A stretch of 64,000 bases of DNA. It comes from Candidatus Latescibacterota bacterium (lineage in GTDB: Bacteria > Latescibacterota > CBDEFO01). Shown here one piece after another: positions 1 through 64,000 of this stretch. The position numbers were made by a program, and so were the translations under genes. The DNA is taken from positions 143,607 through 207,606 of the forward strand of contig CBDEFO010000008.1 of NCBI GenBank assembly GCA_965237525.1, written 5' to 3'. Under the pieces are notes generated by a model that searched no databases, had not been told where the DNA came from, and saw nothing but the letters and a program-made list of their open reading frames with translations. Each line of letters begins with the position of its first letter. Position 1 is the stretch's first letter.

Positions 1-987
1 ACACCTTAGTGTCGACGGCACTCAGATACAAGCTGATGCTTCAGTGAAAAGTATTGAGCCGATAGAACCCCCTGTTTCTCTTGATGATTATCTCAAGGGA
101 ATCGGTTTTGAAGGTGATAAGACAAAGGGTAGGTCCGGGCATCCTCAGGATAAAGACTTTCATGGTGAAAAGTGGACGAACCAAACACACCGTTCGACTA
201 CAGACCCCGACGCGCGCTTATACAGCAAATCGAAGGGCAAAGGGGCTTTTCTCTCGTTTATGGGCCATGATCTGATCGACACAAAAAGCAGAGTAATCCT
301 TGAGACTCAGGGCACGCAGGCGACAGGGACAGCAGAGCCCGAAAGTGCCCTTAAGATGGTAGATGACCTTGAAACATACACCATGCCCAAAGACATTCAG
401 ACACTTAGTGCCGATACCGGTTACGGTTCTGGTAATTTTATCGCTGATGTACTTGACCGGGGAATCATACCCCATATTCCTCTGCGAGCCGATGAGAAGA
501 TTGAACCGATTCCTACATGGAAAAACAAGACAAATCCAGCACATATTCAGGCCGAACGGGATAGAAAAGTGCGAGAGGCGAAAGCCAGAAATCATGCACG
601 GTCTATCTCATTAACAGCTGACTACAAACTCTCCCGGAGACTCCGTAAACGCAGTGAACATATCTTTGCTGAAGCCAGGCAACAACACGGTATGGGACGA
701 GCCCGTTATAGAGGACCAGCCTCACTGAATGAACAGTTGAATCTTGTTGCAACAGTACAGAATCTCAAGAGGCTTGTATCTTTCATAAGAAGGGGGAAAG
801 CGTCTATGTGTGCCCTGTCTGTCAAAGACAGTGCATCCTGTTCTTCAAACAGCTCCTGTTCCTTGCTGACCAGAACTCTGATAAGACTATTTTGCTTATT
901 CCACAGCAAAACGATACGATATGCTACTCTTTGACCCATAATCGGCGCTTCAGACGCTGCCTGGGACATAACTATTTCACAAGGCTT
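1..987 (+). mobile_element. IS5/IS1182-superfamily insertion sequence, copy 1 (3' about 990 bp; window starts inside the element)
   Basis: Near-identical at DNA level to 12729-13715 of the complete copy; shares right terminal repeat ...CTATTTCACAAGGCTT ending at 987. Confidence 0.85.
2..934 (+). CDS. DDE transposase (DUF772 N-terminus plus DDE_Tnp_1-type core), C-terminal 310 aa; 5' end lies outside the window
   Basis: ORF 44-934 is in frame from position 2; protein identical except 3 substitutions to residues 157-466 of the 466-aa ORF at 12262-13662. Confidence 0.85.
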   Translation, partial: HLSVDGTQIQADASVKSIEPIEPPVSLDDYLKGIGFEGDKTKGRSGHPQDKDFHGEKWTNQTHRSTTDPDARLYSKSKGKGAFLSFMGHDLIDTKSRVILETQGTQATGTAEPESALKMVDDLETYTMPKDIQTLSADTGYGSGNFIADVLDRGIIPHIPLRADEKIEPIPTWKNKTNPAHIQAERDRKVREAKARNHARSISLTADYKLSRRLRKRSEHIFAEARQQHGMGRARYRGPASLNEQLNLVATVQNLKRLVSFIRRGKASMCALSVKDSASCSSNSSCSLLTRTLIRLFCLFHSKTIRYATL

Positions 988-1021
988 TTAGGTGAGGACT
1001 GAAAAAAGGAGGGTAGATACC

Positions 1022-2128
1022 ATGGAGAATGCTATCAGTTACAGTGATGTTCTTGTTCTTAATCCTAATCCTGTTGATCTTCGTATCAAGATGGTTCAGA
1101 CTGCTCAGCTATACGGTGTCTCGTATGCTGCAAGGGCTTTTAATACAACACGCAAGAGCATAAGAAAATGGCTGAAACGTTATCTTGAAGACCGATCCAT
1201 AAAGAGTCTAGAAAATCATACGAAAGCACCCATAAACCCTCACTGTTTGTTACCGGAGGAGATCAGAAAGCTGATTGTAAAGTTCCGACAGACCCATCCT
1301 TCTTTGGGATATCCGTATCTATTGGGTTTTCTCCAAAAACAAAATGTTCCAACTGATCAAATCCCCTCCAAGCCGACTGCCTATGCTATCTGGAAAAAAC
1401 ACAATCTCATAAAGAAACGCAGGCGAAAATGGAAGAGAAAGAAACTTGTCTGCCAGTGGAAAAAGAAACTACGCCCCTTTGAACATATCCAGATCGATGT
1501 CAAACATCTGTGCGATATCCCCAACTACCTGAAACAACACTACAAAACAGGCGCCAAACTCCCCATGTTTGAGTACAGTGCCAGAGACATCAAAACAGGC
1601 GCTCTGTTTGTAAGCCTGAGAGACGAACAGAACCTCATCAACTCCTCTATCTTGGCCTGTGCTCTGCTCCAACACCTCCAAGACCACAAGGTCTATCCAC
1701 GAAAGATCCAAACCGACAACGGCAGCCAATTCGTCAATACAAAGGATGCCCTCAAAAAGACCCTCTTTACCGACCTCATCCAACAAAGAGGCGTAGAACA
1801 TAAACGCATCCCACCAGGGGCTACTACATGCCAATCCGATGTAGAACGCGCCCACGGCCTAATCGAATATGAATTCTACGACACCGTCAAGATTACCAAC
1901 CGTGCCAACCTCTGCCGGAAACTCCAAACCTATCAATGGTTGTTCAATACCCAAAGACATAATAGCTATAAAGACTTCAAAACCACTTTACAAATAGCCG
2001 CCCAACACGAACGCACAGAAAACCTCAATCCTCATCTTTTTAACTTCCCAATCTTGACTCTCGACTCTCTTGTTTCTAACTCTGTCAAGAGTGCATATCA
2101 TGTGCCTTTACCAGACGATTTTCGATAG
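1022..2128 (+). CDS. rve-type (retroviral-integrase-like DDE) transposase with N-terminal HTH, IS481/IS30-like
   Basis: ORF 992-2128. ATG at 1022 is preceded by AGGAGGG. Motifs IQIDVKHL, TDNGSQF and DVERAHGLIEYEF fit a D-D-E integrase core. Starts 35 bp after the IS5-like right end. Confidence 0.7.
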   Translation: MENAISYSDVLVLNPNPVDLRIKMVQTAQLYGVSYAARAFNTTRKSIRKWLKRYLEDRSIKSLENHTKAPINPHCLLPEEIRKLIVKFRQTHPSLGYPYLLGFLQKQNVPTDQIPSKPTAYAIWKKHNLIKKRRRKWKRKKLVCQWKKKLRPFEHIQIDVKHLCDIPNYLKQHYKTGAKLPMFEYSARDIKTGALFVSLRDEQNLINSSILACALLQHLQDHKVYPRKIQTDNGSQFVNTKDALKKTLFTDLIQQRGVEHKRIPPGATTCQSDVERAHGLIEYEFYDTVKITNRANLCRKLQTYQWLFNTQRHNSYKDFKTTLQIAAQHERTENLNPHLFNFPILTLDSLVSNSVKSAYHVPLPDDFR

Positions 2129-2630
2129 ATATATCTTTCTGTTTGTTTCGTCAAGTTAGCTTTTTTGCTTGACTTTCTAGCCTGTCCTCTTTAATTTGCA
2201 GAAGTAGAGTGTTTCTTTGGAACTGTTCTTTAAGGAAGGCTGTACAAGATGTGGGTGCACGTTCTTTTCGGGGAATATATAAAATACGTCCGGTGACTTC
2301 TGAAGCAAAGGGCGTGTCGTTTCCGAGTGAGGGGGAAAAGAGATCCCTCTTTGCAGAGCTTATCGCCCAATCGAGGGCGAAAGTAGTGCTCCAAGAGCCA
2401 TGGTTTACTACTACAAGGTTTAAGACCCTGACGGTTTATGGTACGGGCAAGTTTGATCAGCAGGAACTTCGGAGGAGGAAACTTCAAGGTGAATGTCTTC
2501 GTAGGATGGGACTTCTCGGCTACTCAGAACTTTAAGCCGAGTTGTGCTTCCTCTGTGGAGGGACATCCCCAACAGCTGTTAAGTTATAAGAGTTCAGGCG
2601 CTACATATTTTCAATTTGGGTTTATGTGTG

Positions 2631-3230
2631 ATGAATAGACTAACACTTCGTGAGCTTGAGAGGAACTATAAGAATTGCGAACTATGCGATCTGCATAAGA
2701 GCAGGAAAAAAGTGGTGTTCGGGTGGGGCTTCCCCCATTCGAAGGTGCTCCTTGTAGCAGAAAGACCGGTCAGGAACGATGAGGCAACAGGGATACCTTT
2801 TAGCGGATCCGCTGGCGAGCTTTTGGACAAGATCCTTGCGGCGCCTAAAGTGGAAATCCCCAAGAGTGACGCATATCTCACAAATGTAGTGTTGTGCCGG
2901 GCTCCCAACGATAGATCGCCAAGGGTTTCAGAGATAAGATCCTGTCACGATAGGCTTATAACAGAGATAGAATTGGTGGATCCTACTTTTGCAGTGGCGA
3001 TGGGAAGACTCCCTATGCTCCATCTGCTTAATTTACAGGGGAAGCTTGAGGAACTGAGGGGCTGGTACGTGACCCAGACAAAGGATAAGGAGTACAAGAC
3101 GTTTCTAACGTTTAACCCTGCCAGCGCTCTATACGGAGATCCCGAAACCATAAAGGCTAAAAAGAAGATGATGTACCAGGACTGGCAGATTATTGGAGAT
3201 GCTTACAGGGATACTGTAAAGGATATCTGA
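2631..3230 (+). CDS. uracil-DNA glycosylase family 4-like (UDG superfamily) protein
   Basis: ORF 2616-3230. N-terminal CELCDL and VLCRAP cysteine motifs and GIPFSGSAGELLDKIL resemble family-4 UDG (Fe-S type). Confidence 0.55.
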   Translation: MNRLTLRELERNYKNCELCDLHKSRKKVVFGWGFPHSKVLLVAERPVRNDEATGIPFSGSAGELLDKILAAPKVEIPKSDAYLTNVVLCRAPNDRSPRVSEIRSCHDRLITEIELVDPTFAVAMGRLPMLHLLNLQGKLEELRGWYVTQTKDKEYKTFLTFNPASALYGDPETIKAKKKMMYQDWQIIGDAYRDTVKDI

Positions 3231-3544
3231 TGATAACTCAGCAGGTTACGGAGTTCCTGGGAGACGGTATATCGGATGAACTGAGACGAGCTGTCCAAAA
3301 GTTATCAGACGCTTTACCTGGGGGGAAATTTGAGCACGACTGAGTTTACTCAAGAGTTGATCTCAAGAGTGAAATAGAACTTGCAAAATCAGTAGACAGT
3401 AGAACAGAGATTCTTGTCTATTCAGTGGACAGGTGAGATTGGTTCCGCTTCGCGTCTCCTACGGGGTCAGGATTTGGCACCTCGCAATGACAAAAAGCAA
3501 GAGCGCTCCATGACTCAAGGTATAAGCCACGCAACGTCACTGCG

Positions 3545-3610
3545 ATCTTCGATTGAACCCCTGATCCCCGATTGAGTCTATCGGGGATTCAATTGGGGGT
3601 CGGGGATAAC
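3545..3610. repeat. REP-like element: CCCCGATTGAGTCTATCGGGGATTCAATTGGGGG (inverted GATTCAATCGGGG units) in a convergent intergenic region
   Basis: Same motif family recurs at 7731-7751, 28068-28098, 32233-32253, 32303-32334, 34228-34255, 36898-36918, 36969-37003, 38251-38266, 38318-38350 and 43161-43205. Confidence 0.6.
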
Positions 3611-3709
3611 GAAGCAAGCTCGTAGTCAGTAGAAAGCGGCACCTGCTCCCATCCGTATTTACCGTCGCTGCTTTTCTCAGGGAAGCAGACCTGCTCTGTA
3701 CGCTGTCTA

Positions 3710-5185
3710 CTACCTTGGCAAAATGTAGTTTAAGATAGTTCGGAGTCGTTCTTTTTCAGTGATGGTGACCAGTTCCTGGTTGTCAATCAGAAAGACTATT
3801 TCACCAGTTATGCCGAGCTCTTCAGAAAGCCGGGCGTCCTCTTTAAGGAGCGACAGCCCGGTTTCGCTTTTTGCTATTGCCTTTATCGTATCAGGTTCCA
3901 GGCCTACGGCTTCTACAGTCTCCTCCCAGTACGAGCTTCCCCCGGACCGAATCTTGGCCCTTATATATTCCGGATATTTTTCAGCATAGAATTTGTTGAC
4001 TACAAGCTGTCTTATCGATTCTTCAACTTCGTATCTGCCGCCGCCGGCGACAAGTTCGCCGTCTCTATTCTCGCGGGTTACGTAGTGGATGTAGACGTTT
4101 TGGGGCCCTTCATAGCCCTCCATGTGTGCCATTGTATCTCTGATGACTCCTAACGATCTTGAGGAGACGCTCGAAACGAAGATGTCAGCCCGCCCGGGAA
4201 TCCTTTCTCTTTCGATCAGAACAGACGCTCCGACAGCTTCAGGGAAGATAAGATAGAGACCCCGGCTCTCATAGATCCTTCTCTTGATCTGAGGGAAGTT
4301 TCTGGACTCAAGCAGTCCCTCTCCGAATATGTAAGCGGGAAGCTTCCTTATGTTGTGTTGTATGATGAGAAGTTTGCCCTCATAGGAGTTGTGGGAAACT
4401 CTCCTGATCCGTATCCCAGGGAAGAGCGCCTTTGTGGACCGGACGATCTGGGCTTCGTTGGTGAAGTGGGCATCTTTGTGATAGACGACCGTAAGAGGGA
4501 TAGGTCTAGCCTTTTCGTAGATGCATCTGGATTCCGAAGTCCCGGGCTTTACGCAGGTCCCGATGTAGCCCTCTTTTAAGCAGTCTGCGTCTCGGGAACA
4601 CGTGGGGACGGATTTGCAGGCTTGCGGTTCATAATTTAATCTTGCGCAGATGGCCTTGAGGAGAGAGTACCGTTCTATGGAATCTTCGTAGGGTTTGCCG
4701 TCTATATAGATGGTCGGCGAATCGAAGATTTTGAGACTGTCGGTCCTCGATATGTGCGATCGCAAGATCTCTTCGGCTTTGCCACTTTCGATGTAGGCTT
4801 CAATTTTTTGGGGAGCGATCTCGACTTTCAGAGCCGATTCCTGCCAGGGGGCCTCTGGAACAGTGATATTTCTCAGCTGTGTATAGTCCCAGAATTTTTC
4901 GGCATAGAGTTCCCAAATGGCTATGCGGCGAAGGTCCTCGTTTACTTCCTCTTCTCCCCTGAGGCTCTCTATCGTTCCGTCTTCTCTTAAATCTGCCACG
5001 TAGTACAGGTCAAAGTCGATGTATCCCGAAAGGTCTTGTATAACCCGATGGATAACCCTTTCCGCCTCTACACAGTGGGGACAGAGGCTCATCTCATACA
5101 GGTCGAGTTTGACTTTTTGCGCAGAAACACACGAGAAAAATGCTAAGACTGGAACTATGGCGATAGTAAGACTGCGGAAAATCAT
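3710..5185 (-). CDS. secreted thioredoxin-fold protein (DsbA-like; CPHC active-site motif), 491 aa
   Basis: N-terminal signal peptide MIFRSLTIAIVPVLAFFSCVSA. LCPHCVEAE motif soon after. C-terminal segment GEIVFLIDNQELVT is DsbA/thioredoxin-like. Confidence 0.45.
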   Translation of the reverse strand: MIFRSLTIAIVPVLAFFSCVSAQKVKLDLYEMSLCPHCVEAERVIHRVIQDLSGYIDFDLYYVADLREDGTIESLRGEEEVNEDLRRIAIWELYAEKFWDYTQLRNITVPEAPWQESALKVEIAPQKIEAYIESGKAEEILRSHISRTDSLKIFDSPTIYIDGKPYEDSIERYSLLKAICARLNYEPQACKSVPTCSRDADCLKEGYIGTCVKPGTSESRCIYEKARPIPLTVVYHKDAHFTNEAQIVRSTKALFPGIRIRRVSHNSYEGKLLIIQHNIRKLPAYIFGEGLLESRNFPQIKRRIYESRGLYLIFPEAVGASVLIERERIPGRADIFVSSVSSRSLGVIRDTMAHMEGYEGPQNVYIHYVTRENRDGELVAGGGRYEVEESIRQLVVNKFYAEKYPEYIRAKIRSGGSSYWEETVEAVGLEPDTIKAIAKSETGLSLLKEDARLSEELGITGEIVFLIDNQELVTITEKERLRTILNYILPR

Positions 5186-5213
5186 AGGTGATCGGTCTCC
5201 TAATAAGTGGGTA

Positions 5214-5267
5214 GGGGCAGACTCGTGTGTCTGCCCCTTAAATTTGGGCGAACACTTGGGTTCGCCC
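5214..5267. promoter_or_regulatory. two adjacent 8-6-8 palindromes, GGGGCAGAC-tcgtgt-GTCTGCCCC and GGGCGAAC-acttgg-GTTCGCCC (half-site GGGCRRAC), between the hyuB stop and the thioredoxin-fold gene start
   Basis: Perfect inverted repeats read directly. The same pair, in the same order relative to the downstream gene, occurs in every TPR-cassette leader (28140-28198, 32360-32421, 34285-34346, 37020-37076, 38365-38432). Confidence 0.5.
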
Positions 5268-6959
5268 CTACTTTGATCGCAGCTGTTCGGTCTTCTGATA
5301 GTCCAAAGTCATAGCCTTCTCATCTATCCACACTTTGTAATTCTCTTTGGCGCTCTTTACGGAGACGAGTCCGTTTATCACGTCTTTGAGGACCATTTCG
5401 GCGTCCCTTTCAGAAGGCACGTAGAAGCCGCCCCCGCCGGGGAGGTCCAGATGGACTTCGATTCCGGGCTCCAATACGTACCTACGTTTTGGATGTGGAT
5501 AAGTTCCATCGGAAAGGTAAAAGCTTCCGGGTCTTCCTGGACTGCCACCTCTGAACCCTCTGGCCGGATTTTTTATGCGGTCGTACATACAGGAGTGTAC
5601 GGCGGGCCTGTCGCTCCTTATGCTTATGACCATCTTCTGTCCGAGGCCGCCCCTGAATTTGCCGGGTCCGCCTGAGCCGGGGATGAGCTCGCGCCTTTTC
5701 ATAAAGAGCGGGGATACGTTCTCTATGACCTCGGCCGGGACTCCGAGGACGCCGCTGGGGAATGCCGCAGCGGAGATACCATCTGAGGTGGGGCGGGCGC
5801 CTGTCCCTCCCGATGAAAAGTAGATATATGCAAACTTCTGGCCATTTTGATCGTATCCGTCAAACTGCGTGTTCCATAAGTTGGACGAGCCTTCGGCTGT
5901 GACCCTTTCGGGTATGACCTTGGAAAGGGCGCCGAAGATAGCTCCGTATAGGAAGTGTCCGAGTATGTGTCTTCCGCTTACTGGCGCAGGCCACAGGGCG
6001 TTGAGTATGCAACCTTCGGGAGCATGGACGGTCACGGGTCTGAAGCTTCCTTCGTTGTTGGGGACTTCGGGGTTGACAGCGCACTTGAGCGGATATGTGG
6101 TGTAGGCTTGGCAGTAGTTGAACACCACGTTTATGCCTCTTTCGGATTCTTGAGACGTCCCCGTGTAGTCCACCGTGATGTCTCTGTCCTCGACGGCTAT
6201 GGCCACTTTGACGATTATGTCTTCGTCGAAGCCGTCCATGCGTATTTCATCTCTATACGTGCCGTTTGGGATCTCTGATATAGCATCTCTCATGGCCTCT
6301 TCCGAGCGATCGATTATTGCATCTGACAGGGGCTCGATGGTATCGAGACCATATTCGTCCATGCACTCAGAAAGTTTTTCAGAACCGACTTCGTTGGCTG
6401 AGACCTGGGCGGTTATGTCACCCATTACCAGGTCAGGGACTCGGACGTTAGCTCGGATGAGTCTAATTAAGGTCTGATCGAATTCCCCCTTGTTGCAGAG
6501 CTTCATAACAGGGATGTAGAGTCCCTCTTCGAAGACCTCGCGTGCATCGGCTCCCATCGTCCTTCCGCCAATGTCCATTGCGTGGCAGATGTTGGCAAAG
6601 AGACCTACAGGTCTGTCACCTTTGAAAGTAGGCGTGACTACAGTGATGTCGTTGAGATGTCCCGACGTAAGCCAGGGATCGTTGCTAATGAGCGTGTCTC
6701 CGGGTCTGAGGGACTCTAAAGGATACCTCTCAAGGAAGAATCTGACTGCGTTTGCCATGCTATTTATATGGCCCGGAGTCCCCGTGATCGCCTGGGCTAC
6801 CATGTTGCCCCTCGTGTCGAACACCCCTGCCGATATGTCCTCCGCCTCTCTGACGACCGTGGTGAAGGACGAGCGTATCAGGGCTGCGGCCTGCTCCTGT
6901 GTGATGGAGATCAGCCTGTTCCAGAGGACTTCTAACTGTATGGGGTCGAATTTTTCCAT
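5268..6959 (-). CDS. hyuB: hydantoinase B/oxoprolinase-family protein (N-methylhydantoinase B-like)
   Basis: 563 aa. C-terminal GGGGFYVPSERDAEMVLKDV matches the GGGG(Y/F)GDP...RD motif of the hydantoinase B family. Lies directly downstream of the hydantoinase A gene on the same strand. Confidence 0.8.
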   Translation of the reverse strand: MEKFDPIQLEVLWNRLISITQEQAAALIRSSFTTVVREAEDISAGVFDTRGNMVAQAITGTPGHINSMANAVRFFLERYPLESLRPGDTLISNDPWLTSGHLNDITVVTPTFKGDRPVGLFANICHAMDIGGRTMGADAREVFEEGLYIPVMKLCNKGEFDQTLIRLIRANVRVPDLVMGDITAQVSANEVGSEKLSECMDEYGLDTIEPLSDAIIDRSEEAMRDAISEIPNGTYRDEIRMDGFDEDIIVKVAIAVEDRDITVDYTGTSQESERGINVVFNYCQAYTTYPLKCAVNPEVPNNEGSFRPVTVHAPEGCILNALWPAPVSGRHILGHFLYGAIFGALSKVIPERVTAEGSSNLWNTQFDGYDQNGQKFAYIYFSSGGTGARPTSDGISAAAFPSGVLGVPAEVIENVSPLFMKRRELIPGSGGPGKFRGGLGQKMVISIRSDRPAVHSCMYDRIKNPARGFRGGSPGRPGSFYLSDGTYPHPKRRYVLEPGIEVHLDLPGGGGFYVPSERDAEMVLKDVINGLVSVKSAKENYKVWIDEKAMTLDYQKTEQLRSK

Positions 6960-6960
6960 A

Positions 6961-7230
6961 TCAGTCTTTTCTTTCGGCTCTGAAGACGTATGCGTTCCAG
7001 TGGAATTTTATGACGTCGCTGTCACATTCGATTCCGAAGGCGGCCTTTACCTTCTCGGGGGCGTTCAGAAACATCTCTTTGAGCTGTTCTTTAACTTTGG
7101 AGCCGACTCCGGCTCTGTCTGTCCATCGGCCAAAGGTTTGGTCGTAAGAAACGCAGAGGAGTTCAGCTTTAAGAATGAGTCCGGCTCCTTCGAGCATGCT
7201 CTTCCATTCTGTGGGACGATACATTCTCAC
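6961..7230 (-). CDS. C-terminal tail of a class I SAM-dependent methyltransferase domain, in a shifted frame relative to the upstream ORF (frameshift at about 7230-7260)
   Basis: Upstream of this ORF's first Met the same frame reads AESIRDPSHVRMYRPTEW (classic DPSHVR motif). The 7227-9860 ORF ends in the alternative frame ...INRLNRSAIPRM*. Confidence 0.55.
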   Translation of the reverse strand: MRMYRPTEWKSMLEGAGLILKAELLCVSYDQTFGRWTDRAGVGSKVKEQLKEMFLNAPEKVKAAFGIECDSDVIKFHWNAYVFRAERKD

Positions 7231-9860
7231 ATGCGAGGGATCGCGGATCGATTCAGCCTATTTATCCATCGGTCAATTTCATCGTCTTCAGGCGAGGATG
7301 GGTCGGATACTACGAGGCGTCCGCCCCTTCTTAAGACCCTTGCCGATTCCATGAGAAATGCGGGGACATCCCCGAAGTGATGGGGGGCGCTGCGGCAGGT
7401 TACAATATCGAAGGTTTGATCTTTGAAGGGAAGGTTCTCCGCATCGGTAAATTGAAAGATTACGTTGGAGATTCCGCGCTCTTTTGCAATTTTTCTCGCC
7501 TGTTTGAGCATGGGAGGAGTTATATCCGTGGCAATAACGGATCCTGCAAATTCCGCCACGGCAAAGGCGGTGAAGCCTGTGCCTGTGGCTACGTCCAAGC
7601 AGCAGTCTTTGCGGGTCGGACCAGCCAACTGTACGATTGCAGAGAGCGTCTCACCACTTGCGTGAACGGAGCTATTGGCGTATCGCTCGGCCTGTCTTCC
7701 GAACTGAGTCCTTGCAACGTCTTTTTTGCTCCCCGATAGATTCAATCGGGGATCGCATCGGGTCATAATAAGGTTGTTGTATCGATCCGTATGTGCCTGC
7801 CATTGAGGGCTGACTACCGCTGTGGATTCCCTCTCCTCCACGATGGCGGGACCTTTGAAGCTGGATCCGGGTGGGAGAGCGTATCGGTCGTAGACGGGAC
7901 AGTCTATGTATTCTTTGTACTCGTCGAAATAGACCTTCCGACGGGACTTAAGGGCGTCGTCTAAGTTGCCCTCCAAGGGCGTATGAAAGTTTAGTTTAAC
8001 CTCGGGCTTGGGTCCAGATGCGAACACTCTCCAGTTTAGGGCTTCTATCTCAAACCCCCTATTCAGTCTCTTGTAGTGCCTGAGGTATTCTTCTTCAAAG
8101 GCTCTCTGCAAAGTTTGGATCGCCTCGGAGGTTATCTCTCCCGAAGGTACAAGGACATTGATCTCGAAGCCCTGTCCCTTGTAGCGCATGTCGGCTGACC
8201 TGATTATGATTACATCTTGTTCCGGGACTCTGGCGTTTTCAAGCAGACTCAGGACTGACCTTTCCATATCGCCAAATATACTATTGAGTCGATCTATATC
8301 GAGTTCCCCAAGGGAAGAAATGTACGTGCGCACCAGATCGAAGGAGATCGGGGCGGTCAATAAGCCGAAGGCAGACGTGGCTCCGGCGGCAAGGGGGACT
8401 ATTATCTTTTCTATTCTGAGCTTTTCAGCGATCCGAGAGGCGTGCACTGGACCGGCCCCTCCGAACGCCGCAAGGGCGTACCTTCTGGAATCTTTGCCCT
8501 TTTCGACGGCGTGTATCCTTGAGCCGTTGGCCATGTTCTCGTTTACTACCTGATGAATTCCGAAAGCGGCCCGAGCCAGACCTAATCCGAGGGGTTCTGC
8601 TATTTTAGTCCGTATAGCGTCCACGGCCTTTTGAACGTTCAGCTTCATCCTGCCGCCGAGGAAGTACTCGGGGTTGAGGTAACCGAGGATTAGGTCTGCG
8701 TCTGTGACTGTGGGATCATCTCCGCCTTTATCGCAGCAGACAGGGCCGGGATCTGATCCTGCACTTTGGGGACCGACCTTCAAGAGTCCCATCTTGTCTA
8801 TCGTGGCGATGCTCCCGCCGCCTGCCCCTATTTCGATCATCTCTATGACCGGTACCTTTATGGGAAGTCCGCTGCCCTTTTTGAACCGGTGGACGCGTGC
8901 GATCTCGAAATCGGTGGTATATGTTGGGAGATTGTCAGTTATGATGCAGGTCTTGGCGGTAGTGCCTCCCATGTCGAATGAGATTATGTCAGGCGTATCT
9001 GTCAGTTTACCGTAGAAGACAGCGGCGAGTGCACCTGCTGCGGGACCAGATTCTATTATCCTTACAGGGAACTCTCCGGCTGTGTCGCAGGTGGCTATCC
9101 CTCCGTTGGAAAGCATTATATACAGATCGCTTTGAACCCCGAAGTCTTTCAATTCAGATTGAAGAGAGCCGAGATATCTCTCACAGAGGGGCTTGGCGTA
9201 AACGTTGGCGACTGTGGTGGATGTCCTTTCGTACTCTCTTATCTCAGGCACGACGTCAGATGAGAGAGATACTGACATCGCGGGTGCGATTTTAGCTATG
9301 GCATCCCTTACGGCAACCTCGTGAGCGGGATTTCGGTAGGAATGGAGGAGACAGACAGCTATCGCCTCCACGTCCTGGGACAGCAGGTATTTGATCTTTT
9401 CTGAGACTTCATCCCCATCGGGCTCTTTCATTACGTTCCCCTCGCTATCGAGCCTTTCATCTATTTCGCATCTGAGATATCTGGGGATCAGGGGTTCTGG
9501 AAGTTCCAGAAAAAGGTCGTATATGTCGTACCGCCTTTCTCTTCCTATCTCCAGGGCGTCTCTAAAGCCCTCTGTGGTTATAAGGCCTGTCTTTGCTCCC
9601 CTCCTCTCTATAATGGCGTTCGTAACGAGTGTGGTGCCGTGTATGGCGTTGGCTATGCCCTGGGGGAATATTGCATTTTCCTTGAGGATGTCGGAAAGAC
9701 CATCTACTACGGCTACAGATGGATCTTCTGCCGTGGTGGGAACCTTCTGGATTATTAGCTTTCCGGTCCGGTTATCCATAAGCATTATATCAGTAAATGT
9801 GCCGCCGATGTCCACGCCGAGGCGATATGTGTAAGAGGTACTGCCAGAAAGCATAGTCAC
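7227..9860 (-). CDS. hyuA: hydantoinase A/oxoprolinase-family protein (about 690 aa) continuing in frame, without a stop, into a Methyltransf_11-type SAM methyltransferase domain
   Basis: N-terminal GVDIGGTFTD hallmark. After ...TDRYNNLIM the ORF runs through MTRCDPRLNLSG (encoded by a REP-like element) into ...LDVATGTGFTAFAVAEF...RGGRLVVSD. Confidence 0.7.
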   Translation of the reverse strand: MTMLSGSTSYTYRLGVDIGGTFTDIMLMDNRTGKLIIQKVPTTAEDPSVAVVDGLSDILKENAIFPQGIANAIHGTTLVTNAIIERRGAKTGLITTEGFRDALEIGRERRYDIYDLFLELPEPLIPRYLRCEIDERLDSEGNVMKEPDGDEVSEKIKYLLSQDVEAIAVCLLHSYRNPAHEVAVRDAIAKIAPAMSVSLSSDVVPEIREYERTSTTVANVYAKPLCERYLGSLQSELKDFGVQSDLYIMLSNGGIATCDTAGEFPVRIIESGPAAGALAAVFYGKLTDTPDIISFDMGGTTAKTCIITDNLPTYTTDFEIARVHRFKKGSGLPIKVPVIEMIEIGAGGGSIATIDKMGLLKVGPQSAGSDPGPVCCDKGGDDPTVTDADLILGYLNPEYFLGGRMKLNVQKAVDAIRTKIAEPLGLGLARAAFGIHQVVNENMANGSRIHAVEKGKDSRRYALAAFGGAGPVHASRIAEKLRIEKIIVPLAAGATSAFGLLTAPISFDLVRTYISSLGELDIDRLNSIFGDMERSVLSLLENARVPEQDVIIIRSADMRYKGQGFEINVLVPSGEITSEAIQTLQRAFEEEYLRHYKRLNRGFEIEALNWRVFASGPKPEVKLNFHTPLEGNLDDALKSRRKVYFDEYKEYIDCPVYDRYALPPGSSFKGPAIVEERESTAVVSPQWQAHTDRYNNLIMTRCDPRLNLSGSKKDVARTQFGRQAERYANSSVHASGETLSAIVQLAGPTRKDCCLDVATGTGFTAFAVAEFAGSVIATDITPPMLKQARKIAKERGISNVIFQFTDAENLPFKDQTFDIVTCRSAPHHFGDVPAFLMESARVLRRGGRLVVSDPSSPEDDEIDRWINRLNRSAIPRM
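7731..7751. repeat. REP-like CCCCGATAGATTCAATCGGGG inside the coding junction between the hydantoinase A and methyltransferase domains
   Basis: Its reverse complement encodes DPRLNLSG in frame. Confidence 0.6.
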
Positions 9861-10804
9861 CTTTTAGCGAATATGAGTTGTACGTCCTTGCCTTCAATAT
9901 CTTCTATCTGTATCTCTTGAAAGCCCGCCTCTTTCAGCCATTCTCCATACTCCTCCTGGGTCCAGGTGCCTCCACTTTCCGTGTTGACCAGCATATTGAC
10001 CGCAAATAGCGGGGCGTAAGGGCTTCGACCCCGCACAAAGTCGAGGATCGCCACGTATCCATCAGAGCCGAGAGATTGGCCCGCTCTGTTGAAAAGTGCC
10101 TTGTTATCCTCCGGGCCATATATATGGGTTATGTTGCCCATAAAGATAAGGTCAAAGGGGACTTGGGGGACCGACTCCAAGAAATCGCCCACAACTAAAT
10201 CTATCCTCTTCTCCATCCCGAGAACAGGTCTAACAATATCTATCACTTCGGGTGTATCCAAGACAGTTACCCTGATGCCCCTTGCGGCAAATTCTACAGC
10301 GTGTGCCCCCGGACCACCTCCCAGATCTAACAGGGTCTTCATATTTGGGACGTATTCAAAGCAGATGTCCACAGCTTCCCGGACCGACTCTTTCGGTCTT
10401 TGTGCCATAGCCGCCACGAAGGTTTTGAGCTCCTCTTCGGATCTGAATCCTTGGGGGGTCTTTTCTCCCTTTATAAGTTCAGGGATAATCAGCCATCGCC
10501 CCACCAGTTCGTACCGAAGCATAATCCTGCCAGCAGAATAGATGGGACTTGTAGAATCTACAAAGATATCCCTTGCTCTGTCGCTTATGTGATACTTTTC
10601 CTCGTGTTTATCCAGATAACCCTCCTCCACAAGAGCGTCAGCGACAGCTATGATAGCTCTTTGATCTCCTTTAAGACCAGTTTCAATCTCAGGCGCGGAC
10701 AGCGGACCATCGGACAAGAGGTCAAATATGCCCGCCTTGAAGGCACCTCCCACAAGCAACAGTACCTCCCAGTTGTCCAATTTTGATATGAGTTCTTCTG
10801 ACAT
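9857..10804 (-). CDS. class I SAM-dependent O-methyltransferase (family 2 OMT with N-terminal dimerisation/winged-helix domain)
   Basis: LDLGGGPG SAM motif and OMT-like architecture. Probable start MSEELISKL is preceded by GAGGAGG. Overlaps the hyuA start by 4 bp, so probably co-transcribed. Confidence 0.7.
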   Translation of the reverse strand: MSEELISKLDNWEVLLLVGGAFKAGIFDLLSDGPLSAPEIETGLKGDQRAIIAVADALVEEGYLDKHEEKYHISDRARDIFVDSTSPIYSAGRIMLRYELVGRWLIIPELIKGEKTPQGFRSEEELKTFVAAMAQRPKESVREAVDICFEYVPNMKTLLDLGGGPGAHAVEFAARGIRVTVLDTPEVIDIVRPVLGMEKRIDLVVGDFLESVPQVPFDLIFMGNITHIYGPEDNKALFNRAGQSLGSDGYVAILDFVRGRSPYAPLFAVNMLVNTESGGTWTQEEYGEWLKEAGFQEIQIEDIEGKDVQLIFAKR

Positions 10805-11202
10805 TACGGCAATCTTCCTCCTCAAGAAAGTAGTGTAGGGGCGAGGTCTCCTCGCCCATGTCAGACAAGCATGTCTGGCTCACCACGCCGAACCCAAGCC
10901 CCTCATGTTTCAAGGGCGCAGACCAACCGTTCGTATGATGTCATCGGTTACCTCCCAAGTTTAGATCCCTGTAAAAAAGCTCAAGCAAAAAGACATCACC
11001 TTTGTCCTTCAAGGCACGCAGTGTGAAAATAAAGGAAAACGTCTTACAGATCGTATGTGATTGTATCACAGCCGCGTGCAGACATTGTCTCTTTGGAGGT
11101 ATTTAGCCGTATGAGATGAAGGGCTATGCAACTTTTGAGGGCATATAACCCTGCTGGCGCACAAAAATGACTATAATTGTATTATTTACCTTACTTTAGT
11201 GC

Positions 11203-11231
11203 TTGACAACTCAACATCTTTGGATTATATT
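11203..11231 (+). promoter_or_regulatory. sigma70-type promoter, TTGACA-17 bp-TATATT
   Basis: Exact -35 consensus and a near-consensus -10 with a 17-bp spacer; points toward the Rrf2 gene. Confidence 0.55.
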
Positions 11232-11412
11232 GAAACGTTACCCGTAAGTTCAGGTGCTCTGTCGCTAAACCCCTTGGAGGCGACAACAGCAGGCGAGGTT
11301 CATTTTTAATTCCTAACGAATCTAACAAAGTGGTGAATATAGATACAGATGTAGTTATTTTAATAAACAAACTGCTTGTAGTCAAGCCATTTTGTACAGA
11401 GGAGGAGAGGAA

Positions 11413-11853
11413 ATGCAGTTAACTATAGCAGTGGATTATGCCACGCGGGCACTTATGCATCTGGCATCTCAGCCCAGTCCAAAGGCAGTCCTTATCAGCC
11501 AGATAGCCCAAGCAGAAAATATTCCCAAAAGTTTCCTTGCCAAGATCCTCCAAGATTTAGTCAAGGCAGGTTTTGTCAGGTCCAGAAGGGGCACCAAAGG
11601 GGGATTTTTCTTGGCATGTAATGCTGATGAGCTTACGATGCGGCAGGTGGTGGAAGCGATAGATGGACCTGTTGTGTTTCGCCAGTGCATATTGAGATGG
11701 GAGGGGTGTCCTCACGAAAGGGATTGTGCCCTGTGCGATGTGTGGTTAGAGGCAGAGGAGAAGATGCTTGAGTTGCTGGAGAAGTCTAGGATAGCCGATC
11801 TGCTGTTATATGAGAAGCAGAAAGGAGCTGAAATTCGACAAGATCAGCCGTAG
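11413..11853 (+). CDS. Rrf2-family transcriptional regulator (IscR/NsrR-like, probable Fe-S ligand cysteines)
   Basis: N-terminal wHTH LTIAVDYATRALMHLA and cysteine cluster C-x6-C-x5-C-x2-C. RBS GGAGGAGAGG precedes the ATG. Confidence 0.75.
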   Translation: MQLTIAVDYATRALMHLASQPSPKAVLISQIAQAENIPKSFLAKILQDLVKAGFVRSRRGTKGGFFLACNADELTMRQVVEAIDGPVVFRQCILRWEGCPHERDCALCDVWLEAEEKMLELLEKSRIADLLLYEKQKGAEIRQDQP

Positions 11854-12196
11854 CGTCCCATGTGTCCCTTAAATGTTTGAGAATCCGACTCAGACGATAT
11901 GTCCTTTTGCTCTGTTCAGTACTGTTATTCACCCTCAGATATATGGCTCTTCTGACGCCCCAATACTATCCATGCTTTTGATAACTGTCCTCCACGCGGC
12001 AGTCATGGGCAGACCGTGGTAACCTGCAAGAGAAAGCTTAACAAGAGCCACGCAGGCTTCATCAGAACGTGGGTCGAACCTCGTCTCTGTGCGATGATGG
12101 ACAGAAGAATCCTCGCCCCAGGGACAGAGTCGGAGCACAATGTCTCCCGTCTCACATGTCTCCAGCCACTTTAAGCCTGAATCGAGTGAACTTTAG

Positions 12197-13715
12197 AAGC
12201 CTTGTGAAAAACCCTTAGATTCAGAAAATAGTATAAAACAAGCATTGATAAAGCAGCTCCGATGTATTATATTATGTTATTGATAATATTATACATGGAG
12301 GAAACAATGACCCCACAAAAGCAGGAACAGACAAATCCGATGTTTCACTATTTTCAGATGGAGGATTTAGTTCCCGAGGATCATATCCTTCGTCAGATTG
12401 ATGAGGCAGTTGATTTTTCATTTGTACGAGACGTTGTATCAGATTGTTATTGCCCTGACAATGGCAGACCCGGTATTGATCCTGAATTAGTTGTTCGAAT
12501 GATCCTTATTGGCTATCTGTATAATTTGAGTGAGAATCGGCTCTGTCAGGAAGTGGGGATGCATGCGGCATATCGGTTGTTTTGTCATCAGACATTTGAT
12601 GATGCGGTTCCGGATAGGAGCACGATCAACAAGCTTCGCAATCACAAGTGGGCATCCAGTGGGTTGTTTGAACGGATAATGCGTCAGGTAGTCCAGTGTT
12701 GCATAGATGTCGGTCTTGTGAGCGGTAAACACCTTAGTGTCGACGGCACTCAGATACAAGCTGATGCTTCAGTGAAAAGTATTGAGCCGATAGAACCCCC
12801 TTTTTCTCTTGATGATTATCTCAAGGGAATCGGTTTTGAAGGTGATAAGACAAAGGGTAGGTCCGGGCATCCTCAGGATAAAGACTTTCATGGTGAAAAG
12901 TGGACGAACCAAACACACCGTTCGACTACAGACCCCGACGCGCGCTTATACAGCAAATCGAAGGGCAAAGGGGCTTTTCTCTCGTTTATGGGCCATGATC
13001 TGATCGACACAAAAAGCAGAGTAATCCTTGAGACTCAGGGCACGCAGGCGACAGGGACAGCAGAGCCCGAAAGTGCCCTTAAGATGGTAGATGACCTTGA
13101 AACATACACCATGCCCAAAGACATTCAGACACTTAGTGCCGATACCGGTTACGGTTCTGGTAATTTTATCGCTGATGTACTTGACCGGGGAATCATACCC
13201 CATATTCCTCTGCGAGCCGATGAGAAGATTGAACCGATTCCTACATGGAAAAACAAGACAAATCCAGCACATATTCAGGCCGAACGGGATAGAAAAGTGC
13301 GAGAGGCGAAAGCCAGAAATCATGCACGGTCTATCTCATTAACAGCTGACTACAAACTCTCCCGGAGACTCCGTAAACGCAGTGAACATATCTTTGCTGA
13401 AGCCAGGCAACAACACGGTATGGGACGAGCCCGTTATAGAGGACCAGCCTCACTGAATGAACAGTTGAATCTTGTTGCAACAGTACAGAATCTCAAGAGG
13501 CTTGTATCTTTCATAAGAAGGGGGAAAGCGCCTATGTGTGCCCTGTCTGTCAAAGACAGTGCATCCTGTTCTTCAAACAGCTCCTATTCCTTGCTGACCA
13601 GAACTCTGATAAGACTATTTTGCTTATTCCACAGCAAAACGATACGATATGCTACTCTTTGACCCATAATCGGCGCTTCAGACGCTGCCTGGGACATAAC
13701 TATTTCACAAGGCTT
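12197..13715 (+). mobile_element. IS5/IS1182-superfamily insertion sequence, complete copy 2 (about 1.52 kb)
   Basis: Terminal inverted repeats AAGCCTTGTGAAA... and ...TTTCACAAGGCTT. Flanked by TTAG at the left and CTAA at the right. Same element at 1-987, 49062-50589 (minus strand) and 63555-end. Confidence 0.85.
12307..13662 (+). CDS. DDE transposase (DUF772 plus DDE_Tnp_1-type), intact
   Basis: ORF 12262-13662. ATG at 12307 (MTPQKQ...) has RBS GGAGGAAACA. N-terminal motif ILIGYLYNLSENRLCQEV is typical of IS5/IS1182 transposase N-termini. Confidence 0.85.
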   Translation: MTPQKQEQTNPMFHYFQMEDLVPEDHILRQIDEAVDFSFVRDVVSDCYCPDNGRPGIDPELVVRMILIGYLYNLSENRLCQEVGMHAAYRLFCHQTFDDAVPDRSTINKLRNHKWASSGLFERIMRQVVQCCIDVGLVSGKHLSVDGTQIQADASVKSIEPIEPPFSLDDYLKGIGFEGDKTKGRSGHPQDKDFHGEKWTNQTHRSTTDPDARLYSKSKGKGAFLSFMGHDLIDTKSRVILETQGTQATGTAEPESALKMVDDLETYTMPKDIQTLSADTGYGSGNFIADVLDRGIIPHIPLRADEKIEPIPTWKNKTNPAHIQAERDRKVREAKARNHARSISLTADYKLSRRLRKRSEHIFAEARQQHGMGRARYRGPASLNEQLNLVATVQNLKRLVSFIRRGKAPMCALSVKDSASCSSNSSYSLLTRTLIRLFCLFHSKTIRYATL

Positions 13716-13831
13716 CTAATGCAATATGGAGGTTTCGTAAATTTATAAATGTTTTGAATCGTAAGTCTCCATATCAGAGTTGACTTTGTCACAAAAGTCT
13801 CTAAAATTCTATCAGGGCGCCTGGGGCATCA

Positions 13832-14776
13832 CTAAGCTGCATCCCCCTTGCCTATAATCTCGTTGATCCTTTTCATCTGGTCTTCCCCCAGCTTCCAATC
13901 TCCTGCACGGGCGTTTTTCTCCACCTGATCTGGTCTCGTCGCCCCGCATATAGCCAGCGTCACTCCCGGCTGATGAATAGTCCAATTTGTCACTAACTCC
14001 GCTAAAGAACTTCCGCACTCATCTGCTATCCCTCTCAATCTGTCCAGCATATCTAACGTCCTTTCAAACCTTTCGCCCCGAAACTCAGGGTCATTCTTTC
14101 TGCTGTCCCCCTTGGGAAAGCTGTGTCCCTTTTGATACTTGCCCGTCAACAGCCCCTTGTAGAAGGGCCAGTACACGCACACCCCTATCCCCGACTCTAT
14201 ACAGTGGGGCAATATCTCATCCTCAATTGCCCGCATTATCATATTGTAGGGAGGTTGAAGAGAATGGAGCGGCGCGTATTCTGCAAACTCCTTCATAGAG
14301 GACACACTATAGTTGCTCACCCCGATCGCCCTTATCTTACCTTCTCTTAGAAGGTCATCCATCGTCTGCGCTGTATCCCGGAGGGGCGTATTCTCATCGT
14401 ACGCATGGACTTGATAAAGATCTATCACATCTATATTCAACCTCTTCAGGCTCTCCTCCACCTGTCGCTTTATTCTTCCCCTGGAGCTATCGTGGCACAG
14501 TTGGTCATCCTTCCAGTGGAGTCCACCTTTGGTGGCTATGATCACCTCATCTCTCCTACCCTGGATAGCCCTTCCCACAAGCCTTTCGGACTCGCCGTTC
14601 TTGCCGTACATATACGCGGTATCTATAAAGTTTATCCCCACGTCCAGGGACTTTTTAATGGCAGCGATGGACTCTTTATCATCCACGCCGCTCCAACCGA
14701 TCCCCGCGATAGGCCAGCATCCCAGACCTATTACGGAGACATTAAAGCCTGAATCTCCAAGCTGGCGATATTCCAT
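13832..14776 (-). CDS. aldo/keto reductase family oxidoreductase
   Basis: MEYRQLGDSGFNVSVIGLGCW... and IDTAYMYG motifs. Confidence 0.85.
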   Translation of the reverse strand: MEYRQLGDSGFNVSVIGLGCWPIAGIGWSGVDDKESIAAIKKSLDVGINFIDTAYMYGKNGESERLVGRAIQGRRDEVIIATKGGLHWKDDQLCHDSSRGRIKRQVEESLKRLNIDVIDLYQVHAYDENTPLRDTAQTMDDLLREGKIRAIGVSNYSVSSMKEFAEYAPLHSLQPPYNMIMRAIEDEILPHCIESGIGVCVYWPFYKGLLTGKYQKGHSFPKGDSRKNDPEFRGERFERTLDMLDRLRGIADECGSSLAELVTNWTIHQPGVTLAICGATRPDQVEKNARAGDWKLGEDQMKRINEIIGKGDAA

Positions 14777-14970
14777 GGCAAACTCCGTAAGGTTAGGTAG
14801 CCGATAACCGCTCAAGGCATAGGTATCACGTCTTTCCAGAAGTCGACTAATACGGCCTCCGCAGGCTCGCCCTTAGGGGAGTAGTCAAGATCGACCCAGT
14901 TCCACCAGAAGATTCCTTCGAGCCAGGCACTCGCAGAAAGCACTGATAGAGCGGCTCTGTAGGAGTCGGC

Positions 14971-15831
14971 CTACTCCTGAAGGTCTTCTTTGGCCCCTTC
15001 AGGAACGGTCCACGGCTCAACGCTGGTTCCGTCCCAGACAGAATAGCCGATCTCCGTTACGACAACTTTTCTTCCGACTGACGCCTGCCAAACCGCTATG
15101 CTATCTGCCCACCTTTCCCATCCATCCATTATCTCCCCGAAAGGGGCGTCTGCTCTTTCTGTCAGTGGGAAGTAAGCGTTGATCCCCGCGTAGTCTAATT
15201 CGTCCCAGAACTCTATCTTTTGATACTCGTCGAAGTTGGCGGCATACGTCAAATCGCCCCTGAAATGTCCCCTCACATCCCTTGAAATCCCTCTCCAGTG
15301 TGAGGCAAATGCGCTCATCCCCACAAACTCTGTGCCGATGCAGAACTGTTCCACGTTATGCTCTGACGCAATCTTTGCGTAGTGCGAGATGAATTCCTTG
15401 TAGCTCGAAAACCATCTTTCTATATCCTGGGACTCCCGGAGTGCAATGTGTCCCCTCCACGTCCCGTCCAGGACGTCCACATGGGGTTTCAGCATGACCT
15501 TTAAGCCGATCTGGTGAGCCAAGTCAATTGTTTCCTGCAGGAAGTCGTCGGCGATGGTCTTTCTGCTGTCTTTGTGTATGCGACTCGAGTTCGGAGTGTT
15601 TTGATACCATGTGGCGGTTAGAGAGACCCAGTTTGCTCCGGTGGAGGCAATCTCATTTAAAACTCCTTCTGCGCTTTCGCCCGTAAGGCAGTAGTACTCC
15701 CAGCAGGCGAAAGACACGCCCCTTTGATAGCCATTATATCTAATAGGATCGGACGGACCTGTGGCATCGGAACAGTTGAAAAGATAGGGCTGAAGTAAAG
15801 ATAGGAGCAGAATCGCTGCGTTTCGATTCAA
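14971..15831 (-). CDS. secreted clan GH-A (GH5/GH113-like) glycoside hydrolase; in-frame TAG at 14971-14973 followed by 51 more conserved-looking codons to 14818
   Basis: Signal peptide; catalytic-like IGTEF and VVVTEIGY motifs. After the TAG, the same frame reads ADSYRAALSVLSASAWLEGIFWWNWVDLDYSPKGEP... Confidence 0.55.
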   Translation of the reverse strand: MNRNAAILLLSLLQPYLFNCSDATGPSDPIRYNGYQRGVSFACWEYYCLTGESAEGVLNEIASTGANWVSLTATWYQNTPNSSRIHKDSRKTIADDFLQETIDLAHQIGLKVMLKPHVDVLDGTWRGHIALRESQDIERWFSSYKEFISHYAKIASEHNVEQFCIGTEFVGMSAFASHWRGISRDVRGHFRGDLTYAANFDEYQKIEFWDELDYAGINAYFPLTERADAPFGEIMDGWERWADSIAVWQASVGRKVVVTEIGYSVWDGTSVEPWTVPEGAKEDLQE

Positions 15832-15898
15832 TTGCGCACGTCTCCTGAATGTCGTCTTTGAAGATTTTGTGCAGTGTACATTTCTGATGCGGGCCAGT

Positions 15899-16561
15899 TT
15901 ATTGATCCTCCAACCTGTTAAGATAATCTATGACTTCAGCAATATCCACCACATCGCCAAACTTGGCGTCTATATCAAAGAGGTTCCACTCGTGAGCCTC
16001 TGCAGCTCGGTCCTGGACGCATTGCCGTGGGACGACGGGCCTAAATCTGTAAGAGCGTGCGTCCACTACCGTTGCCCTTACACACGCGCTGGTAGAACAC
16101 CCGGTAGTAATCAGCGTGTCCACACCGCGCTCAATCAGATACGGAGCCAGATGCGTGCCAAAGAAGGCGCTGGAATATTCCTTGTAGATGATGAGATCCT
16201 CTTTTTTAGGCTTTAGGCGCGCGTCGATCTGGCAGGCGCGTCCATCCCAGGGCCGATACCTGATGTCAGCCCCAGGCTGTGTATGCATCGGCCCTGCTGT
16301 TCCCTCGCGGAACGGTGCAGTAGTGTAAATGATAGGCACGTTCTTTGCGCGGCAAACCGGCAACAGCCGCTGGATACCCTCCACTGCCTCATCCAGACGC
16401 GCGGAGCCGCCCGCGTATTCCGGGTCGGTCCAGCCGTAGGCCATGTCAATAATGACCAGCGCAGGTTTCCTCCCAAAGCCCAATTTCTGCAGGAAGATAC
16501 CACTCTGTTCATAGAAGTCCCTGACCGACTGAATGACCTTCTGTACGGCATTTTTATCCAT
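15899..16561 (-). CDS. isochorismatase-family cysteine hydrolase (N-carbamoylsarcosine amidase-like)
   Basis: PALVIIDM and ITTGCSTSACVRATVVDA motifs typical of isochorismatase-like amidohydrolases. Confidence 0.75.
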   Translation of the reverse strand: MDKNAVQKVIQSVRDFYEQSGIFLQKLGFGRKPALVIIDMAYGWTDPEYAGGSARLDEAVEGIQRLLPVCRAKNVPIIYTTAPFREGTAGPMHTQPGADIRYRPWDGRACQIDARLKPKKEDLIIYKEYSSAFFGTHLAPYLIERGVDTLITTGCSTSACVRATVVDARSYRFRPVVPRQCVQDRAAEAHEWNLFDIDAKFGDVVDIAEVIDYLNRLEDQ

Positions 16562-17060
16562 GACTTTTGCGCCGAGGGCACTCCGAACTGTGCCGGCACT
16601 TCCTCCTCTCTCTTGACCTGCTCCTGCAAACTGCGTGCATGTGGTTGAAGCTCAATGTTTAGCTCTCCAAGACGTTAGCGATCAAGGTAACATAATGGAC
16701 TAACTGCGACAGTTTTTGGACAGTTTAGAATCGTCTGGGGGAGTAAACCCCTATCTACTGTCTGCGAGATTGCTTATCCTTGCTGGAAATTCGGTTGCTT
16801 GACTCCGGCATAAGAACCTTGGCCACACATTAGGAGCCAGGGCAGAGGTGGCAACAAGCCACGGAGCGGTCGCCCGTACATTTACATGAAACATACGAGC
16901 TTTGCATCTCTAAATCAAGCAAAATCTGATGTTATCTTTTCAGAAGCGATGCAAAAATAGCTTGATCTTCGGTCCAGTGGAAGGTATCTTATGGTCGAGA
17001 AGATGCTACAGAACTTAGTGGCCTCTGCAGAAATGACAGTCATTACGAGGAGGTGAAGGA

Positions 17061-18194
17061 GTGTACGACGCTATCGTCATCGGTGCAGGTGGAATGGGTA
17101 GTGGGGTGGCATATCATCTGGCTCGTTCGGGGGCAAAAATTTTAGTGCTGGAGAAATTTGAAAGGGGACATACCTTCGGCAGTTCTCACGGCTACAGCCG
17201 GGTCATCCGACTGTTCTACGATAAGAAATTCTACATTGAACTTGCCAAGGCCGCCTATAGAGAATGGCGCAGCCTGGAAAAAGCATCGGGAGTAAAGCTG
17301 CTCTTTCCCACAGGCAGCGTGCTGATTGCTCCCGAGGGACACAATTACGTCCTCACAGCGCGCGATGGTTTGGAGGCGGCAGGTGTCGAATCAGAGTGGT
17401 GGGGCAAGGAGCAACTTTCTGAACGGTTCCCTCAATTCAAAATACCGGACGGAACGAGCGTCCTCTGGCAAGAGGATACGGGCTTCCTCCACGCCTCAGA
17501 GTGCATCTTGACTCATTTAAAATTAGCTGAACAGCACGGAGCGGAAGTCAGAGAGGAGATATCTGTTGAAGGCATCGACTTTAAGGGGCATACTCCCCAA
17601 GTGATTACAAAAGAGGAGCGCTTCCGAGCCGATAAAGTCATTGTGACCGCAGGGCCGTGGGCGGGACAAATTCTCGGTGAATTAGGTCTGCCCTTGACCG
17701 TGACGCGCCAGCAGGTGGTCTATTATCGCCCAAAGGATCCAAGTCTCTTCCAGTTAGGACAGTTCCCGATCTTTGTGGACGTAACCTGGGGCGAGTTCTT
17801 CTACGGCTTTCCTGCCTTCGGACGTGAGGGAGTCAAGGTAGCGCGGCACGATATAGGTCTGGAAAAGGTATCGCCCGACACCTGCAATCGCACGCCAGAT
17901 GCCGAATATATCGAGCACCTTAGAGCATTTTTGAAAGAGCGCATCCCTGATGCAGCAGGCGATGCCATTCACGGCGAGGTCTGCCTCTACACGGAGACCC
18001 CGGATGAGGACTTTATTATAGATACGCATCCTGACTGTGCCCATATTATCATCGCTGCGGGATTCTCCGGTCACGGGTTCAAGTTCTGCAGTCTAATCGG
18101 GAAGATCCTTTCGGAGATGGCTCTGGAGGGCGGGACACATTTCGACATCCATCCACTGCGGATAGCTCGGTTCGAGACGGTTGACGGTGGTTAG
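17061..18194 (+). CDS. monomeric sarcosine oxidase / N-methyltryptophan oxidase-like FAD oxidoreductase
   Basis: YDAIVIGAGGMGSGVAYHLA dinucleotide fold. GTG start preceded by AGGAGGTGA. Confidence 0.75.
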   Translation: MYDAIVIGAGGMGSGVAYHLARSGAKILVLEKFERGHTFGSSHGYSRVIRLFYDKKFYIELAKAAYREWRSLEKASGVKLLFPTGSVLIAPEGHNYVLTARDGLEAAGVESEWWGKEQLSERFPQFKIPDGTSVLWQEDTGFLHASECILTHLKLAEQHGAEVREEISVEGIDFKGHTPQVITKEERFRADKVIVTAGPWAGQILGELGLPLTVTRQQVVYYRPKDPSLFQLGQFPIFVDVTWGEFFYGFPAFGREGVKVARHDIGLEKVSPDTCNRTPDAEYIEHLRAFLKERIPDAAGDAIHGEVCLYTETPDEDFIIDTHPDCAHIIIAAGFSGHGFKFCSLIGKILSEMALEGGTHFDIHPLRIARFETVDGG

Positions 18195-18275
18195 CATCGA
18201 TGGGGATCGAAATTCCTTGCCTACTGTATATTTGCTTAGTTCCAACTCCAAACCGCCAAGGAGCCTCTGATCAAG

Positions 18276-19079
18276 ATGGCCTATGATATTCCCACAGCAA
18301 CCCTGGGTCGCACAGGTTTGACCGTTACGCGACTTGGCATAGGGGGTGCATACTGCGAAGATGCGGACGGTTATCGAAGGGCCCTGGACTCTGGCGCAAA
18401 CTATATAGATACCGCACGCCTCTACAGAGGCGGAGAGGACGAAAAGGTCATTGGGCAGGCTATCAAAGGGAGGCGGGAGGACATCATTCTGGCTACCAAG
18501 ACGGGAAGACGCGATGCCAAAGGAGCGCGCCAAGACCTTGAGATATCCCTGAAACTGCTCGGGACAGACTACATAGACATCTGGCAGGTGCACAATCTGA
18601 ACATTCAATCCCAGCGCGAGCAAGCCTTAAGCAAAAACGGCGCGATGGAGACATTCCATAAGGCGAAGGAGGAGGGACTTATACGCTTTATGGGTGTCAC
18701 AGGCCACGACTGGGTTCAGGTGGGAGAGGCAGTCGCTACAGGTCTCTTTGACACCGTCTTGTGCTGGTATAACTGCGCTATGAGAGAGCCTGAGGAAAGT
18801 GTCTTCCCACACGCTGTGGCACACAATACTGGCGTGGTCGTTATGAACGCTTCGCGCAACGAAAAGCTCTTCAGCGACTCCGGGAATCCTGCGCCTGAAG
18901 CCTTCTACCGCTACGTTTTAAGCAATGATGCGGTCAATATGACGATTATGGCGTTGAGAAATGTTGATCTTTTCTGGCAGATAGCATCGGCCCTATCCCA
19001 GAGCACAACGATAACTCGAAAGGAGAAAGCCGAACTTGAGGAGTACGGATCAAAGATGCGGGCGGAGGGAAAGTTGTGA
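18276..19079 (+). CDS. aldo/keto reductase family oxidoreductase (short form)
   Basis: LGRTGLTVTRLGIGG and IDTARLYRGGEDE motifs. Confidence 0.8.
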   Translation: MAYDIPTATLGRTGLTVTRLGIGGAYCEDADGYRRALDSGANYIDTARLYRGGEDEKVIGQAIKGRREDIILATKTGRRDAKGARQDLEISLKLLGTDYIDIWQVHNLNIQSQREQALSKNGAMETFHKAKEEGLIRFMGVTGHDWVQVGEAVATGLFDTVLCWYNCAMREPEESVFPHAVAHNTGVVVMNASRNEKLFSDSGNPAPEAFYRYVLSNDAVNMTIMALRNVDLFWQIASALSQSTTITRKEKAELEEYGSKMRAEGKL

Positions 19080-19270
19080 TTAGATGGACAATCTTCTACA
19101 CCGCTTTGGCGCTGCTGTTCACGTTGAATGGGCCTGCCTATGCGCAGGGTCTTTTCGCACCTTATGTGGACTATGGCGATAGGGATGCTACTTATAAGAT
19201 AGAGACTATGGAGTATTTGTCTGTTATCAGCCACAGACTTCATTTTAAACGTTCTTGAGGGGGCAGAAAG

Positions 19271-22200
19271 ATGGCAAAGAAATTTGAGTTTTTAGAAGTA
19301 TTTATGGGGATAGTTCTGCTATCCTTTGTAAGCGCCAATGCGGCTGTAATCAGTGATGTTAAGGTCTGCAATCTTAGAGGAGGGAGGGCTGCGACGATTA
19401 CGTGGCTTACCGACGTTGCGGCAACAGGGGAAGATAGCGTACTTGTAACCAATACTTCCATCTCTCTGGATACTGTGTTCACTGCGTCCAGAATCGGTTT
19501 CAACACTCACGCCGTGGATATAAGTGGTTTAACTCCCAGTAGCACAGGTTATTCATTTTTTATAGTATCTGAGGGAGCCACAAGCAGTGGTACATTTGAT
19601 ACTCCGACTGAGTTCGCCAACGCTCCACAGACAACCACTGTGAAGGTGCTTAACAAGGATGGCACGGATGCTGAGGGAGCTCTGGTTCCTGCGATTGTGA
19701 CCGACCTTTCCTTAGCTGGTCCTCCTTTCAATATCAGGTTACCCTCTTTGCCTATATGTGGCATTACTGGTTCAACTGGCATAGCCGTTCTTTCTTTGGA
19801 TTTAGCAGTCAAGGAAAACGGTCTGGGCAATATGGCGTTTAACCCGTCGTCTGCCGGTGGATTTGAAGTCACGCTTGAGGCAAAGGACGGCAAGGGCAAT
19901 AGCGCTTCGTCCGGTGCTCTCGTCACACCTATAAATCTGAATGTCAATATAGACACTCTCCAATTGGCTTCTCCGACCATCCCTATAATTAATGTCTCTC
20001 CTAGTTCACTAGATTTCGGCCTCGTGCAGGTTGCAAGCTCTAAAAGGGATACTGTGACTTTAAAGAGCGTAGGCGGAGATACGCTGAAAATTAACGGGCT
20101 TTCAGGCGTTGAGCTGCCATTTAGCATCGTATCGCCGGTCACACTGCCAGATACGCTTGCGCCAAATTCCTTGACAAATGTCGTTGTAGAATTTAGTCCT
20201 ACCACTGCCGGTTCTTTCCTGGATACTCTGGTCGTTACAAGCAACGATACTACGAACGCCATCTTAAATATACCTTTAAGCGGCTCTTCGAGCTTCCAGC
20301 TCGTTATCAACGAGGTACTGTTCAATCCGGGGATGTTGGACGCCAACAGGGACGGCACAGTTTCCGATACGGAAGATGAGTTTATAGAAATACTTAACAA
20401 CGGACTCAATACGATGGACATAGGAGGATGGACGTTAAGCGACATCAGTGCAGCGGCCCCCTTTGCCTTTCCTGGAGGCACTACGATAGTTCCGGGAGAA
20501 TTTATAGTCCTTTTCGGAGATACGACTGGAGCCACAGGATTTACAGGACAGATCTTCTCAGATCCCGACAACCTCATCGGGGACGGACTATCCGAGCCGC
20601 CGGGAGACCCAGATGGAGTCGTGCTCAAGACATCAGGAGGCGTCACGGTCGATTCTGTGTTCTCATCCTCTCCTCCCACAGGAAAGTCACTGGTGAGGAT
20701 TCCCGATGGGATAGGTGCTTTTGGCGACCACGACAGCCCAAATGCTATCGCCAAGATCTCCCCCGGCGAACCCAGAGTTGGGCTTTCGTCTATAGCGACG
20801 CCTGATTCCATAGAAATTCCGGCGGGATTGACGGCGCAGCTGAGCGCATTAGGGTTCTTTTCCCCTGATTCCACCAATATTACAGACCTGGTGATCTGGT
20901 CGAGTTCAGATACAAGTATAGCCGTTGTGGACGATTCTGGAAAGGTAACTGCCAAAACGCAGGCTTCCTATCCGCAGACGACGTATATAAGGGCGAATAT
21001 TTTCGATCTTGCAGATTCAACAAAGGTCAAGGTGATCGTTCCTCTGGCACCTGTTATGACATCTATTAATCCCACTTCTGGCACGGAATTAGGCGGTACG
21101 TCTGTGACGATAGCAGGGAACAATTTCCGGAGCGGAGCGACTGTGACTTTTGGTGATACTGCAGCCGCAGGTGTGGGCGTAGCCTCCTCTGATACTATTA
21201 GTGCTACTACTCCCACTCACCCTGTCGGGACTGTGGATATAATAATCACAAATCCCAGTGGCCTGGCAGACACCCTCTTTGGTGGATTTACTTTTAGCGT
21301 CAATCCTGTTGTGACATCTATTGATCCTACTTCTGGCACGGAATTGGGGGGCACATCTGTTACGATAACAGGTAGCGGTTTCAAAATCGGAGGGACTGTT
21401 GCTTTCGATGATAGCACAGCCACATCAGATACAGTAGTCTCGGATAGCAATATTACGGCTGTGATTCCTGCTCATCCTGTTGGGACTGTACATGTGATAG
21501 TTACAAATCCCGACGGTCAAGCAGACACGCTCTCTAACGGATTTACTTTTGTTTCTATTGACGCTATAACCGATACTGTCTCCTTTGACGCTGTGGGAGA
21601 TAGGGCGGCTATTGAGATTGTGATAGATACTGTCAAGGCCAGCGCGGGCGCGCCGTTTTTGGAGGATAGTCTTTTGGCTGTGAGTTATAACGTCACAGGG
21701 GTACTTAATCCTTTTGTCGCCAAGGTCTTTGATGCCAGCGGCAGTGAGCCGGGGGTGGCGTTGACAAGTAAGGTGATAGATCCTGCTGGAGGTCTCAGTC
21801 AACTCGTATCGGACGGCTTCACAAGGTTTGAGGATGGACGAGTCAGTTTAGGAATCACTCAGGGACAAACTCTGTTTATAGCTATGGAGTTATCTTCTGC
21901 TGCGGGTCCTTCGATAGGTGTGAATAGCGGTCTTGATCCGAGCAAGAGTTGGACATACGATGAGATCGGAGGAGTTACGCGGTGGAGGCGGAGTTCCGAT
22001 TTCGGAATAACAGGTGATAGAGGATTTATGATACGGACAGTGACGGGGATTATGGGGGATGTGTCAAAGTTTCCTCCTGGCAGAGGAATATCAGACGGAG
22101 AGATTGGGACGGAAGATTTGGACTTCGTGGTAGATGTAGTTCTTAGCAGGATTTCTGAATCTGGTGTATCGGATGTGATATCAGGAGCGGATAGAGTTAC

Positions 22201-22294
22201 GAGATTCCTTATGGATGCAGTGGACGGAAGAGGAGATGGGGCTGACGGCATAGTTAATCTTTTCGATATCCTGTTTGTTGTTGATAGGCTCTGA
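19271..22294 (+). CDS. large secreted surface protein: conserved paralogous N-terminal module, Ig-like domains, lamin-tail domain, two IPT/TIG domains, C-terminal dockerin-like segment; no T9SS sorting domain
   Basis: Signal peptide. N-terminal 230 aa paralogous to the 50647 and 53021 proteins. LTD motif INEVLFNPG...EFIEILN...GGWTLSD. IPT repeats INPTSGTELGGTSVTI.... C-terminus resembles dockerin repeats (ISDGEIGTEDLDFVVDVVLS / DGRGDGADGIVNLFDILFVV). Confidence 0.7.
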   Translation: MAKKFEFLEVFMGIVLLSFVSANAAVISDVKVCNLRGGRAATITWLTDVAATGEDSVLVTNTSISLDTVFTASRIGFNTHAVDISGLTPSSTGYSFFIVSEGATSSGTFDTPTEFANAPQTTTVKVLNKDGTDAEGALVPAIVTDLSLAGPPFNIRLPSLPICGITGSTGIAVLSLDLAVKENGLGNMAFNPSSAGGFEVTLEAKDGKGNSASSGALVTPINLNVNIDTLQLASPTIPIINVSPSSLDFGLVQVASSKRDTVTLKSVGGDTLKINGLSGVELPFSIVSPVTLPDTLAPNSLTNVVVEFSPTTAGSFLDTLVVTSNDTTNAILNIPLSGSSSFQLVINEVLFNPGMLDANRDGTVSDTEDEFIEILNNGLNTMDIGGWTLSDISAAAPFAFPGGTTIVPGEFIVLFGDTTGATGFTGQIFSDPDNLIGDGLSEPPGDPDGVVLKTSGGVTVDSVFSSSPPTGKSLVRIPDGIGAFGDHDSPNAIAKISPGEPRVGLSSIATPDSIEIPAGLTAQLSALGFFSPDSTNITDLVIWSSSDTSIAVVDDSGKVTAKTQASYPQTTYIRANIFDLADSTKVKVIVPLAPVMTSINPTSGTELGGTSVTIAGNNFRSGATVTFGDTAAAGVGVASSDTISATTPTHPVGTVDIIITNPSGLADTLFGGFTFSVNPVVTSIDPTSGTELGGTSVTITGSGFKIGGTVAFDDSTATSDTVVSDSNITAVIPAHPVGTVHVIVTNPDGQADTLSNGFTFVSIDAITDTVSFDAVGDRAAIEIVIDTVKASAGAPFLEDSLLAVSYNVTGVLNPFVAKVFDASGSEPGVALTSKVIDPAGGLSQLVSDGFTRFEDGRVSLGITQGQTLFIAMELSSAAGPSIGVNSGLDPSKSWTYDEIGGVTRWRRSSDFGITGDRGFMIRTVTGIMGDVSKFPPGRGISDGEIGTEDLDFVVDVVLSRISESGVSDVISGADRVTRFLMDAVDGRGDGADGIVNLFDILFVVDRL

Positions 22295-22758
22295 TATTTA
22301 GATTAAGTCCGTTATATTTTCTCTACTGTAAGACAGTTCTGTAGCCAGAAACGTCATCTATATCTAAGAGAAGGATGATTCTTAAAAGTACTATGCAGTT
22401 TTGGGTTGACTTCTGGACGCTCGGGGTAATATTTTGCAGGATACACAGACGGATTACACTTTCTGATATTGACGGAGTAGGCTTTTTCCCATATGCAAAA
22501 GGAAGGGATTTCAAGGTCATGTTTGTGGCATAACCATGAACCCCAATAAACTATGGCTTATTTCGGGATCTTGCGTGAGGATTGTGTCAGTTTGGATCGT
22601 TGCTTCACGCCATAGGATTTGATGGATCATTGATTCTTCACGGTCTTGAGGAAGCGCAGGTGGGAGAGTGCGTGACTTTCCTGCATTGAGAGCTTGTGAA
22701 TCAACTGTCTGCCGATGAGGCAGATGGGCCGAACTACAACGGAAAGGGAGGCAGCCAA

Positions 22759-24111
22759 ATGTCCGCTACAGAGCAGAACGATTCTCTGTTCCATCGCGAT
22801 TTGACTTACAACTATCCGATCATAGTGCGTGGGGAGGGGATTTACCTCTACGACAATACCGGAAAACGCTACCTGGACGGTATATCCGGTGTGAGCAACG
22901 TCATCCTGGGACACGGCCGCCAACGTATCGTAGAGGCGATGTCCGAGCAGGGCAAGACTCTGGCTTACTGCTTCTCCGGCAATTTTACCAACCAGCCAGC
23001 ATTGGACTTAGCTGAGCGCATTACGGCGCTGGCCCCTGGCGACCTCAATTACGTATACTTTGTCTCTGGAGGCTCGGAGGGCATCGAAACAGCGATCAAG
23101 ATAGCCCGCCAATACCACGTACAGCGCGGCAATAAGCAGAAGTACCAAATCATTGCTCGCTGGCGTGGCTACCACGGTGCTACGCTGGGCGCGCTGGGGG
23201 CCACGGGCCTGCCGTCATTGCGCTCCCCCTTTGCCCCATTGCTGTCCGATTTTCCGCATATAGCGCCCTGCTATCCCTACCGCTGCGCCTTTGCAGGCTG
23301 CATGGGGAAATGTAACCTGACCTGTGCCCACCAACTGGAAGAGGCAATCTTGCAGGCTGGACCGGAAAATGTCGCCGGCTTCATCGCTGAACCGGTGGTG
23401 AATGCGGGGATCGCCATTGGCGTCCCGCCGCCTGATTACTATCCACTGATCCGCGAAATATGCGACAAATACGAAATACTCTTTATTGCGGATGAAATAG
23501 TCACCGGCTTTGGCCGAACAGGAAGGTATTTTGCCATCGAGCACTGGGGCGTTGTGCCGGATATGATTGTCTTTGGCAAGGGGGTCAGCGGTGGCTATTG
23601 TCCTCTGGGCGGCGTGATCCTTCAGGAAGAAATTCGCGACAGCTTTGCCGAGAGCGGCAAACCCTTCGCCCACGTTTTCACCTATGTTGATAACCCCGTA
23701 GCTACGAGAGCCGGACTGGAGGTCCTGGACATCATAGAGGAGGAGGAGATTCTTGAGCAGGCTGCGCAGCAGGGCGAGTACCTGCTGACAAGCGCGAAAA
23801 AATTGCAAGCACATCCAAGCGTTGGTGAAATTCGCAGCAAGGGACTGATGCTCGGGATCGAACTGGTGCGCGACAGTGCGACCAAAGAGCCTTTTCCCGC
23901 GGGGCTGGGGGTCAACAAACGCATAAGCAAGATTCTGCTGGACAAGGGTTTGTCTGTGGGGGCCACCGGCGGCGGCGCGGACTGGATAAACGGTGACGAC
24001 GTGCGTCTCTATCCCCCGCTTATCATCACTCGTAGACAGATTGACGAAGCGATCAGCATCCTGGACGAGGGACTGGGTCAGTTGGAAGACGAACTTTCGC
24101 ACTCCACCTAA
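22759..24111 (+). CDS. class III pyridoxal-phosphate aminotransferase (omega/beta-amino acid aminotransferase type)
   Basis: ORF 22696-24111. Family motifs SGGSEGIETAIKIAR, ADEIVTGFGRTG and a probable PLP lysine in FGKG. Confidence 0.8.
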   Translation: MSATEQNDSLFHRDLTYNYPIIVRGEGIYLYDNTGKRYLDGISGVSNVILGHGRQRIVEAMSEQGKTLAYCFSGNFTNQPALDLAERITALAPGDLNYVYFVSGGSEGIETAIKIARQYHVQRGNKQKYQIIARWRGYHGATLGALGATGLPSLRSPFAPLLSDFPHIAPCYPYRCAFAGCMGKCNLTCAHQLEEAILQAGPENVAGFIAEPVVNAGIAIGVPPPDYYPLIREICDKYEILFIADEIVTGFGRTGRYFAIEHWGVVPDMIVFGKGVSGGYCPLGGVILQEEIRDSFAESGKPFAHVFTYVDNPVATRAGLEVLDIIEEEEILEQAAQQGEYLLTSAKKLQAHPSVGEIRSKGLMLGIELVRDSATKEPFPAGLGVNKRISKILLDKGLSVGATGGGADWINGDDVRLYPPLIITRRQIDEAISILDEGLGQLEDELSHST

Positions 24112-24390
24112 CATGCTTGCTCGCCGCGGTCACCATGACCATCTTATCTACGCTGACCCTACCCATTTCGAGGGGAGGTGGATGCAGTGTGGCTACAAAC
24201 CACAAAGTGGGTTGCATCGGACATCGTTTCTCTCCACATATCTCCTAATGTTGCACCGACCACATTCTGGCTCTATAGGGTACGTCACCGTTCTCGGCCC
24301 TCATGTTGCTCCCAGGTTTCATTCTCAGCGGGTGATAAAAAGGTAAAAGGGGTTGTGAGAAGTCAGCTATGCAATATCCTAGGCCTCTGA

Positions 24391-25689
24391 CTACCCTTTA
24401 ATCTCGGGCCAAGGATGATTCCCGGGATCAAGTAAACGGCTCGGTGCAAAATAAGGTTTGGGATAGTCGTCCGGCTCGTCGGTGATCCCAAGGATGCGGT
24501 TGACTATGCAGCGCCCGCCGTTGAACGACACGCTACTGCCAGAGCCGCACATGCCTCCAATGATGTACCGTCCTTTACCGTCAATTATGCCGACGACCGG
24601 ATATTCATCGGGCGTGTAACCGACGGTGCCGCTCCACTCGTGGGTCATGTGCAGCTGGTATGGTCCGTAATATCGCTTCATCTGGCCTGCCAGAAACTTG
24701 GTGAGGAAGCGCGAGGGCCTGTTGCGTCCGGCCTCGTGATCGGGCAAGCGGGACCCGCCAGAGCCGAATAAGACCCTCTTTCCGTAGCGGCCGGCGAAGA
24801 ACCAGGCACCGCTGATGCCGACGTGTGGCTTCATCGTCTCCGGCCCACCGTTGCCGCTGGCGGCCTGTTCCTGCAACGGGAGGATCGCGTCGTGGAATTG
24901 CTGCAGCAATCCGGGTGTGTAGGACTCGGTGGCATAAACTACGTGGCTCGTCCGGATCGGCCCGCGCTGGGTGTGGACTACGTAATGTTCGCCCTGGTCT
25001 TCCACAGAGGTTACTCTTGTGCGCGTGAACAGTTGGACAGATGTCGTGCTCAGAGCGGATTGGAGCAGGGACCAGACCCACTTGGCAGGATGCCACGATG
25101 CGGCTGCCAGTGAAAAACCGGCGTTGTGTTCAAGCTGCATGCCCGACTTGTCAAGGGCCTCTTCGGGCGTGATGTCAGTCCAGTCGGTAAAGCCGGTAGC
25201 CAGCGCCATTTTCACTGACTCTTGCAGCGATTCCTGCTCATGGCCGTCTCTGGACTGCACCCATCCAGCGCGCACATAATTGCAGTCAAAGCCCTCGGCC
25301 TCTATGGTCTTTTCGATCAGGTCAGCGTTGTTGTACGCTGCGCGGCAGTAAGCAGCGGCGAACTGTCTGGACAGTTGGTCGCGCTCGGTATCAGTCAGAT
25401 CCCGGCGGACATGGCCCAGGTTCTGGAGAACCGTGTCCCGAACCATCTTAAAGTACCTGCCCATGACGACCAGCCCTTCGTTGCGGCCGGAACTGCCGCT
25501 GGCCGGATCGTCCATCTCCAGCACGACCATGAGCCGATGTGGCGGCGCCTTTTTCGACCAGTGGTACGCCAGTGCGGCTCCTGTGAAGCCCGCGCCGATA
25601 ACTACAGTATCAGCCTCATCAGGTAAGGTTGTCGCCGGTTCCTTCTGCCACGGATGGTTTTCCAGCGGGTTGACATCCAGCAGCCACAT
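24391..25689 (-). CDS. FAD-dependent amine/amino-acid oxidase (DAO family)
   Basis: ORF 24391-25959. Likely start at MWLLDVNPLE; DTVVIGAGFTGAALAYHW dinucleotide-binding motif. Confidence 0.65.
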   Translation of the reverse strand: MWLLDVNPLENHPWQKEPATTLPDEADTVVIGAGFTGAALAYHWSKKAPPHRLMVVLEMDDPASGSSGRNEGLVVMGRYFKMVRDTVLQNLGHVRRDLTDTERDQLSRQFAAAYCRAAYNNADLIEKTIEAEGFDCNYVRAGWVQSRDGHEQESLQESVKMALATGFTDWTDITPEEALDKSGMQLEHNAGFSLAAASWHPAKWVWSLLQSALSTTSVQLFTRTRVTSVEDQGEHYVVHTQRGPIRTSHVVYATESYTPGLLQQFHDAILPLQEQAASGNGGPETMKPHVGISGAWFFAGRYGKRVLFGSGGSRLPDHEAGRNRPSRFLTKFLAGQMKRYYGPYQLHMTHEWSGTVGYTPDEYPVVGIIDGKGRYIIGGMCGSGSSVSFNGGRCIVNRILGITDEPDDYPKPYFAPSRLLDPGNHPWPEIKG

Positions 25690-26001
25690 GGGCGTGGAAG
25701 AAACCTTCCTGTCGATCGTCAGGTGCTGCATGCCCTCGGGGATGGCGACGAACATCTGATACAGGCACCATGCCAGGAAGCGGCACCATCGCAAGACGAA
25801 GGGCTGGTCCCCGTAGCGCTTCCTCACGTACGTGCCGGCCGCCTGGAAGTCAGGTTTTCGCAGCCCAATTAGCAGGCCCAGAGCGACTCTCAGGCGCCTG
25901 AACAGACTCACGCCGGATGGGGTGAGGCGTGTGTCACAGCTTTGCGCAGCCAATTCCATAGATCCTTTCAGCTACTTGAGCAATGTGGCCATGTTCTGCT
26001 T

Positions 26002-26583
26002 TCAATCCTCCAGTTGACCGCCAACTTCCAGCGCTGCCCAGAAGGCATAGTCAGCGTGGTGCACGATGGTCACGTGCAAAGATCGCTTGACCAATTCGCC
26101 CTCCCCGGAGTGGCAGCCGGCTGCGTGGCATACTTCTTCGGGCAGACTCACTGTGAGGCAAACGTGCGTGCCGTATTGCGTATGCCTAATTGCAGGGAAG
26201 CCCGAGGTGTCGGGATTCTGTTGCCAGCGCTGCTGGTTCTCTGGATCAAACTCGAAGGGCTTTCCCACATCGTGACACAGGGCGCACGCGATCAGCATGT
26301 CGCGATCTATGGGCAAGTCGGGAAACTGGCTATGAAGCGAGTCGGCCAACGCGATCGCCAGCTGCGTCACGCCGCGAATGTGGTCCGTTTGCGTGCCCGA
26401 CTTGAGGCGAGCCGTGTCAGGGTTGCCTGAGGGGCGGATCTGGTCAATGGAGGTGAACAAACTGTGACCCAGGCTGTAAGCCCACGCATCAATGACCTTG
26501 TTGCGCAGTGACTCGTCGCCGATCTGGCTCACCTCAGGCAACGAACGAATAACCGACTCTCGTAGTTTATCTGAAATCTGCAT
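26002..26583 (-). CDS. HD-domain metal-dependent hydrolase
   Basis: 193 aa; H...HDVGK motif context (ACALCHDVGKPFE). Confidence 0.55.
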   Translation of the reverse strand: MQISDKLRESVIRSLPEVSQIGDESLRNKVIDAWAYSLGHSLFTSIDQIRPSGNPDTARLKSGTQTDHIRGVTQLAIALADSLHSQFPDLPIDRDMLIACALCHDVGKPFEFDPENQQRWQQNPDTSGFPAIRHTQYGTHVCLTVSLPEEVCHAAGCHSGEGELVKRSLHVTIVHHADYAFWAALEVGGQLED

Positions 26584-26671
26584 GGCGCGCTCCGATTGAT
26601 ATGGTCTGGCCTCTCATTGTGAGAAGTCAGGGAAAACTATACATGTAAACTTCCGATGCGGGGAAAGGATT

Positions 26672-27868
26672 TTAACCTTCAGGAAATTTGGTATATTCAG
26701 CATCTGAAGGAGCAACCGGGGACAGTGCGAGGGCATCCTTGGGCTTGATCTTCTGAGAGGCTATAAAGGACATAACTGCGACGCCTGCTCCAAGGAAGAA
26801 CACAACTTCATAGCCCAGGGAAATCCAGATGAATCCTCCCACAAGTGGCATTATGACCGCTGCTATGTGGTTCATAGTGACGCCCATAGCCAAAGTCGGC
26901 TTTATATCTTCTGATGACGCCGTTCTGCCTATGTATGTGGTAATAGCCATGCTCAAAAGGAAAAGGAGATTGTCAGTGATGTATAGTAAGAAGAGCAAGT
27001 ATACGTTGTGAATAAGCGCATAGCCCGAAAAGACGATTATAAGACCTCCGTAGCTGATGCTCAAAGCGACCCTTTCGCCCATCTTATCCACAAGCTTTCC
27101 TGCTTGCGGTGCGAGCAGAACGTTCAGGCCGCTGTTTATAAGAGACAGGATCAATATATTGCACAGCTGGACGTTGTAGATCTTAACCAAAGCGAATAAC
27201 GCAAATGTCATAAATATCTGTCTGCGATATCCTGAAAGGAACGTCAAGAAATAGAATAGACTGTATTTTCTTCTGAAGACAAGGTGGACCGTTGTCGGAT
27301 TGCCCGTGTCTTTGGACATAGCAAAGAGGGCAAATGCCCCCGCCACTCCCACGATTCCCGCAGTCCAGTACATCTCTGTGTAGCCGTATCCAAATAGCTT
27401 GATTATATATGTCAGCACAATCCCTGCAAGCGTAGCCAGGCCCGCCACACTCCTTAGCTGTCCTAACCTCTTTCCACGTTCCCTCTCCTCCGTCAGGCTC
27501 AACGCCATGCTGTCGCTGAGAGGCATCCACAGATGGAAGCCTATGCTCCAGATGAAGGAAAAGATGACAAGTGACTCTACGGTATATACGTGGGCATACG
27601 AAAAGAGACCGAATCCGTAGATCATAAGGAATATACCGGCTATCAGGGGTTCTGCAAAGCTGATTATCAGACCGGCTAAAAAGGCGGCAAGCAGGCCCGG
27701 AACCTCTCTTATCGCTTCGACTATACCCAGTTGATGCGCCTCGATCCCCATCCGTTCTACGGCGTAGTTGTTGAATATAGGGACGTGTATCCCGGTTAAC
27801 GTAAACGAGAGCGCAAATACCGAAATAGCAAGCAAGATAAAGTTTCGTCTGATCTGGTCTGAATTCAA
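26672..27868 (-). CDS. MFS-type transporter (12 predicted TM segments), intact; TTG start
   Basis: 398 aa hydrophobic protein; four truncated 5' copies lie downstream in the cassette array. Confidence 0.7.
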   Translation of the reverse strand: MNSDQIRRNFILLAISVFALSFTLTGIHVPIFNNYAVERMGIEAHQLGIVEAIREVPGLLAAFLAGLIISFAEPLIAGIFLMIYGFGLFSYAHVYTVESLVIFSFIWSIGFHLWMPLSDSMALSLTEERERGKRLGQLRSVAGLATLAGIVLTYIIKLFGYGYTEMYWTAGIVGVAGAFALFAMSKDTGNPTTVHLVFRRKYSLFYFLTFLSGYRRQIFMTFALFALVKIYNVQLCNILILSLINSGLNVLLAPQAGKLVDKMGERVALSISYGGLIIVFSGYALIHNVYLLFLLYITDNLLFLLSMAITTYIGRTASSEDIKPTLAMGVTMNHIAAVIMPLVGGFIWISLGYEVVFFLGAGVAVMSFIASQKIKPKDALALSPVAPSDAEYTKFPEG

Positions 27869-28257
27869 GGCTACCTATTCTTCGAATAGACAAAAAATGT
27901 TGATGTTGAGAATATAATTGGTTATACTAAAAGGCGACATTAAACTTAGCAATATAGAAGAGTAATGTCAAGCTTAAACACCTTTTGTCCTTAAAATTGC
28001 CGTTTGGGGAATACGAGACTGCTTCCCCGCGTTCAGCAACGACTAATGGTGTCATTGCGAGGAGGCCTGCCCCCGAATGATTCTGTCGGGGGTTCAATTG
28101 GGACTCAAGAGAAGCGCGGAGGTGACCCTCTATACTTGGTGAACACGAGGGTTCGCCCCGACATTCATGTGTGTAGGTGCAGACTCGTGCGTCTGCCCTG
28201 AAATAAGGTTGCAGTTGTGGGCTCAGTATATCAACTGAGCCGAAAGGAGCACCAGAT
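27869..28257. promoter_or_regulatory. conserved divergent promoter/leader module, copy 1: 6-3-6 palindrome CTATTC-ttc-GAATAG at the MFS RBS, promoter-like TTGATG-17-TATACT (27900-27928), REP-like GATTC..GGGG element, and two 8-6-8 palindromes, followed by RBS AAGGAG
   Basis: Near-identical copies at 32074-32489, 34071-34404, 36764-37154 and (partial) 38215-38500. Confidence 0.55.
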
Positions 28258-29523
28258 ATGAAACTATTTTCAAAGATTGCATGGGAAAGATTACACGAAA
28301 AGGCAACAAGCCTCCACGAACAAGGTCGGTATGAGGAAGCAGTTAAGTTTGCCAAAGATGCTTTGAAAATAGCTGAGGAAACTTTCGGTCCAGAACACCC
28401 CAATATGGCGATCTCCCTGATCAGTCTGGCGAGACTTTACGAAGATCAGGCCAAGTATGCCGAGGCTGAGCCCCTTTGCTGGCGGTCACTGGCAATAAGG
28501 GAAAAAGCCCTTGGAGAAGACCATCCTGCTGTGGCGCAATCCCTGAACAATCTGGCAAGCCTTTATCATTCCCAGGCCAAGTATGTCGAGGCTGAGCCCC
28601 TTTACAAACGGTCACTGGGAATATGGGAAAAAGCCCTTGGGCCAGATCACCCCGATGTGGCTCCTGTGTGGGAGAATATGGCGGGACTTTACAGAGATCA
28701 GGGCAAGTATGCTGAAGCTGAGCCACTTTACACGCGGTCACTGGCAATAAGGGAAAAAGCCCTTGGAGAAGACCATCCTGCTGTGGCGAGATCCCTGGAC
28801 AATCTGGCAAGCCTTTATCATTCCCAGGCCAAGTATGTCGAGGCTGAGCCCCTTTTCAAGAGAGCACTGGAAATAAGGGAAAAAGCTCTTGGCAAAGACC
28901 ATCCTGATGTGGCAACTTCACTGAACAATCTGGGGGAACTTTACAGAGCTCAGGGCAAATATGTCGAGGCTGAGCTCCTTTACTGGCGTTCACTGGCAAT
29001 AACGGCGAAAGTCCTTGGGTCAGACCATCCTAATGTGGCAACTTCACTAAACAATCTGGCGTTACTTTATTATTCCCAGGGCAAGTATGTCGAAGCTGAG
29101 CCCCTTTACAGGCAGGCACTGGCAATAAGGGAGAAAGTCCTTGGGTCAGACCATCCTGATGTGGCAACTTCACTGAACAATCTGGCGTTACTTTATTATT
29201 CCCAGGGCAAGTATGTCGAAGCTGAGCCCCTTTACAAGCAGGCACTGGCAATAAGGGAAAGAGTCCTTGGGCCAGATCACCCCGATGTAGAGTACTCTCT
29301 GAGCGGTCTGGCGTTACTTTATGATTCCCAGGGCAAGTATGCCGAGGCTGAGCCCCTATACAAGAGGTCACTGGCAATAAGGGAGAAAGCTCCTGGGAAA
29401 GACCATCCAACCACGGCGACTTTGTTGGAGAATATGGCAAAGCTTTACAGGAAGATTGGAAAGGAAGATGAAGCGAAAAGGTTGGACGAGCGTGCAGAAG
29501 GAATTCGTTCAAGAAACCAGTGA
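28258..29523 (+). CDS. tetratricopeptide-repeat protein (kinesin-light-chain-type TPR_10/TPR_12 repeats), no signal peptide
   Basis: About 9 units of [36 protein letters not shown] (42 aa). Confidence 0.8.
   Translation: MKLFSKIAWERLHEKATSLHEQGRYEEAVKFAKDALKIAEETFGPEHPNMAISLISLARLYEDQAKYAEAEPLCWRSLAIREKALGEDHPAVAQSLNNLASLYHSQAKYVEAEPLYKRSLGIWEKALGPDHPDVAPVWENMAGLYRDQGKYAEAEPLYTRSLAIREKALGEDHPAVARSLDNLASLYHSQAKYVEAEPLFKRALEIREKALGKDHPDVATSLNNLGELYRAQGKYVEAELLYWRSLAITAKVLGSDHPNVATSLNNLALLYYSQGKYVEAEPLYRQALAIREKVLGSDHPDVATSLNNLALLYYSQGKYVEAEPLYKQALAIRERVLGPDHPDVEYSLSGLALLYDSQGKYAEAEPLYKRSLAIREKAPGKDHPTTATLLENMAKLYRKIGKEDEAKRLDERAEGIRSRNQ
28380..29460. repeat. 126-bp tandem coding repeats (TPR units); also 29614-30650, 32600-32900, 34590-35900, 37230-39800
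   Basis: DNA-level near-identity of successive 126-bp units; long antisense ORFs are artefacts of this periodicity. Confidence 0.8.
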
Positions 29524-29571
29524 TGGCAATATCACACAAATTAGCCTTCGGAGAATTTCCATTCTACGGAT

Positions 29572-30727
29572 GACGCGATGGCAAGGATAAGGGACATCGG
29601 TATAAAAATAGGCGACCTCCCTGAACAATCTGGCGGAACTTTATTATTCCCAGGGCAAGTATGTCGAAGCCGAGCCTCTTTATAAGCGGGCACTGGCAAT
29701 AAGGGAAGAAGTCCTTGGCAAAGACCATCCCGATGTGGCGACCTCACTGGACAGGCTGGCGGGACTTTATTATTTCCAGGGCAAGTATGTCGAAGCCGAG
29801 CCTCTTTATAAGCAGGCACTGGCAATAAAGGAAGAAGTCCTTGGCAAAGACCATCCCGATGTGGCGACCTCACTGAATTGTCTGGGGTTACTTTATCATT
29901 CCCAGGGCAAGTATGTCGAAGCCGAGCCTCTTTATAAGCAGGCACTGGCAATAAAGGAAGAAGTCCTTGGCAAAGACCATCCCGATGTGGCGACCTCACT
30001 GAACAATCTGGCGGAACTTTATTATTCCCAGGGCAAGTATGTCGAAGCCGAGCCTCTTTATAAGCGGTCACTGGCAATATACGAGAAAGCCCTTGGCAAA
30101 GACCATCCCAATGTGGCGAACTCCCTGAACAATCTGGCGGAACTTTACAGAGCTCAGGGCAAGTATGCCGAGGCTGAGCCACTTTATGAGCGGTCACTGG
30201 CAATATACGAGAAAGCCCTTGGCAAAGACCATCCCGATGTAACTTACCCCCTGAACAATCTGGCGTTGCTTTATAAGACTCAGGGCAAGTATGCCGAGGC
30301 TGAGCCTCTTTATAAGCGGGCACTGGCAATAGGGGAAAAAGCCCTTGGCAAAGACCATCCCAATGTGGCGACTTCCCTGAACAATCTGGCGGGACTTTAT
30401 AAGACTCAGGGCAAGTATGCCGAGGCTGAGCCACTTTATGAGCGGTCACTGGCAATAAAGGAAAAAGCCCTTGGCAAAGACCATCCCAACCTGGCGACCT
30501 CCCTGAACAATCTGGCGGGACTTTATAAGACTCAGGGCAAGTATGCCGAGGCTGAGCCTCTTTATAAGCGGGCACTGGCAATAAAGGAGAAAGCCCTTGG
30601 CAAAGACCATCCCAGTGTGGCGACTGTGTTGGAGGATATGTCGGAGTTTTACGAGAAGATTGGTAAAGAAGATGAAGCTAAGAGGTTGGCCGAACGTGCG
30701 AGAGGAATTCGTTCAAGAAGCCAGTAA
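29572..30727 (+). pseudogene. chimera: first 42 nt of the DmpA gene fused out of frame to a TPR repeat array (TPR copy 2), lacking a proper start
   Basis: ATGGCAAGGATAAGGGACATCGGTATAAAAATAGGCGACCT is then joined mid-repeat to ...CCCTGAACAATCTGGCGGAACTTTAT; the TPR frame is closed by a TAG immediately upstream. Confidence 0.6.
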
Positions 30728-30781
30728 TAGAGGTAACGCACGAATAAGACTTCGGAGAAGTTCCATTTTACGGATGACGCG

Positions 30782-31773
30782 ATGACAAGGATAAGGGACA
30801 TCGGCATAAAAATAGGCGACCTTGAAACGGGAGAACTCAACTCCATCTCTGACGTTGAGGGCACGAAAGTAGGGCACGTTGACATGGGTCATGACGGAAC
30901 GCCCTTAAGGACCGGAATAACTGCCGTAGTGCCCCCTCGACAGGAGAAGAGAAGAAAACTCTTCATCGGTAGATACGGCGTCAAAGACTGGGACGGAATG
31001 ACAGGCTTGAGGCAGCTGAGGACTTTGGGACGTTCTCGTCCCCCATAGTATTAACGAGTGCTGCAAGCGTGGGCGTCGTCTACAACGCCTGCATAACCTA
31101 CGGACACAAAAGAGACCGTGGGCTGCCCATAGACGCCGGATGGCCACCCGTCGTGATAGGCCTGGACGACTCCTATCTGAATGACCCTGAAAAGGAAAGA
31201 GAGATAAAGGAGGACATCCTCTTTGAATGCTTCCAGAAAGCGCAAGGAGAAAAAGTGGAGGAGGGAAACGTGGGAATCGGAAGAGGACTGTGCGCCTTCG
31301 GACTAAAAGTCGGAATCGGGCAATCGTCCAGAAAAGTCCAGGGCTACACCGTAGGCATCCTTGTAGCGTCCAACGGAGGAATCAGGAGGAGCCTGACTGT
31401 GGATGGAGTTCCGGTCGGAAGACATCTCTCTGCGCCCCAACCACAGGGCATACTCACAAGGTCAATCGTGGCAGTAACCGCCACAGACGCCCCTTTGACC
31501 CCAAAGCAGTTCGACCACCTTTCGGAGATGACCGGAGCAGGTTTGATCAAAGGGGGATTCATAGACGCTCATATAGACCAAGGATTGATAGTTTCTTTTT
31601 CCACTTCAAATTCCATAGACGCTCCCTTCGAGAACCAAAAGACCTACAGAATCAGATCTGTTCCCCAAGGGGAGCTCTATCCTCTCTTCGACGCTGCCAT
31701 AGAAGCTGCTCAAGAGGCCGGACTGAACTCACTTACCACATCGAAAAGTGCAGAAGGCAAGGACGGACGATAA
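30782..31773 (+). pseudogene. DmpA/BapA-like S58 peptidase, copy with 1-bp deletion (frameshift near 31005)
   Basis: ORFs 30782-31048 and 31069-31773 together match the intact 349-aa copy at 39910-40959; CTTGAGGCAGCTGAG versus CTTGAGCGTAGCTGAG. Confidence 0.7.
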
Positions 31774-31857
31774 AGGCGATACCCCAAGATCAGCTTACCG
31801 AAATAATGGGAAGATACAGGGGGACCGACTGATCATGCCCGAACCATTTCTTTCAAC

Positions 31858-32073
31858 TTATCTATCTGCTCTTGCCTTCCCAGAACGATGAGCATATCTC
31901 CTTCCTTCAACTCTTATCGATTCGACTATACCCAGTTGATGCGCCTCGATCCCCATCCGTTCTACGGCGTAGTTGTTGAATATAGGGACGTGTATCCCGG
32001 TTAACGTAAACGAGAGCGCAAATACCGAAATAGCAAGCAAGATAAAGTTTCGTCTGATCTGGTCCGAATTCAA
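31858..32073 (-). pseudogene. 5' fragment (about 180 bp) of the MFS transporter gene
   Basis: First 60 aa identical to the intact MFS N-terminus, then divergence. Confidence 0.7.
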
Positions 32074-32489
32074 GGCTACCTATTCTTCGAATAGACAAAA
32101 AATGTTGATGTTGAGAATATAATTGGTTATACTAAAAGGCGACATAGAGTTTAGCAAAACAGGAGTGTAATGTCAAGCTCAAGCTCCTTTTGTCCTTAAA
32201 ATTTCAGTTTGGGGAATATGAGATTTCTTCCTCCCGATAGGTTCAATCGGGGGTGCTGGCAATGACTAAGGGAGAGGTCATTGTGAGGAGGTCTGCCGCT
32301 GAATGATTCTATCGGGGGTTCAATCGGGGACTCAAGAGAAGGGAGAAGGTGCTCCTGTATACTGGGCGAACACGTGGAAAAAGCATTCATCTGTTGTAGG
32401 GGCAGACCCGTGTGTCTGCCCTGGAATGATGACTACTAATGTGAGGAGGAACCCTTCCTTGATTCCTTGAACCGAAAGGAGCACCAGAT

Positions 32490-32993
32490 ATGGGGGCATT
32501 TTCAAAGTGGGAAATACTAATGGAAAAGGCAGAAACGTTCCGCGAACAAGGTCAGTATGAGAAAGCAGTTAAGGTTGCTAAAAAGGCTTTGAAAGTAGCT
32601 GAGAAAACTTTCGGTCCAGACCATCCCGATGTGCTGATCTCACTGGACAGTCTGGCGGTACCTTATGCTTATCAGGGCAAGTATGCCGAGGCTGAACCCC
32701 TTTTCAAGCGGGCACTGGCAATGAGGGAAGAAGCCCTTGGAAAAGATCATCCCGCTGTGGCGGGCTCACTGAACAATCTGGTGGTACTTTACAGAGATCA
32801 GGGCAAGTATGCCGAGGCTGAGCCCCTTTACAAGCGGGCACTGGCAATAGTCGAAAAAGCTCTTGGCAAAGACCATCCTGATATGGCGACTGTGTTGGAG
32901 AATATGTCGGAGTTTTACGAGGAGATTGGTAAAGAAGATGAAGCTAAGAGGTTGGCCGAACGTGCGAGAGGAATTCGTTCAAGAAGCCAGTGA
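32490..32993 (+). CDS. short TPR protein (167 aa, about 3 repeats), cassette 2
   Basis: Same N-terminus type as 28258 (MGAFSKWEILMEKAETF...), and same C-terminal tail ...EEIGKEDEAKRLAERARGIRSRSQ. Confidence 0.65.
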   Translation: MGAFSKWEILMEKAETFREQGQYEKAVKVAKKALKVAEKTFGPDHPDVLISLDSLAVPYAYQGKYAEAEPLFKRALAMREEALGKDHPAVAGSLNNLVVLYRDQGKYAEAEPLYKRALAIVEKALGKDHPDMATVLENMSEFYEEIGKEDEAKRLAERARGIRSRSQ

Positions 32994-33047
32994 TGGCAAT
33001 ACGGCACAAATTCACCTTCGGAGAATTTCTATTTTACGGATAGCGCA

Positions 33048-33657
33048 ATGGCAAGGATAAGGGACATCGGCATAAAGATAGGCGACCTTGAAACGGGAGA
33101 ACTCAACTCCATCTCTGACGTCGAGGGCACGAAAGCAGGGCACGTTGACATAGATCATGACGGAACTCCCTTAAGGACCGGAATAACTGCCGTAGTGCCC
33201 GGAGAAGAGAAGAAAACTCTTCATCGGAAGATACGGCGTCAAAGACCGGGACGGAATGACAGGCTTGAGCGTAGCTGAGGACTTCGGGACGTTCTCATCT
33301 CCCGTAGTTTTGACGAGTGCTGCAAGCGTGGGCGTCGTCTATAACGCCTGCATAACCTACGGACACAAAAGAGACCGTGGACTCCCCATAGACGCCGGAT
33401 GGCCACCCGTCGTGATAGGCCTGGACGACTCCTATCTGAACGACCCTGAAAAGGAAAGAGAGATAAAGGAGGACATCCTCTTTGAATGCTTCCAGAAAGC
33501 GCAAGGAGAAAAAGTGGAAGAGGGAAACGTGGGAATCGGAAGAGGACTGTGCGCCTTCGGACTAAAAGTCGGAATCGGGCAATCGTCCAGAAAAGTCCAG
33601 GGCTACACCGTAGGCATCCTTGTAGCGTCCAACGGAGGAATCAGGAGGAGCCTCACT
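33048..33657 (+). pseudogene. DmpA-like peptidase copy with an 8-nt deletion (frameshift at about 33200), truncated at about 33657 where it joins antisense MFS sequence
   Basis: ORFs 33048-33278 and 33256-33822; the latter reads into the reverse strand of the MFS fragment. Confidence 0.65.
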
Positions 33658-33659
33658 AG

Positions 33660-34070
33660 CTGTCCTAACCTCTTTCCACGTTCCCTCTCCTCCGTCAGGC
33701 TCAGCGCCATACTGTCGGTGAGAGGCATCCACAGATGGAAACCTATGCTCCAGATGAAGGAAAAGATGACAAGTGACTCTACGGTATATACGTGGGCATA
33801 CGAAAAGAGACCGAATCCGTAGATCATAAGGAATATACCGGCTATCAGGGGTTCTGCAAAGCTGATTATCAGACCGGCTAAGAAGGCGGCAAGCAGGCCC
33901 GGAACCTCTCTTATCGCTTCGACTATACCCAGTTGATGCGCCTCGATCCCCATCCGTTCTACGGCGTAGTTGTTGAATATAGGGACGTGTATCCCGGTTA
34001 ACGTAAACGAGAGCGCAAATACCGAAATAGCAAGCAAGATAAAGTTTCGTCTGATCTGGTCTGAATTCAA
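33660..34070 (-). pseudogene. 5' fragment (about 410 bp) of the MFS transporter gene
   Basis: ORF 33603-34070 matches the MFS N-terminal 120 aa. Confidence 0.7.
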
Positions 34071-34404
34071 GGCTACCTATTCTTCGAATAGACAAAAAAT
34101 GTTGATGTTGAGAATATAATTGGTTATACTAAGAGGCGACATTAAACTTAGCAATACAGAAGAGTAATGTCAAGCTTAAACACCTTTTGTCCCTAAAATT
34201 GCCGTTTGGGGAATACGAGATTGCTTCCCCCCGATTGAATCTATGGGGGACTCAAGGGAAGGGAAGAGGTGGGCCTGTATACTGGGCGAATACGCGAGTT
34301 GCCCCTTACATTCATCAGTTGTAGGGGCAGACCCGTGTGTCTGCCCTGAAATAAGGTTACAGTTGTGAGCTCATTATATCAGTGAGCCGAAAGGAGCACC
34401 AGAA

Positions 34405-35979
34405 ATGAGAGTATTTTCAAAAGTTTTCGTGATTGCATCCCTATGCTTATCGTTTGCCGCAACTGCTTTTTCCCAGGAAACGTTATGGGAAATACTAAAC
34501 GAAAAGGCAACAAAACTCTACCAACAAGGTCAGTATGAGGAAGCAGTTAAGTTTGCCAAAGAGGCTTTGAAAGTAGCTGAGGAAACTTTCGGTTCAGAAC
34601 ACCTCAATATGGCGATCTCACTGAACATTCTGGCGTTACTTTACAGCGATCAGGGCAAGTATGTGGTGGCTGAGCCACTTTACAAGCGGGCACTGGTAAT
34701 AACGGAAAAAGTCCTTGGCAAAGACCATCCCAGTGTGGCGACCACCCTGAACAATCTGGCGTTACTTTACAGCGATCAGGGCAAGTATGTGGTGGCTGAG
34801 CCACTTTCTAAGCGGGCACTGGTAATAACGGAAAAAGTCCTTGGCAAAGACCATCCCAGTGTGGCGCAATCCCTGAATAATCTGGCGGTACTTTATCATT
34901 ATCAGGGCAAGTATGTCGAGGCTGAGCCCCTTTACAAGCGGTCACTGGCAATAGCAGAAAAAGCCCTTGGAAAAGACCATCCTGATGTGGCGCAATCCCT
35001 GAATAATCTGGCGGTACTTTATCATTATCAGGGCAAGTATGTCGAGGCTGAGCCCCTTTACAAGCGGTCACTGGCAATAGCAGAAAAAGCCCTTGGAAAA
35101 GACCATCCCAGTGTGGCGGGCTCACTGGGCGGTCTGGCGGTACTTTACAGAGATCAGGGCAAGTATGACGAGGCTGAGCCCCTTTATGAGCGGTCACTGG
35201 CAATAAGGGAAAAAGCCCTCGGAAAAGACCATCCCGATGTGGCGACCTCATTGAACGGTCTGGCGTTACTTTACAGCGATCAGGGCAAGTATGTCGAGGC
35301 TGAGCCCCTTCACAAGCGGGCACTGGCAATATACGAGAAAGCCCTTGGAAAAGACCATCCCAGTGTGGCGACTTCCCTGAATAATCTGGCGGTACTTTAT
35401 GATAGTCAGGGCAAGTATGTCGAGGTTGAGCCCCTTTACAAGCGGGCACTGGCAATATACGAGAAAGCCCTTGGAAAAGACCATCCTGATGTGGCGCAAT
35501 CCCTGAACAATCTGGCGGTACTTTATGATAGTCAGGGCAAGTATGTCGAGGCTGAGCCCCTTCACAAGCGGGCACTGGCAATATACGAGAAAGCCCTTGG
35601 AAAAGACCATCCCAGTGTGGCGACTTCCCTGAATAATCTGGCGGTACTTTATGATAGTCAGGGCAAGTATGTCGAGGTTGAGCCCCTTTTCAAGCGGGCA
35701 CTGGCAATATACGAGAAAGCCCTTGGAAAAGACCATCCTGATGTGGCGCAATCCCTGAACAATCTGGCGGTACTTTATGATAGTCAGGGCAAGTATGTCG
35801 AGGCTGAGCCCCTTTTCAAGCGGTCACTGGCAATAAGAGAAAAAGCCCTTGGCCAAGACCATCCCGATGTGGCGACTGTGTTGGAGAATATGGCGGAGCT
35901 TTACGAAGAGGTTGGAAAGGAAGATGAAGCTAAGAGGTTGGCCGAACGTGCGAGAGGAATTCGTTTAAGAAACCAGTAA
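34405..35979 (+). CDS. TPR protein (524 aa, about 11 repeats) with an N-terminal signal peptide, cassette 3
   Basis: MRVFSKVFVIASLCLSFAATAFSQ precedes the conserved ETLWEILNEKATKL... start region. Confidence 0.75.
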   Translation: MRVFSKVFVIASLCLSFAATAFSQETLWEILNEKATKLYQQGQYEEAVKFAKEALKVAEETFGSEHLNMAISLNILALLYSDQGKYVVAEPLYKRALVITEKVLGKDHPSVATTLNNLALLYSDQGKYVVAEPLSKRALVITEKVLGKDHPSVAQSLNNLAVLYHYQGKYVEAEPLYKRSLAIAEKALGKDHPDVAQSLNNLAVLYHYQGKYVEAEPLYKRSLAIAEKALGKDHPSVAGSLGGLAVLYRDQGKYDEAEPLYERSLAIREKALGKDHPDVATSLNGLALLYSDQGKYVEAEPLHKRALAIYEKALGKDHPSVATSLNNLAVLYDSQGKYVEVEPLYKRALAIYEKALGKDHPDVAQSLNNLAVLYDSQGKYVEAEPLHKRALAIYEKALGKDHPSVATSLNNLAVLYDSQGKYVEVEPLFKRALAIYEKALGKDHPDVAQSLNNLAVLYDSQGKYVEAEPLFKRSLAIREKALGQDHPDVATVLENMAELYEEVGKEDEAKRLAERARGIRLRNQ

Positions 35980-36035
35980 TAGAGGTAACGCACGAATAAG
36001 ACTTCGGAGAATTTCCATTTTACGGATGACGCGAT

Positions 36036-36625
36036 GACAAGGATAAGGGACATCGGCATAAAGATAGGCGACCTTGAAACGGGCAAACTCAACTCCATCT
36101 CTGACGTCGAGGGCACGAAAGTAGGGCACGTTGACATAGGTCATGACGGGTTAAGGACTGGAATAACAGCCGTGGTGCCTCCCGGAGCAAGATAAGAGGA
36201 GAAAACTCTTCATCGGAAGATACAGCGTCAAAGACTGGGACGGAATGACAGGCTTGAGCGTAGCTGAGGACTTCGGGACGTTCTCGTCCCCCATAGTATT
36301 AACGAGTTCTGCAAGCATTGGGATCGTCTACAACGCCTGCATAACCTACGGACACAAAAGAGAGCATGGGCTGCCCATAGACGCCGGATGGCCCCCCGTC
36401 GTGATAGGCCTGGACGACTCCTATCTGAATGACCCTGAAAAGGAAAGAGAGATAAAGGAGGACATCCTCTTTGAATGCTTCCAGAAAGCGCAAGGAGAAA
36501 AAGTGAAAGAGGGAAACGTGGGAATCGGAAGAGGACTGTGCGCCTTCGGACTAAAAGTCGGAATCGGGCAATCGTCCAGGAAAGTCCAGGGCTACACCGT
36601 AGGCATCCTTGTAGCGTCCAAGCGT
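36036..36625 (+). pseudogene. DmpA-like peptidase copy with a 1-bp insertion (frameshift at about 36195) and 3' truncation at about 36625
   Basis: CCTCCCGGAGCAAGATAAGAGGAG versus the intact CCTCCCGGACAAGATAAGAGGAG; ORF 36245-36637 covers residues about 80-200 only. Confidence 0.65.
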
Positions 36626-36639
36626 TCTACGGCGTAGTT

Positions 36640-36763
36640 GTTGAATATAGGGACGTGTATCCCGGTTAACGTAAACGAGAGCGCAAATACCGAAATAGCA
36701 AGCAAGATAAAGTTTCGTCTGATCTGGTCCGAATTCAAGGCTACCTATTCTTCGAATAGACAA
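36640..36763 (-). pseudogene. short 5' fragment of the MFS transporter gene
   Basis: ORF 36551-36763 N-terminal residues match the MFS protein. Confidence 0.55.
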
Positions 36764-37154
36764 AAAATGTTGATGTTGAGAATATAATTGGTTATACTAA
36801 AAGGCGACATAGAGTTTAGCAAAACAGGAGTGTAATGTCAAGCTCAAGCTCCTTTTGTCCTTAAAATTTCAGTTTGGGGAATATGAGATTTCTTCCTCCC
36901 GATAGATTCAATCGGGGGCGCTGGCAATGACTAAGGGAGAGGTCATTGTGAGGAGGTCTGCCGCCGAATGATTCTATCGGGGGTTCAATCGTGGACTCAA
37001 GAGAAGGGAGAAGGTGCTCCTGTATACTGGGCGAACACGTGGGGAAAGCATTCATCTGTTGTAGGGGCAGACCCGTGTGTTTGCCCTGAAATGATGACTA
37101 CAATGTGAGGAGGAACCCTTCCTTGATTCCTTGAACCGAAAGGAGCACCAGATA

Positions 37155-38200
37155 TGAGGGCACTTTCAAAGTGGGAAAGACTATCGAAAAGGCAGTAACG
37201 TTCCGCGAACAAGGTCAGTATGAGAAAGGAGTTAAGGTTGCTAAAAAGGCTTTGAAAGTAGCTGAGAAAACTTTCGGTCCAGACCATCCCTATGTGGCGA
37301 CCTCCCTGAACGGTCTGGGGTTACTTTATTATTCCCAAGGCAAGTAGGACGAGGCTGAACCCCTTTTCAAGCGGGCACTGGCAATGAGGGAAGAAGCCCT
37401 TGGAAAAGATCATCCCGATGTGGCGGGCTCACTGGGCGGTCTGGGGTTACTTTATTATTCCCAGGGCAAGTATGACGAGGCTGAGCCCCTTTATGAGCCA
37501 ATATGGGAAAAAGCGCTTGGGACCACCCCAATGTGGCGGCTGGACAGTCTGGCGGATCTTTACAGGCTCAAGGCGAGTATGAAGGCTGAGCCCCTTTATA
37601 GTCCCTGAGAAAGCGCTCGGAAAAAATTCCCGATGGATGACCCAGACAATCTGGCGGAACTTTATTATCCCCGATGTCGAAGCCGAGCCTCTTTACAAGC
37701 GGGCACTGAAGAACATTTGGTTCTGGCGGAATCTACTTTTTATTCCCAGGGCAAGTATGTCAGGAGCAACTGGCAATATGACCTTGGAAAAGATTCTAGG
37801 CTGAGAGATCAGGGCTTTAGCCTCTTTATAAGCGGTCACTGGCAATATGCGAAAAAGGGAATCCCTATGTGGCGAAGTTACTTTATTATTCCCCAAGTAT
37901 GTCGAAGTCGGCCTCTTTATAAAGACTGACATCCTTGGCAAAGACCATCCCGCTGTGGCGGTCTCCCTGACCGGTCTGGGGTTACTTTATTATTCCCAGG
38001 GCAAGTATGTCGAGGCTGAACCCCTTTTCAAGCGGTCACTGGCAATAAGGGAAGAAGTCCTTGGCAAAGACCATCCCGATGTGGCGACCTCACTGAACAA
38101 TCTGGCGGAACTTTATTATTCCCAGGGCAAGTATGTCGAAGCCGAGCCTCTTTATGAGCGGTCACTGGCAATATAGACGAAAAAGCCCTTGGAAAAGACC
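37155..38200 (+). pseudogene. heavily degraded TPR gene (cassette 4): premature TAA/TAG codons and many small deletions within repeats
   Basis: MRALSKWERLSKRQ* right after the start; broken repeat units such as ...EPLYEPIWEKALGTTPMWRLDSLADLY. Confidence 0.7.
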
Positions 38201-38499
38201 ACATAGAGTTTAGCCAGGATGTGGCGCTCCTCACTAAAACAGTCTGGGGAATATACTTTATAGATTCAATCGGGGGCAGGGCAATGTATGACGAGGCTGA
38301 GGAGGTCTGCCCCGAATAATTCTATCGGCGGGTTCAATCGGGGACTCAAGAGAAGGGAGAAGCTCCTGTATACTGGGCGAACACCTGGGGAAAGCATTCA
38401 TCTGTTGTAGGGGCAGACCCGTGTGTCTGCCCTGAAATGATGACTACAATGTGAGGAGGAACCCTTCCTTGATTCCTTGAACCGAAAGGAGCACCAGAT

Positions 38500-39855
<1,356 letters not shown>

Positions 39856-39909
39856 TGGCAATATGGCACAAATTCACCTTCGGAGAATTTCCATTTTACG
39901 GATAGCGCA

Positions 39910-40959
39910 ATGGCAAGGATAAGGGACATCGGCATAAAAATAGGCGACCTTGAAACGGGCAAACTCAACTCCATCTCTGACGTCGAGGGCACGAAAGTAG
40001 GGCACGTTGACATAGGTGATGACGGGTTAAGGACTGGAATAACAGCCGTGGTGCCTCCCGGACAAGATAAGAGGAGAAAACTCTTCATCGGAAGATACGG
40101 CGTCAAAGACTGGGACGGAATGACAGGCTTGAGCGTAGCTGAGGACTTCGGGACGTTCTCATCTCCCGTAGTTTTGACGAGTGCTGCAAGCGTGGGCGTC
40201 GTCTATAACGCCTGCATAACCTACGGACACAAAAGAGACCGTGGGCTGCCCATAGACGCCGGATGGCCACCCGTCGTGATAGGCCTGGACGACTCCTATC
40301 TGAATGACCCTGAAAAGGAAAGAGAGATAAAGGAGGACATCCTCTTTGAATGCTTCCAGAAAGCGCAAGGAGAAAAAGTGGAAGAGGGAAACGTGGGAAT
40401 CGGAAGAGGACTGTGCGCCTTCGGACTAAAAGTCGGAATCGGGCAATCGTCCAGAAAAGTCCAGGGCTACACCGTAGGCATCCTTGTAGCGTCCAACGGA
40501 GGAATCAGGAGGAGCCTCACTGTGGATGGAGTTCCGGTCGGAAGACATCTGTCTGTACCCCAGCCAGAAGGCATAGTCACAAGGTCAATCGTGGCAGTAA
40601 CCGCCACAGACGCGCCATTGACCCCCAAGCAGTTGGACCACCTTTCGGAGATGACCGGAGCAGGTTTGATCAAAGGGGGATTCATAGACGCGTATATTGA
40701 CCAGGGATTGATAGTTTCTTTTTCCACTTCAAATTCCATAGACGCTCCCTTCGAGAATCAAAAGACCTACAGAATCAGATCTGTTCCCCAAGGGGAGCTC
40801 TATCCTCTCTTCGACGCTGCCATAGAAGCTGCTCAAGAGGCCGGATTGAACTCACTTACCACATCGAAAAGTGCAGAAGGCAAGGACGGACGGACGATAA
40901 AGGCGATACCCCAAGATCAGCTCGTCGCAATAATGGGAAGATACAGGGGGACCGACTGA
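39910..40959 (+). CDS. DmpA/BapA-like S58 family peptidase (L-aminopeptidase D-Ala-esterase/amidase, beta-aminopeptidase type), the only intact copy
   Basis: 349 aa. N-terminal MARIRDIGIKIGDLETGKLNSISDVEGTKVGHVDIGDDGLRTGITAVVPP matches the DmpA-family start. Confidence 0.75.
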   Translation: MARIRDIGIKIGDLETGKLNSISDVEGTKVGHVDIGDDGLRTGITAVVPPGQDKRRKLFIGRYGVKDWDGMTGLSVAEDFGTFSSPVVLTSAASVGVVYNACITYGHKRDRGLPIDAGWPPVVIGLDDSYLNDPEKEREIKEDILFECFQKAQGEKVEEGNVGIGRGLCAFGLKVGIGQSSRKVQGYTVGILVASNGGIRRSLTVDGVPVGRHLSVPQPEGIVTRSIVAVTATDAPLTPKQLDHLSEMTGAGLIKGGFIDAYIDQGLIVSFSTSNSIDAPFENQKTYRIRSVPQGELYPLFDAAIEAAQEAGLNSLTTSKSAEGKDGRTIKAIPQDQLVAIMGRYRGTD

Positions 40960-41964
40960 TCATGCTCGAACCATTTCTTTCAACTTATCTATCTGCTCTT
41001 GCCTTCCCAGAACGATGAGCATATCTCCTTCCTTCAACGTGGTATGCCCCGGCGGCCTTATGGAGACCTTTCCATCTCTGTCCTTAAGTCCGACAACGAT
41101 GCACCCCGTCAGTTCCGGCTTTACAAAGATCTCGTCCAGCAGGGATTTGTCTGCCAGACTCGAGCCCGGCCTTACAAAGACCTCCTCAAGTCCTAAAGAA
41201 ACGTCGTCACCGTGGACCATGACATCCAAAAAATTCACTAACGCTGGATGCAGGATTACAGAGGCCATCCTCAGTCCCCCTATTCTCGGCGGACTTATCA
41301 CTCTGTCCGCCCCCGCCCTGATCAGCTTCTCCTCCACTGTGTCGTCAGATGCCCTTGCCACTATTGCAAGGTCCGGATTCATCCCCCTTGCCGACAGGGT
41401 CACAAAGACATTATCCGAATCTGTATCCAGAGCGGTCACCAGTCCCTTAGCCGTTTCGATTCCCGCCCTTCTCAATACCTCGTCGTTTGTAGCATCACCC
41501 TCTACCATCAGTATGCTGCGACCATCTATCGTGAGATCCTCAGACGGTTTTCGGTCTATCACTACAAAATCTACGCCTGTCCTTACAAACTCGGATACCA
41601 CGTGTCTTCCGACCCTTCCACACCCGCAAAGTATGTAGTGCCCCTCCAGTTTCTCGATTTCCTTCTGCATCTTTCTCCCCTTCATTATGTCTGTTATCTG
41701 ACCTTCCACCACAAAGGCTGTAAGATTCCCAAGAGAATAGGCAACCCATCCGACTCCCAGTACTATAAGCACCATAGTAAATGACTGCCCTAACGTGGAA
41801 AGTCCTTTCACCTCCCTAAAGCCCACAGTAGCCATTGTTATGACCGTCATATAGAGCGAGTCGTGAAGACTCCAGTCCTCTATTAACATATATCCCAAGC
41901 TCCCGCCCACCAAAAGGAAGATCAAAATTCCCATAGAGATAAAGAGCTTGTTCAAAGGTGACAT
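40960..41964 (-). CDS. two-TM pore channel with RCK (TrkA-N/TrkA-C) gating domains; non-canonical filter TVGFRE
   Basis: Pore-helix/filter TMATVGFREV; Rossmann motif ILCGCGRVGRHV. Confidence 0.65.
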   Translation of the reverse strand: MSPLNKLFISMGILIFLLVGGSLGYMLIEDWSLHDSLYMTVITMATVGFREVKGLSTLGQSFTMVLIVLGVGWVAYSLGNLTAFVVEGQITDIMKGRKMQKEIEKLEGHYILCGCGRVGRHVVSEFVRTGVDFVVIDRKPSEDLTIDGRSILMVEGDATNDEVLRRAGIETAKGLVTALDTDSDNVFVTLSARGMNPDLAIVARASDDTVEEKLIRAGADRVISPPRIGGLRMASVILHPALVNFLDVMVHGDDVSLGLEEVFVRPGSSLADKSLLDEIFVKPELTGCIVVGLKDRDGKVSIRPPGHTTLKEGDMLIVLGRQEQIDKLKEMVRA

Positions 41965-42091
41965 AGATCTTCACTTTCGACTGAGTCATGTTACGATTAG
42001 GGCTTTTTTCAAGCTACAATCTAAAATCTTACATCAATAATGTCAACTGAATTCGATAAACCTACCCAAATGTTGGAAGAGGCAAAAGTAC

Positions 42092-42119
42092 TTGACTTGC
42101 AATATCGTTTGCGTATATT
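42092..42119 (+). promoter_or_regulatory. sigma70-type promoter TTGACT-16 bp-TATATT upstream of the dehydrogenase gene
   Basis: Read directly from the sequence. Confidence 0.45.
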
Positions 42120-42184
42120 TAGCGTCGGAACCGAACATTCTACTAATGCGAACTATTTTTTGGAAGGTGAAACGGAACGTTACG

Positions 42185-43153
42185 ATGAATCCTTCGCACC
42201 GGCTAAAGATCGTCGTTCCAGCCGACGACCCGCCGCAGATCCAAGGTTCGTCCCATCTGGAGCGGCTCAAACCCTACGGTGATGTCACGCTCTACACTGA
42301 CCGACCCTTGGCGCTATCCGAAAAGATGTCCCGCGCAAGAGACGCCGACATTATGATAAACAGTCGAGGTGCTGTCAACTGGCCCGCTGATGCCCTTTTC
42401 AAGTTGCCCAAGCTCCGTATGATCGCGACCTGTTCCATCGGCACCGACATGATAGACCTCAATGCCGCAAAGGAGCTGGGGATCGTTGTGAGCAACCTCC
42501 CCGGTGCCACCTCTTATATTGTCGCCGAGCACGCAATAGGTCTTATGTTTGCTGCGGCAAAGCGCACAGCGTTCCAGACCTCCGAGCTGAAGGCCGGAAG
42601 CTGGACTCGGATGGACAATATACTGCTTAGAGGCAAGACGCTCGGCGTCATCGGGACAGGAAACATCGGGAAAGAGGTAGTGAGGCTCGGCCGCGCCCTC
42701 GGTATGAAAGTCATCGCCTGGACATTTCATCCCTCCTATGAAAGGCAAAAAGAGTTGGGAGTCCGGTTCGTGGAGTTGGACCAGCTGTTGAAGTCATCGG
42801 ACGTGATCAGCCTCCACATCAAGCTGACCGAAGAGAGCCGTGGGATAATAGGGAAGCTCCAGATCCAATTGATGAAGCCGGGGGCGCTCTTGGTCAACTG
42901 CTCGCGCGCAGGCCTGGTGGACTCTCAGGCCCTGATAGAGGCTCTGAACTCAGGTCATCTTGGCGGCGCGGCGATAGACGCTTACGACGAGGAACCGCTT
43001 CCGCCTGACCATCCGATTCTATCGTGCCAGCAGGTGGTGCTCACCCCCCACAATGCCGATCAGACCCCGGAGGGAGTAGACCTTTTGAACGCTGGAGCGG
43101 TGGACAACGTCATCGCCTTTTTGGAGGGACAACCGCAGAACGTAGTGACTTAA
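42185..43153 (+). CDS. D-isomer-specific 2-hydroxyacid dehydrogenase family (phosphoglycerate dehydrogenase-like) NAD-binding oxidoreductase
   Basis: GKTLGVIGTGNIGKEV NAD motif; C-terminal ...LTPHNAD. ORF listed from 42092; ATG (MNPSHRLKIVV) at 42185. Confidence 0.8.
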   Translation: MNPSHRLKIVVPADDPPQIQGSSHLERLKPYGDVTLYTDRPLALSEKMSRARDADIMINSRGAVNWPADALFKLPKLRMIATCSIGTDMIDLNAAKELGIVVSNLPGATSYIVAEHAIGLMFAAAKRTAFQTSELKAGSWTRMDNILLRGKTLGVIGTGNIGKEVVRLGRALGMKVIAWTFHPSYERQKELGVRFVELDQLLKSSDVISLHIKLTEESRGIIGKLQIQLMKPGALLVNCSRAGLVDSQALIEALNSGHLGGAAIDAYDEEPLPPDHPILSCQQVVLTPHNADQTPEGVDLLNAGAVDNVIAFLEGQPQNVVT

Positions 43154-43160
43154 ACAAATA

Positions 43161-43205
43161 GGCAGTAGCCTCCGATCCCCGAAGGACTCAATCTGGGATT
43201 CAATC
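43161..43205. repeat. REP-like element (CCGATCCCCGAAGGACTCAATCTGGGATTCAATCGGAGGG) downstream of the dehydrogenase gene
   Basis: Member of the GATTCAATCGGGG family. Confidence 0.5.
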
Positions 43206-43312
43206 GGAGGGTAGACGCGAGACCGCTTCCTCCCTAAACCGTTACTGCGATCCGAAGCCCAGAGCGAAGCGAAGAGACTGCCAAGCAGTCTCATTTTAGG
43301 ACAGATGCAACT

Positions 43313-43981
43313 ATGAAATTCACTGACCACCTCAGAGAAAAAGCTGCACCTATATGGGAAAGAGAAATGGAGCATCCGTTCGTATCTGGCATAGGTGACG
43401 GATCGCTCCCGCTCGATAAATTCAAATACTATATGTGTCAGGACTACCTCTTTTTGATCGAATACAGTAGGCTCTTTGGGCTGGCTGTCGCAAGGTCCGA
43501 TGACCTTGAAACGATGGGCAGATTTGCCGAACTCCTTTCCGCCACGCTCAACGTTGAAATGGATCTGCACAGGAGCTACGCTCGAAAGTTCGGCATAGAA
43601 GAGGGGGAATTAGAAGATACAGTGATGTCCCCTACGACGCATGCCTACACCCGACATCTTCTGCATGTAGCCGAAACGGGGACCACTGCGGAACTCGTGG
43701 CAGCCGTGCTCCCATGCGCCTGGGGCTACTGGGAGATCGGAACAAGACTTGCAAAGAAGGGAGAACCGAAAGCCCAACTGCTCTACGGAGAGTGGGTCAA
43801 AACTTACTCCTCACAGGAGTTCGGGGAGTTTGCCGACTGGTTGAAGGACCTGCTGGACTCGCTGTCCCACGGCCTTAACGAGCACGAACTCAGAAAACTT
43901 GAAGGGCACTTCATCACCAGTAGTAGATACGAATACATGTTCTGGGAGATGTCCTACAACGAGGAGGAATGGCCGGTCTAA
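43313..43981 (+). CDS. tenA: TenA-family thiaminase II / aminopyrimidine aminohydrolase
   Basis: FKYYMCQDYLFLIEYSRLFG and a TenA/PqqC-like fold signature. Confidence 0.8.
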   Translation: MKFTDHLREKAAPIWEREMEHPFVSGIGDGSLPLDKFKYYMCQDYLFLIEYSRLFGLAVARSDDLETMGRFAELLSATLNVEMDLHRSYARKFGIEEGELEDTVMSPTTHAYTRHLLHVAETGTTAELVAAVLPCAWGYWEIGTRLAKKGEPKAQLLYGEWVKTYSSQEFGEFADWLKDLLDSLSHGLNEHELRKLEGHFITSSRYEYMFWEMSYNEEEWPV

Positions 43982-44053
43982 TTGAGGCGAGGCATCTGTA
44001 AGTGTAGTGGCAACAATTCCCTGCATTGAGACTGAGACAAGCGGAGAGAGTTG

Positions 44054-44689
44054 CTATTCGCCGCCTCCGGGGTTTATGGGAGCCCCCTCCCAGAGTTGGA
44101 GGAATTCCTGAGCTTGTTGCGATGTGTGCAGATAAGAAAAGCGAGCCACCTGGCGTCCGATGTCCATGACCCTTTCCTGCAGTCGGTCGTCTTTCAAATT
44201 TCCCTCCTCATCGAACGCATTCCATGCCTCGGGGATAGATGCCTGTTCCGGGATGACCCACGCATGGAGCGCACGTCCGACAGTCCGCAGACTGTTCAAG
44301 GCATTCAGACCACCCATCTGTCCCCCCGATACGCCCACAAGCCCGATCATCTTGGCTTCAAACTCGTCGAACCCCATAAGGTCTAATGCGTTCTTCAACA
44401 CGCCGCTGAAGCTTCCATGATATTCAGGTGTCCCCAGAATAATCCCTTGTGCCCGACTTACGTCTTCCCGCAGCTTAAAGGTGTCCTTGGGATAGGCGCT
44501 TTCGTCTTCCTTCCCATCGCACAAAATGAGGTCGTATTCTTTCAAGTCGATCAATTGGGTCCGGACACCCACCTCCTGAGCACCTTGTAATGCCACGTTT
44601 ACTGCCATGCGGGTATAGCTGCCATCTCTAAGACTCCCACAGATGCCGACGATCAGGATGTTGTTTTCCGTATGATCTATTTGATTCAC
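44054..44689 (-). CDS. NAD(P)H-dependent FMN reductase (flavodoxin-like fold)
   Basis: ILIVGICGSLRDGSYTR N-terminus typical of the FMN_red family. Confidence 0.75.
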   Translation of the reverse strand: MNQIDHTENNILIVGICGSLRDGSYTRMAVNVALQGAQEVGVRTQLIDLKEYDLILCDGKEDESAYPKDTFKLREDVSRAQGIILGTPEYHGSFSGVLKNALDLMGFDEFEAKMIGLVGVSGGQMGGLNALNSLRTVGRALHAWVIPEQASIPEAWNAFDEEGNLKDDRLQERVMDIGRQVARFSYLHTSQQAQEFLQLWEGAPINPGGGE

Positions 44690-44775
44690 GGTGATTATCC
44701 TTCTAAAATTAACATGAAGTAAACGTCCCTCAAATACGCTAAGAACGAACCGACTATTTTACCGGATAATCACGG

Positions 44776-45417
44776 CTACAATTGTATCCCCTCATAAAGC
44801 CCCGCTTCATAGAGGTGAGCCGTATCGTTTAGTCTTTCTATCGTACGCTCGTTCCATTGATTCGTTCTGAGCACGGTGATACTCGTCGGTGAAGCATCAA
44901 AGGATACCTCAGACAGCATATCTACCTCTAATTTCAGCCACCAGGCGAGGATGTTTATTATGGTCCCTCCATGTGTGACCAGAAGGATAAGACTCTCCTG
45001 GCTCTCGGTGAGATGTTCCACATAGTTTGACACTCTCAAATAAAATTGACGCCACGTCTCTGCCTGGGGATACGTCTGCCAATCAATGTATGGCTCTGTC
45101 CGTTCCAGAGTGTACTGCTTCGCCTCTCCTACTGTCTTACCCGCTGCGATGCCGTTGTTGAGTTCTCTCAACCGGGGAGCGAGATTTGGGGTCATCCCCA
45201 TCTCTTTGCCGAGTATCTGTGCCGTCTGAAACGCTCGCTTAAGATCGCTGCAATACAGCTTTAAGGGAGTACCCCGGATCTCACGCTTTAGTCTAGATGC
45301 AAGATGAGCGGCCTGACGACGCCCCAACTCCGTCAAACCGGTGTCTGTCCATCCTCCGGTTAAATCCTTCAAATGATGTTCCGACTGTCCATGTCGAATC
45401 AGGACAATTGATTTCAC
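44776..45417 (-). CDS. histidine phosphatase (phosphoglycerate mutase) family protein
   Basis: LIRHGQSEHH catalytic RHG motif. Confidence 0.8.
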   Translation of the reverse strand: MKSIVLIRHGQSEHHLKDLTGGWTDTGLTELGRRQAAHLASRLKREIRGTPLKLYCSDLKRAFQTAQILGKEMGMTPNLAPRLRELNNGIAAGKTVGEAKQYTLERTEPYIDWQTYPQAETWRQFYLRVSNYVEHLTESQESLILLVTHGGTIINILAWWLKLEVDMLSEVSFDASPTSITVLRTNQWNERTIERLNDTAHLYEAGLYEGIQL

Positions 45418-45671
45418 CGAATTGCTCCAGTCTTCAGGATTACACTAATCTAATTATCTGGCCTATGTCCGCGCATTTCTGAGCCAAAACAGAGATCTCC
45501 GTAGCATTGTAATCCAATTGTTCAGGGCCTTTTCAGTCCTCTTTGCCCCGAATGTGATCTAAGCAGAGCCTGCAATCCTCAACGAAAGCATATCGTCCTG
45601 AAGACCAAGCAACGTTACTTCGACTGCCTGATTTAATCCGGGGAAGTGAAGCAATCTCCGTTAGCTTTTCT

Positions 45672-46484
45672 CTATTCCTTTTCGCTGTCTATTCTTTTTT
45701 TGGGTGCTGCAAGTCGGGAGACGAGTATGCTGATTTCGTATAGCAGGACGAGAGGTACAGCCATCATAAGTTGCGAAAGCACATCAGGAGGAGTGAGAAT
45801 GGCAGCGACGATGATTATGGCGATGACAGCGTATCTTCTGCCTTTGCGCATAAGCTCAGGCGTAACAACACCTATCTTGGACAGAAGCAAAGACAGCATC
45901 GGAAGTTCAAAGGCCGCCCCGAAAGCCAAGATGAGTCTGAGTATAAAGCTTATGTAGTCATCGATGTTGTAGCTCACCGCTATGTATTCGGGAGCCAGCC
46001 CAGCGAAAAAGTTCAATCCGATCGGCAGAATTAAAAGGTAGGATACAGAAGCTCCAACTGCAAAGCAGAAGATCGTAAGGATTACCATCCAGGGCACATA
46101 TCTGCGCTCTTTTTCCAAAAGCCCGGGGGCTACGAAGGCCCAAATGTGGTAGAGTACAAGAGGAAGTGATATCATCAAACCTCCGACAAGTGAGACATTC
46201 AATCTGACAAGGAACATGCCGATAGGCCTGACGGTTATCAACTTTATCCCCTGAGTCTTCGCCGGAAGGGTAAGAATATCAACCAGATACTCGGAAAATG
46301 CAAAGCACAAAAGCGCACCACACAGGACAGCAGACAGGGATTTGATTATCCTCCATCGCAATTCTTCCAGATGATCTAAAAAGGGCATCTCCTTGATGTC
46401 GTCGGAGCTCTCCAAAATCTGACGGGAGCCTTCGTCCCGATTCTCCTTGGAGGAGATGTCCTCAGAGTTAGCATCAGGGTTCAC
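45672..46484 (-). CDS. tatC: twin-arginine translocase subunit TatC
   Basis: LDHLEELRWRIIKSL...; six TM segments; start may be the internal MPFLDHL at about 46388. Confidence 0.85.
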   Translation of the reverse strand: MNPDANSEDISSKENRDEGSRQILESSDDIKEMPFLDHLEELRWRIIKSLSAVLCGALLCFAFSEYLVDILTLPAKTQGIKLITVRPIGMFLVRLNVSLVGGLMISLPLVLYHIWAFVAPGLLEKERRYVPWMVILTIFCFAVGASVSYLLILPIGLNFFAGLAPEYIAVSYNIDDYISFILRLILAFGAAFELPMLSLLLSKIGVVTPELMRKGRRYAVIAIIIVAAILTPPDVLSQLMMAVPLVLLYEISILVSRLAAPKKRIDSEKE

Positions 46485-46514
46485 AGAATCGTCCTTATCT
46501 TGATGAGATTGAGA

Positions 46515-46558
46515 CAGTAGACAGCATACAGGGATAGGAGGCGGTGTTCTGTCTACTG
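46515..46558. repeat. 10-bp inverted repeat CAGTAGACAG...CTGTCTACTG (28-bp spacer) overlapping the NUDIX stop; possible terminator or protein-binding site
   Basis: AGTAGACAG motif also at 3383-3400, 3622-3632/3701-3714, 16745-16755, 22312-22325 and 48291-48306. Confidence 0.35.
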
Positions 46559-47110
46559 CTTTGGCGCATCAGCTGAGGCCCGGTGAGCAATTGCCCTGAA
46601 CAGTCCCCAATTTCTGTATTTATCCTCCTTTATATTTGAAAGGCTTTCAGCAACAGAGTCGAGCTTGGAAGGGTTGATCTCCCTCCAGCCGCTTATCTGC
46701 TCTTTATGGTCGTTCGCTTTCAAAGTGCTGTGTCCCTGTTCCTCTAACAAAAATACGTAAGTCCTGAAAGTCTTCCCACTATCGGCGAAAGAGTAATCTA
46801 TAAGGGCTAAAAACCTTCTTATCCCGACTTTTAGGTTAGTCTCCTCTGTTGTCTCCCGCTGCAGGGCTGAAGGTATATCTTCATTCTCTTCTATCCCGCC
46901 TGTAGGTATCCTATATACTCCTTCAGGATAAAAATCCTTGGTCTGGAGCAATATCTTCCCGTTCTCCCTCATCACAACTAAGGCCACTTCCGCCTTCCTC
47001 TTTCCGTTGACCGGCCCGAAATCCCCTGCAGAAAGATGTCCCTTGCGATAGATAGGCTCTCCGTATCTTTCAGATAATAATGCTATTTGATCTCTATCTG
47101 TGTCCGACAT
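46553..47110 (-). CDS. NUDIX hydrolase
   Basis: Nudix box GG.EE.EDIPSALQRETTEETNL. Confidence 0.8.
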   Translation of the reverse strand: MSDTDRDQIALLSERYGEPIYRKGHLSAGDFGPVNGKRKAEVALVVMRENGKILLQTKDFYPEGVYRIPTGGIEENEDIPSALQRETTEETNLKVGIRRFLALIDYSFADSGKTFRTYVFLLEEQGHSTLKANDHKEQISGWREINPSKLDSVAESLSNIKEDKYRNWGLFRAIAHRASADAPKQ

Positions 47111-47124
47111 GGCTTAAATAAACT

Positions 47125-48168
47125 TTAAGTGACAGGAGAATAATCAATAACCTCAGAGACTACCTGCTTGACAGCGTCCAAAGCGTAGTGGACATCGTTC
47201 CAGGTGATGTCTTTGTAAAGCGCAAACCTCACAAGGTGGGGAGTGATGGCTATGATCTGGACGCCTTTGTCCTGCATCTTCTTGCAGAAACCTTTCGCTG
47301 TGATTCCAAGACCAGCTACGTCAGCCATCACTAAATTGGTCTGAACCCTTGAAAGATCTAAGGACAGACCTTCCAGGGATGTCAAACCATCCGCAAGCAG
47401 GCACGCCTTCTGGTGATCTTCTGCCAGAGGCTGGATCATCTGCTCCAAAGCCACGATGCCCGCTGCGGCGATGACTCCCGCCTGTCTCATCTGACCGCCC
47501 ATCATTCTCCTTAGATATCTCGTCTCGGCTATCGTCCCCTCATCCGAACAGAGGATCGAGCCGACCGGAGCACACAGTCCTTTTGAAAGACAGAACGTCA
47601 CGGTATCCACGTCCTGTGTCAATTCCTTTACGTCCACGTTCAGTGCTACAGATGCGTTGAATATCCTTGCTCCATCCAGATGGGTCTTTAGACCGTACGT
47701 CCGGGCTATCTTAAGATAGGACTCCATATCGTCTCTGGACATAGCCGTCCCTCCAACAAGATTGTGGGTGTTCTCCAAGCTGATCAGGTCAATCCCCTCG
47801 GAGGCATTCAGCCTTGTCAGAAGCTCTTTCGTGTCGTCTATATCCAGGTTTCCGTTCGGGAGCTCCTCGACCTCTATGCATCTTATGCCCCCCAGCCTCG
47901 ACAGCCCGAACGACTCGCATAAGGCTATGTGAGTCCGACGGCCCACAAGGGCGGCTTTCCCCGCTTCGACGTTAGCCATAATCCCCAGCATATTTCCCAT
48001 CATTCCACTCGGCACGTACAGGCCATCTTCCTTACCCAGCATCTGTGAGGCCATCGTTTCGAGTCTGTTGACCGTAGGATCTTCGCCGTACCCGTCGTTT
48101 CCTACAGAGGCTTCTTTCATCGCCACTCTCATAGCCTCTGTGGGACGGGACGATGTATCTGTACGCAT
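47125..48168 (-). CDS. ltaE: low-specificity L-threonine aldolase
   Basis: MRTDTSSRPTEAM... (the family starts with ..D.RSDT.T.PT); PLP fold-type I aldolase motifs. Confidence 0.8.
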   Translation of the reverse strand: MRTDTSSRPTEAMRVAMKEASVGNDGYGEDPTVNRLETMASQMLGKEDGLYVPSGMMGNMLGIMANVEAGKAALVGRRTHIALCESFGLSRLGGIRCIEVEELPNGNLDIDDTKELLTRLNASEGIDLISLENTHNLVGGTAMSRDDMESYLKIARTYGLKTHLDGARIFNASVALNVDVKELTQDVDTVTFCLSKGLCAPVGSILCSDEGTIAETRYLRRMMGGQMRQAGVIAAAGIVALEQMIQPLAEDHQKACLLADGLTSLEGLSLDLSRVQTNLVMADVAGLGITAKGFCKKMQDKGVQIIAITPHLVRFALYKDITWNDVHYALDAVKQVVSEVIDYSPVT

Positions 48169-48501
48169 ATCGATCGTATTCATAAGTCAGGTACCTCCCC
48201 TACCCAGAGATCGCTTCGAAGTCTCACTCTTCAAAATGACTGAAAAACTCACTAGGGAATAAACTGTCATTGGGAGTGATAGCAAAGCAATCTCGTAGAC
48301 AGTAGACAAAGACGCATTTCCCCTCCCTCAAACGAACCACAGATGGTGCGAATACTTATGAAGTCTGGGAGAAGTTAGGTGTTAATATAAAAGGAAAGTC
48401 TCTAAAGGTCAAGGTGTTCTGTACCCTTCGTGCAGCCGACACTTACATCACAGAAGATGCTCCGGTAGTGTTCGCCTGAAAATATGGAAACCACACATTT
48501 G

Positions 48502-49061
48502 CTAATAGAACAGAAAGTTGAGGGCGGATATCAGGAAAAACGCCATTATCGAAAATCTGAATGTCCGTTCGTTCAATCTTCCCACTATAAACTTTCCTAA
48601 CATGACTCCCAATGCGCCTGCAAAAGCCGCTATTGTGCCGATGATTAAAACCTTCTCATCGTAGAGTCCAATTTGAGAGTAAATAAATATCTTCGGAATC
48701 ATCATAGACAGCGCAATCGCTCCAAGTGTTCCGACTAAAGATTCTTTCGAGAGTCCGTACGCCAAAAGGAAAGGTGCCATAATCGGTCCAAACGTGTGCA
48801 TAATCCCCGAGATGTATCCCGCAGGAAGAGCCGCAAGTGTAAGTCCGCCAACACCGACTCTAAAATCCCTTCCCTTTTTCATCGTTTGAGACGCAATGTA
48901 TAAGACCAACAGGGAGCCGACTATCCTTTTCAGAGCTTCTGAGGGTAGATATACCAGGGAATAAGCCCCCACTATGCTCCCGAAAATGCTCCCTGTCAAG
49001 GAGACCCCTAACGCCTTCAAATGCAAATCTTTGCGAAATGCATACGTCCTTACGGCGTTGG
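48502..49061 (-). pseudogene. 3' remnant of a TauE/SafE (DUF81) anion exporter gene, interrupted by IS copy 3; read as a fusion ORF with an IS-internal frame
   Basis: ORF 48502-49251: first 61 aa come from the IS right end (MCPVCQRQ..., also at 808-1002 and 13536-13748), the rest is a multi-TM TauE-like C-terminus. Confidence 0.65.
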
Positions 49062-50589
49062 TAAATACTAAAAGCCTTGTGAAATAGTTATGTCCCAGGC
49101 AGCGTCTGAAGCGCCGATTATGGGTCAAAGAGTAGCATATCGTATCGTTTTGCTGTGGAATAAGCAAAATAGTCTTATCAGAGTTCTGGTCAGCAAGGAA
49201 CAGGAGCTGTTTGAAGAACAGGATGCACTGTCTTTGACAGACAGGGCACACATAGACGCTTTCCCCCTTCTTATGAAAGATACAAGCCTCTTGAGATTCT
49301 GTACTGTTGCAACAAGATTCAACTGTTCATTCAGTGAGGCTGGTCCTCTGTAACGGGCTCGTCCCATACCGTGTTGTTGCCTGGCTTCAGCAAAGATATG
49401 TTCACTGCGTTTACGGAGTCTCCGGGAGAGTTTGTAGTCAGCTGTTAATGAGATAGACCGTGCATGATTTCTGGCTTTCGCCTCTCGCACTTTTCTATCC
49501 CGTTCGGCCTGAATATGTGCTGAATTTGTCTTGTTTTTCCATGTAGGAATCGGTTCAATCTTCTCATCGGCTCGCAGAGGAATATGGGGTATGATTCCCC
49601 GGTCAAGTACATCAGCGATAAAATTACCAGAACCGTAACCGGTATCGGCACTAAGTGTCTGAATGTCTTTGGGCATGGTCTATGTTTCAAGGTCATCTAC
49701 CATCTTAAGGGCACTTTCGGGCTCTGCTGTCCCTGTCGCCTGCGTGCCCTGAGTCTCAAGGATTACTCTGCTTTTTGTGTCGATCAGATCATGGCCCATA
49801 AACGAGAGAAAAGCCCCTTTGCCCTTCGATTTGCTGTATAAGCGCGCGTCGGGGTCTGTAGTCGAACGGTGTGTTTGGTTCGTCCACTTTTCACCATGAA
49901 AGTCTTTATCCTGAGGATGCCCGGACCTACCCTTTGTCTTATCACCTTCAAAACCGATTCCCTTGAGATAATCATCAAGAGAAACAGGGGGTTCTATCGG
50001 CTCAATACTTTTCACTGAAGCATCAGCTTGTATCTGAGTGCCGTCGACACTAAGGTGTTTACCGCTCACAACACCGACATCTATGCAACACTGGACTACC
50101 TGACGCATTATCCGTTCAAACAACCCACTGGATGCCCACTTGTGATTGCGAAGCTTGTTGATCGTGCTCCTATCCGGAACCGCATCATCAAATGTCTGAT
50201 GACAAAACAACCGATATGCCGCATGCATCCCCACTTCCTGACAGAGCCGATTCTCACTCAAATTATACAGATAGCCAATAAGGATCATTCGAACAACTAA
50301 TTCAGGATCAATACCGGGTCTGCCATTGTCAGGGCAATAACAATCTGATACAACGTCTCGTACAAATGAAAAATCAACTGCCTCATCAATCTGACGAAGG
50401 ATATGATCCTCGGGAACTAAATCCTCCATCTGAAAATAGTGAAACATCGGATTTGTCTGTTCCTGCTTTTGTGGGGTCATTGTTTCCTCCATGTATAATA
50501 TTATCAATAACATAATATAATACATCGGAGCTGCTTTATCAATGCTTGTTCTATACTACTTTCTGAATCTAAGGGTTTTTCACAAGGCT
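49062..50589 (-). mobile_element. IS5/IS1182-superfamily insertion sequence, copy 3; flanked by TTAG on both sides
   Basis: Ends AAGCCTTGTGAAATAG (49062) and ...CACAAGGCTT complement (50589); flanking TTAG at both ends fits the IS5-type YTAR 4-bp target duplication. Confidence 0.8.
49125..50480 (-). pseudogene. transposase of IS copy 3 with a single nonsense mutation (TAC to TAG) splitting it into ORFs 49680-50525 and 49125-49676
   Basis: GAAACATAGACC here versus GAAACATACACC in copies 1 and 2 (...DDLETY|TMPKDIQ). Confidence 0.8.
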
Positions 50590-50646
50590 TCTAATACGAT
50601 TGGACTTTGCTGTTGAGAGTTATCGATTTCAATTCATAAGGAAATT

Positions 50647-52944
50647 GTGGGGGTGTACGCTATGAGAAACGGGCACTTTAAAGAGATTCTGATTAGCCTC
50701 TTGGTAGTTATCTCTTGTGTATTCGGGATGAATACTTATGCCGATGCTGCTGTAATCAGTGATGTTAAGGTCTGCAATCTTAAGGGGAGAGGCGCGACGA
50801 TTACGTGGCTTACCGACGTTGCAGCGATAGGGGAAGACAGTGTACGCGTGGTCAACCCTTCCATCGCTCTAAACGCTGTGTTCACTGCGTCCAGAATCGG
50901 CTTCAACACTCACCTTGTGGATATAAGTGGACTAACTCCTAGTACTACCGGCTATTCGTTTGAGGTAATATCAGAAGGAGCTGAAAGCAGTGGTACATTT
51001 GATACTCCAGCTGAGTTTGGTAATGCTCCGCAGACGGCTACTGTGAAGGTAATCAACCAGGACAGCACGGATGCTGAGGGAGTTTTAGTCTCAACAATCG
51101 TGACTGACCTTTCCTTAGCTGGTCCTCCTTTCAATATTAAGTTACCCTCGTTGCCTATATGCGGCATCACTGGTCCAACTGGAATAGCTGTTCTTTCTTT
51201 GGATTTAGCAGTTAAAGAGGCTGGCCTGGGAAATATGGCGTTTAACGCAGCCTCCACAGGTGGATTCGATCTCATACTTGAGGCAAAGGACGGTAAGGGC
51301 AACAGCGCTTCGTCCGGTCCTTTCGTTACGCCTATAAATATAAATGTCGATATAGACACTCTTCGATTGAGCGCAGCCATAGAAGTGGTTATACCTCTCC
51401 CAGAGGGATTGACCCTGATTTCGCCCCCAGTAGAGCCTAAAAATACTTTCACTTCCCATACTTTGCTTCCCTTGATACCGAATTCGAGGGAGATAGACAG
51501 GTGGGACAATGCTGCAGGTAGATTCAGGCCTGTGGTGAGAGATGTGATCACAGGGAATATAATAACGCCGATAGACCAAGCGTTCGATGTAGCAGCGCCT
51601 GAGGGGTTCTTCGTTAAGGTCATATCCTCCTCCGCAGTAACTTTCAGTGGACTACCCATAACGATTCCCCTAAGCCTCACCTTACCTGAGGGGCTAACTC
51701 TCATAGGTGTTCCGTTACCTCTCGGCTTTACCTCTCATACGTTGCTTCCCTTGATAGCGAATTCGAGGGAGATAGACAGATGGGACAATGCTGCAGGTAG
51801 ATTCAGGCCTGTTGTCAGAGATGTGATCACAGGAAATATAATAACGCCGATAGACCAAGCGTTTAATATCAACTTAGGGGAAGGCTACTTTGTTAAGGTA
51901 GTTGCCTCCACTGTGTTTACGCCTCCTACCTCAGCTCCCAAAGCTATTGCTCCAGAGCTGTACGAAGATTTTAGAAGATTTGAAGAAATCAGTACTAATG
52001 TGTTGCCTTCTGAGGTGAAAGTATCTAATGTCACCGATCTGGGCGTCACTGTGTCGTGGCTAGGCGCTGAAAACCATTTGGCGCAGGTGCAGTACAGCAC
52101 CGATCCTGATTTGTCTTATTACGAGTCTGCATATGATGCAATGGAGGCAGAATACCCTGATGATATACACTGGGTGGATATACCGAGACTGTCTCCCAGT
52201 ACGAGGTATTATTTCAGAATCTTGCCGTTGGATCCGAATGACAAACGTGAGGACAAAGTCAGATCGTTTACCACTACTCCTCGCCTGAACTCGATACCAT
52301 ATCCTAACACAATTTACGGTAAGGTGATAGAGGAGGGCGGAAAGGACATAGGCGTTAGGGGAGTGGTCTATGCAAAGGTCATCCACAAGGGAAGAGAATC
52401 ATATCCCGTATCGGCTACAACTTCTGCAAGTGGATATTGGTCTCTTAGTTTGGGTCATTTAAGGGATCGTGAAAGTGGTGATCTGTTCCGCTATTCGAGT
52501 GGAGATGCGATAGTTTTGGAGTATTATGGTCTGTCGGGACGGTATGGAATTCAAAAGGCTGAGGTGGAAACTGATACTCCTCAGGATGTAGGTGAACTTA
52601 TCGTGACAGACACAATAACGTTGAGAGTGCCCGGTTTCGACGGGGTTGATGGAAGTGACATCCCTCAGGCTTACGTTCTACACCAGAACTTCCCCAATCC
52701 GTTCAACCCCGAAACAGAGATCAGCTACGATATCCCTGAAGACGCTCACGTTTCACTCAGGATATACAATGCCTTAGGACAGTTAGTCAGAACGCTTGTG
52801 GATGGGAATCAAAAGACGTCTCACTATGTGGTGAGGTGGGATGGAAGGGACGATAAAGGGACTGATTTGGCCAGTGGAGTTTACTTCTACAGGGTCTTGA
52901 CCGATAACTTTGCGAGCACCAAGAGAATGTTGCTTATGCGATAG
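50647..52944 (+). CDS. secreted surface protein with paralogous N-terminal module, internal duplicated domain, FN3-like and CarboxypepD_reg-like domains and a T9SS C-terminal sorting domain
   Basis: C-terminus LHQNFPNPFNPETEISYDIPEDAHVSLRIYNALGQLVRTLVDG...ASGVYFYRV...KRMLLMR = Por_Secre_tail type. Confidence 0.75.
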   Translation: MGVYAMRNGHFKEILISLLVVISCVFGMNTYADAAVISDVKVCNLKGRGATITWLTDVAAIGEDSVRVVNPSIALNAVFTASRIGFNTHLVDISGLTPSTTGYSFEVISEGAESSGTFDTPAEFGNAPQTATVKVINQDSTDAEGVLVSTIVTDLSLAGPPFNIKLPSLPICGITGPTGIAVLSLDLAVKEAGLGNMAFNAASTGGFDLILEAKDGKGNSASSGPFVTPININVDIDTLRLSAAIEVVIPLPEGLTLISPPVEPKNTFTSHTLLPLIPNSREIDRWDNAAGRFRPVVRDVITGNIITPIDQAFDVAAPEGFFVKVISSSAVTFSGLPITIPLSLTLPEGLTLIGVPLPLGFTSHTLLPLIANSREIDRWDNAAGRFRPVVRDVITGNIITPIDQAFNINLGEGYFVKVVASTVFTPPTSAPKAIAPELYEDFRRFEEISTNVLPSEVKVSNVTDLGVTVSWLGAENHLAQVQYSTDPDLSYYESAYDAMEAEYPDDIHWVDIPRLSPSTRYYFRILPLDPNDKREDKVRSFTTTPRLNSIPYPNTIYGKVIEEGGKDIGVRGVVYAKVIHKGRESYPVSATTSASGYWSLSLGHLRDRESGDLFRYSSGDAIVLEYYGLSGRYGIQKAEVETDTPQDVGELIVTDTITLRVPGFDGVDGSDIPQAYVLHQNFPNPFNPETEISYDIPEDAHVSLRIYNALGQLVRTLVDGNQKTSHYVVRWDGRDDKGTDLASGVYFYRVLTDNFASTKRMLLMR
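51395..51960. repeat. internal tandem duplication (two about 285-bp units, largely identical at DNA level) inside the 50647 gene
   Basis: LPEGLTLI...HTLLPLI.NSREIDRWDNAAGRFRPVVRDVITGNIITPIDQAF... occurs twice. Confidence 0.7.
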
Positions 52945-53020
52945 AAGACCATTAGGATATTTGTCTGTTCTCACAGTGATGGATTTCATCTTAAATGTTC
53001 TTGAGAAGGGAGGCTAAAAA

Positions 53021-56000
53021 GATGTCTAAGAATTTTAAACTGTTAGCAGCACTCACGGGCATACTTCTGGTAGCTTATGTAAGTGCTAATGCCGCTGTAA
53101 TTAGCGATGTTAAGGTGTGCAATCTTACGGGAAGAGGAGCTGATATTACTTGGCTTACCGACGTGGCGGCTACAGGAGAGGACAGTGTACGCGTAACGAA
53201 TACTTCCGTTTCCTTGGATACTGTGTTCACTGCCTCCAGAATCGGTTTCAACACTCACTCTGTGGGTATAAGCGGCCTAACTCCCAGTACCGCAGACTAT
53301 GTGTTCCAGATAATATCTGAGGGAGCTACCACAAGCGCTGATACCTTTGCTACTCCTGCCGAATTTGGCAACGCTCCACAGACTGCCACTGTGAAGGTAA
53401 TTAACAAGGACGGTACGGATGCTGAGGGCGCTCTGGTCAGCGTGATTATTAATGACCTTTCTCTCTTCAATCTTAACCCTGCACTTTTTCCTAAGTTACC
53501 CTCTTTCCCTATATGTGGCATCACTAGTTCAAGTGGTGTAGCTGTTCTTTCTTTGGATTTAGCAGTCAAAGAGGCCGGTCTGGGCAATATGGCGTTTAAC
53601 GCGTCCTCTTCCGGAGGGTTTGACGTCACACTCGAGGCAAAGGACGGCAAGGGCAATAGTGCTTTGTCCGGTACTTTCGTCACGCCAATAGATATAAATG
53701 TTAACATAACTACCCTCCAATTGGAACCACCTACAATCCCCATAATCAATGTCTCTCCTGCCTCACTCAATTTCGGCCTTGTGGAGGTCACTAACTCCAA
53801 AAGGGATACTGTGACCTTCCAGAACATAGGCGAGGATACGCTGGATATTAGTGGACTTCTCGACGTTGCAGCTCCGTTTAGAATTATATCGCCAGGAACA
53901 CTACCAGATCTATCCAGTCCTATTTTAGTTCCGCCTAATTCCACGATAGAAGTTGTTATAGAATGTAGTCCTACCACTACTGGTTCTTTCCTGGGTACTC
54001 TGGTCGTTATAAGCAACGATTCTACGGGGAATGCTATCTTAGACATACCTTTAAGTGGAACGGGTCTTGCATCCGATATCGAAGTCTCTCCGACGAACGT
54101 AGATTACGGTGTTGTGCTAGTAGGCAACAGTTTGGGTAGTACGATAAAAATTAAGAACTTAGGCAATGCGAATTTAGTCTTAGGGGCTTTGTCCCTTACA
54201 GGCACTAATGCAGGTGAGTTTTCGATTCAAGTTCCTCCAAGTTCGGTCGTTGGTCAAGGGGATAGTACTGAGGCTACTATCAGGTTCTCACCTACGTCGG
54301 GCGGCACGAAGAATGCCACCTTAGTCATTCCGAACAACGATCCTGACGCCGCTGACGGTACTGTGTTTGTTGCCTTAATAGGTGTGGGCGGAGAACCGAA
54401 TATAACGGTAGTAAATACGGTGGATTTTGGCAGTGTAAGCACTATCGGAGCTCCTAAGGATATTGACTTGGAGATCCTAAGTGACGGCGGTCTACAGTTG
54501 GCGATCAGTGCTGTGGTGCTTACACGCCCAGGTGCTGCGGCTTATACGTTGCTGGATACTCTGGATGGGGTTACCCTCCCTGCACTAACAGGAAAGGATA
54601 CACTGGGGATAAGATTTGCCCCGACTAGTGTGGGTCCCTTCACAGCAGATTTGACTATCTTCAGCGATGATCCTGATACACCGGCGAAGACAGTTACCTT
54701 ACTTGGTACTGGAATTGAGCCTGATATAGATGCGGCTCCGTTTGATTTCGGACCTGTGGAGGTAGACAGCTTTAAAACAGATACCTTGACGGTAAATAAC
54801 GTCGGGACAGATACCCTGAATGTCTCCAGCATGACTTTGGTGTCAGGGACGTCTGTGACGTTTGATATGTTCTTCTCTAGTCCAGTAGCCATCGCTCCGG
54901 GAGAATCGTTCAAGGTAGGAGTTCAATTTACTCCCCAGTCCGTGGGAACTTTTACAGATACTGTGGTTGTCGTAAGCAACGACCCTGACGGTGCTTTCAA
55001 GGTTCCTCTGATCGGAGAGGGCGTTGGTGTACCTCCTCCCTCTGCTCCTCAGTTTGGTGAGCCATTTACAGTAACCTTAACAGGTGTAGACAGTAATACT
55101 ACTATCTTAGCCAATCCAGGCGAGGAGTTTTTTATTGAGTCACGGGTAAGCGAGGTAACCCAGGGCATATTCGGCTTCTCCACTAAATTTGGGTTTGACC
55201 CGAACGTTGTAGAGTTGGTTACAGTTTTTGGTCAACCGGTTATAAGCCTCACACCGAACGTATTGCCCCTTAACCCCACACCTTCTGGCGGCCTGGTATT
55301 TGGCACAACTGATACTCTTAGTATGGGTGCCGCCGCATCCATAGGTATTGGGGCTACGCCGGTCAGCGGTACAATTCTCACGATTAAGTTCAGGGTCAAG
55401 AGCACTGCTAATCCTGGTGATTCTAGTCCTCTCAACTTAGTTAGTGCTGTAGTGGGTGTAGATACTACGCTAGATTTTGGAACCTTTACTGGCATAGATA
55501 TTCCTGCCGAGACTCTTATAAGCGCGGTGTTGCAGGTTTCTAGGAACATCACCGGTCAATCCGTTGTGGATGACGTAAAACTCGCGCCGACTCGTACAGG
55601 CGCCACTGTGACTTACGGTGGAGCGACTCTCGGTATAGCGAGTGTGACAGGCCCGGTTTCTGTCCTTAGGGTCGTCCTTGAATCTGACGTAGCAGGTGAG
55701 GGTGTTGACACCGTTAGAGTGAACATAAACAGGGTCGACGTGGGTGTTGGAATAGATAATCCAAGCACATATATAGCTTCTCCTGCTACTGATGCTACCC
55801 TAAGCGGCGTTGCTATATATAGAGACGATGGTGATAATGTCTTTGAGAGGGAAGTGGATACTCCTGTTAACGCAGCCAGTATCGCTTTTACTGATACGAT
55901 AGCAAGCGTTAGTGCTGATAGTATTTTGACAATCACCTTAGATTTTCCTGATGGCGTCCTTCCCATAAATCCCAATCCGTTGACGTTCTTTATCGTCGTC

Positions 56001-59000
56001 AGAGGTGGAGCTGGGATAAGTAACGGTGATCAGTTCACATTCAGCACGAACCTTTCGGATTGGGTATTTAGCGGTTTTTCGAGAGGAAGTTTCACTGCCA
56101 CTTCTGCTGTCATAACCGGTGATGTAAGCGCTCCTACTATATCTGCGGGCAATGCAGTAACGGTCGACGATGACAGCGATGGACTTTTAGACGGTCTGAA
56201 GATAACATGGAGTGAGAGCATCGCCGATATGAGCTTTGCCAACTTTGCCAGCGCGACGGCTAATTTTGACGTGACAGCGGGTACTACACTCATAGATGCT
56301 GGATTAGCCGCCGATCCTGACGGGGACGATGGGACGTTCACAGCTGCTAATAGGCTGCCCAAAATAGATCCAAACGGTCCTCCTCGCACTTCGGATACCA
56401 TAAACAACAACATCACCTTCATCACCTTCATCACCTTCCAGGAAGACCCGGGATCACCTGCGGATAAGCTCCTCAGTGCACTTAATACGGAGGCAGCACC
56501 CGCTTTAAGTATGGCAGGGGCAACAGTAACCGACCTTGCGGGCAACCCTCCTGGGGCTATTGTCGGATTTGCTTCGATAGACGCGGCTCGTCCTGTGGTC
56601 TACCAGAGCCTCTATCTGGACGCAGACGTTGACGGCAAGATAGATGAGGTGCAGGTCCAATTTTCCGAGGACATTGACGCTGCCACCTTTGCAGACAACG
56701 ACGGATGGAGTGTCGCGGGGTTTGCGTTCTCGAGCAATCCCGTTCTCATAGGGGCTGCTGCTTCTGTAGATCCCCCGGTTTCACCAACCGGAGGCGCTTT
56801 CGATGTCGCCAGGCTATTACTTACTGAGAAGGCTGACTTTAACACGAGCATAGACCCTGCAGTGGATCAGGTGACTTATAGCGCTGCTGCAGCCGATGTG
56901 GCAGATCTAGCGGGAGTTGCTCTTAACAACGTGTTTGTAGGAACCTCTAAAGAGGTTGATAAGGCCAGTCCGATTTTGATCGATGCGACCACTAAAGATG
57001 TTGTTTCTACCGAACCCAGAGGTCAGATAGACCGGTACACAATTAGATTCACCGAAGCTGTGAATCTAGCGGCAGGAGATTTTGTTATTCTGGATGACTT
57101 CAATATTGCCGGGTTAGGTTCAGGCGCCGGTACCAGCACAGTCGATCTTACCATCACCGAGGCAGGCGTAGTAGATACTGGAATCAAGCCAGGGCTCGCC
57201 GTAAATATTGCAAATGTTGAAGACAACGCGTTAAATAGGCTGGGACAAGTTGATGCAAACAGTCTGGTCGCTCCTTCGGCCGATGCACTCCCCGGTACTG
57301 GCGAAATCCTCATTCCTGACTCAAAGCGCTTCGACGGTGCTCCGCCCTTGATAAGGAAGAGGGGTGCAGCAGCCGTCGGTGGGGATGCTGTGGTTACGGG
57401 AGACAGCAACAGGGATGGCAGGCTCGATCAGATTGTGGTGGAGTTTACTGAGATCATGCCTGTTGGTGGCGATTACGTTACTGGGGCCACCATTGAAGGA
57501 CTCGTTATTTCCGGCGCCTCGCGGACGGCAGCCGATCAGGTGACCTATACGTTGACAGTAGCTGCAGGCGATCCGCCTAACACAGACGCTGTGCCCGACT
57601 ATCTCTATAGCACGGCTACGGGAGCCATATTAGATCCCGCCGGGCTGGAGTTGGTGGATATCGGGAGCGCCGATATTACGGAGGTGGATGGAGCTGCTCC
57701 GGTCCTCGTGGGCGCTGTCACAGATGACGCTGACGGAGACGGAAAAATAGATAAATACGTTATCACTGTAAGTGAGCCTATATCGATAGCTGGTGTTGCG
57801 GACTCGCTAAGAGCAGGCCTGGGAGTTGCGGGTCACCTCGATACACTCGCCACCCTGGATGCAACTAAGGAGATTATCACCTTACTCTTCGTTGAAACAG
57901 CCGTGACAACGCTGGGAGATTTCGATACTGGAGTGACCCCTGAAGTTACTTATACCCGAGCTACAGTGCAGGATGTGGATGGCGAGATCAAGGATCTTTC
58001 AGGCCCCGGCGGTACGGCTAGTATTCCTATGGAGGATATCACTGCTGACAATGCCGTTCTGACAGAGACCGACGGCGCCAGACCCGTTACTGTTCTCGCT
58101 GCTGATGATACCTCAAGCACAGGGGACAGAAACAGCGATGGCTTTATAGATCAGTTCACGGTGACCTTCAGCGAGCCTGTGACGGCGGACAGCGGTAACA
58201 TCGGCATAACCGTTGATGCCACTGCTTCGGGCAACACCGTAACCCTCAGTGAAGTCTTGAGCGGCGGCGGCACCAACGTTGTGGTCTTCGGCGGAACTTC
58301 CGACGGACCCGCAACATCCGGAGATCCTGATACGGAGGACACTCCGCTCTTTGACTATATCGAGACCGGATCTATTCGTGATATATCTGCTGCTGAAAAT
58401 ACACTTCGAGCTGCTGCCGATCAGATAACGATAGATGAGGCCAAACCCGTTATTGTCTTTGCGACGGGAAGGGTGCAGGATACAGAACTGAAGCTAAAGT
58501 TCTCCGAGGCTGTTCGCGGCACTGGAGCCGGGGGCGATGTGGCTGTACCTGACTTATCCTATCTGGATGTTAGCTTAAGCAGAGCCGGAAGCATCGTCGC
58601 TGTGGAAGATGAAGCAGCAGCTATCAATGGGGACGATGAACTCATAACAGTCAGTGTGGATAGTAGTTTTATCATTCAAGATGTGGTACAGGACTCCATT
58701 TCGTTCTCTCCGTCAGTTGCGGATTCCGCCTTGAGCCTTGTTACTGATGCCGCGTCTGTGCCTAATCAAGCGCTGGCCATCCTCGTCACGATTTCTGTTC
58801 CTAAACTTTTTGTGACATTAATTAATCCCACTTCTGGAACGCAATTGGGAGGAAAGTCTGTGGCGATATTAGGAGGCAATTTCCAGAGTGGTGCAACCGT
58901 CACGTTCGGCGACACGTCAGCCACAAATGTAGTTGTAGCCTCCCCTGATACCGTTACTGCTGCGACCCCTGCTCATCCTGTCGGTAATGTGGACGTGATA

Positions 59001-59942
59001 GTCACAAATCCCGACGGTCAGGCAGATACACTCTTTAACGGATTTACTTTTGTATTGTTAGGGGATGTCAGTGGCAACGGAGAGATAACGGCATTTGATG
59101 CTGCTTTGGTGCTTAAATCTGTAGTCGGTCTCTTTGTAATCTCTGACACTGTGGCAGCAGACGTAAGTGGAGACGGCACCATAAGTGCCTTTGATGCCTC
59201 TTTGATACTCAGGTTCGTTGTTGGGAAAATAACTCAATTTCCCGCCCAGACAGGAGGCATCTCTAAGGCTGTACTTGGCGAGAGGATTATAAGTTTAGGT
59301 AATATAAAAGCTTTACAGGATCGACGTTTTGCCGTTCCTATTCTCATAGACGAAACGGACGGTGTCTTATCAGGTCAACTTGAACTATCTTTAGACCCGA
59401 CAAAGCTTAAAGCCGTAGATGCTACGGTATCCGACCTGACCTCTGACTATCTTTTGGCTCATAATGCTCAAAATGGCAGAATAAGGCTATCCTTTGCCGG
59501 TGTAGAATCGGTTAACGGCAGCGGTAGTATCGCCGAGATCATATTTGAGCCAATAGGTTCTGAAATTGACGTTATTGGTGAGGCTGGTCTGATCTCCGCC
59601 CAATTGAACGAAGGTCTTTTCAGTGTGATTATTTCCCAACATGGAGGCATCTCCGATCTTCCTGACAGCTATTCATTGCATCAGAACTTCCCCAATCCGT
59701 TCAACCCTGAGACAGTGATCCATTACTACCTTCCTCTTCAAAGCCACGTGGACATATCTGTCTATAATATAACCGGACAGAAGGTTGTGACACTGGTGGA
59801 CAATCAGATGGACACAGGCAGTCACTCTGCAGTGTGGAATGGAGAAGATGACAACGGAGAAAGTCTTGCCAGCGGAGTGTACCTCTATCGGATGGAGACG
59901 GATGGATTTGTCAAGACAAGGAAGCTGGTCTTGATGAAATGA
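53021..59942 (+). CDS. giant (about 2300 aa) secreted multi-domain surface protein: paralogous N-terminal module, many Ig-like/beta-sandwich domains, IPT/TIG, dockerin (2 repeats), cohesin-like domain, T9SS C-terminal sorting domain
   Basis: ORF 52995-59942. ATG at 53021 after GGGAGG. Dockerin LGDVSGNGEITAFDAALVLK...ADVSGDGTISAFDASLILRFVVG, then a cohesin-like segment, then LHQNFPNPFNPETVIHYYLP...KTRKLVLMK. Confidence 0.75.
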
Positions 59943-60084
59943 GCTTCTTTATTTATTTATAACCGTCTTTAGCCAGCAGATGAGGAGGTGACACAAATTC
60001 ACCCGGGTTTGGGTACTACAACGCAGCAATATAGGTAATTGCACACTCATTTCAGTTAATGATTCTCAATGAAAGGATAGCCTG

Positions 60085-63060
60085 ATGAAGAAGATATTCC
60101 CGATATTCATGGTGCTGGGATTTGTGCTTTTTGCCGCTTCGATGAGTTCTGCTCACCTCGGCGCCGACCGTTTCGCTGTCCAGGTGCCCAATGGGACGGA
60201 TATGGCGGGGATCTACCAGAACTTTGTAGCGGATGGTGACGACAGCGAGTGGGAGATGATTCCCCCTACGTTCTGGTGGACACACGAGGATGCGTTTCAG
60301 CTCTGGGAAGGGTCAGAGTTAATAGACGCCTCCGACCTAGCCTTGCGTGTTATTTTAGGATGGAATGAGGCTACCAACCATGTAATCTGGTTTGAGGATA
60401 GATATGACGATGTCTATGTCGGTTGGGTAGCTGACTTCATTCAGGAGACTGTTGAGCTTGGCATCGATGGGGACCACAGCGGAGGACGGTACATGCAAAT
60501 GAACCTGGACGACCTGGATTCGAACAGGTTCGACGCCGCTTTTGCACAGAATTGGCGCTATTTTGTGATCCGAGAGAATCCGGTCTGGCTGTGGGGAGCA
60601 GCTACGTGGGTAAACGTGGCTCCTTATTCCGACTTCGGCTGGAGCTTCGACGGCAACCTGGGTGACCCGGGCAACCTGATTGCTGAGATGGCCGTGACTC
60701 CGTTTGACGATCTGGATCCTGCAGGTATACAGACCAGTATAGTACACGACCTTACAGCGGGCGAAGTCATCGGAGTAGGCATTAACGTTCAGGACGTCGA
60801 CATGATTGGGAGCATCAACGATCCCAACCAACAAGGTGGCGTCCAACAGACTAACGGTGGCTACTATACCAGCGGAGGCGAGCAGGTCGGCAAATTTGCG
60901 GATACCTTCCTTGACGTCACTCTACTTCCTTTTGATCCGTCAATATGGGTACGCGTGGACGGTCTTCCTCCAATGGGTACAATCTCAGTCAGTCTCCCGC
61001 ACACATCTATCCCTATGGGCGGTACGCTTTCAGCCCCTATCCTTATGGAAGGGGATGTGACAGGGCGTGGAATCATATCAGTGCAGATGAATATCAGCTA
61101 CGATTCAAATGTAATAGAGGCAATAGATCTAATATCGCAAGGGACACTGAGCCAAGGTTGGACGATTGCTGACACAGTCGCGACTGGAATTGGAACATCT
61201 ATAGACACTGTAAAGGTTGCGATGGCGGCTCCGGGGCCCGACACACTATCAGGGTCTGGAGATCTTGTCCTTATCAATTTTGTAACATCAGATTTGGCAG
61301 CTATTGGAGATTCCACAGCGTTAGTCTTTGAAGATTTCTTCTTCAATGAGCGCGATCCTGTGGCAGCTACACGTAATGGATCTGTGCAAATTTTTGGGCC
61401 AACTGTAGCCGGTGTATCCGTTTCCAGAGCTCTCGTTCCAGTGGGCCATCCTGTCGTGATCTTCGCTGACGTTACCAATGCAGATTCCGTGGAAGTCAGG
61501 GTGTGGGATCCGAACGATATGACCTTTGCTCCTGTGCATTTGACGCTCTTCGATGACGGGGCACACAACGACGGGCTTGCCGGAGATAGACGCTGGGCAA
61601 GCGACCCCTGGCTTACTCCCGCTGATCACCCCCGGTTTTTCTATGTGGACATCTTGGCAAGGAGCAACCTGGGAGCAGAGAGCCGTATAGATAGCGTCGC
61701 CTCGTTCGAGACAGCAATCTTCGTGACCCTGGGAGCGGGTGAAGAAGTCGCAGGTCCCGGAGGACAGGCTTTAGTTCCTATCTTTGCTCGTAGTCTGAAT
61801 GGCGCAGACGTGGTATCGGGCGAGGTAACGCTCCGCTTCGATCCAAATCTTGTGCAGTTTATACGAGCATTTCCGGGACCAGGACAGAGCTTTCCCAGTG
61901 GTTTTGTCTTTAACTCTGCTGAACCTGGAAGAGCCGTAATAGCCTTCGCCTCGATAGCTCCACTTTTTGATACTCCAGAAGGTATCCTGGCATTTGCGGT
62001 ATTTCAGGTATCCCCCGGTGCATTGTTAGGCTCAAGGATAGATATATTTGTGCCAGAAGATCAATCAAATGTAAATGAAGGGCTTCCCCCTGTGACTACG
62101 TTCGACGGCGGCATCACAGTAGAGCTTGTAGGCGATATCAGCAGAAACGGTCAGATTAAGTCGTTCGATGCTGCTTTAGCGCTGATGCATTCGGTCAGGT
62201 TCAGGGACATACTAGTCGAGTTTTTCGGCGGCGACGAAAGCTTATTCCTGGCGATCTCGGATGTGACGCGCAACGGGAGCGTGACAGCTATGGACGCCGT
62301 CCGGATCCTACAATTTGTAGTTGAGTTGATCCCAGGACTACCGTTACTCGGATCCGATGGCCTTGCGAAGGTCACAGATGCCGAACCTCGCACAGTCAGC
62401 ATGTCAGATGCCTTGGAAATATTCGAAGGGGGCTTAAAGGTGTCCCTTTCCATAGACGATATGTCAGGAGTTCTTGGAGCGGATATATCCATAAGCTACG
62501 ACTCATCGAGGTTGAAGGCAGTGAGTGTGTCTCCCTCAGATATGCTGTCGTCCTTTATGTTCCAGAGCAACATTAAGGGAGACGAGGTTAAGATAGCCTT
62601 TGCTTCTATTGATCCAGTGGAAAGCGGTGGAGAGATAGCCTACATCGAGTTTGAGATCATCCGCGGTGTGAGCGACTACTCTGAGGTTGAACTGTTAAGG
62701 ATTAAGGACGTCCAGCTTAACGAGGGGCTAATTCTTGCCATAACCGGGGAGACAGAGCTGTCCTTAGAATCCTCTATTCCCGAGACTTACTCCCTCTCCC
62801 AGAACTATCCCAATCCCTTCAACCCTGAGACAGTGATCCATTACGACCTTCCCGTTCGAAGCCACGTTAATATATCTGTCTACAATATGATGGGACAGAA
62901 GGTTGCAATATTGGTTGACAGAGAGGTGGACGCAGGTAGTCACTCTGTCGTATGGGATGGCAAAGATTACAATGGAGAAAGCCCCGCCAGCGGGATCTAT
63001 GTGGTTCGGATGGCGGCGGATGGGTTTGTGAACACGAGGAAACTTGTCTTGATGAAATAA
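60085..63060 (+). CDS. secreted scaffold-like protein: CBM9/DOMON-like N-terminal domain, cohesin, dockerin, second cohesin, T9SS C-terminal sorting domain
   Basis: Signal peptide. Cohesin-like segments around 61000-61330 and 62400-62700. Dockerin VGDISRNGQIKSFDAALALM...ISDVTRNGSVTAMDAVRILQFVV. C-terminus LSQNYPNPFNPETVIHYDLP...NTRKLVLMK. Confidence 0.7.
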   Translation: MKKIFPIFMVLGFVLFAASMSSAHLGADRFAVQVPNGTDMAGIYQNFVADGDDSEWEMIPPTFWWTHEDAFQLWEGSELIDASDLALRVILGWNEATNHVIWFEDRYDDVYVGWVADFIQETVELGIDGDHSGGRYMQMNLDDLDSNRFDAAFAQNWRYFVIRENPVWLWGAATWVNVAPYSDFGWSFDGNLGDPGNLIAEMAVTPFDDLDPAGIQTSIVHDLTAGEVIGVGINVQDVDMIGSINDPNQQGGVQQTNGGYYTSGGEQVGKFADTFLDVTLLPFDPSIWVRVDGLPPMGTISVSLPHTSIPMGGTLSAPILMEGDVTGRGIISVQMNISYDSNVIEAIDLISQGTLSQGWTIADTVATGIGTSIDTVKVAMAAPGPDTLSGSGDLVLINFVTSDLAAIGDSTALVFEDFFFNERDPVAATRNGSVQIFGPTVAGVSVSRALVPVGHPVVIFADVTNADSVEVRVWDPNDMTFAPVHLTLFDDGAHNDGLAGDRRWASDPWLTPADHPRFFYVDILARSNLGAESRIDSVASFETAIFVTLGAGEEVAGPGGQALVPIFARSLNGADVVSGEVTLRFDPNLVQFIRAFPGPGQSFPSGFVFNSAEPGRAVIAFASIAPLFDTPEGILAFAVFQVSPGALLGSRIDIFVPEDQSNVNEGLPPVTTFDGGITVELVGDISRNGQIKSFDAALALMHSVRFRDILVEFFGGDESLFLAISDVTRNGSVTAMDAVRILQFVVELIPGLPLLGSDGLAKVTDAEPRTVSMSDALEIFEGGLKVSLSIDDMSGVLGADISISYDSSRLKAVSVSPSDMLSSFMFQSNIKGDEVKIAFASIDPVESGGEIAYIEFEIIRGVSDYSEVELLRIKDVQLNEGLILAITGETELSLESSIPETYSLSQNYPNPFNPETVIHYDLPVRSHVNISVYNMMGQKVAILVDREVDAGSHSVVWDGKDYNGESPASGIYVVRMAADGFVNTRKLVLMK

Positions 63061-63199
63061 GCTTCTTTATTTATTTACAACCGTCTTTAGCCCGCAGATG
63101 AGGAGGTGACACAAATTCACCCAGGTTTGGGTACTACAACGCAGCAATATAGGTAATTGCGCATGCATTTCCGTTAATCACTCTCAATGAAAGGATAGC
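63061..63199. repeat. duplicated upstream region (about 140 bp), about 93% identical to 59943-60084
   Basis: GCTTCTTTATTTATTT.CAACCGTCTTTAGCC.GCAGATGAGGAGGTGACACAAATTCACCC.GGTTTGGGTACTACAACGCAGCAATATAGGTAATTGC... in both; each precedes a paralogous MKKIF... gene. Confidence 0.8.
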
Positions 63200-63554
63200 A
63201 TGATGAAGAAGATATTTTCGGTATTCATGGCTCTGGGATTTGTCGTTTTTGGCGTTTCGATGGGATCCGCTCACCTGAGGTTAGATCAGACCTTTGTCGC
63301 TCCCATGCTTCCCATTGATGGGACTCCGGGGATGCCACCTAATTTCCCTGTGAGGGTTGTACTAGACGGTGATGGGTCCGAGTGGGATATGCTTCCTCGA
63401 CAGTACTATTTAACGCACGATGATCTGAAAGAGGTCATCAAAGGGGGGTTTCCTGAGCCGAACCCCTCCAGCCTCGCCGTGAAGGTAGTCTGGGGATGGA
63501 GCCCGGTGACCAACTTGCTCTATGTGATAGAGGAGAGATTTGACGACCGCTCTA
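63200..63554 (+). pseudogene. 5' part of a paralog of the 60085 cohesin/dockerin protein, truncated by insertion of IS copy 4
   Basis: ORF 63200-63577: MMKKIFSVFMALGFVVFGVSMGSAHL...DGDGSEWDM... parallels the 60085 N-terminus; last 8 codons (SKSLVKNP*) are encoded by the IS left end. Confidence 0.75.
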
Positions 63555-64000
63555 AAAGCCTTGTGAAAAACCCTTAGATTCAGAAAGTAGTATAAAACAA
63601 GCATTGATAAAGCAGCTCCGATGTATTATATTATGTTATTGATAATATTATACATGGAGGAAACAATGACCCCACAAAAGCAGGAACAGACAAATCCGAT
63701 GTTTCATTATTTTCAGATGGAGGATTTAGTTCCCGAGGATCATATCCTTCGTCAGATTGATGAGGCAGTTGATTTTTCATTTGTACGAGACGTTGTATCA
63801 GATTGTTATTGCCCTGACAATGGCAGACCCGGTATTGATCCTGAATTAGTTGTTCGAATGATCCTTATTGGCTATCTGTATAATTTGAGTGAGAATCGGC
63901 TCTGTCAGGAAGTGGGGATGCATGCGGCATATCGGTTGTTTTGTCATCAGACATTTGATGATGCGGTTCCGGATAGGAGCACGATCAACAAGCTTCGCAA
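63555..64000 (+). mobile_element. IS5/IS1182-superfamily insertion sequence, copy 4 (5' part; runs off the window)
   Basis: Identical to 12197-12650 of copy 2 except rare substitutions; preceded by CTAA. Confidence 0.85.
63666..64000 (+). CDS. DDE transposase, N-terminal part (partial at window edge)
   Basis: MTPQKQEQTNPMFHYFQMEDLVPEDHILRQIDEAVDFSFV... identical to copy 2. Confidence 0.85.
   Translation, partial: MTPQKQEQTNPMFHYFQMEDLVPEDHILRQIDEAVDFSFVRDVVSDCYCPDNGRPGIDPELVVRMILIGYLYNLSENRLCQEVGMHAAYRLFCHQTFDDAVPDRSTINKLR

Follow-up and report, generated by a model that had tools for sequence, protein, structure and literature searches.

Head-to-tail copies of an MFS/TPR/S58 peptidase neighbourhood in a Latescibacterota genome: a probable tandem segmental amplification

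Introduction

Tandem amplification in bacteria, as described by the duplication-divergence and innovation-amplification-divergence models, yields head-to-tail units with novel joins displaying little homology, followed by unequal crossing-over or deletion. Highly internally conserved arrays of TPR_10/12 repeats of 42 residues are a feature of fungal and bacterial NLR/STAND proteins. Neisseria pilE/pilS and Borrelia vlsE, finally, are silent-cassette loci of antigenic variation.

The locus described here lies in a window of 64,000 nucleotides from a Candidatus Latescibacterota bacterium (contig CBDEFO010000008.1). It resembles bacterial tandem amplifications that have undergone pseudogenisation by its head-to-tail units, low-homology joins and later remodelling, and its clade shares with them a copy-number polymorphism (one versus about six copies, with a third genome arranged differently). 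Unlike transient selected amplifications, the array is old (copies 3-20% apart), most of its passengers are dead and several strains share it. The TPR proteins recall those of NLR/STAND systems: their 42-aa units are 80-99% identical, repeat number changes within genes and variation falls at few positions. In contrast to the latter, they are TPR-only, with N- and C-terminal caps and, ancestrally, a signal peptide; over the whole protein, Pfam returns TPR families only, and no NB-ARC, NACHT or STAND NTPase or effector domain. The clustering of intact and truncated paralogues at one locus is reminiscent of pilE/pilS and vlsE, but the copies in the window keep promoter-like and ribosome-binding sites, and two near-identical strains carry the same arrays. 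Unit-by-unit best matches detected no cross-array mosaicism among the TPR arrays of the window.

Anatomy of the array

Self-BLAST, repeat finders and Pfam analysis confirm a head-to-tail array at 26672-40959. The duplicated stretch, of about 3 kb, comprises the 5' end of an MFS gene, the gene of a secreted TPR-repeat protein and an S58 peptidase gene, and occurs in roughly six units. Pfam profiles matched all three gene types, namely PF07690, TPR_10/TPR_12 and PF03576. The tandem arrangement proposed by the initial annotation is correct, but its five-fold count is not, as self-BLAST and Pfam identify six TPR arrays; to these are added a single intact MFS gene, five copies of the divergent intergenic region (IG), of which four are full and one is partial, five S58 starts and three MFS stubs. 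In the complete Latescibacterota chromosome L001 (OZ252149.1), the same syntenic place holds a single MFS/TPR/S58/TrkA cassette, with flanks 91-97% identical to those of the window. The features are as follows.

26672 to 27868, minus strand: intact MFS_1 transporter gene, 398 aa (Pfam PF07690, E=1e-20)
27869 to 28257, plus strand: IG1, alpha type, with a sigma70-like promoter match (27900-27928), a palindrome (28177-28198) and an AAGGAG ribosome-binding site (~28245)
28258 to 29523, plus strand: TPR1, intact ORF, 421 aa, 9 units (Pfam TPR_12, E=8e-151)
29578 to 29618, plus strand: 41-bp 5' stub of S58, followed by a TPR repeat at junction J0
29619 to 30727, plus strand: TPR2, 5'-truncated, 8 units and C-terminal cap (Pfam), fused out of frame to the 41-bp S58 stub
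30782 to 31832, plus strand: S58 copy A, pseudogene of full length carrying an insertion (+6) and two deletions, -1 at nt 225 and -4 at nt 975
31833 to 31910, minus strand: 78-bp 3' fragment of a TrkA-type channel gene, copied from the last 78 bp of the right-flank gene
31911 to 32073, minus strand: MFS 5' stub of 163 bp with 98.8% identity to the intact MFS (self-BLAST)
32074 to 32489, plus strand: IG3, beta type, promoter-like site at 32105-32133
32490 to 32993, plus strand: TPR3, intact short ORF, 167 aa, 3 units, without signal peptide (Pfam)
33048 to 33657, plus strand: S58 copy B, -2 frameshift, cut at nt 612 (~aa 204), ending at junction J2
33657 to 34070, minus strand: MFS 5' stub of 414 bp with 98.8% identity to the intact MFS (self-BLAST)
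34071 to 34404, plus strand: IG4, alpha type, promoter-like site at 34102-34130
34405 to 35979, plus strand: TPR4, intact ORF, 524 aa, 11 units, signal peptide MRVFSKVFVIASLCLSFAATAFS (Pfam)
36034 to 36621, plus strand: S58 copy C, +1 frameshift, cut at nt 588, ending at junction J3
36623 to 36738, minus strand: MFS 5' stub, 116 bp (self-BLAST)
36739 to 37153, plus strand: IG5, beta type, promoter-like site at 36770-36798
37154 to 38185, plus strand: TPR5 pseudogene, in-frame TAG at 37345-37347, ending at junction J4
38186 to 38499, plus strand: IG6, beta type, partial copy, 17 deletion runs in its 5' half
38500 to 39855, plus strand: TPR6 pseudogene, start codon ATC in both the window and its sister strain, several small deletions at 38650-39200
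39910 to 40959, plus strand: sole intact S58 gene, encoding a DmpA/BapA-like peptidase of the P1 family with 349 aa (Pfam PF03576, E=5e-64)
40960 to 41964, minus strand: TrkA-type K+ channel gene, right flank (Pfam and comparison with L001)

The two outermost genes are, as first described, the sole intact MFS and S58 copies. The MFS gene forms the left edge of the array and is the orthologue of L001 7085-8281, with 97% nucleotide identity and conserved synteny. The three stubs, 98.8-99.1% identical to it, measure 163, 414 and 116 bp, correcting the lengths of 180, 410 and 120 bp given earlier. The spacer between TPR and S58 is 54 bp long and is kept in every unit. A TTGATG-17-TATACT promoter-like site and an AAGGAG ribosome-binding site are retained in all four full intergenic copies, which fall into alpha and beta types; IG6 is complete in the sister strain ERZ26167216.

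The TPR genes

The repeats have a 126-bp period (Tandem Repeats Finder), and unit starts are exactly 42 aa apart. Pfam matches (TPR_12, E=8e-151 to 2e-200; TPR_10, E up to 7e-171) place the products in the TPR_10/TPR_12 class. Repeat number varies among the paralogues from 3 to 11 units, as initially noted. Internal units find their best match inside their own array (91-99%), and repeat numbers were altered by expansion within each gene; in TPR4, units with 99% identity reveal that a 252-bp segment was recently duplicated internally. An identical copy of the TPR4 protein is encoded by ERZ26167216 ctg488510. Repeat positions 7, 10, 17, 20, 21 and 39 are hypervariable in an invariant framework, the pN/pS calculation for the repeats being a crude one made without a phylogeny. 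To note, such a concentration of variation at six positions is a generic trait of TPR binding surfaces.

One TPR gene had been thought to have acquired a signal peptide. The distribution of this element reverses that view: it is kept in L001 (whose TPR protein is 441 aa long), in L002_T2/T3, in L004_T1 and in TPR4 of the window, and is deleted in TPR1 and in the beta-type copies, indicating an ancestral state that was later lost. In TPR1 the loss results from a 57-bp deletion in the window, while the sister strain retains a 440-aa form. TPR2 is out of frame, lacks both a start and a ribosome-binding site of its own, and is thus probably dead. The TAG of TPR5 is common to the window and the sister strain. 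TPR6, which by position is orthologous to the one TPR gene of L001, is in frame over its last 650 bp (3'). The putative functional remainder of the array would amount to one MFS, one S58 and three intact TPR paralogues (3, 9 and 11 units), a single one of which is predicted, by its signal peptide, still to be exported in this genome.

The S58 peptidase copies

One DmpA-type enzyme undergoes cleavage at Gly/Ser-IIVVIATDA (PMC9570944). The intact S58 protein exhibits a full-length match to PF03576 (217 bits, the cut-off being 23.9; the match spans positions 1-306 of the 307 in the profile), and its structural matches include PDB 2drh (E=2e-56), BapA 3n2w (E=4e-36) and DmpA 1b65 (E=4e-34). Its self-cleavage is predicted between Arg225 and Ser226: in the alignment, Ser226 of TR/SIVAVTATDAPL corresponds to the serine of GS-IIMIIATDAPL in 2drh and of NS-LLIVIATDAPL in BapA, at the nucleophile position of DmpA/BapA enzymes, where the beta chain begins. 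It differs from these in the residue preceding the serine, which is Arg instead of Gly or Asn. The protein does not possess a signal peptide.

The inner copies A, B and C and the 41-bp stub are frameshifted or cut, in agreement with the initial description, and the sister strain carries identical S58 changes, including all those of copy A. Truncation of copies B and C removes the Ser226 nucleophile. Copies in the window are 94-97% identical to each other and 91-92% identical to that of L001. Homologues with 44-52% identity were examined in four other lineages: the orthologue lies behind a second S58 paralogue, absent at the present locus, and some are accompanied by MlrC and an amino-acid ABC transporter. 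None has a TPR or MFS gene beside it in this small sample, and the TPR-S58 pairing appears to be confined to the clade of the window.

Junctions and formation of the array

Five distinct junctions, J0 to J4, are observed. J0 connects the 41-bp S58 stub to a TPR repeat via an 8-bp microhomology, GGCGACCT. J1, between 31910 and 31911, joins the TrkA 3' end to MFS nt 163; J2 joins S58 nt 612 to MFS nt 414; J3, S58 nt 588 to MFS nt 116; and J4, a TPR repeat to IG nt ~18. The homology of 0-1 bp at J1-J3, with 8 bp at J0, indicates illegitimate recombination. Head-to-tail units, new junctions and a copy number that varies among relatives are the features of a tandem segmental amplification, and the array is probably a lineage-specific one of an ancestral single neighbourhood.

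The order of events that we infer is the following. The ancestral neighbourhood would have contained a divergently transcribed MFS gene, an intergenic region, a gene for a secreted TPR_10/12 protein and an S58 aminopeptidase gene. Duplicated segments would start inside MFS and end inside or just past S58, through homology-free joins, so that every extra unit carried a dead MFS stub from the outset and, in most cases, a truncated peptidase as well; one duplication would have brought in the 78-bp TrkA fragment. Later deletions would have joined S58 nt 41 to a TPR repeat and a TPR repeat to IG nt 18, and recombination between units, together with unequal crossing-over between TPR units of 126 bp, would have further reshaped the array. 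The recombinogenic TPR repeats would be the driver, the S58 and MFS fragments being probable passenger debris, and upkeep of the array would plausibly reflect diversification of the TPR protein, with variation at six positions per repeat, or its dosage.

A simple single burst of amplification does not fit, as the alpha and beta intergenic types are ~20% divergent and the S58 copies just 3-6%. This disparity may reflect either an old first duplication with later homogenisation of S58, or an imported divergent allele. The single cassette of L001 could also be a secondary collapse rather than the ancestral state.

Relatives and a deletion-only block

Contig ERZ26167216 ctg488510 matches window positions 28281-36522 with 99.87% identity over 8.2 kb (11 mismatches, 0 gaps), and every frameshift and junction of that stretch is thus reproduced; it also contains six TPR arrays. 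In ERZ25067264 ctg835173, the array is arranged differently, J3 being present twice along with 200-aa truncated S58 ORFs. The array is common to at least three strains. The differing arrangement in ERZ25067264 supports the initial view of an amplified, recombining locus rather than a stable operon, as do the single cassette of L001, the non-homologous junctions and TPR expansion within arrays. The qualifier "recently amplified" must be dropped, given the sharing of the array by at least three strains and the divergence of S58 copies (3-6%) and intergenic regions (~20%).

One part of the window behaves differently. Compared to the sister strain, ~60 small deletions specific to the window are found at 37180-38376; within TPR5 (37180-37948), 41 deletion runs coexist with 0 insertions and 4 mismatches. 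The flanks of this block are essentially free of indels over 8.2 kb on the left side and 11.8 kb on the right. These dense deletions most likely represent a consensus error of the assembly, not evolutionary decay. The stops and deletions of TPR5 and TPR6 on which a progressive decay had been postulated are present in the sequence, but most are absent from the 99.87%-identical sister strain. Polishing errors, considered at the outset as a possible source of the decayed copies, may apply to this block.

Alternative explanations

A metagenome assembly is the probable source of the window, assemblies are broken by TPR repeats (a fourth contig, L009, ends at the array edge, 310 bp upstream of the MFS start) and the 37180-38376 block resembles a consensus defect. 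That strain mis-joining or repeat expansion created the whole array, the true genome having one cassette, is nevertheless very improbable: over 9.4 kb, the independent ENA assembly agrees in its units, junctions and frameshifts and departs from the window at 11 scattered bases; J3 recurs in a third assembly; and copies 3-20% apart, each with a unique junction, are unlike an assembler repeat expansion. The match to ERZ26167216 and the J3 of ERZ25067264 thus indicate that the array is not an assembly artefact. Head-to-tail units with homology-free joins are also the signature of selected amplifications, yet current selection for the dosage of peptidase or transporter activity is extremely improbable, since there is one intact S58 and one intact MFS only, the remaining copies being truncated or frameshifted, with the nucleophile lost in two, and the units are old and diverged.

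The initial annotation had envisaged a variable peptide-sensing or import-and-cleave module, or a contingency locus varied by unequal crossing-over. In this reading TPR, S58 and MFS would form a system whose TPR sensor changes at high frequency; alternatively, the dead TPR arrays could serve as silent donors that convert an expressed copy. Several observations would be consistent with such a functional module: the range of repeat numbers and the six variable positions; the upstream region and signal peptide of TPR1, which differ between otherwise 99.9% identical strains; the different repeat numbers of L002, a 96%-identical genome; and the TPR-to-S58 order and 54-bp spacer found in every unit. 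It is nonetheless unlikely. The window and ERZ26167216, 0.13% apart, have identical repeat numbers with 0 gaps across TPR1-4 (~33 units), and only L002 differs, so variation is slow and not of the phase-variation type. Internal units do not match best across arrays, and each unit has its own promoter-like and ribosome-binding sites, hence the copies are not promoterless silent cassettes. The adjacency is not conserved in the four other lineages, and the MFS pieces are only duplication end-points, not members of a system. A signal peptide is found on the ancestral TPR protein but not on S58, so the two proteins probably reside in different compartments. No signature of defence, of an RNA or of a contingency locus emerged at the array, where PADLOC returns a generic TPR model only. 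A slower variant, in which extra genes diversify a secreted ligand-binding TPR protein in repeat number, six surface positions and compartment, dead arrays act as occasional donors and S58 acts on TPR-bound ligands, is likewise doubtful.

Implications

The array is a real structural variant and an ordinary gene amplification, not a new molecular system. It holds a caution for genome scanning, as part of an apparent "progressive decay" proved to be a deletion-only block absent from the sister strain, possibly a consensus error. Four related genomes exhibit four states, namely a single cassette in one, six arrays in two differing versions and, in the last, a second array that is inverted. As its non-homologous join points are preserved, the history of the array can be reconstructed, and the locus provides a clean, cross-validated example of repeat-containing genes destabilising a bacterial chromosome.

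Layout of the array

Self-comparison, repeat finders and Pfam delineate a head-to-tail array at window positions 26672-40959, bearing out the tandem arrangement proposed in the initial annotation. Its cassette comprises the 5' end of an MFS gene on the minus strand, an intergenic region (IG), a TPR gene with 126-bp repeats, a 54-bp spacer and an S58 (DmpA-like) peptidase gene. TPR arrays number six, not the five of the earlier count; S58 starts and intergenic copies number five each, and MFS starts four.

Features of the array (window coordinates)
26672-27868, minus strand: intact MFS gene
27869-28257: IG1
28258-29523: TPR1, 421 aa, followed by a 54-bp spacer
29578-29618: S58 stub, 41 bp, fused out of frame to TPR2
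29619-30727: TPR2, with the spacer on its 3' side
30782-31832: S58-A, damaged peptidase copy
between S58-A and the 163-bp MFS stub: TrkA-channel 3' end, 78 bp
31911-32073: MFS stub, 163 bp, followed by IG3
32490-32993: TPR3, 167 aa
33048-33657: S58-B, damaged peptidase copy
33657-34070: MFS stub, 414 bp, followed by IG4
34405-35979: TPR4, 524 aa
36034-36621: S58-C, damaged peptidase copy
36623-36738: MFS stub, 116 bp, followed by IG5
37154-38185: TPR5
between TPR5 and TPR6: IG6, partial
38500-39855: TPR6
39910-40959: intact S58 gene
40960-41964, minus strand: TrkA-type K+ channel gene

Long antisense ORFs run through the TPR arrays on the minus strand (29541-30581, 346 aa; 34808-35581, 257 aa; 29030-29539, 169 aa); they arise from the periodicity of the repeats and might be annotated as genes by mistake. 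Downstream of the array, very large predicted surface proteins (765, 2315 and 991 aa) are encoded in a cluster at 50647-63060; their domains are Ig-like, TIG, cohesin or dockerin-type and Por_Secre_tail (type IX secretion sorting).

The array in related genomes

In the species-representative genome collection, the sole match is OZ252149.1 (L001), the complete chromosome of a Latescibacterota MAG. A single cassette occupies the corresponding position there (MFS, a TPR protein of 441 aa bearing a signal peptide, an S58 protein of 349 aa, and TrkA), with flanks 91-97% identical to those of the window. Contig ERZ26167216 ctg488510 (L003-L005) belongs to a near-identical strain, termed here the sister strain: it matches window 28281-36522 at 99.87% (11 mismatches, no gaps) and 42155-53981 at 99.85% (no gaps), and contains all the units, junctions and S58 frameshifts of the window. 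Contig ERZ25067264 ctg835173 (L002) has flanks ~96% identical to the window and an intact S58 gene adjoining TrkA. It also carries, between its FMN-reductase and histidine-phosphatase genes (window equivalent 44702-44757), a 7.2-kb inverted secondary array of TPR, truncated S58 and MFS-stub units (8590-15785), in the order TPR 417 aa, S58 200 aa, TPR 482 aa, S58 200 aa and TPR 529+78 aa. One window junction, J3, occurs twice in L002. A fourth contig (L009) ends 310 bp upstream of the MFS start, at the array edge. With its units, junctions and frameshifts recurring in the sister strain, and J3 in L002, the array as a whole is real and polymorphic within the clade, and is not the assembly artefact that had been considered at the outset.

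The first gene of the L002 secondary array is a hybrid, in which a transmembrane and coiled-coil N-terminus, without match in the window, precedes cassette-type TPR units; this suggests ectopic recombination between TPR arrays. Identical HD, TPR4 and TENA proteins are indicated on a contig of >1 Mb, while exact matches to the S58, TrkA and MFS proteins of the window were sought and no record came up. Between its TrkA and 2-hydroxyacid dehydrogenase genes (L004 17318-21575, L005 4381-8800), the sister strain holds an IS1595-family transposase, an N6/N4 DNA methyltransferase, a CfrBI-type restriction enzyme and a copy, at 90.6% identity, of the ORF of unknown function at window 987-2127, all four being absent from this site in the window.

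Junctions and history of the array

Three of the junctions between units display 0-1 bp of homology: J1 (78 bp of TrkA 3' end joined to MFS nt 163), J2 (S58 nt 612 to MFS nt 414) and J3 (S58 nt 588 to MFS nt 116). J0 joins S58 nt 41 to a TPR repeat through an 8-bp microhomology, GGCGACCT, while J4 joins a TPR repeat to intergenic nt ~18. Judged by these sequences, the junctions are illegitimate joins, and the MFS stubs and truncated peptidases exist because duplication end-points fell within those genes. J2 retains a longer piece of MFS (414 bp) than the stub on its left (163 bp) and must therefore come from the full gene, which would imply that several units were duplicated as a block. Later deletions could explain J3, J0 and J4, in an order that we infer.

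The intergenic copies fall into two types, alpha (IG1, IG4, L001) and beta (IG3, IG5, IG6), which share 75-82% identity, as compared to 97-100% among beta copies. The S58 copies are 94-97% identical to each other and 91-92% to that of L001; for the NJ tree of S58 5' segments, only pairwise values of copies other than L004 (sister strain) were used. Such divergence points to a multi-step history, with some homogenisation or allele import, and speaks against the recent amplification first envisaged. Over window 39354-42064, which runs from the 3' part of TPR6 through the intact S58 gene to the TrkA channel gene, identity to the sister strain drops to 93.7%, against 99.85-99.87% on either side. 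It bears the signature of an imported allele or recombination tract; a block of this kind inside an otherwise 99.85%-identical strain pair shows that recombinational import does occur at the locus.

IS-mediated amplification was ruled out, the IS copies of the window all lying outside the array. The element, ~1.53 kb long, encodes a 466-aa DUF772 + DDE_Tnp_1 transposase and is present in four copies 99.1-99.6% identical (1-990, 12193-13718, 49069-50594 and 63550-64000), an unusually high density for 64 kb. Two copies are incomplete because they run off the ends of the window, the 49069-50594 copy is broken into ORFs of 281 and 183 aa, and a further copy lies at L001 18455-19979.

TPR genes

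All the TPR genes encode pure TPR_10/12 proteins, in which the 42-aa units lie between an N-terminal cap and a conserved C-terminal one. A signal peptide, MRVFSKVFVIASLCLSFAATAFS, is found in L001, two L002 genes, sister-strain TPR1 and window TPR4; it was removed from window TPR1 by a 57-bp deletion, and the beta-type genes TPR3, TPR5 and TPR6 are devoid of it. The signal peptide, initially believed to be an acquisition, has instead been lost. Internal units find their best matches inside their own array (91-99%; TPR4 units 6 and 8 are 99.2% identical), and the differences in repeat number are therefore the outcome of intragenic expansion. The 62 internal units share an invariant framework with hypervariable positions 7, 10, 17, 20, 21 and 39 (entropy >2 bits; pN 0.36-0.65 against a mean pS of 0.39, by a crude calculation), consistent with a variable binding surface, generic for such repeats.

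The last two TPR genes had been described as full of stops and small deletions. The in-frame TAG of TPR5 and the ATG-to-ATC loss of the TPR6 start are common to window and sister strain and are real lesions, whereas the small deletions mostly occur in the window alone. Compared with the sister strain, 37180-37948 exhibits 41 deletion runs (222 bp), no insertion and four mismatches, and 38185-38376 a further 17 deletion runs; the blocks between these stretches are 98-100% identical, and ~20 kb of surrounding sequence is essentially indel-free. Neutral decay does not produce a burst made up of deletions alone where the background divergence is 0.13%, and a consensus defect in the window assembly is the more likely origin of the 37180-38376 deletions. 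Assembly quality probably accounts for part of the apparent decay.

S58 peptidases

The intact S58 protein looks like a typical DmpA/BapA-type Ntn aminopeptidase, cytoplasmic in appearance. Its Ser226 lines up with the residue that serves as self-cleavage nucleophile in BapA and in 2drh, the P. horikoshii homologue. In a DmpA-type enzyme, cleavage falls between Gly and Ser-IIVVIATDA (PMC9570944). The lesions are independent from copy to copy: +6, -1 and -4 in S58-A; +6, -6 and -2 in S58-B, cut at nt 612; +1 in S58-C, cut at nt 588. S58-B and S58-C stop short of Ser226. Polishing or homopolymer sequencing errors were ruled out as the source of these frameshifts, which lie outside homopolymers and recur in the independent sister-strain assembly.

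The nearest S58 homologues, in four other lineages, share 44-52% identity and are always located behind a second S58 paralogue; some also have MlrC and an amino-acid ABC transporter nearby, and none adjoins a TPR or MFS gene. The conserved pair (L006 4747-7023, L008 4656-7092, L010 3862-6023, L012 3765-6089) consists of two different paralogues, of 380-432 aa then 340-363 aa, and hints at a hetero-oligomeric enzyme. In the clade of the window, the upstream paralogue was lost or the TPR gene stands in its stead.

Intergenic regions

Each full intergenic copy contains a sigma70-like site, TTGATG-17-TATACT, and, ~330 nt downstream of it, a strong AAGGAG ribosome-binding site; in an Rfam scan of 26-42 kb (E<=0.1), the 330-nt leader matched no RNA family. 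All intergenic copies within the array also contain a perfect palindrome, GGGCAGAC-N6-GTCTGCCC, for which zero chance matches are expected (28177-28198, 32400-32421, 34325-34346, 37065-37086, 38411-38432). Another copy lies in an unrelated intergenic spacer (5215-5236), followed by a second palindrome, GGGCGAAC..GTTCGCCC, also found in the array intergenic regions. The first palindrome may be a REP-like element or an operator.

System or amplification

The TPR gene, peptidase and transporter had been proposed to form a module, perhaps a contingency locus. The S58 neighbourhoods of the four other lineages do not support a module. PADLOC and NCBIfam yielded no defence-system or named-family match save generic TPR, and a literature search for DmpA and tetratricopeptide returned nothing relevant and no paper tying DmpA-type enzymes to TPR partners. 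With the Rfam result added, the TPR-S58 pairing, possibly an operon, comes out as a neighbourhood specific to the clade rather than a system that is widespread or already described. The contingency proposal fails in its simplest comparison: between two strains that differ by 0.13%, the unit counts of TPR1-4 do not vary.

Cross-validated between assemblies, the array is a genuine tandem segmental amplification whose passengers are pseudogenised, and recombinogenic TPR repeats may drive or maintain it. As a natural history of structural variation it is of moderate interest; its interest as a candidate for a new system is low.

Follow-up and report, generated by a model that had tools for sequence, protein, structure and literature searches.

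Organization of the locus

The window (the whole 64-kb stretch of DNA analysed) carries an MFS transporter gene on the minus strand and a first TPR gene on the plus strand, separated by an intergenic region referred to here as the leader. BLAST of this region against the window and alignment of the resulting copies revealed five leaders, c1 to c5 (Table 1), with matches to the c1 region at 31911-32507 (c2), 33902-34421 (c3) and 36623-37183 (c4) and a partial match at 38299-38536 (c5). Most motifs described in a first-pass annotation of this DNA are visible in the five-copy alignment. Its statement that every cassette carries the same ordered elements is borne out for the leader as a whole, which is present five times, but several of the elements are missing in some copies.

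In front of each extra leader copy come first a truncated peptidase S58 gene and then a 5′ fragment of the MFS gene; c5 has no MFS fragment, 6-3-6 palindrome or promoter-like site, and its ATG is replaced by ATC. Of the MFS and S58 genes, only the first and the last copy (39910-40959), respectively, are intact. TPR genes downstream of the leaders are mostly truncated or interrupted: only that of c3 (34405-35979, 524 aa) looks uninterrupted, while that of c1 is split (28258-29523 and 29735-30727), that of c2 encodes 167 aa and those of c4 and c5 are fragments. No regulator gene is present in the cassette. An exact-sequence look-up of three window proteins (K+ channel, S58 peptidase and the product of the right-end ORF) found none of them on record.

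Table 1 Main features of the window, with REP-containing genes of other loci in the last three lines
Feature	Position	Strand	Details
Independent REP dimer	5211-5271	both orientations	'HH', REPIN-like, GTAG heads outward; R1 34.5 + 40.3 bits
R1 match, left unit of dimer	5209-5238	plus	34.5 bits, E 9e-7
R1 match, right unit of dimer	5244-5273	minus	40.3 bits, E 3e-8
Variant GTAG REP	10835-10857	plus	GTAGGGGCGAGG-tct-CCTCGCCC; R1 20.5 bits, E 0.003
R1 match to variant REP	10833-10859		20.5 bits, E 0.003
MFS transporter gene	26672-27868	minus	TTG start 27868-27866
Leader c1	27869-28257	plus	gap between MFS gene and first TPR gene; aligns with four paralogous copies
6-3-6 palindrome CTATTC-ttc-GAATAG	27875-27889		MFS RBS region; 7-21 nt upstream of TTG start
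Sigma-70-like site TTGATG-17-TATACT	27900-27928	plus	9/12 positions match
Second-family element in c1	28070-28102	plus	hairpin CCCCCGA-atgattctg-TCGGGGG, then half-unit TTCAATTGGG
REP A of c1	28138-28162	minus	decayed; reverse complement GTCG-GGGCGAAC-cctcgt-GTTCACC; R1 10.4 bits, E ~1
REP B of c1	28173-28198	plus	GTAG-GTGCAGAC-tcgtgc-GTCTGCCC; one stem mismatch; R1 21.2 bits, E 0.002
Pre-RBS hairpin	28220-28241	plus	GGCTCAGT-atatca-ACTGAGCC; type I leaders (c1, c3) only
First TPR gene (TPR_10/TPR_12 repeats)	ATG at 28258	plus	AAGGAG at 28244-28249
Leader c2	~32074-32489
REP B of c2	32396-32421	plus	GTAGGGGCAGACCCGTGTGTCTGCCC; R1 46.3 bits, E 1e-9
Leader c3	~34071-34404
REP B of c3	34321-34346	plus	R1 46.3 bits, E 1e-9
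Leader c4	~36739-37160
REP B of c4	37061-37086	plus	C>T; R1 42.2 bits, E 1e-8
Leader c5	~38230-38560
REP B of c5	38407-38432	plus	R1 46.3 bits, E 1e-9
Second-family copies elsewhere	3566-3598; 7730-7752; ~43170-43212
Very large ORF	52995-59942		2315 aa
REP-containing RAYT gene in L005	3366-3962
REP-containing RAYT gene in L054	1889-2647
REP-containing RAYT gene in L102	2400-3056

Four copies of a 1.5-kb IS with a DUF772/DDE_Tnp_1 transposase are present in the window (1-990, 12190-13720, 49069-50593 on the minus strand, and 63550-64000), which starts and ends inside copies; these are ~99% identical to a copy in L237, a 1.95-Mb ENA contig of a possibly related genome. The ORF at 992-2128 encodes an HTH_32-type (PF13565) transposase with 91% protein identity to one on L237, and a transposase of this type adjoins a DDE IS copy in both. 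As a route to a related locus this ORF was discarded, being an IS transposase; the 21 kb of L237 share with the window only IS copies and one unit of the second hairpin family described below. In a second strain (L120, ENA contig_140), 97.5% identical overall to the window, a 1.3-kb insertion (L120 9035-10337, relative to window 19198/19204) carries a 396-aa ORF without a Pfam domain and lies just upstream of the gene for a large TIG/LTD-domain protein.

A REP heterodimer in the leader

Two palindromes, A and B (REP A and REP B in Table 1), precede the TPR start codon. They are real and related to each other and form stable hairpins, as first described. Palindrome B (GTAG-GGGCAGAC-ccgtgt-GTCTGCCC) folds as RNA into a stable hairpin (-16.3 kcal/mol, z = -4.6; -13.8 kcal/mol for the c1 copy) and is present in all five leaders; in c4 its reported decay amounts to one C>T change (GTTTGCCC), which makes one stem pair G.U in RNA of the plus strand. 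Both palindromes had been placed in every cassette, but A is imperfect in c1 (GGTGAAC/GTTCGCC, with a G.U pair, and a GTCG rather than a GTAG foot), broken by indels in c3 and without its 3′ arm in c2, c4, c5 and strain L120. This decay of A in four of the five copies counts against the idea of a conserved regulatory pair.

REPs are non-autonomous hairpin elements. The GTAG-footed hairpins are recognised as single-stranded DNA by the tyrosine (HUH) transposases called RAYT or TnpA_REP, and REPs associated with RAYTs spread as dimers. GTAG lies directly before the stem in all five copies of palindrome B, as well as in both units at 5211-5271 and in the element at 10835. The stems (GGGCAGAC/GTCTGCCC and GGGCGAAC/GTTCGCCC) are GC-rich, and the elements have the form of REPs, palindromes of 20-40 nt with three G-C pairs at the bottom. 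In c1, REP A (minus strand) and REP B (plus strand) form a 'TT' dimer with GTAG heads inward and a 10-nt spacer (28138-28198). The pair is a heterodimer of a CGAAC-stem unit and a CAGAC-stem unit. With the foot included, it consists of the same two units as the dimer at 5211-5271, heads facing each other.

REP copies elsewhere in the window

The 5211-5271 dimer (GTAGGGGCAGAC-tcgtgt-GTCTGCCCC, an 8-nt spacer, ttaaattt, then GGGCGAAC-acttgg-GTTCGCCCCTAC) lies outside the cassettes, at an unrelated locus between two co-directional genes. The stop codon of one of these, encoding hydantoinase B (5268-6959, minus strand), is provided by the TAG of the right-hand GTAG foot (5268-5270, minus strand). 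Dimers in unrelated genomes share ~80% identity with it over ~62 nt, and also its order of CAGAC-type unit on the left and CGAAC-type unit on the right. The variant REP at 10835-10857 is found just upstream of the start of an O-methyltransferase gene. Together with the leader this makes three independent GTAG REP loci in 64 kb, a modest density. The remainder of L120 and the 21 kb of L237 yielded no GTAG REP. A tblastn search found no RAYT gene within the 64-kb window; a weak match at 43407-43565 was dismissed as the thiaminase TenA.

REP family in other genomes

A pattern scan with GTAGGGGCRRAC-N6-GTYYGCCC over one genome per species (596 Gb) gave at least 119 loci versus ~17 expected by chance according to our own arithmetic. 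The matches listed cover Firmicutes (Oscillospiraceae), Bacteroidota, Cyanobacteria, Chloroflexota, Acidobacteriota, Desulfobacterota, Poribacteria, Chlorobium, Hahella and others. Their loop consensus, CYNYGT, is shared by the window copies. Among the matches listed, 136 of 140 distinct sequences have complementary bases at the two variable stem positions, versus 49 expected if these varied independently; stems that covary while complementarity is kept are the signature of recognition as a single-stranded hairpin, not of a fixed operator half-site. Inverted partners of the 146 foreign REPs among the matches listed have heads outward in 46 cases and heads inward in seven, with a further 10 arranged in tandem, and the CAGAC-left/CGAAC-right heterodimer is itself conserved across genomes.

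ORF clustering around the matches listed identified no common neighbour gene, except for four RAYT genes that themselves contain REPs: among these matches (at least 119 loci), the REP lies in frame inside a gene in L005, L054, L102 and L039. The gene encodes ~200-250 aa, matches Pfam Y1_Tnp (PF01797) and NCBIfam REP_Tyr_transpos ('REP-associated tyrosine transposase') and has the motifs MPNH[IFL]H...WQRNY..H...YIxNNP (NH[IF]H, WQ/WH and YIxNNP). TnpA_REP proteins of subclass 2.4 are characterized by NH[IFV]H, WQ and YIxNNP and by REPs with three G-C pairs at the bottom of the stem, and are abundant in Cyanobacteria and Bacteroidetes and scattered in other phyla (Quentin et al. 2018, PMC6006769). 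The in-frame REPs within RAYT genes, identified independently here, match a published feature of this subclass exactly (PMC6006769). The GTAG-tagged REP superfamily, with HH and TT dimers and heterodimers, has been described by Di Nocera et al. 2013 (PMC3733652).

A covariance model (R1) built from 100 foreign REPs, with zero window sequences, was run over the window with filters off. It recovers REP B of the leader by sequence and structure, with E-values down to 1e-9, as well as both units at 5211-5271 and the variant at 10835 (Table 1), while the low score of REP A in c1 marks it as a decayed copy. REPIN-like inverted dimers are thus represented in the window by an HH pair (5211-5271) and a TT pair (leader c1).

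These results bear on two other explanations. That the palindromes arose by chance, or were made by the duplication itself, and belong to no repeat family at all has next to no probability. It is true that the five leaders are all paralogues, whose agreement alone proves nothing, but the copies at 5211-5271 and 10835 are independent, R1 returns E-values down to 1e-9 and the REP search pattern gives 7 matches in the window versus 2.3 expected.

The first-pass annotation had suggested that the palindromes (half-site GGGCRRAC) are either tandem operators for a dimeric regulator, here taken as a transcription factor controlling the TPR and/or MFS gene, or a pair of RNA hairpins in a long 5′ UTR. 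Perfect 8-6-8 inverted repeats between divergent genes do resemble operators. However, the same sequences occur at the 3′ end of the hydantoinase gene, in many phyla and inside RAYT genes, one of the two supposed operators has been lost in three of the five copies, and the cassette is without a regulator gene. The bases of the half-site covary instead of being fixed, and its occurrence is not limited to the promoters of one regulon. We therefore regard control through an operator pair as very improbable, and a regulatory device specific to the cassettes, be it operators or a dedicated hairpin pair, is not supported.

Tandem duplication of the cassettes

The tandem segmental duplication spans 26672-41038, the unit consisting of a truncated S58 gene, MFS 5′ fragment, leader and TPR gene. 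The ancestral order was MFS (minus strand), leader, TPR, S58 and K+ channel (minus strand), and was then amplified in tandem. The three S58/MFS junctions (31911 joined to 27706, 33657 to 27455 and 36621 to 27753) are all different, each with 2-4 nt of microhomology. REP-mediated recombination was considered as the cause of the amplification and rejected, as the junctions carry microhomology, not REPs.

The leaders fall into two types, I (c1, c3) and II (c2, c4, c5). Identity among them is 99-100% over the MFS-proximal 80 nt, ~83% beyond this and 51-57% just before the RBS. REP A is the most divergent segment (55-64% between types), while REP B plus spacer is 89-100% identical between types, compared with 51-88% for the flanks. 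The L120 leader is a mosaic of a c3-type deletion and a type II 3′ part, indicating that gene conversion among the copies is active. Since the copies are tandem segmental duplicates, agreement of the five leaders reflects paralogy and not independent conservation, and the palindromes look conserved mainly because the whole intergenic region has been copied several times by recent local duplication. Covariation among the five leaders is not informative, with three single stem substitutions and zero compensatory pairs. The only close homologue of the MFS protein is P0001 (99%), on the L120 contig, which ends inside the leader; the next, P0002 (55%), is found in another gene context that lacks a TPR gene. 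Otherwise the nearest homologues show 45-55% identity and include proteins from MAGs of Poribacteria and Latescibacteria.

The conservation of REP B plus spacer beyond its flanks could indicate selection on this particular copy. One explanation would be that the REP was exapted: hairpin B in the putative TPR 5′ UTR would have a selected effect in cis, as a 5′ stabiliser, RNase barrier or translation modulator. Exaptation is also favoured by the stability of the hairpin, by its position 60-85 nt upstream of the ATG and beyond both candidate -10 boxes on their downstream side, by the G.U compatibility on the plus strand of two of three stem substitutions (c4 REP B; c1 REP A), and by the fact that REPs can be transcribed and influence mRNA fate (reviewed in PMC3733652). 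On the other hand, there are zero compensatory double changes, REP A has not been maintained, most downstream TPR genes are truncated or interrupted, making selection on the leaders doubtful, and the gene conversion evident from the mosaic leader of L120 can explain local identity. Exaptation is rather unlikely on this balance, and we likewise consider it unlikely that REP B was domesticated as a cis-acting RNA hairpin of the TPR 5′ UTR, selected through the amplification while REP A decayed. If it had been, leaders with and without an intact hairpin B would differ in TPR expression.

Other leader elements and a second repeat family

The 6-3-6 palindrome does lie in the MFS RBS region but is 7-21 nt upstream of the TTG start that it was thought to overlap; it is identical in c1 to c4 only because it falls in the segment that is 99-100% identical among copies. 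The sigma-70-like site was found where expected, but one such match is expected by chance in the region (shuffles, mean 1.1) and c5 lacks it. A second TATACT box (28131-28136), invariant in all five leaders, is located immediately upstream of REP A. It may serve as the actual -10 element for the TPR gene, and the transcript would then start within REP A. The hairpin said to precede the AAGGAG RBS exists in c1 and c3 but is replaced by unrelated sequence (51-57% identity) in c2, c4 and c5.

REP-like material had been correctly sensed in the leader, but the element flagged (GATTCT...TTCAATCGGGG) belongs to a second dispersed hairpin family, CCCCGAT-AGATTCA-ATCGGGG, found in either orientation, once or twice per leader. 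In place of the GATTCT..TTCAATCGGG element, c3 carries just one inverted unit. A third, short segment of leader sequence (GTCATTGCGAGG / CAATGAC) is repeated near 3470 in inverted orientation. The leader folds strongly (z = -3.7 for 336 nt), which is explained without a dedicated RNA because its middle part is a nest of dispersed palindromic repeats. Rfam (15) gave zero matches at gathering score over the whole window and zero at E up to 5 over 26500-39500.

Metagenomes contain the second family in 115 stretches, where it is often part of larger multi-copy elements; ORF clustering of these 115 loci revealed only spurious repeat-derived ORFs and no linked transposase. In a series of JGI metagenomes (L123, L132, L151, L163, L171, L173 and others) these larger elements with the hairpin inside are of at least two kinds, for example ...GCAAAAATGGCCTCCGTCCCCGATAGATTCAATCGGGGACAACTTGCCAGTTTCCCCAAAAATCAA.... 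Within the window, the second-family hairpin at 7730-7752 lies in frame in the ORF at 7227-9860 (minus strand), in the linker that joins the hydantoinase A domains (aa 13-695) to a methyltransferase domain at the C-terminus (aa 740-865). Two genes may have been fused here by insertion of the repeat.

Origin of the leader palindromes

The two palindromes are very probably a dimer of GTAG-tagged REPs of the RAYT subclass 2.4 type, situated in a duplicated, repeat-rich intergenic region. A point against this reading is that dimers with heads inward (TT) are a minority across genomes (7/146 among the matches listed). The MFS-TPR intergenic region harboured a REP heterodimer and, in all, two or more families of short palindromic repeats before microhomology-mediated tandem duplication of the block of truncated S58 gene, MFS 5′ fragment, leader and TPR gene generated four more leader copies. 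The repeated 'ordered elements' therefore reflect paralogy plus gene conversion. The REPs appear to be passengers without a dedicated regulatory role here, with REP A presumably decaying neutrally. REP B may have been kept nearly intact by gene conversion, or its stable hairpin (-16 kcal/mol) may be tolerated or mildly useful in the putative TPR transcript.

REPs of the subclass 2.4 type are hereby documented in an uncultured lineage, in a setting in which they were multiplied passively by host duplication and not by transposition. Scans of this kind call for caution: recurrence in 'every cassette' of a tandem duplication is not independent conservation, and any GC-rich 8-6-8 palindrome that has a GTAG foot ought to be checked for being a REP before anything else. 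The element is of a known kind, and the new instance opens no new mechanism; as such it is an ordinary finding.

Comparison with known systems

Riboswitches and other structured 5′ leaders (Rfam) likewise comprise a long, strongly folding region upstream of a gene. Unlike these, the leader has zero Rfam matches, its fold consists of independent repeat hairpins and its structure is not kept among the copies. Operators of dimeric factors also consist of inverted half-sites around a central spacer and lie between divergent genes, but they keep their half-site and stay within a regulon, whereas the window palindromes keep complementarity while the bases vary, and occur at unrelated loci and in different phyla. 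REPs/BIMEs of E. coli are also GTAG-headed palindromes, often in alternating orientation, and are transcribed within operons, where they can stabilise mRNA or bind host proteins. They differ in stem and loop sequence and in their association with RAYT subclass 2.2; moreover, E. coli BIMEs are mostly located between convergent or co-directional genes, while the leader dimer lies in a divergent promoter region.

The closest known system is that of the GTAG REPs/REPINs of RAYT subclass 2.4, equivalent to group 4 of Bertels (PMC6006769, PMC3733652; Bertels & Rainey 2011, PMC3116915). The window elements differ from typical members in that the two heads of the leader dimer point inward (TT), which is the less common arrangement, and one of its units is decayed, and in that this element was multiplied by segmental duplication of the host DNA and not by transposition. 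They share with the subclass the 5′ GTAG foot, the GC-rich 8-bp stem with three G-C pairs at the bottom and the 6-nt loop; the arrangement as inverted dimers with a short A/T-rich spacer, including heterodimeric units (CAGAC and CGAAC stems); a position outside genes, which in one case adjoins a stop codon; and high R1 scores, with the identical motif found in frame inside the RAYT genes of other genomes.

What the first reader, a model, noticed from the sequence alone, without database searches (positions are those of the whole stretch)
50647..63060. T9SS cargo proteins carrying cohesin and dockerin modules: a possible secreted cohesin-dockerin surface assembly
Three consecutive giant genes end in the Por-type C-terminal sorting domain (LHQNFPNPFNPET...V.LVD...SG.Y.YR...K.VLMK). 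Two of them (53021 and 60085) contain both dockerin repeats (D.SG/RNG.I.AFDAAL.L) and cohesin-like beta-sandwich modules, plus CBM9/DOMON-like, Ig-like and IPT domains. Cohesin-dockerin pairing is the glue of cellulosomes, typical of Firmicutes. Here it is combined with T9SS export and covalent surface attachment, suggesting a self-assembling surface scaffold in a different lineage. Three of the proteins share a 230-aa paralogous N-terminal module.
Basis: partly seen in the sequence, partly recalled or inferred. Interest (0 to 1): 0.65.

Follow-up and report, generated by a model that had tools for sequence, protein, structure and literature searches.

The report
T9SS surface proteins with cohesin-dockerin tails
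Three neighbouring genes of an uncultivated bacterium encode large, enzyme-free surface proteins that carry the export tag of the type IX secretion system, and two of them also carry the cohesin and dockerin "glue" modules known from cellulosomes; this combination is real and common in metagenomes, has been reported before in related candidate phyla, and has never been tested experimentally.

Summary
All three genes (50647-52944, 52995-59942, 60085-63060) have a signal peptide and a T9SS type A C-terminal domain (TIGR04183, above cut-off). p2 carries one dockerin and two cohesins; p3 carries one dockerin and three cohesins. Pfam, a family-specific HMM and an AlphaFold model (pLDDT 90; best PDB match the non-cellulosomal Archaeoglobus fulgidus cohesin 2XDH) support this. 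No catalytic domain or CBM was detected. The "CBM9/DOMON-like" claim could not be supported.

Both p2 and p3 end in the same cassette: dockerin, cohesin, CTD. An exhaustive profile search shows the cassette is a recurrent tail. Of the best 150 cluster representatives, 116 end this way. Spacing is conserved and the N-terminal heads are diverse and mostly non-enzymatic. AlphaFold models the dockerin-cohesin pair as one compact unit (pTM 0.85).

The best reading is a set of T9SS-exported, outer-membrane-anchored adhesin or coat proteins that link to each other through cohesin-dockerin contacts. It is not an enzyme cellulosome. The binding partners and the cis or trans mode are inferred.

The concept is not new: CTD-anchored cohesin scaffoldins were described in Cloacimonadota in 2021. 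T9SS core genes are absent from the window, though a close relative has sprA beside a cassette gene. The cluster lies between IS1182/IS5-type copies, one of which truncates a fourth paralogue.

The parts
50647..52944 (+). p1. 765-aa ORF, probably starting at ATG 50662 (760 aa). T9SS cargo without cohesin or dockerin. Layout: signal peptide (cleavage ...YADA|AVIS), shared N-terminal module, two tandem ~93-aa repeats, an fn3/PAP_N-like domain, CTD.
50749..51375 (+). p1 copy of the ~210-aa N-terminal module shared with p2 and ORF 19271-22294.
   Evidence: blastp gives 75-76% identity. Only a weak Pur_ac_phosph_N/fn3-like signal is seen.
52678..52944 (+). p1 T9SS type A C-terminal sorting domain (aa 678-765).
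   Evidence: TIGR04183 39.3 bits against cut-off 23. FlgD_ig 44.5 bits.
52995..59942 (+). p2. 2315-aa ORF, probably starting at ATG 53022 (2306 aa). Layout: signal peptide (...SANA|AVIS), shared N-terminal module, 4 x choice-of-anchor D Ig-like domains, cohesin, ~1100 aa of unassigned repeats with DxDG..D...FSE-type motifs, TIG, dockerin, cohesin, CTD.
53739..55019 (+). p2 four choice-of-anchor D / ASH / HYDIN-type Ig-like domains (aa 249-675).
   Evidence: NF012200 142 bits in 4 stretches. PF22073 and PF22544 match.
55110..55448 (+). p2 cohesin 1 (aa 706-818), internal, with no adjacent dockerin.
   Evidence: PF00963 37.6 bits against GA 24.1. Family HMM E 2e-7.
58809..59048 (+). p2 TIG/IPT domain (aa 1939-2018).
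   Evidence: PF01833 40.4 bits. 71% identical to a TIG domain of ORF 19271.
59058..59249 (+). p2 dockerin (aa 2022-2085). It has two near-identical segments, DVSGNGEITAFDAALVL and DVSGDGTISAFDASLIL.
   Evidence: PF00404 35.6 bits against GA 22.9. PDB dockerin hits down to E 8.5e-9. AF2 shows the expected helices at pLDDT >94.
59253..59681 (+). p2 cohesin 2 ('CohB', aa 2087-2229), 13 residues after the dockerin and directly before the CTD.
   Evidence: PF00963 24.2 bits. Family HMM E 3.5e-51. AF2 gives a nine-strand beta-sandwich. All of the 50 best Foldseek PDB matches listed are cohesin or cohesin-like modules, the best being 2XDH at E 8e-9.
59676..59942 (+). p2 T9SS type A CTD (aa 2228-2315).
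   Evidence: TIGR04183 45.3 bits.
60085..63060 (+). p3, 991 aa. Layout: signal peptide (...SSA|HLG), unassigned 270-aa N-terminal domain, cohesin, ~100-aa module (weak choice-of-anchor X), cohesin, dockerin, cohesin, CTD. It is identical to database protein P0012, which occurs on a 2.03-Mb and a 115.7-kb public contig.
60154..60969 (+). p3 N-terminal 'head' domain (aa 24-295), fold unknown. Paralogues are p4, P0002 and P0008.
   Evidence: No Pfam or PDB match. AF2 failed. Homologues listed.
60979..61374 (+). p3 cohesin 1 ('CohA' type, aa 299-430). It is 61-68% identical to the cohesin that precedes the cassette in relatives.
   Evidence: PF00963 31.5 bits. Family HMM E 5e-24. Relatives.
61726..62100 (+). 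p3 cohesin 2 (aa 548-672), divergent.
   Evidence: PF00963 17.3 bits, below GA. Family HMM 41 bits, E 3e-14.
62128..62343 (+). p3 dockerin (aa 682-753), with an enlarged (~21 aa) spacer between its two segments.
   Evidence: PF00404 22.9 bits, equal to GA, when scanned alone. Family HMM E 9e-21. Alignment.
62356..62796 (+). p3 cohesin 3 ('CohB', aa 758-904), directly after the dockerin and before the CTD.
   Evidence: PF00963 31.3 bits. Family HMM E 7e-42. Best PDB sequence match is 2XDH.
62794..63060 (+). p3 T9SS type A CTD (aa 904-991).
   Evidence: TIGR04183 35.1 bits.
63200..63577 (+). p4, a fourth gene of the series. It is a paralogue of the p3 N-terminus (43.6% identity over 117 aligned residues) and is cut off after about 117 codons by an IS insertion starting at 63553.
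59943..60084 (+). Intergenic region upstream of p3. It is 93-96% identical to the region upstream of p4 (63061-63202). It forms part of a 477-nt block, 84% identical, that spans CTD end, spacer and signal peptide.
49072..50594 (-). IS1182/IS5-type insertion sequence, 50-70 bp upstream of p1. Its transposase is split into two ORFs.
63553..64000 (+). Another copy of the same IS (>=99.3% identical), in inverted orientation. It interrupts p4 and runs off the window.
19271..22294 (+). Distant paralogue (1007 aa). It shares the first ~350 aa with p2 (71% identity) and a TIG domain. It also has LTD, Big_2 and choice-of-anchor Z repeats. No CTD, cohesin or Pfam dockerin was detected.

Best explanation
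p1, p2, p3 and the IS-truncated p4 are Sec-exported cargo proteins of a type IX secretion system. The host is an uncultivated FCB-group bacterium; the nearest named relatives of the family are Latescibacterota. The proteins contain no catalytic or recognised carbohydrate-binding module. They are strings of Ig-like and beta-sandwich modules, that is, adhesin-like or coat-like surface proteins.

p2 and p3 end in a conserved cassette: dockerin, cohesin, type A CTD.

Inferred mechanism:
1. The folded proteins cross the outer membrane through the SprA translocon.
2. The CTD is removed and the new C-terminus is attached to anionic LPS by the PorU sortase. This follows general T9SS knowledge and is not shown here.
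3. This places the dockerin-cohesin pair next to the membrane.
4. That pair forms one compact Ca2+-dependent unit. It is either a cis clasp within one chain or a reciprocal swap between neighbours, and it serves as a pedestal.
5. The three extra cohesins (p2 Coh1, p3 Coh1 and Coh2) are free sockets for dockerins of other cassette or dockerin-only proteins encoded elsewhere in the genome.

The result would be a non-covalent protein network on the cell surface. It uses cellulosome-type glue but is not an enzyme cellulosome.

Shown: the domain identities, the cohesin fold, cassette conservation and gene family expansion.
Inferred: export, anchoring, binding partners, and the cis or trans mode.
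For: Type A CTD above the curated cut-off in all three proteins, with signal peptides visible in the sequence.

Cohesin and dockerin profile matches.

AF2 model of p2 Doc-CohB: pLDDT 90.2 and pTM 0.85 over 217 aa. That pTM is higher than I would expect, by my own rough estimate, if the 64-aa dockerin were placed freely relative to the 143-aa cohesin. All of the 50 best PDB fold matches listed are cohesin or cohesin-like modules.

Exhaustive profile search with the cassette: 177 representatives at E<=1e-30. Of the best 150, 116 end in Doc-Coh-CTD and 36 of those are Coh-Doc-Coh-CTD. In 87 of 116 the Doc-to-Coh spacing lies within +/-5 residues of the model spacing (97 within -6 to +1), and the CTD match reaches the last residue in 104 of 116.

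Heads of 59 cassette proteins are diverse and mostly non-catalytic: He_PIG, beta-helix, FG-GAP, LTD, TIG, PKD, cadherin. Single cases carry GH5, Peptidase_S8 or FGE-sulfatase.

Several more family members lie on the same 2.03-Mb contig and in relatives, often clustered.

A related genome has sprA about 4 kb from a cassette gene.

Precedents: self-recognising cohesin and dockerin in one polypeptide leading to multimerisation (R. bromii Amy4, PMC4611034), and CTD-anchored cohesin scaffoldins (PMC8542988).
Against: - There are no binding data of any kind.
- I could not inspect model coordinates, so I do not know whether the dockerin sits on the canonical 8-3-6-5 face of the cohesin.
- Covariation between the dockerin and cohesin halves was inconclusive. 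Neff was about 74. Face columns against other strands gave p 0.02-0.03, but face against all non-face columns gave p 0.3-0.4.
- No T9SS core gene lies in the window. None could be tied to this genome.
- No dockerin-only partner is encoded in the window.
- The dockerin Ca2+ loops are non-canonical: Ser at position 3 and Thr/Ser at position 9.
- The cluster sits among IS copies, and one paralogue is already destroyed.
Confidence: 0.6

Rival explanations
1. Classical cellulosome-like enzyme scaffold. p2 and p3 would be CTD-anchored scaffoldins whose free cohesins recruit dockerin-bearing glycoside hydrolases or peptidases encoded elsewhere, for polymer degradation, as proposed for Ca. Stygibacter.
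For: - Three cohesins have no adjacent dockerin.
- There is a published model in Cloacimonadota and an attribution to Latescibacteria.
- Rare cassette relatives carry GH5, Peptidase_S8 or GH43_C2 heads.
- Hits to the cassette profile include proteins in which only a dockerin was detected alongside other domains.
Against: - No dockerin-bearing enzyme lies in the window. The only glycoside hydrolase, GH113 at 14971-15831, contains no dockerin match: only p2 and p3 hit the family dockerin HMM among all window ORFs.
- No Pfam or NCBIfam CBM hit in p1-p3.
- The scaffold proteins carry dockerins themselves.
- The family's heads are overwhelmingly non-catalytic.
Confidence: 0.2
2. Inert pedestal. The dockerin-cohesin pair is a permanently closed intramolecular didomain that serves only as a rigid spacer or folding unit in front of the CTD. 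The other cohesin-like modules would be plain beta-sandwich spacers, with no intermolecular assembly.
For: - High pTM for the didomain.
- Strictly conserved order and short spacing.
- The cassette is attached to unrelated heads, like a generic tail.
- The columns I assigned to the presumed binding-face strands (3, 5, 6, 8 of the model) are more conserved than the other strands, with mean entropy 1.43 against 1.70.
Against: - Extra cohesins without a cis dockerin are conserved. The CohA type is 61-68% identical between genomes, and Coh-Doc-Coh-CTD recurs in 36 of 150 representatives.
- Multi-cohesin proteins lie next to cassette proteins in other MAGs (L025).
- Proteins in which only a dockerin was detected exist among the hits.
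Confidence: 0.15
3. A decaying or mobile accessory region with no current function. The genes would be relics carried between IS copies.
For: - The cluster lies between two inverted IS copies that are >=99.3% identical.
- p4 is truncated by one of them.
- A homologue in a related genome is also hit by this type of IS.
Against: - p1-p3 are intact ORFs of 765, 2315 and 991 codons with intact signal peptides and CTDs.
- p3 is identical on two independent public contigs.
- The domain family is large and conserved.
Confidence: 0.05

Closest known systems
Cellulosome-like system proposed for Ca. Stygibacter (Cloacimonadota), Williams et al. 2021, PMC8542988
   Same: It is an FCB-group candidate phylum. 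Signal-peptide proteins carry cohesin and dockerin modules. A T9SS-type conserved C-terminal domain is proposed to anchor the cohesin-bearing protein to the cell. The evidence is in silico only.
   Different: In Stygibacter the roles are divided in the classical way. A 3755-aa scaffoldin carries tandem cohesins plus CBM2/CBM3, and separate enzymes (GH18, GH57, S8, C25) carry C-terminal dockerins. Here the dockerin and cohesin are fused side by side directly before the CTD of the same protein. No CBM or enzyme is present and the heads are adhesin-like.
Ruminococcus bromii Amy4 (amylosome), PMC4611034
   Same: One secreted polypeptide carries both a cohesin and a dockerin. The cohesin was shown experimentally to bind its own dockerin, which predicts multimerisation. 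This is the best functional analogy for the cassette.
   Different: R. bromii is a Gram-positive Firmicute. Amy4 has a GH13 catalytic module, and anchoring goes through the sortase-linked Sca2. There is no T9SS and no conserved Doc-Coh adjacency.
Non-cellulosomal cohesin of Archaeoglobus fulgidus (PDB 2XDH) and archaeal or ANME dockerin/cohesin proteins (PMC9012536)
   Same: 2XDH is the best sequence and fold match in the PDB for the cassette cohesins. These are cohesin/dockerin proteins in organisms that do not degrade cellulose, and they are proposed to build surface or cell-cell assemblies.
   Different: They are archaeal, with an S-layer context and no outer membrane or T9SS. Sequence identity is only about 22%.
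Clostridial adaptor and anchoring scaffoldins (e.g. CipA, ScaA/ScaB, OlpA-C)
   Same: These proteins combine cohesins with a dockerin and a cell-anchoring module, and so build hierarchical assemblies. The cohesin and dockerin folds are the same.
   Different: Anchoring is by SLH modules or sortase on a Gram-positive wall. The partners are dozens of dockerin-bearing CAZymes. Dockerin and cohesin are not adjacent as a fixed didomain.
Generic T9SS type A cargo adhesins of Bacteroidota (e.g. SprB/RemA-type or gingipain-type cargo)
   Same: Signal peptide plus modular Ig-like body plus C-terminal TIGR04183-type CTD.
   Different: To my knowledge (from memory, not checked here), the characterised cargo proteins are not described as carrying cohesin/dockerin pairs.

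Membership tests
T9SS type A cargo protein | C-terminal sorting domain matching TIGR04183 / PF18962 at the extreme C-terminus | tested here: met
   TIGR04183 scores 39.3, 45.3 and 35.1 bits against cut-off 23. Each match ends within 3-4 residues of the stop codon. PF18962 scores 26-27 bits, at its cut-off of 27.
T9SS type A cargo protein | N-terminal Sec signal peptide | tested here: met
   Judged by inspection only; no predictor was available. Each has a basic n-region, a hydrophobic core and an AxA-type site: YADA|A, SANA|A and SSA|H. Gene starts are supported.
T9SS type A cargo protein | The genome encodes the T9SS core (SprA, PorK/L/M/N, PorU, PorV) | tested here: inconclusive
   None lies in the 64-kb window. 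A related genome has sprA beside a cassette gene. No SprA hit could be assigned to the window's own contig among the 120 listed. Walking along the contig failed.
T9SS type A cargo protein | CTD cleavage and attachment to anionic LPS | not testable with these tools
   This needs proteomics or biochemistry.
Cohesin (PF00963) | Profile match above the gathering score | tested here: met
   Four of five modules reach GA 24.1, at 37.6, 24.2, 31.5 and 31.3 bits. The fifth scores 17.3 bits in Pfam but 41 bits (E 3e-14) with a family HMM built from metagenomic cohesins.
Cohesin (PF00963) | Nine-stranded beta-sandwich (jelly-roll) fold | tested here: met
   Tested for p2 CohB only. AF2 shows nine strands at pLDDT >94. 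All of the 50 best Foldseek PDB matches listed are cohesin or cohesin-like modules, with TM-score up to 0.68 normalised to the target.
Cohesin (PF00963) | Binds a dockerin | not testable with these tools
   The only evidence is indirect: pTM 0.85 for the Doc-Coh didomain. Covariation was inconclusive.
Dockerin type I (PF00404) | Profile match above the gathering score | tested here: met
   p2 scores 35.6 bits against GA 22.9. p3 scores 22.9 bits, equal to GA, when scanned alone and 15.8 bits in the whole protein. The family HMM gives E 9e-21.
Dockerin type I (PF00404) | Duplicated ~22-residue segment, each a Ca2+-binding loop (D1, N/D3, D/N5, 9, D12) followed by a helix | tested here: inconclusive
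   The duplication and helices are present. The loop reads D-V-S-G-N/D-G-x-I-T/S-x-F-D. Positions 1, 5 and 12 are canonical, while position 3 is Ser and position 9 is Thr/Ser. Ca2+ binding is plausible but untested.
Cellulosome (sensu stricto) | Dockerin-bearing glycoside hydrolases that dock onto the scaffoldin | tested here: not met
   Within the window, dockerins occur only on p2 and p3 themselves. Only p2 and p3 hit the family dockerin HMM among all window ORFs, so GH113 at 14971-15831 does not. The rest of the genome was not searchable.
Cellulosome (sensu stricto) | Substrate-targeting CBM on the scaffoldin | tested here: not met
   No CBM family matched in p1-p3 at E<=0.1. The CBM9-like claim for the p3 N-terminus is unsupported.
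Cellulosome (sensu stricto) | Anchoring by SLH modules or sortase on a Gram-positive wall | tested here: not met
   A T9SS CTD takes that place. There are no SLH or LPXTG hits.
Doc-Coh-CTD cassette family (defined here) | Dockerin, then a cohesin at conserved short spacing, then a type A CTD ending the protein | tested here: met
   p2 and p3 both fit. So do 116 of the best 150 representatives in the exhaustive search. Examples occur in Latescibacteria-labelled and Bacteroidetes-labelled MAGs.

The most novel reading that the evidence does not exclude
The dockerin-cohesin-CTD tail is a distinct, widespread and so far uncharacterised T9SS surface-assembly module of FCB-group candidate phyla. After export it would either clasp in cis as a Ca2+-dependent pedestal or swap in trans. 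In the trans case, unrelated cargo heads (adhesins, beta-helices, occasional enzymes) would self-organise into a non-covalent coat or lattice on the outer membrane. That would be an outer-membrane analogue of cellulosome and S-layer anchoring, one that evolved around T9SS rather than around sortase or SLH.
Probability: 0.3. Interest if true: 0.6.

Novelty: new variant of a known kind. Interest (0 to 1): 0.4.

Why it matters
If the cassette really mediates assembly, T9SS cargo in several uncultivated phyla would not be displayed as isolated molecules. It would be displayed as a cohesin-dockerin-linked network. That changes how surface architecture, particle attachment and possibly polymer degradation should be modelled for abundant sediment and water-column lineages such as Latescibacterota and its relatives.

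It would also provide a compact (~210 aa), naturally outer-membrane-compatible cohesin-dockerin pair for surface-display engineering in Gram-negative hosts.

If the pair is only an inert pedestal, the finding is an ordinary family of modular T9SS adhesins.

Tried and rejected
1. p3 N-terminal domain as CBM9/DOMON. Pfam at E<=1 gave nothing. A profile search against PDB gave nothing. AF2 with a 4-sequence alignment gave pLDDT 34, which is unusable, so no fold search was run. The claim is unsupported rather than disproved.

2. Finding T9SS core genes for this genome.
- A Pfam scan of 30 other long ORFs (>=150 aa), covering most of the window, found none.
- The SprA of a related genome, used as a query, returned 593 hits. 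None of the 120 listed lay on the window's 2.03-Mb contig.
- The two nearest non-identical SprA contigs could not be linked to the window.
- Look-ups of other family members on the same contig were not on record.

3. Covariation (MI-APC) between the dockerin and cohesin halves in 98 cassettes, Neff about 74. The top signals were alignment artefacts in the gappy linker. Enrichment of the strands I assigned to the presumed binding face (numbered from the model's DSSP) was weak and depended on the control used. I treat it as inconclusive.

4. Promoter and terminator scans did not differ from shuffled sequence.

6. The C-terminus of ORF 19271 looks dockerin-like by eye (GDVS...DGEIGTEDLDFVVDVVL ... 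DGADGIVNLFDILFVVDRL). Pfam found no dockerin even at E<=10, and the family HMM gave E 1.8. I rejected it as evidence.

7. Organism identity. There is no rRNA or tRNA in the window. The genome-collection scan hit mostly CTDs in Marinimicrobia, Zixibacteria and KSB1 MAGs. Named relatives of the cassette and of the relative's SprA are Latescibacteria/Latescibacterota. The phylum assignment remains tentative.

8. Farag et al. 2017 and Peer et al. 2009 could not be read. Youssef et al. 2015 does not mention dockerins.

9. A self-blastp to delimit internal repeats in p1-p3 returned nothing, so the repeat units of the ~1100-aa unassigned region of p2 were not defined. The p1 duplication was found at DNA level instead.


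Full report
WHAT IS THERE

The region holds three consecutive + strand ORFs at exactly the stated coordinates: p1 50647-52944 (765 codons), p2 52995-59942 (2315) and p3 60085-63060 (991). Gene calls on an identical public contig, together with alignment of the upstream regions, place the real starts of p1 and p2 at ATG 50662 and ATG 53022. Each protein begins with a typical Sec signal peptide. I read this from the sequence; no predictor was available.

All three proteins end in a T9SS type A sorting domain. TIGR04183 scores are 39.3, 45.3 and 35.1 bits against a curated cut-off of 23. PF18962 and FlgD_ig match the same stretch.

COHESIN AND DOCKERIN MODULES

Pfam finds a dockerin in p2 (aa 2022-2073, 35.6 bits, GA 22.9). 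It finds cohesins in p3 in the whole-protein scan. Scanning sub-segments resolves five cohesins:
- p2 aa ~706-818: 37.6 bits.
- p2 aa ~2087-2229: 24.2 bits, just at GA.
- p3 aa ~299-430: 31.5 bits.
- p3 aa ~548-672: 17.3 bits, below GA.
- p3 aa ~758-904: 31.3 bits.

The p3 dockerin (aa 682-753) scores 22.9 bits, equal to GA, when scanned alone. It has an enlarged spacer between its two segments.

I built HMMs from the cohesin and dockerin modules of metagenomic relatives. These raise the weak cases to E 3e-14 (p3 Coh2), E 3.5e-51 (p2 CohB) and E 9e-21 (p3 Doc). They find no further cohesin, dockerin or CTD in any other ORF of the window.

An AlphaFold2 model of p2 aa 2016-2232 (dockerin plus the following cohesin; 31-sequence alignment) has mean pLDDT 90.2. 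It shows three helices followed by nine strands. All of the 50 best Foldseek matches listed in the PDB are cohesin or cohesin-like modules. The best is the non-cellulosomal cohesin of Archaeoglobus fulgidus, 2XDH, at E 8e-9. 2XDH is also the best cohesin match by sequence for both p2 and p3.

The dockerin segments read DVSGNGEITAFDAALVL and DVSGDGTISAFDASLIL. Positions 1, 5 and 12 of the Ca2+ loop are canonical, while position 3 is Ser and position 9 is Thr/Ser. The two halves are nearly identical at the positions that make contacts in known dockerins. That would allow a dual binding mode; this is my inference.

OTHER MODULES

p2 also has four choice-of-anchor D / ASH Ig-like domains and a TIG domain. 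About 1100 residues of p2 are unassigned repeats. p1 has an fn3/PAP_N-like domain and an internal duplication: a 137-nt direct repeat at 93% identity with 279-nt spacing.

The ~230-aa N-terminal module is shared by p1 and p2 at 76% identity. The third carrier is ORF 19271-22294, 30 kb upstream, which lacks a CTD, cohesin and dockerin.

No catalytic domain and no CBM was found in p1-p3.

Its AlphaFold model was useless, at pLDDT 34. That label is unsupported.

THE CASSETTE

p2 and p3 share their last ~320 residues at 43% identity: dockerin, cohesin, CTD.

Word-indexed searches found close relatives (61-79% identity in these modules) in related genomes. In those, the same tail, often preceded by a further cohesin, is attached to quite different heads: FG-GAP/VCBS repeats, TolB-like propellers, TIG and Y_Y_Y. 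One hit is named by NCBI as a T9SS type A sorting domain protein of a Latescibacteria MAG.

An exhaustive HMMER search of 1.84 billion cluster representatives with the Doc-Coh profile gave 14,615 hits at E<=1e-3, 3,237 at E<=1e-10 and 177 at E<=1e-30. I annotated the best 150 with my own Doc, Coh and CTD HMMs.
- 116 end in Doc-Coh-CTD.
- 36 of those are Coh-Doc-Coh-CTD.
- In 87 of the 116, the dockerin-to-cohesin spacing lies within +/-5 residues of the model spacing (97 within -6 to +1).
- The CTD match reaches the last residue in 104 of the 116.

Pfam on 59 of these proteins shows diverse heads that are mostly non-catalytic: He_PIG, beta-helix, FG-GAP, LTD, Big_9, TIG, PKD, cadherin, NHL and one CBM9_1. 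Single cases carry GH5, Peptidase_S8 or FGE-sulfatase.

The cassette also occurs in a MAG labelled Bacteroidetes. There, a 1904-aa beta-helix protein with the cassette is followed by a three-cohesin protein. So the locus belongs to a large and conserved architecture family. It is not a one-off.

HOW IT PROBABLY WORKS

The didomain model has pTM 0.85 over 217 residues, about 20 of which are disordered tail. I would expect a lower value, by my own rough estimate, if the 64-aa dockerin were placed freely relative to the 143-aa cohesin. AlphaFold is therefore confident about their mutual arrangement. The fixed order and the short, conserved spacing point the same way. Together they suggest that the dockerin and the following cohesin act as one unit, either as a cis clasp or as a reciprocal swap between neighbours.

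I could not inspect coordinates, so the interface is unknown. A covariation analysis was underpowered and inconclusive. The columns I assigned to the strands of the canonical binding face (numbered from the model's DSSP) are somewhat more conserved than the other strands, with entropy 1.43 against 1.70. That is compatible with a conserved partner but does not prove one.

The three remaining cohesins have no cis dockerin. They are the obvious sockets for dockerins of other family members. Several more members lie on the same 2.03-Mb contig, and relatives cluster them.

From established T9SS biology I infer, but did not test, the following. The proteins are exported through SprA. The CTD is removed. 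The proteins are then linked to anionic LPS. This would put the cassette at the membrane-proximal end.

My best explanation, at confidence 0.6, is a set of T9SS-anchored adhesin or coat proteins networked by cohesin-dockerin contacts. The rivals are:
- A true enzyme-recruiting, cellulosome-like scaffold (0.2).
- An inert pedestal with no trans binding (0.15).
- A decaying accessory island (0.05).

T9SS IN THE GENOME

No T9SS core gene lies in the 64-kb window. The neighbours are metabolic genes, TatC, TPR proteins and transposases.

p3 is identical to a database protein found on a 2.03-Mb contig and on a 115.7-kb contig. I could not scan those contigs.

In a related 4.54-Mb contig, a Coh-Doc-Coh-CTD protein lies about 4 kb from a SprA_N gene. 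The nearest named relatives of that SprA are from Latescibacteria/Latescibacterota, at about 47% identity.

For the lineage the result is positive.

COMPARISON WITH WHAT IS KNOWN

The combination of cohesins and dockerins with a T9SS CTD anchor in an FCB candidate phylum was already proposed in silico for Ca. Stygibacter (Cloacimonadota). That system has a 3755-aa scaffoldin with tandem cohesins, CBM2/3 and a CTD, plus enzymes with C-terminal dockerins (PMC8542988).

Cellulosome-affiliated enzymes are attributed to Latescibacteria (PMC7081726 citing Farag et al. 2017).

Non-cellulosomal cohesins and dockerins are known across the three domains of life. They have been proposed to build surface assemblies in ANME archaea (PMC9012536).

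A cohesin that binds the dockerin of its own polypeptide, predicting multimerisation, was shown for R. bromii Amy4 (PMC4611034).

What I did not find in the searchable literature is any description of the fused Doc-Coh-CTD tail as a recurrent unit on non-enzymatic cargo. The library is incomplete, so this is absence of evidence only.

The locus fails the defining tests of a cellulosome in the strict sense. The window contains no dockerin-bearing enzymes, p1-p3 contain no CBM, and there is no SLH or sortase anchor. It meets the tests for T9SS type A cargo, cohesin and dockerin.

VERDICT

It is right about the parts and plausible about assembly, and it overstates how unusual the lineage and the combination are.

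I class the locus as a new variant of a known kind. Interest is moderate (0.4). The interesting element is the widespread, structurally coupled Doc-Coh-CTD cassette, which invites a direct biochemical test.

CONTEXT NOTED

The cluster lies between two inverted copies of a 1.52-kb IS1182/IS5-type element. The window holds four copies, all >=99.3% identical. One of them truncates a fourth gene, p4, a paralogue of p3. The same kind of IS has hit the p3 homologue in a related genome. The junctions p2/p3 and p3/p4 share a 477-nt block at 84% identity, and the spacer within it is 93-96% identical. The flanking coding regions are far more diverged.

Noticed in passing
window 1-991, 12193-13715, 49072-50594, 63553-64000: There are four copies, >=99.3% identical, of a ~1.52-kb IS1182/IS5-type insertion sequence. 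One has an intact 466-aa transposase (12262-13662). One has a split transposase (49125-49676 and 49680-50525). Two are cut by the window ends. Two of the copies bracket the cohesin-dockerin cluster in inverted orientation, which resembles a composite transposon. I did not check target-site duplications.
   Followed up: partly
window 63200-63577: A fourth gene of the series (p4) is a paralogue of the p3 N-terminus (43.6% identity over 117 aligned residues). An IS insertion at 63553 truncates it after about 117 codons. In related locus L046, the p3 homologue P0002 is likewise N-terminally replaced by read-through from an IS end (the 'LNLRVFHKAS' sequence).
   Followed up: yes
window 59682-60158 vs 62800-63276: A 477-nt block covers the CTD end, the 142-nt spacer and the start of the next signal peptide. 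It is 84% identical between the p2/p3 and p3/p4 junctions, and the spacer is 93-96% identical. The flanking coding regions are only ~43% identical at protein level. This suggests gene conversion or a conserved regulatory spacer. The spacer was not found in any other locus I fetched.
   Followed up: partly
window 22025-22291 (C-terminus of ORF 19271-22294): The last ~80 residues look like a degenerate two-segment dockerin by eye (GDVS..DGEIGTEDLDFVVDVVL ... DGADGIVNLFDILFVVDRL). Pfam finds nothing at E<=10 and the family dockerin HMM gives E 1.8. This protein has a signal-peptide-like start and the module shared with p1 and p2, but no CTD. How it would leave the periplasm is unclear.
   Followed up: partly
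window 28258-29523, 32490-32993, 34405-35979, 36000-39300: The window holds an array of genes made of 126-nt (42-aa) TPR_12/TPR_10 repeats. The 3-kb stretch 36-39 kb contains many degenerate copies of the same unit but no ORF longer than 130 codons. It looks like a decayed TPR gene.
   Followed up: partly
L045 1-13750 (related 4.54-Mb contig): A SprA_N gene, two LptF/LptG genes and a Coh-Doc-Coh-CTD protein (P0005) lie within 14 kb of each other. This links the T9SS translocon, LPS export and a cassette cargo in one neighbourhood.
   Followed up: partly
L025 2382-11013 (MAG labelled Bacteroidetes bacterium Cfx3-02): A 1904-aa beta-helix protein ending in Doc-Coh-CTD is directly followed by a 948-aa protein with three cohesins, Big_2 and PKD_6, in which no CTD was detected. 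This pairing is more scaffoldin-like than the window's cluster.
   Followed up: partly
window 51448-51584 and 51727-51863: p1 contains a recent internal duplication: 137 nt at 93% identity with 279-nt spacing. It gives two ~93-aa modules of unknown fold.
   Followed up: no
window 14971-15831 (- strand): A GH113 family glycoside hydrolase (PF22612, E 3e-51) is the only carbohydrate-active enzyme I saw in the window. No dockerin or CTD was detected in it.
   Followed up: no
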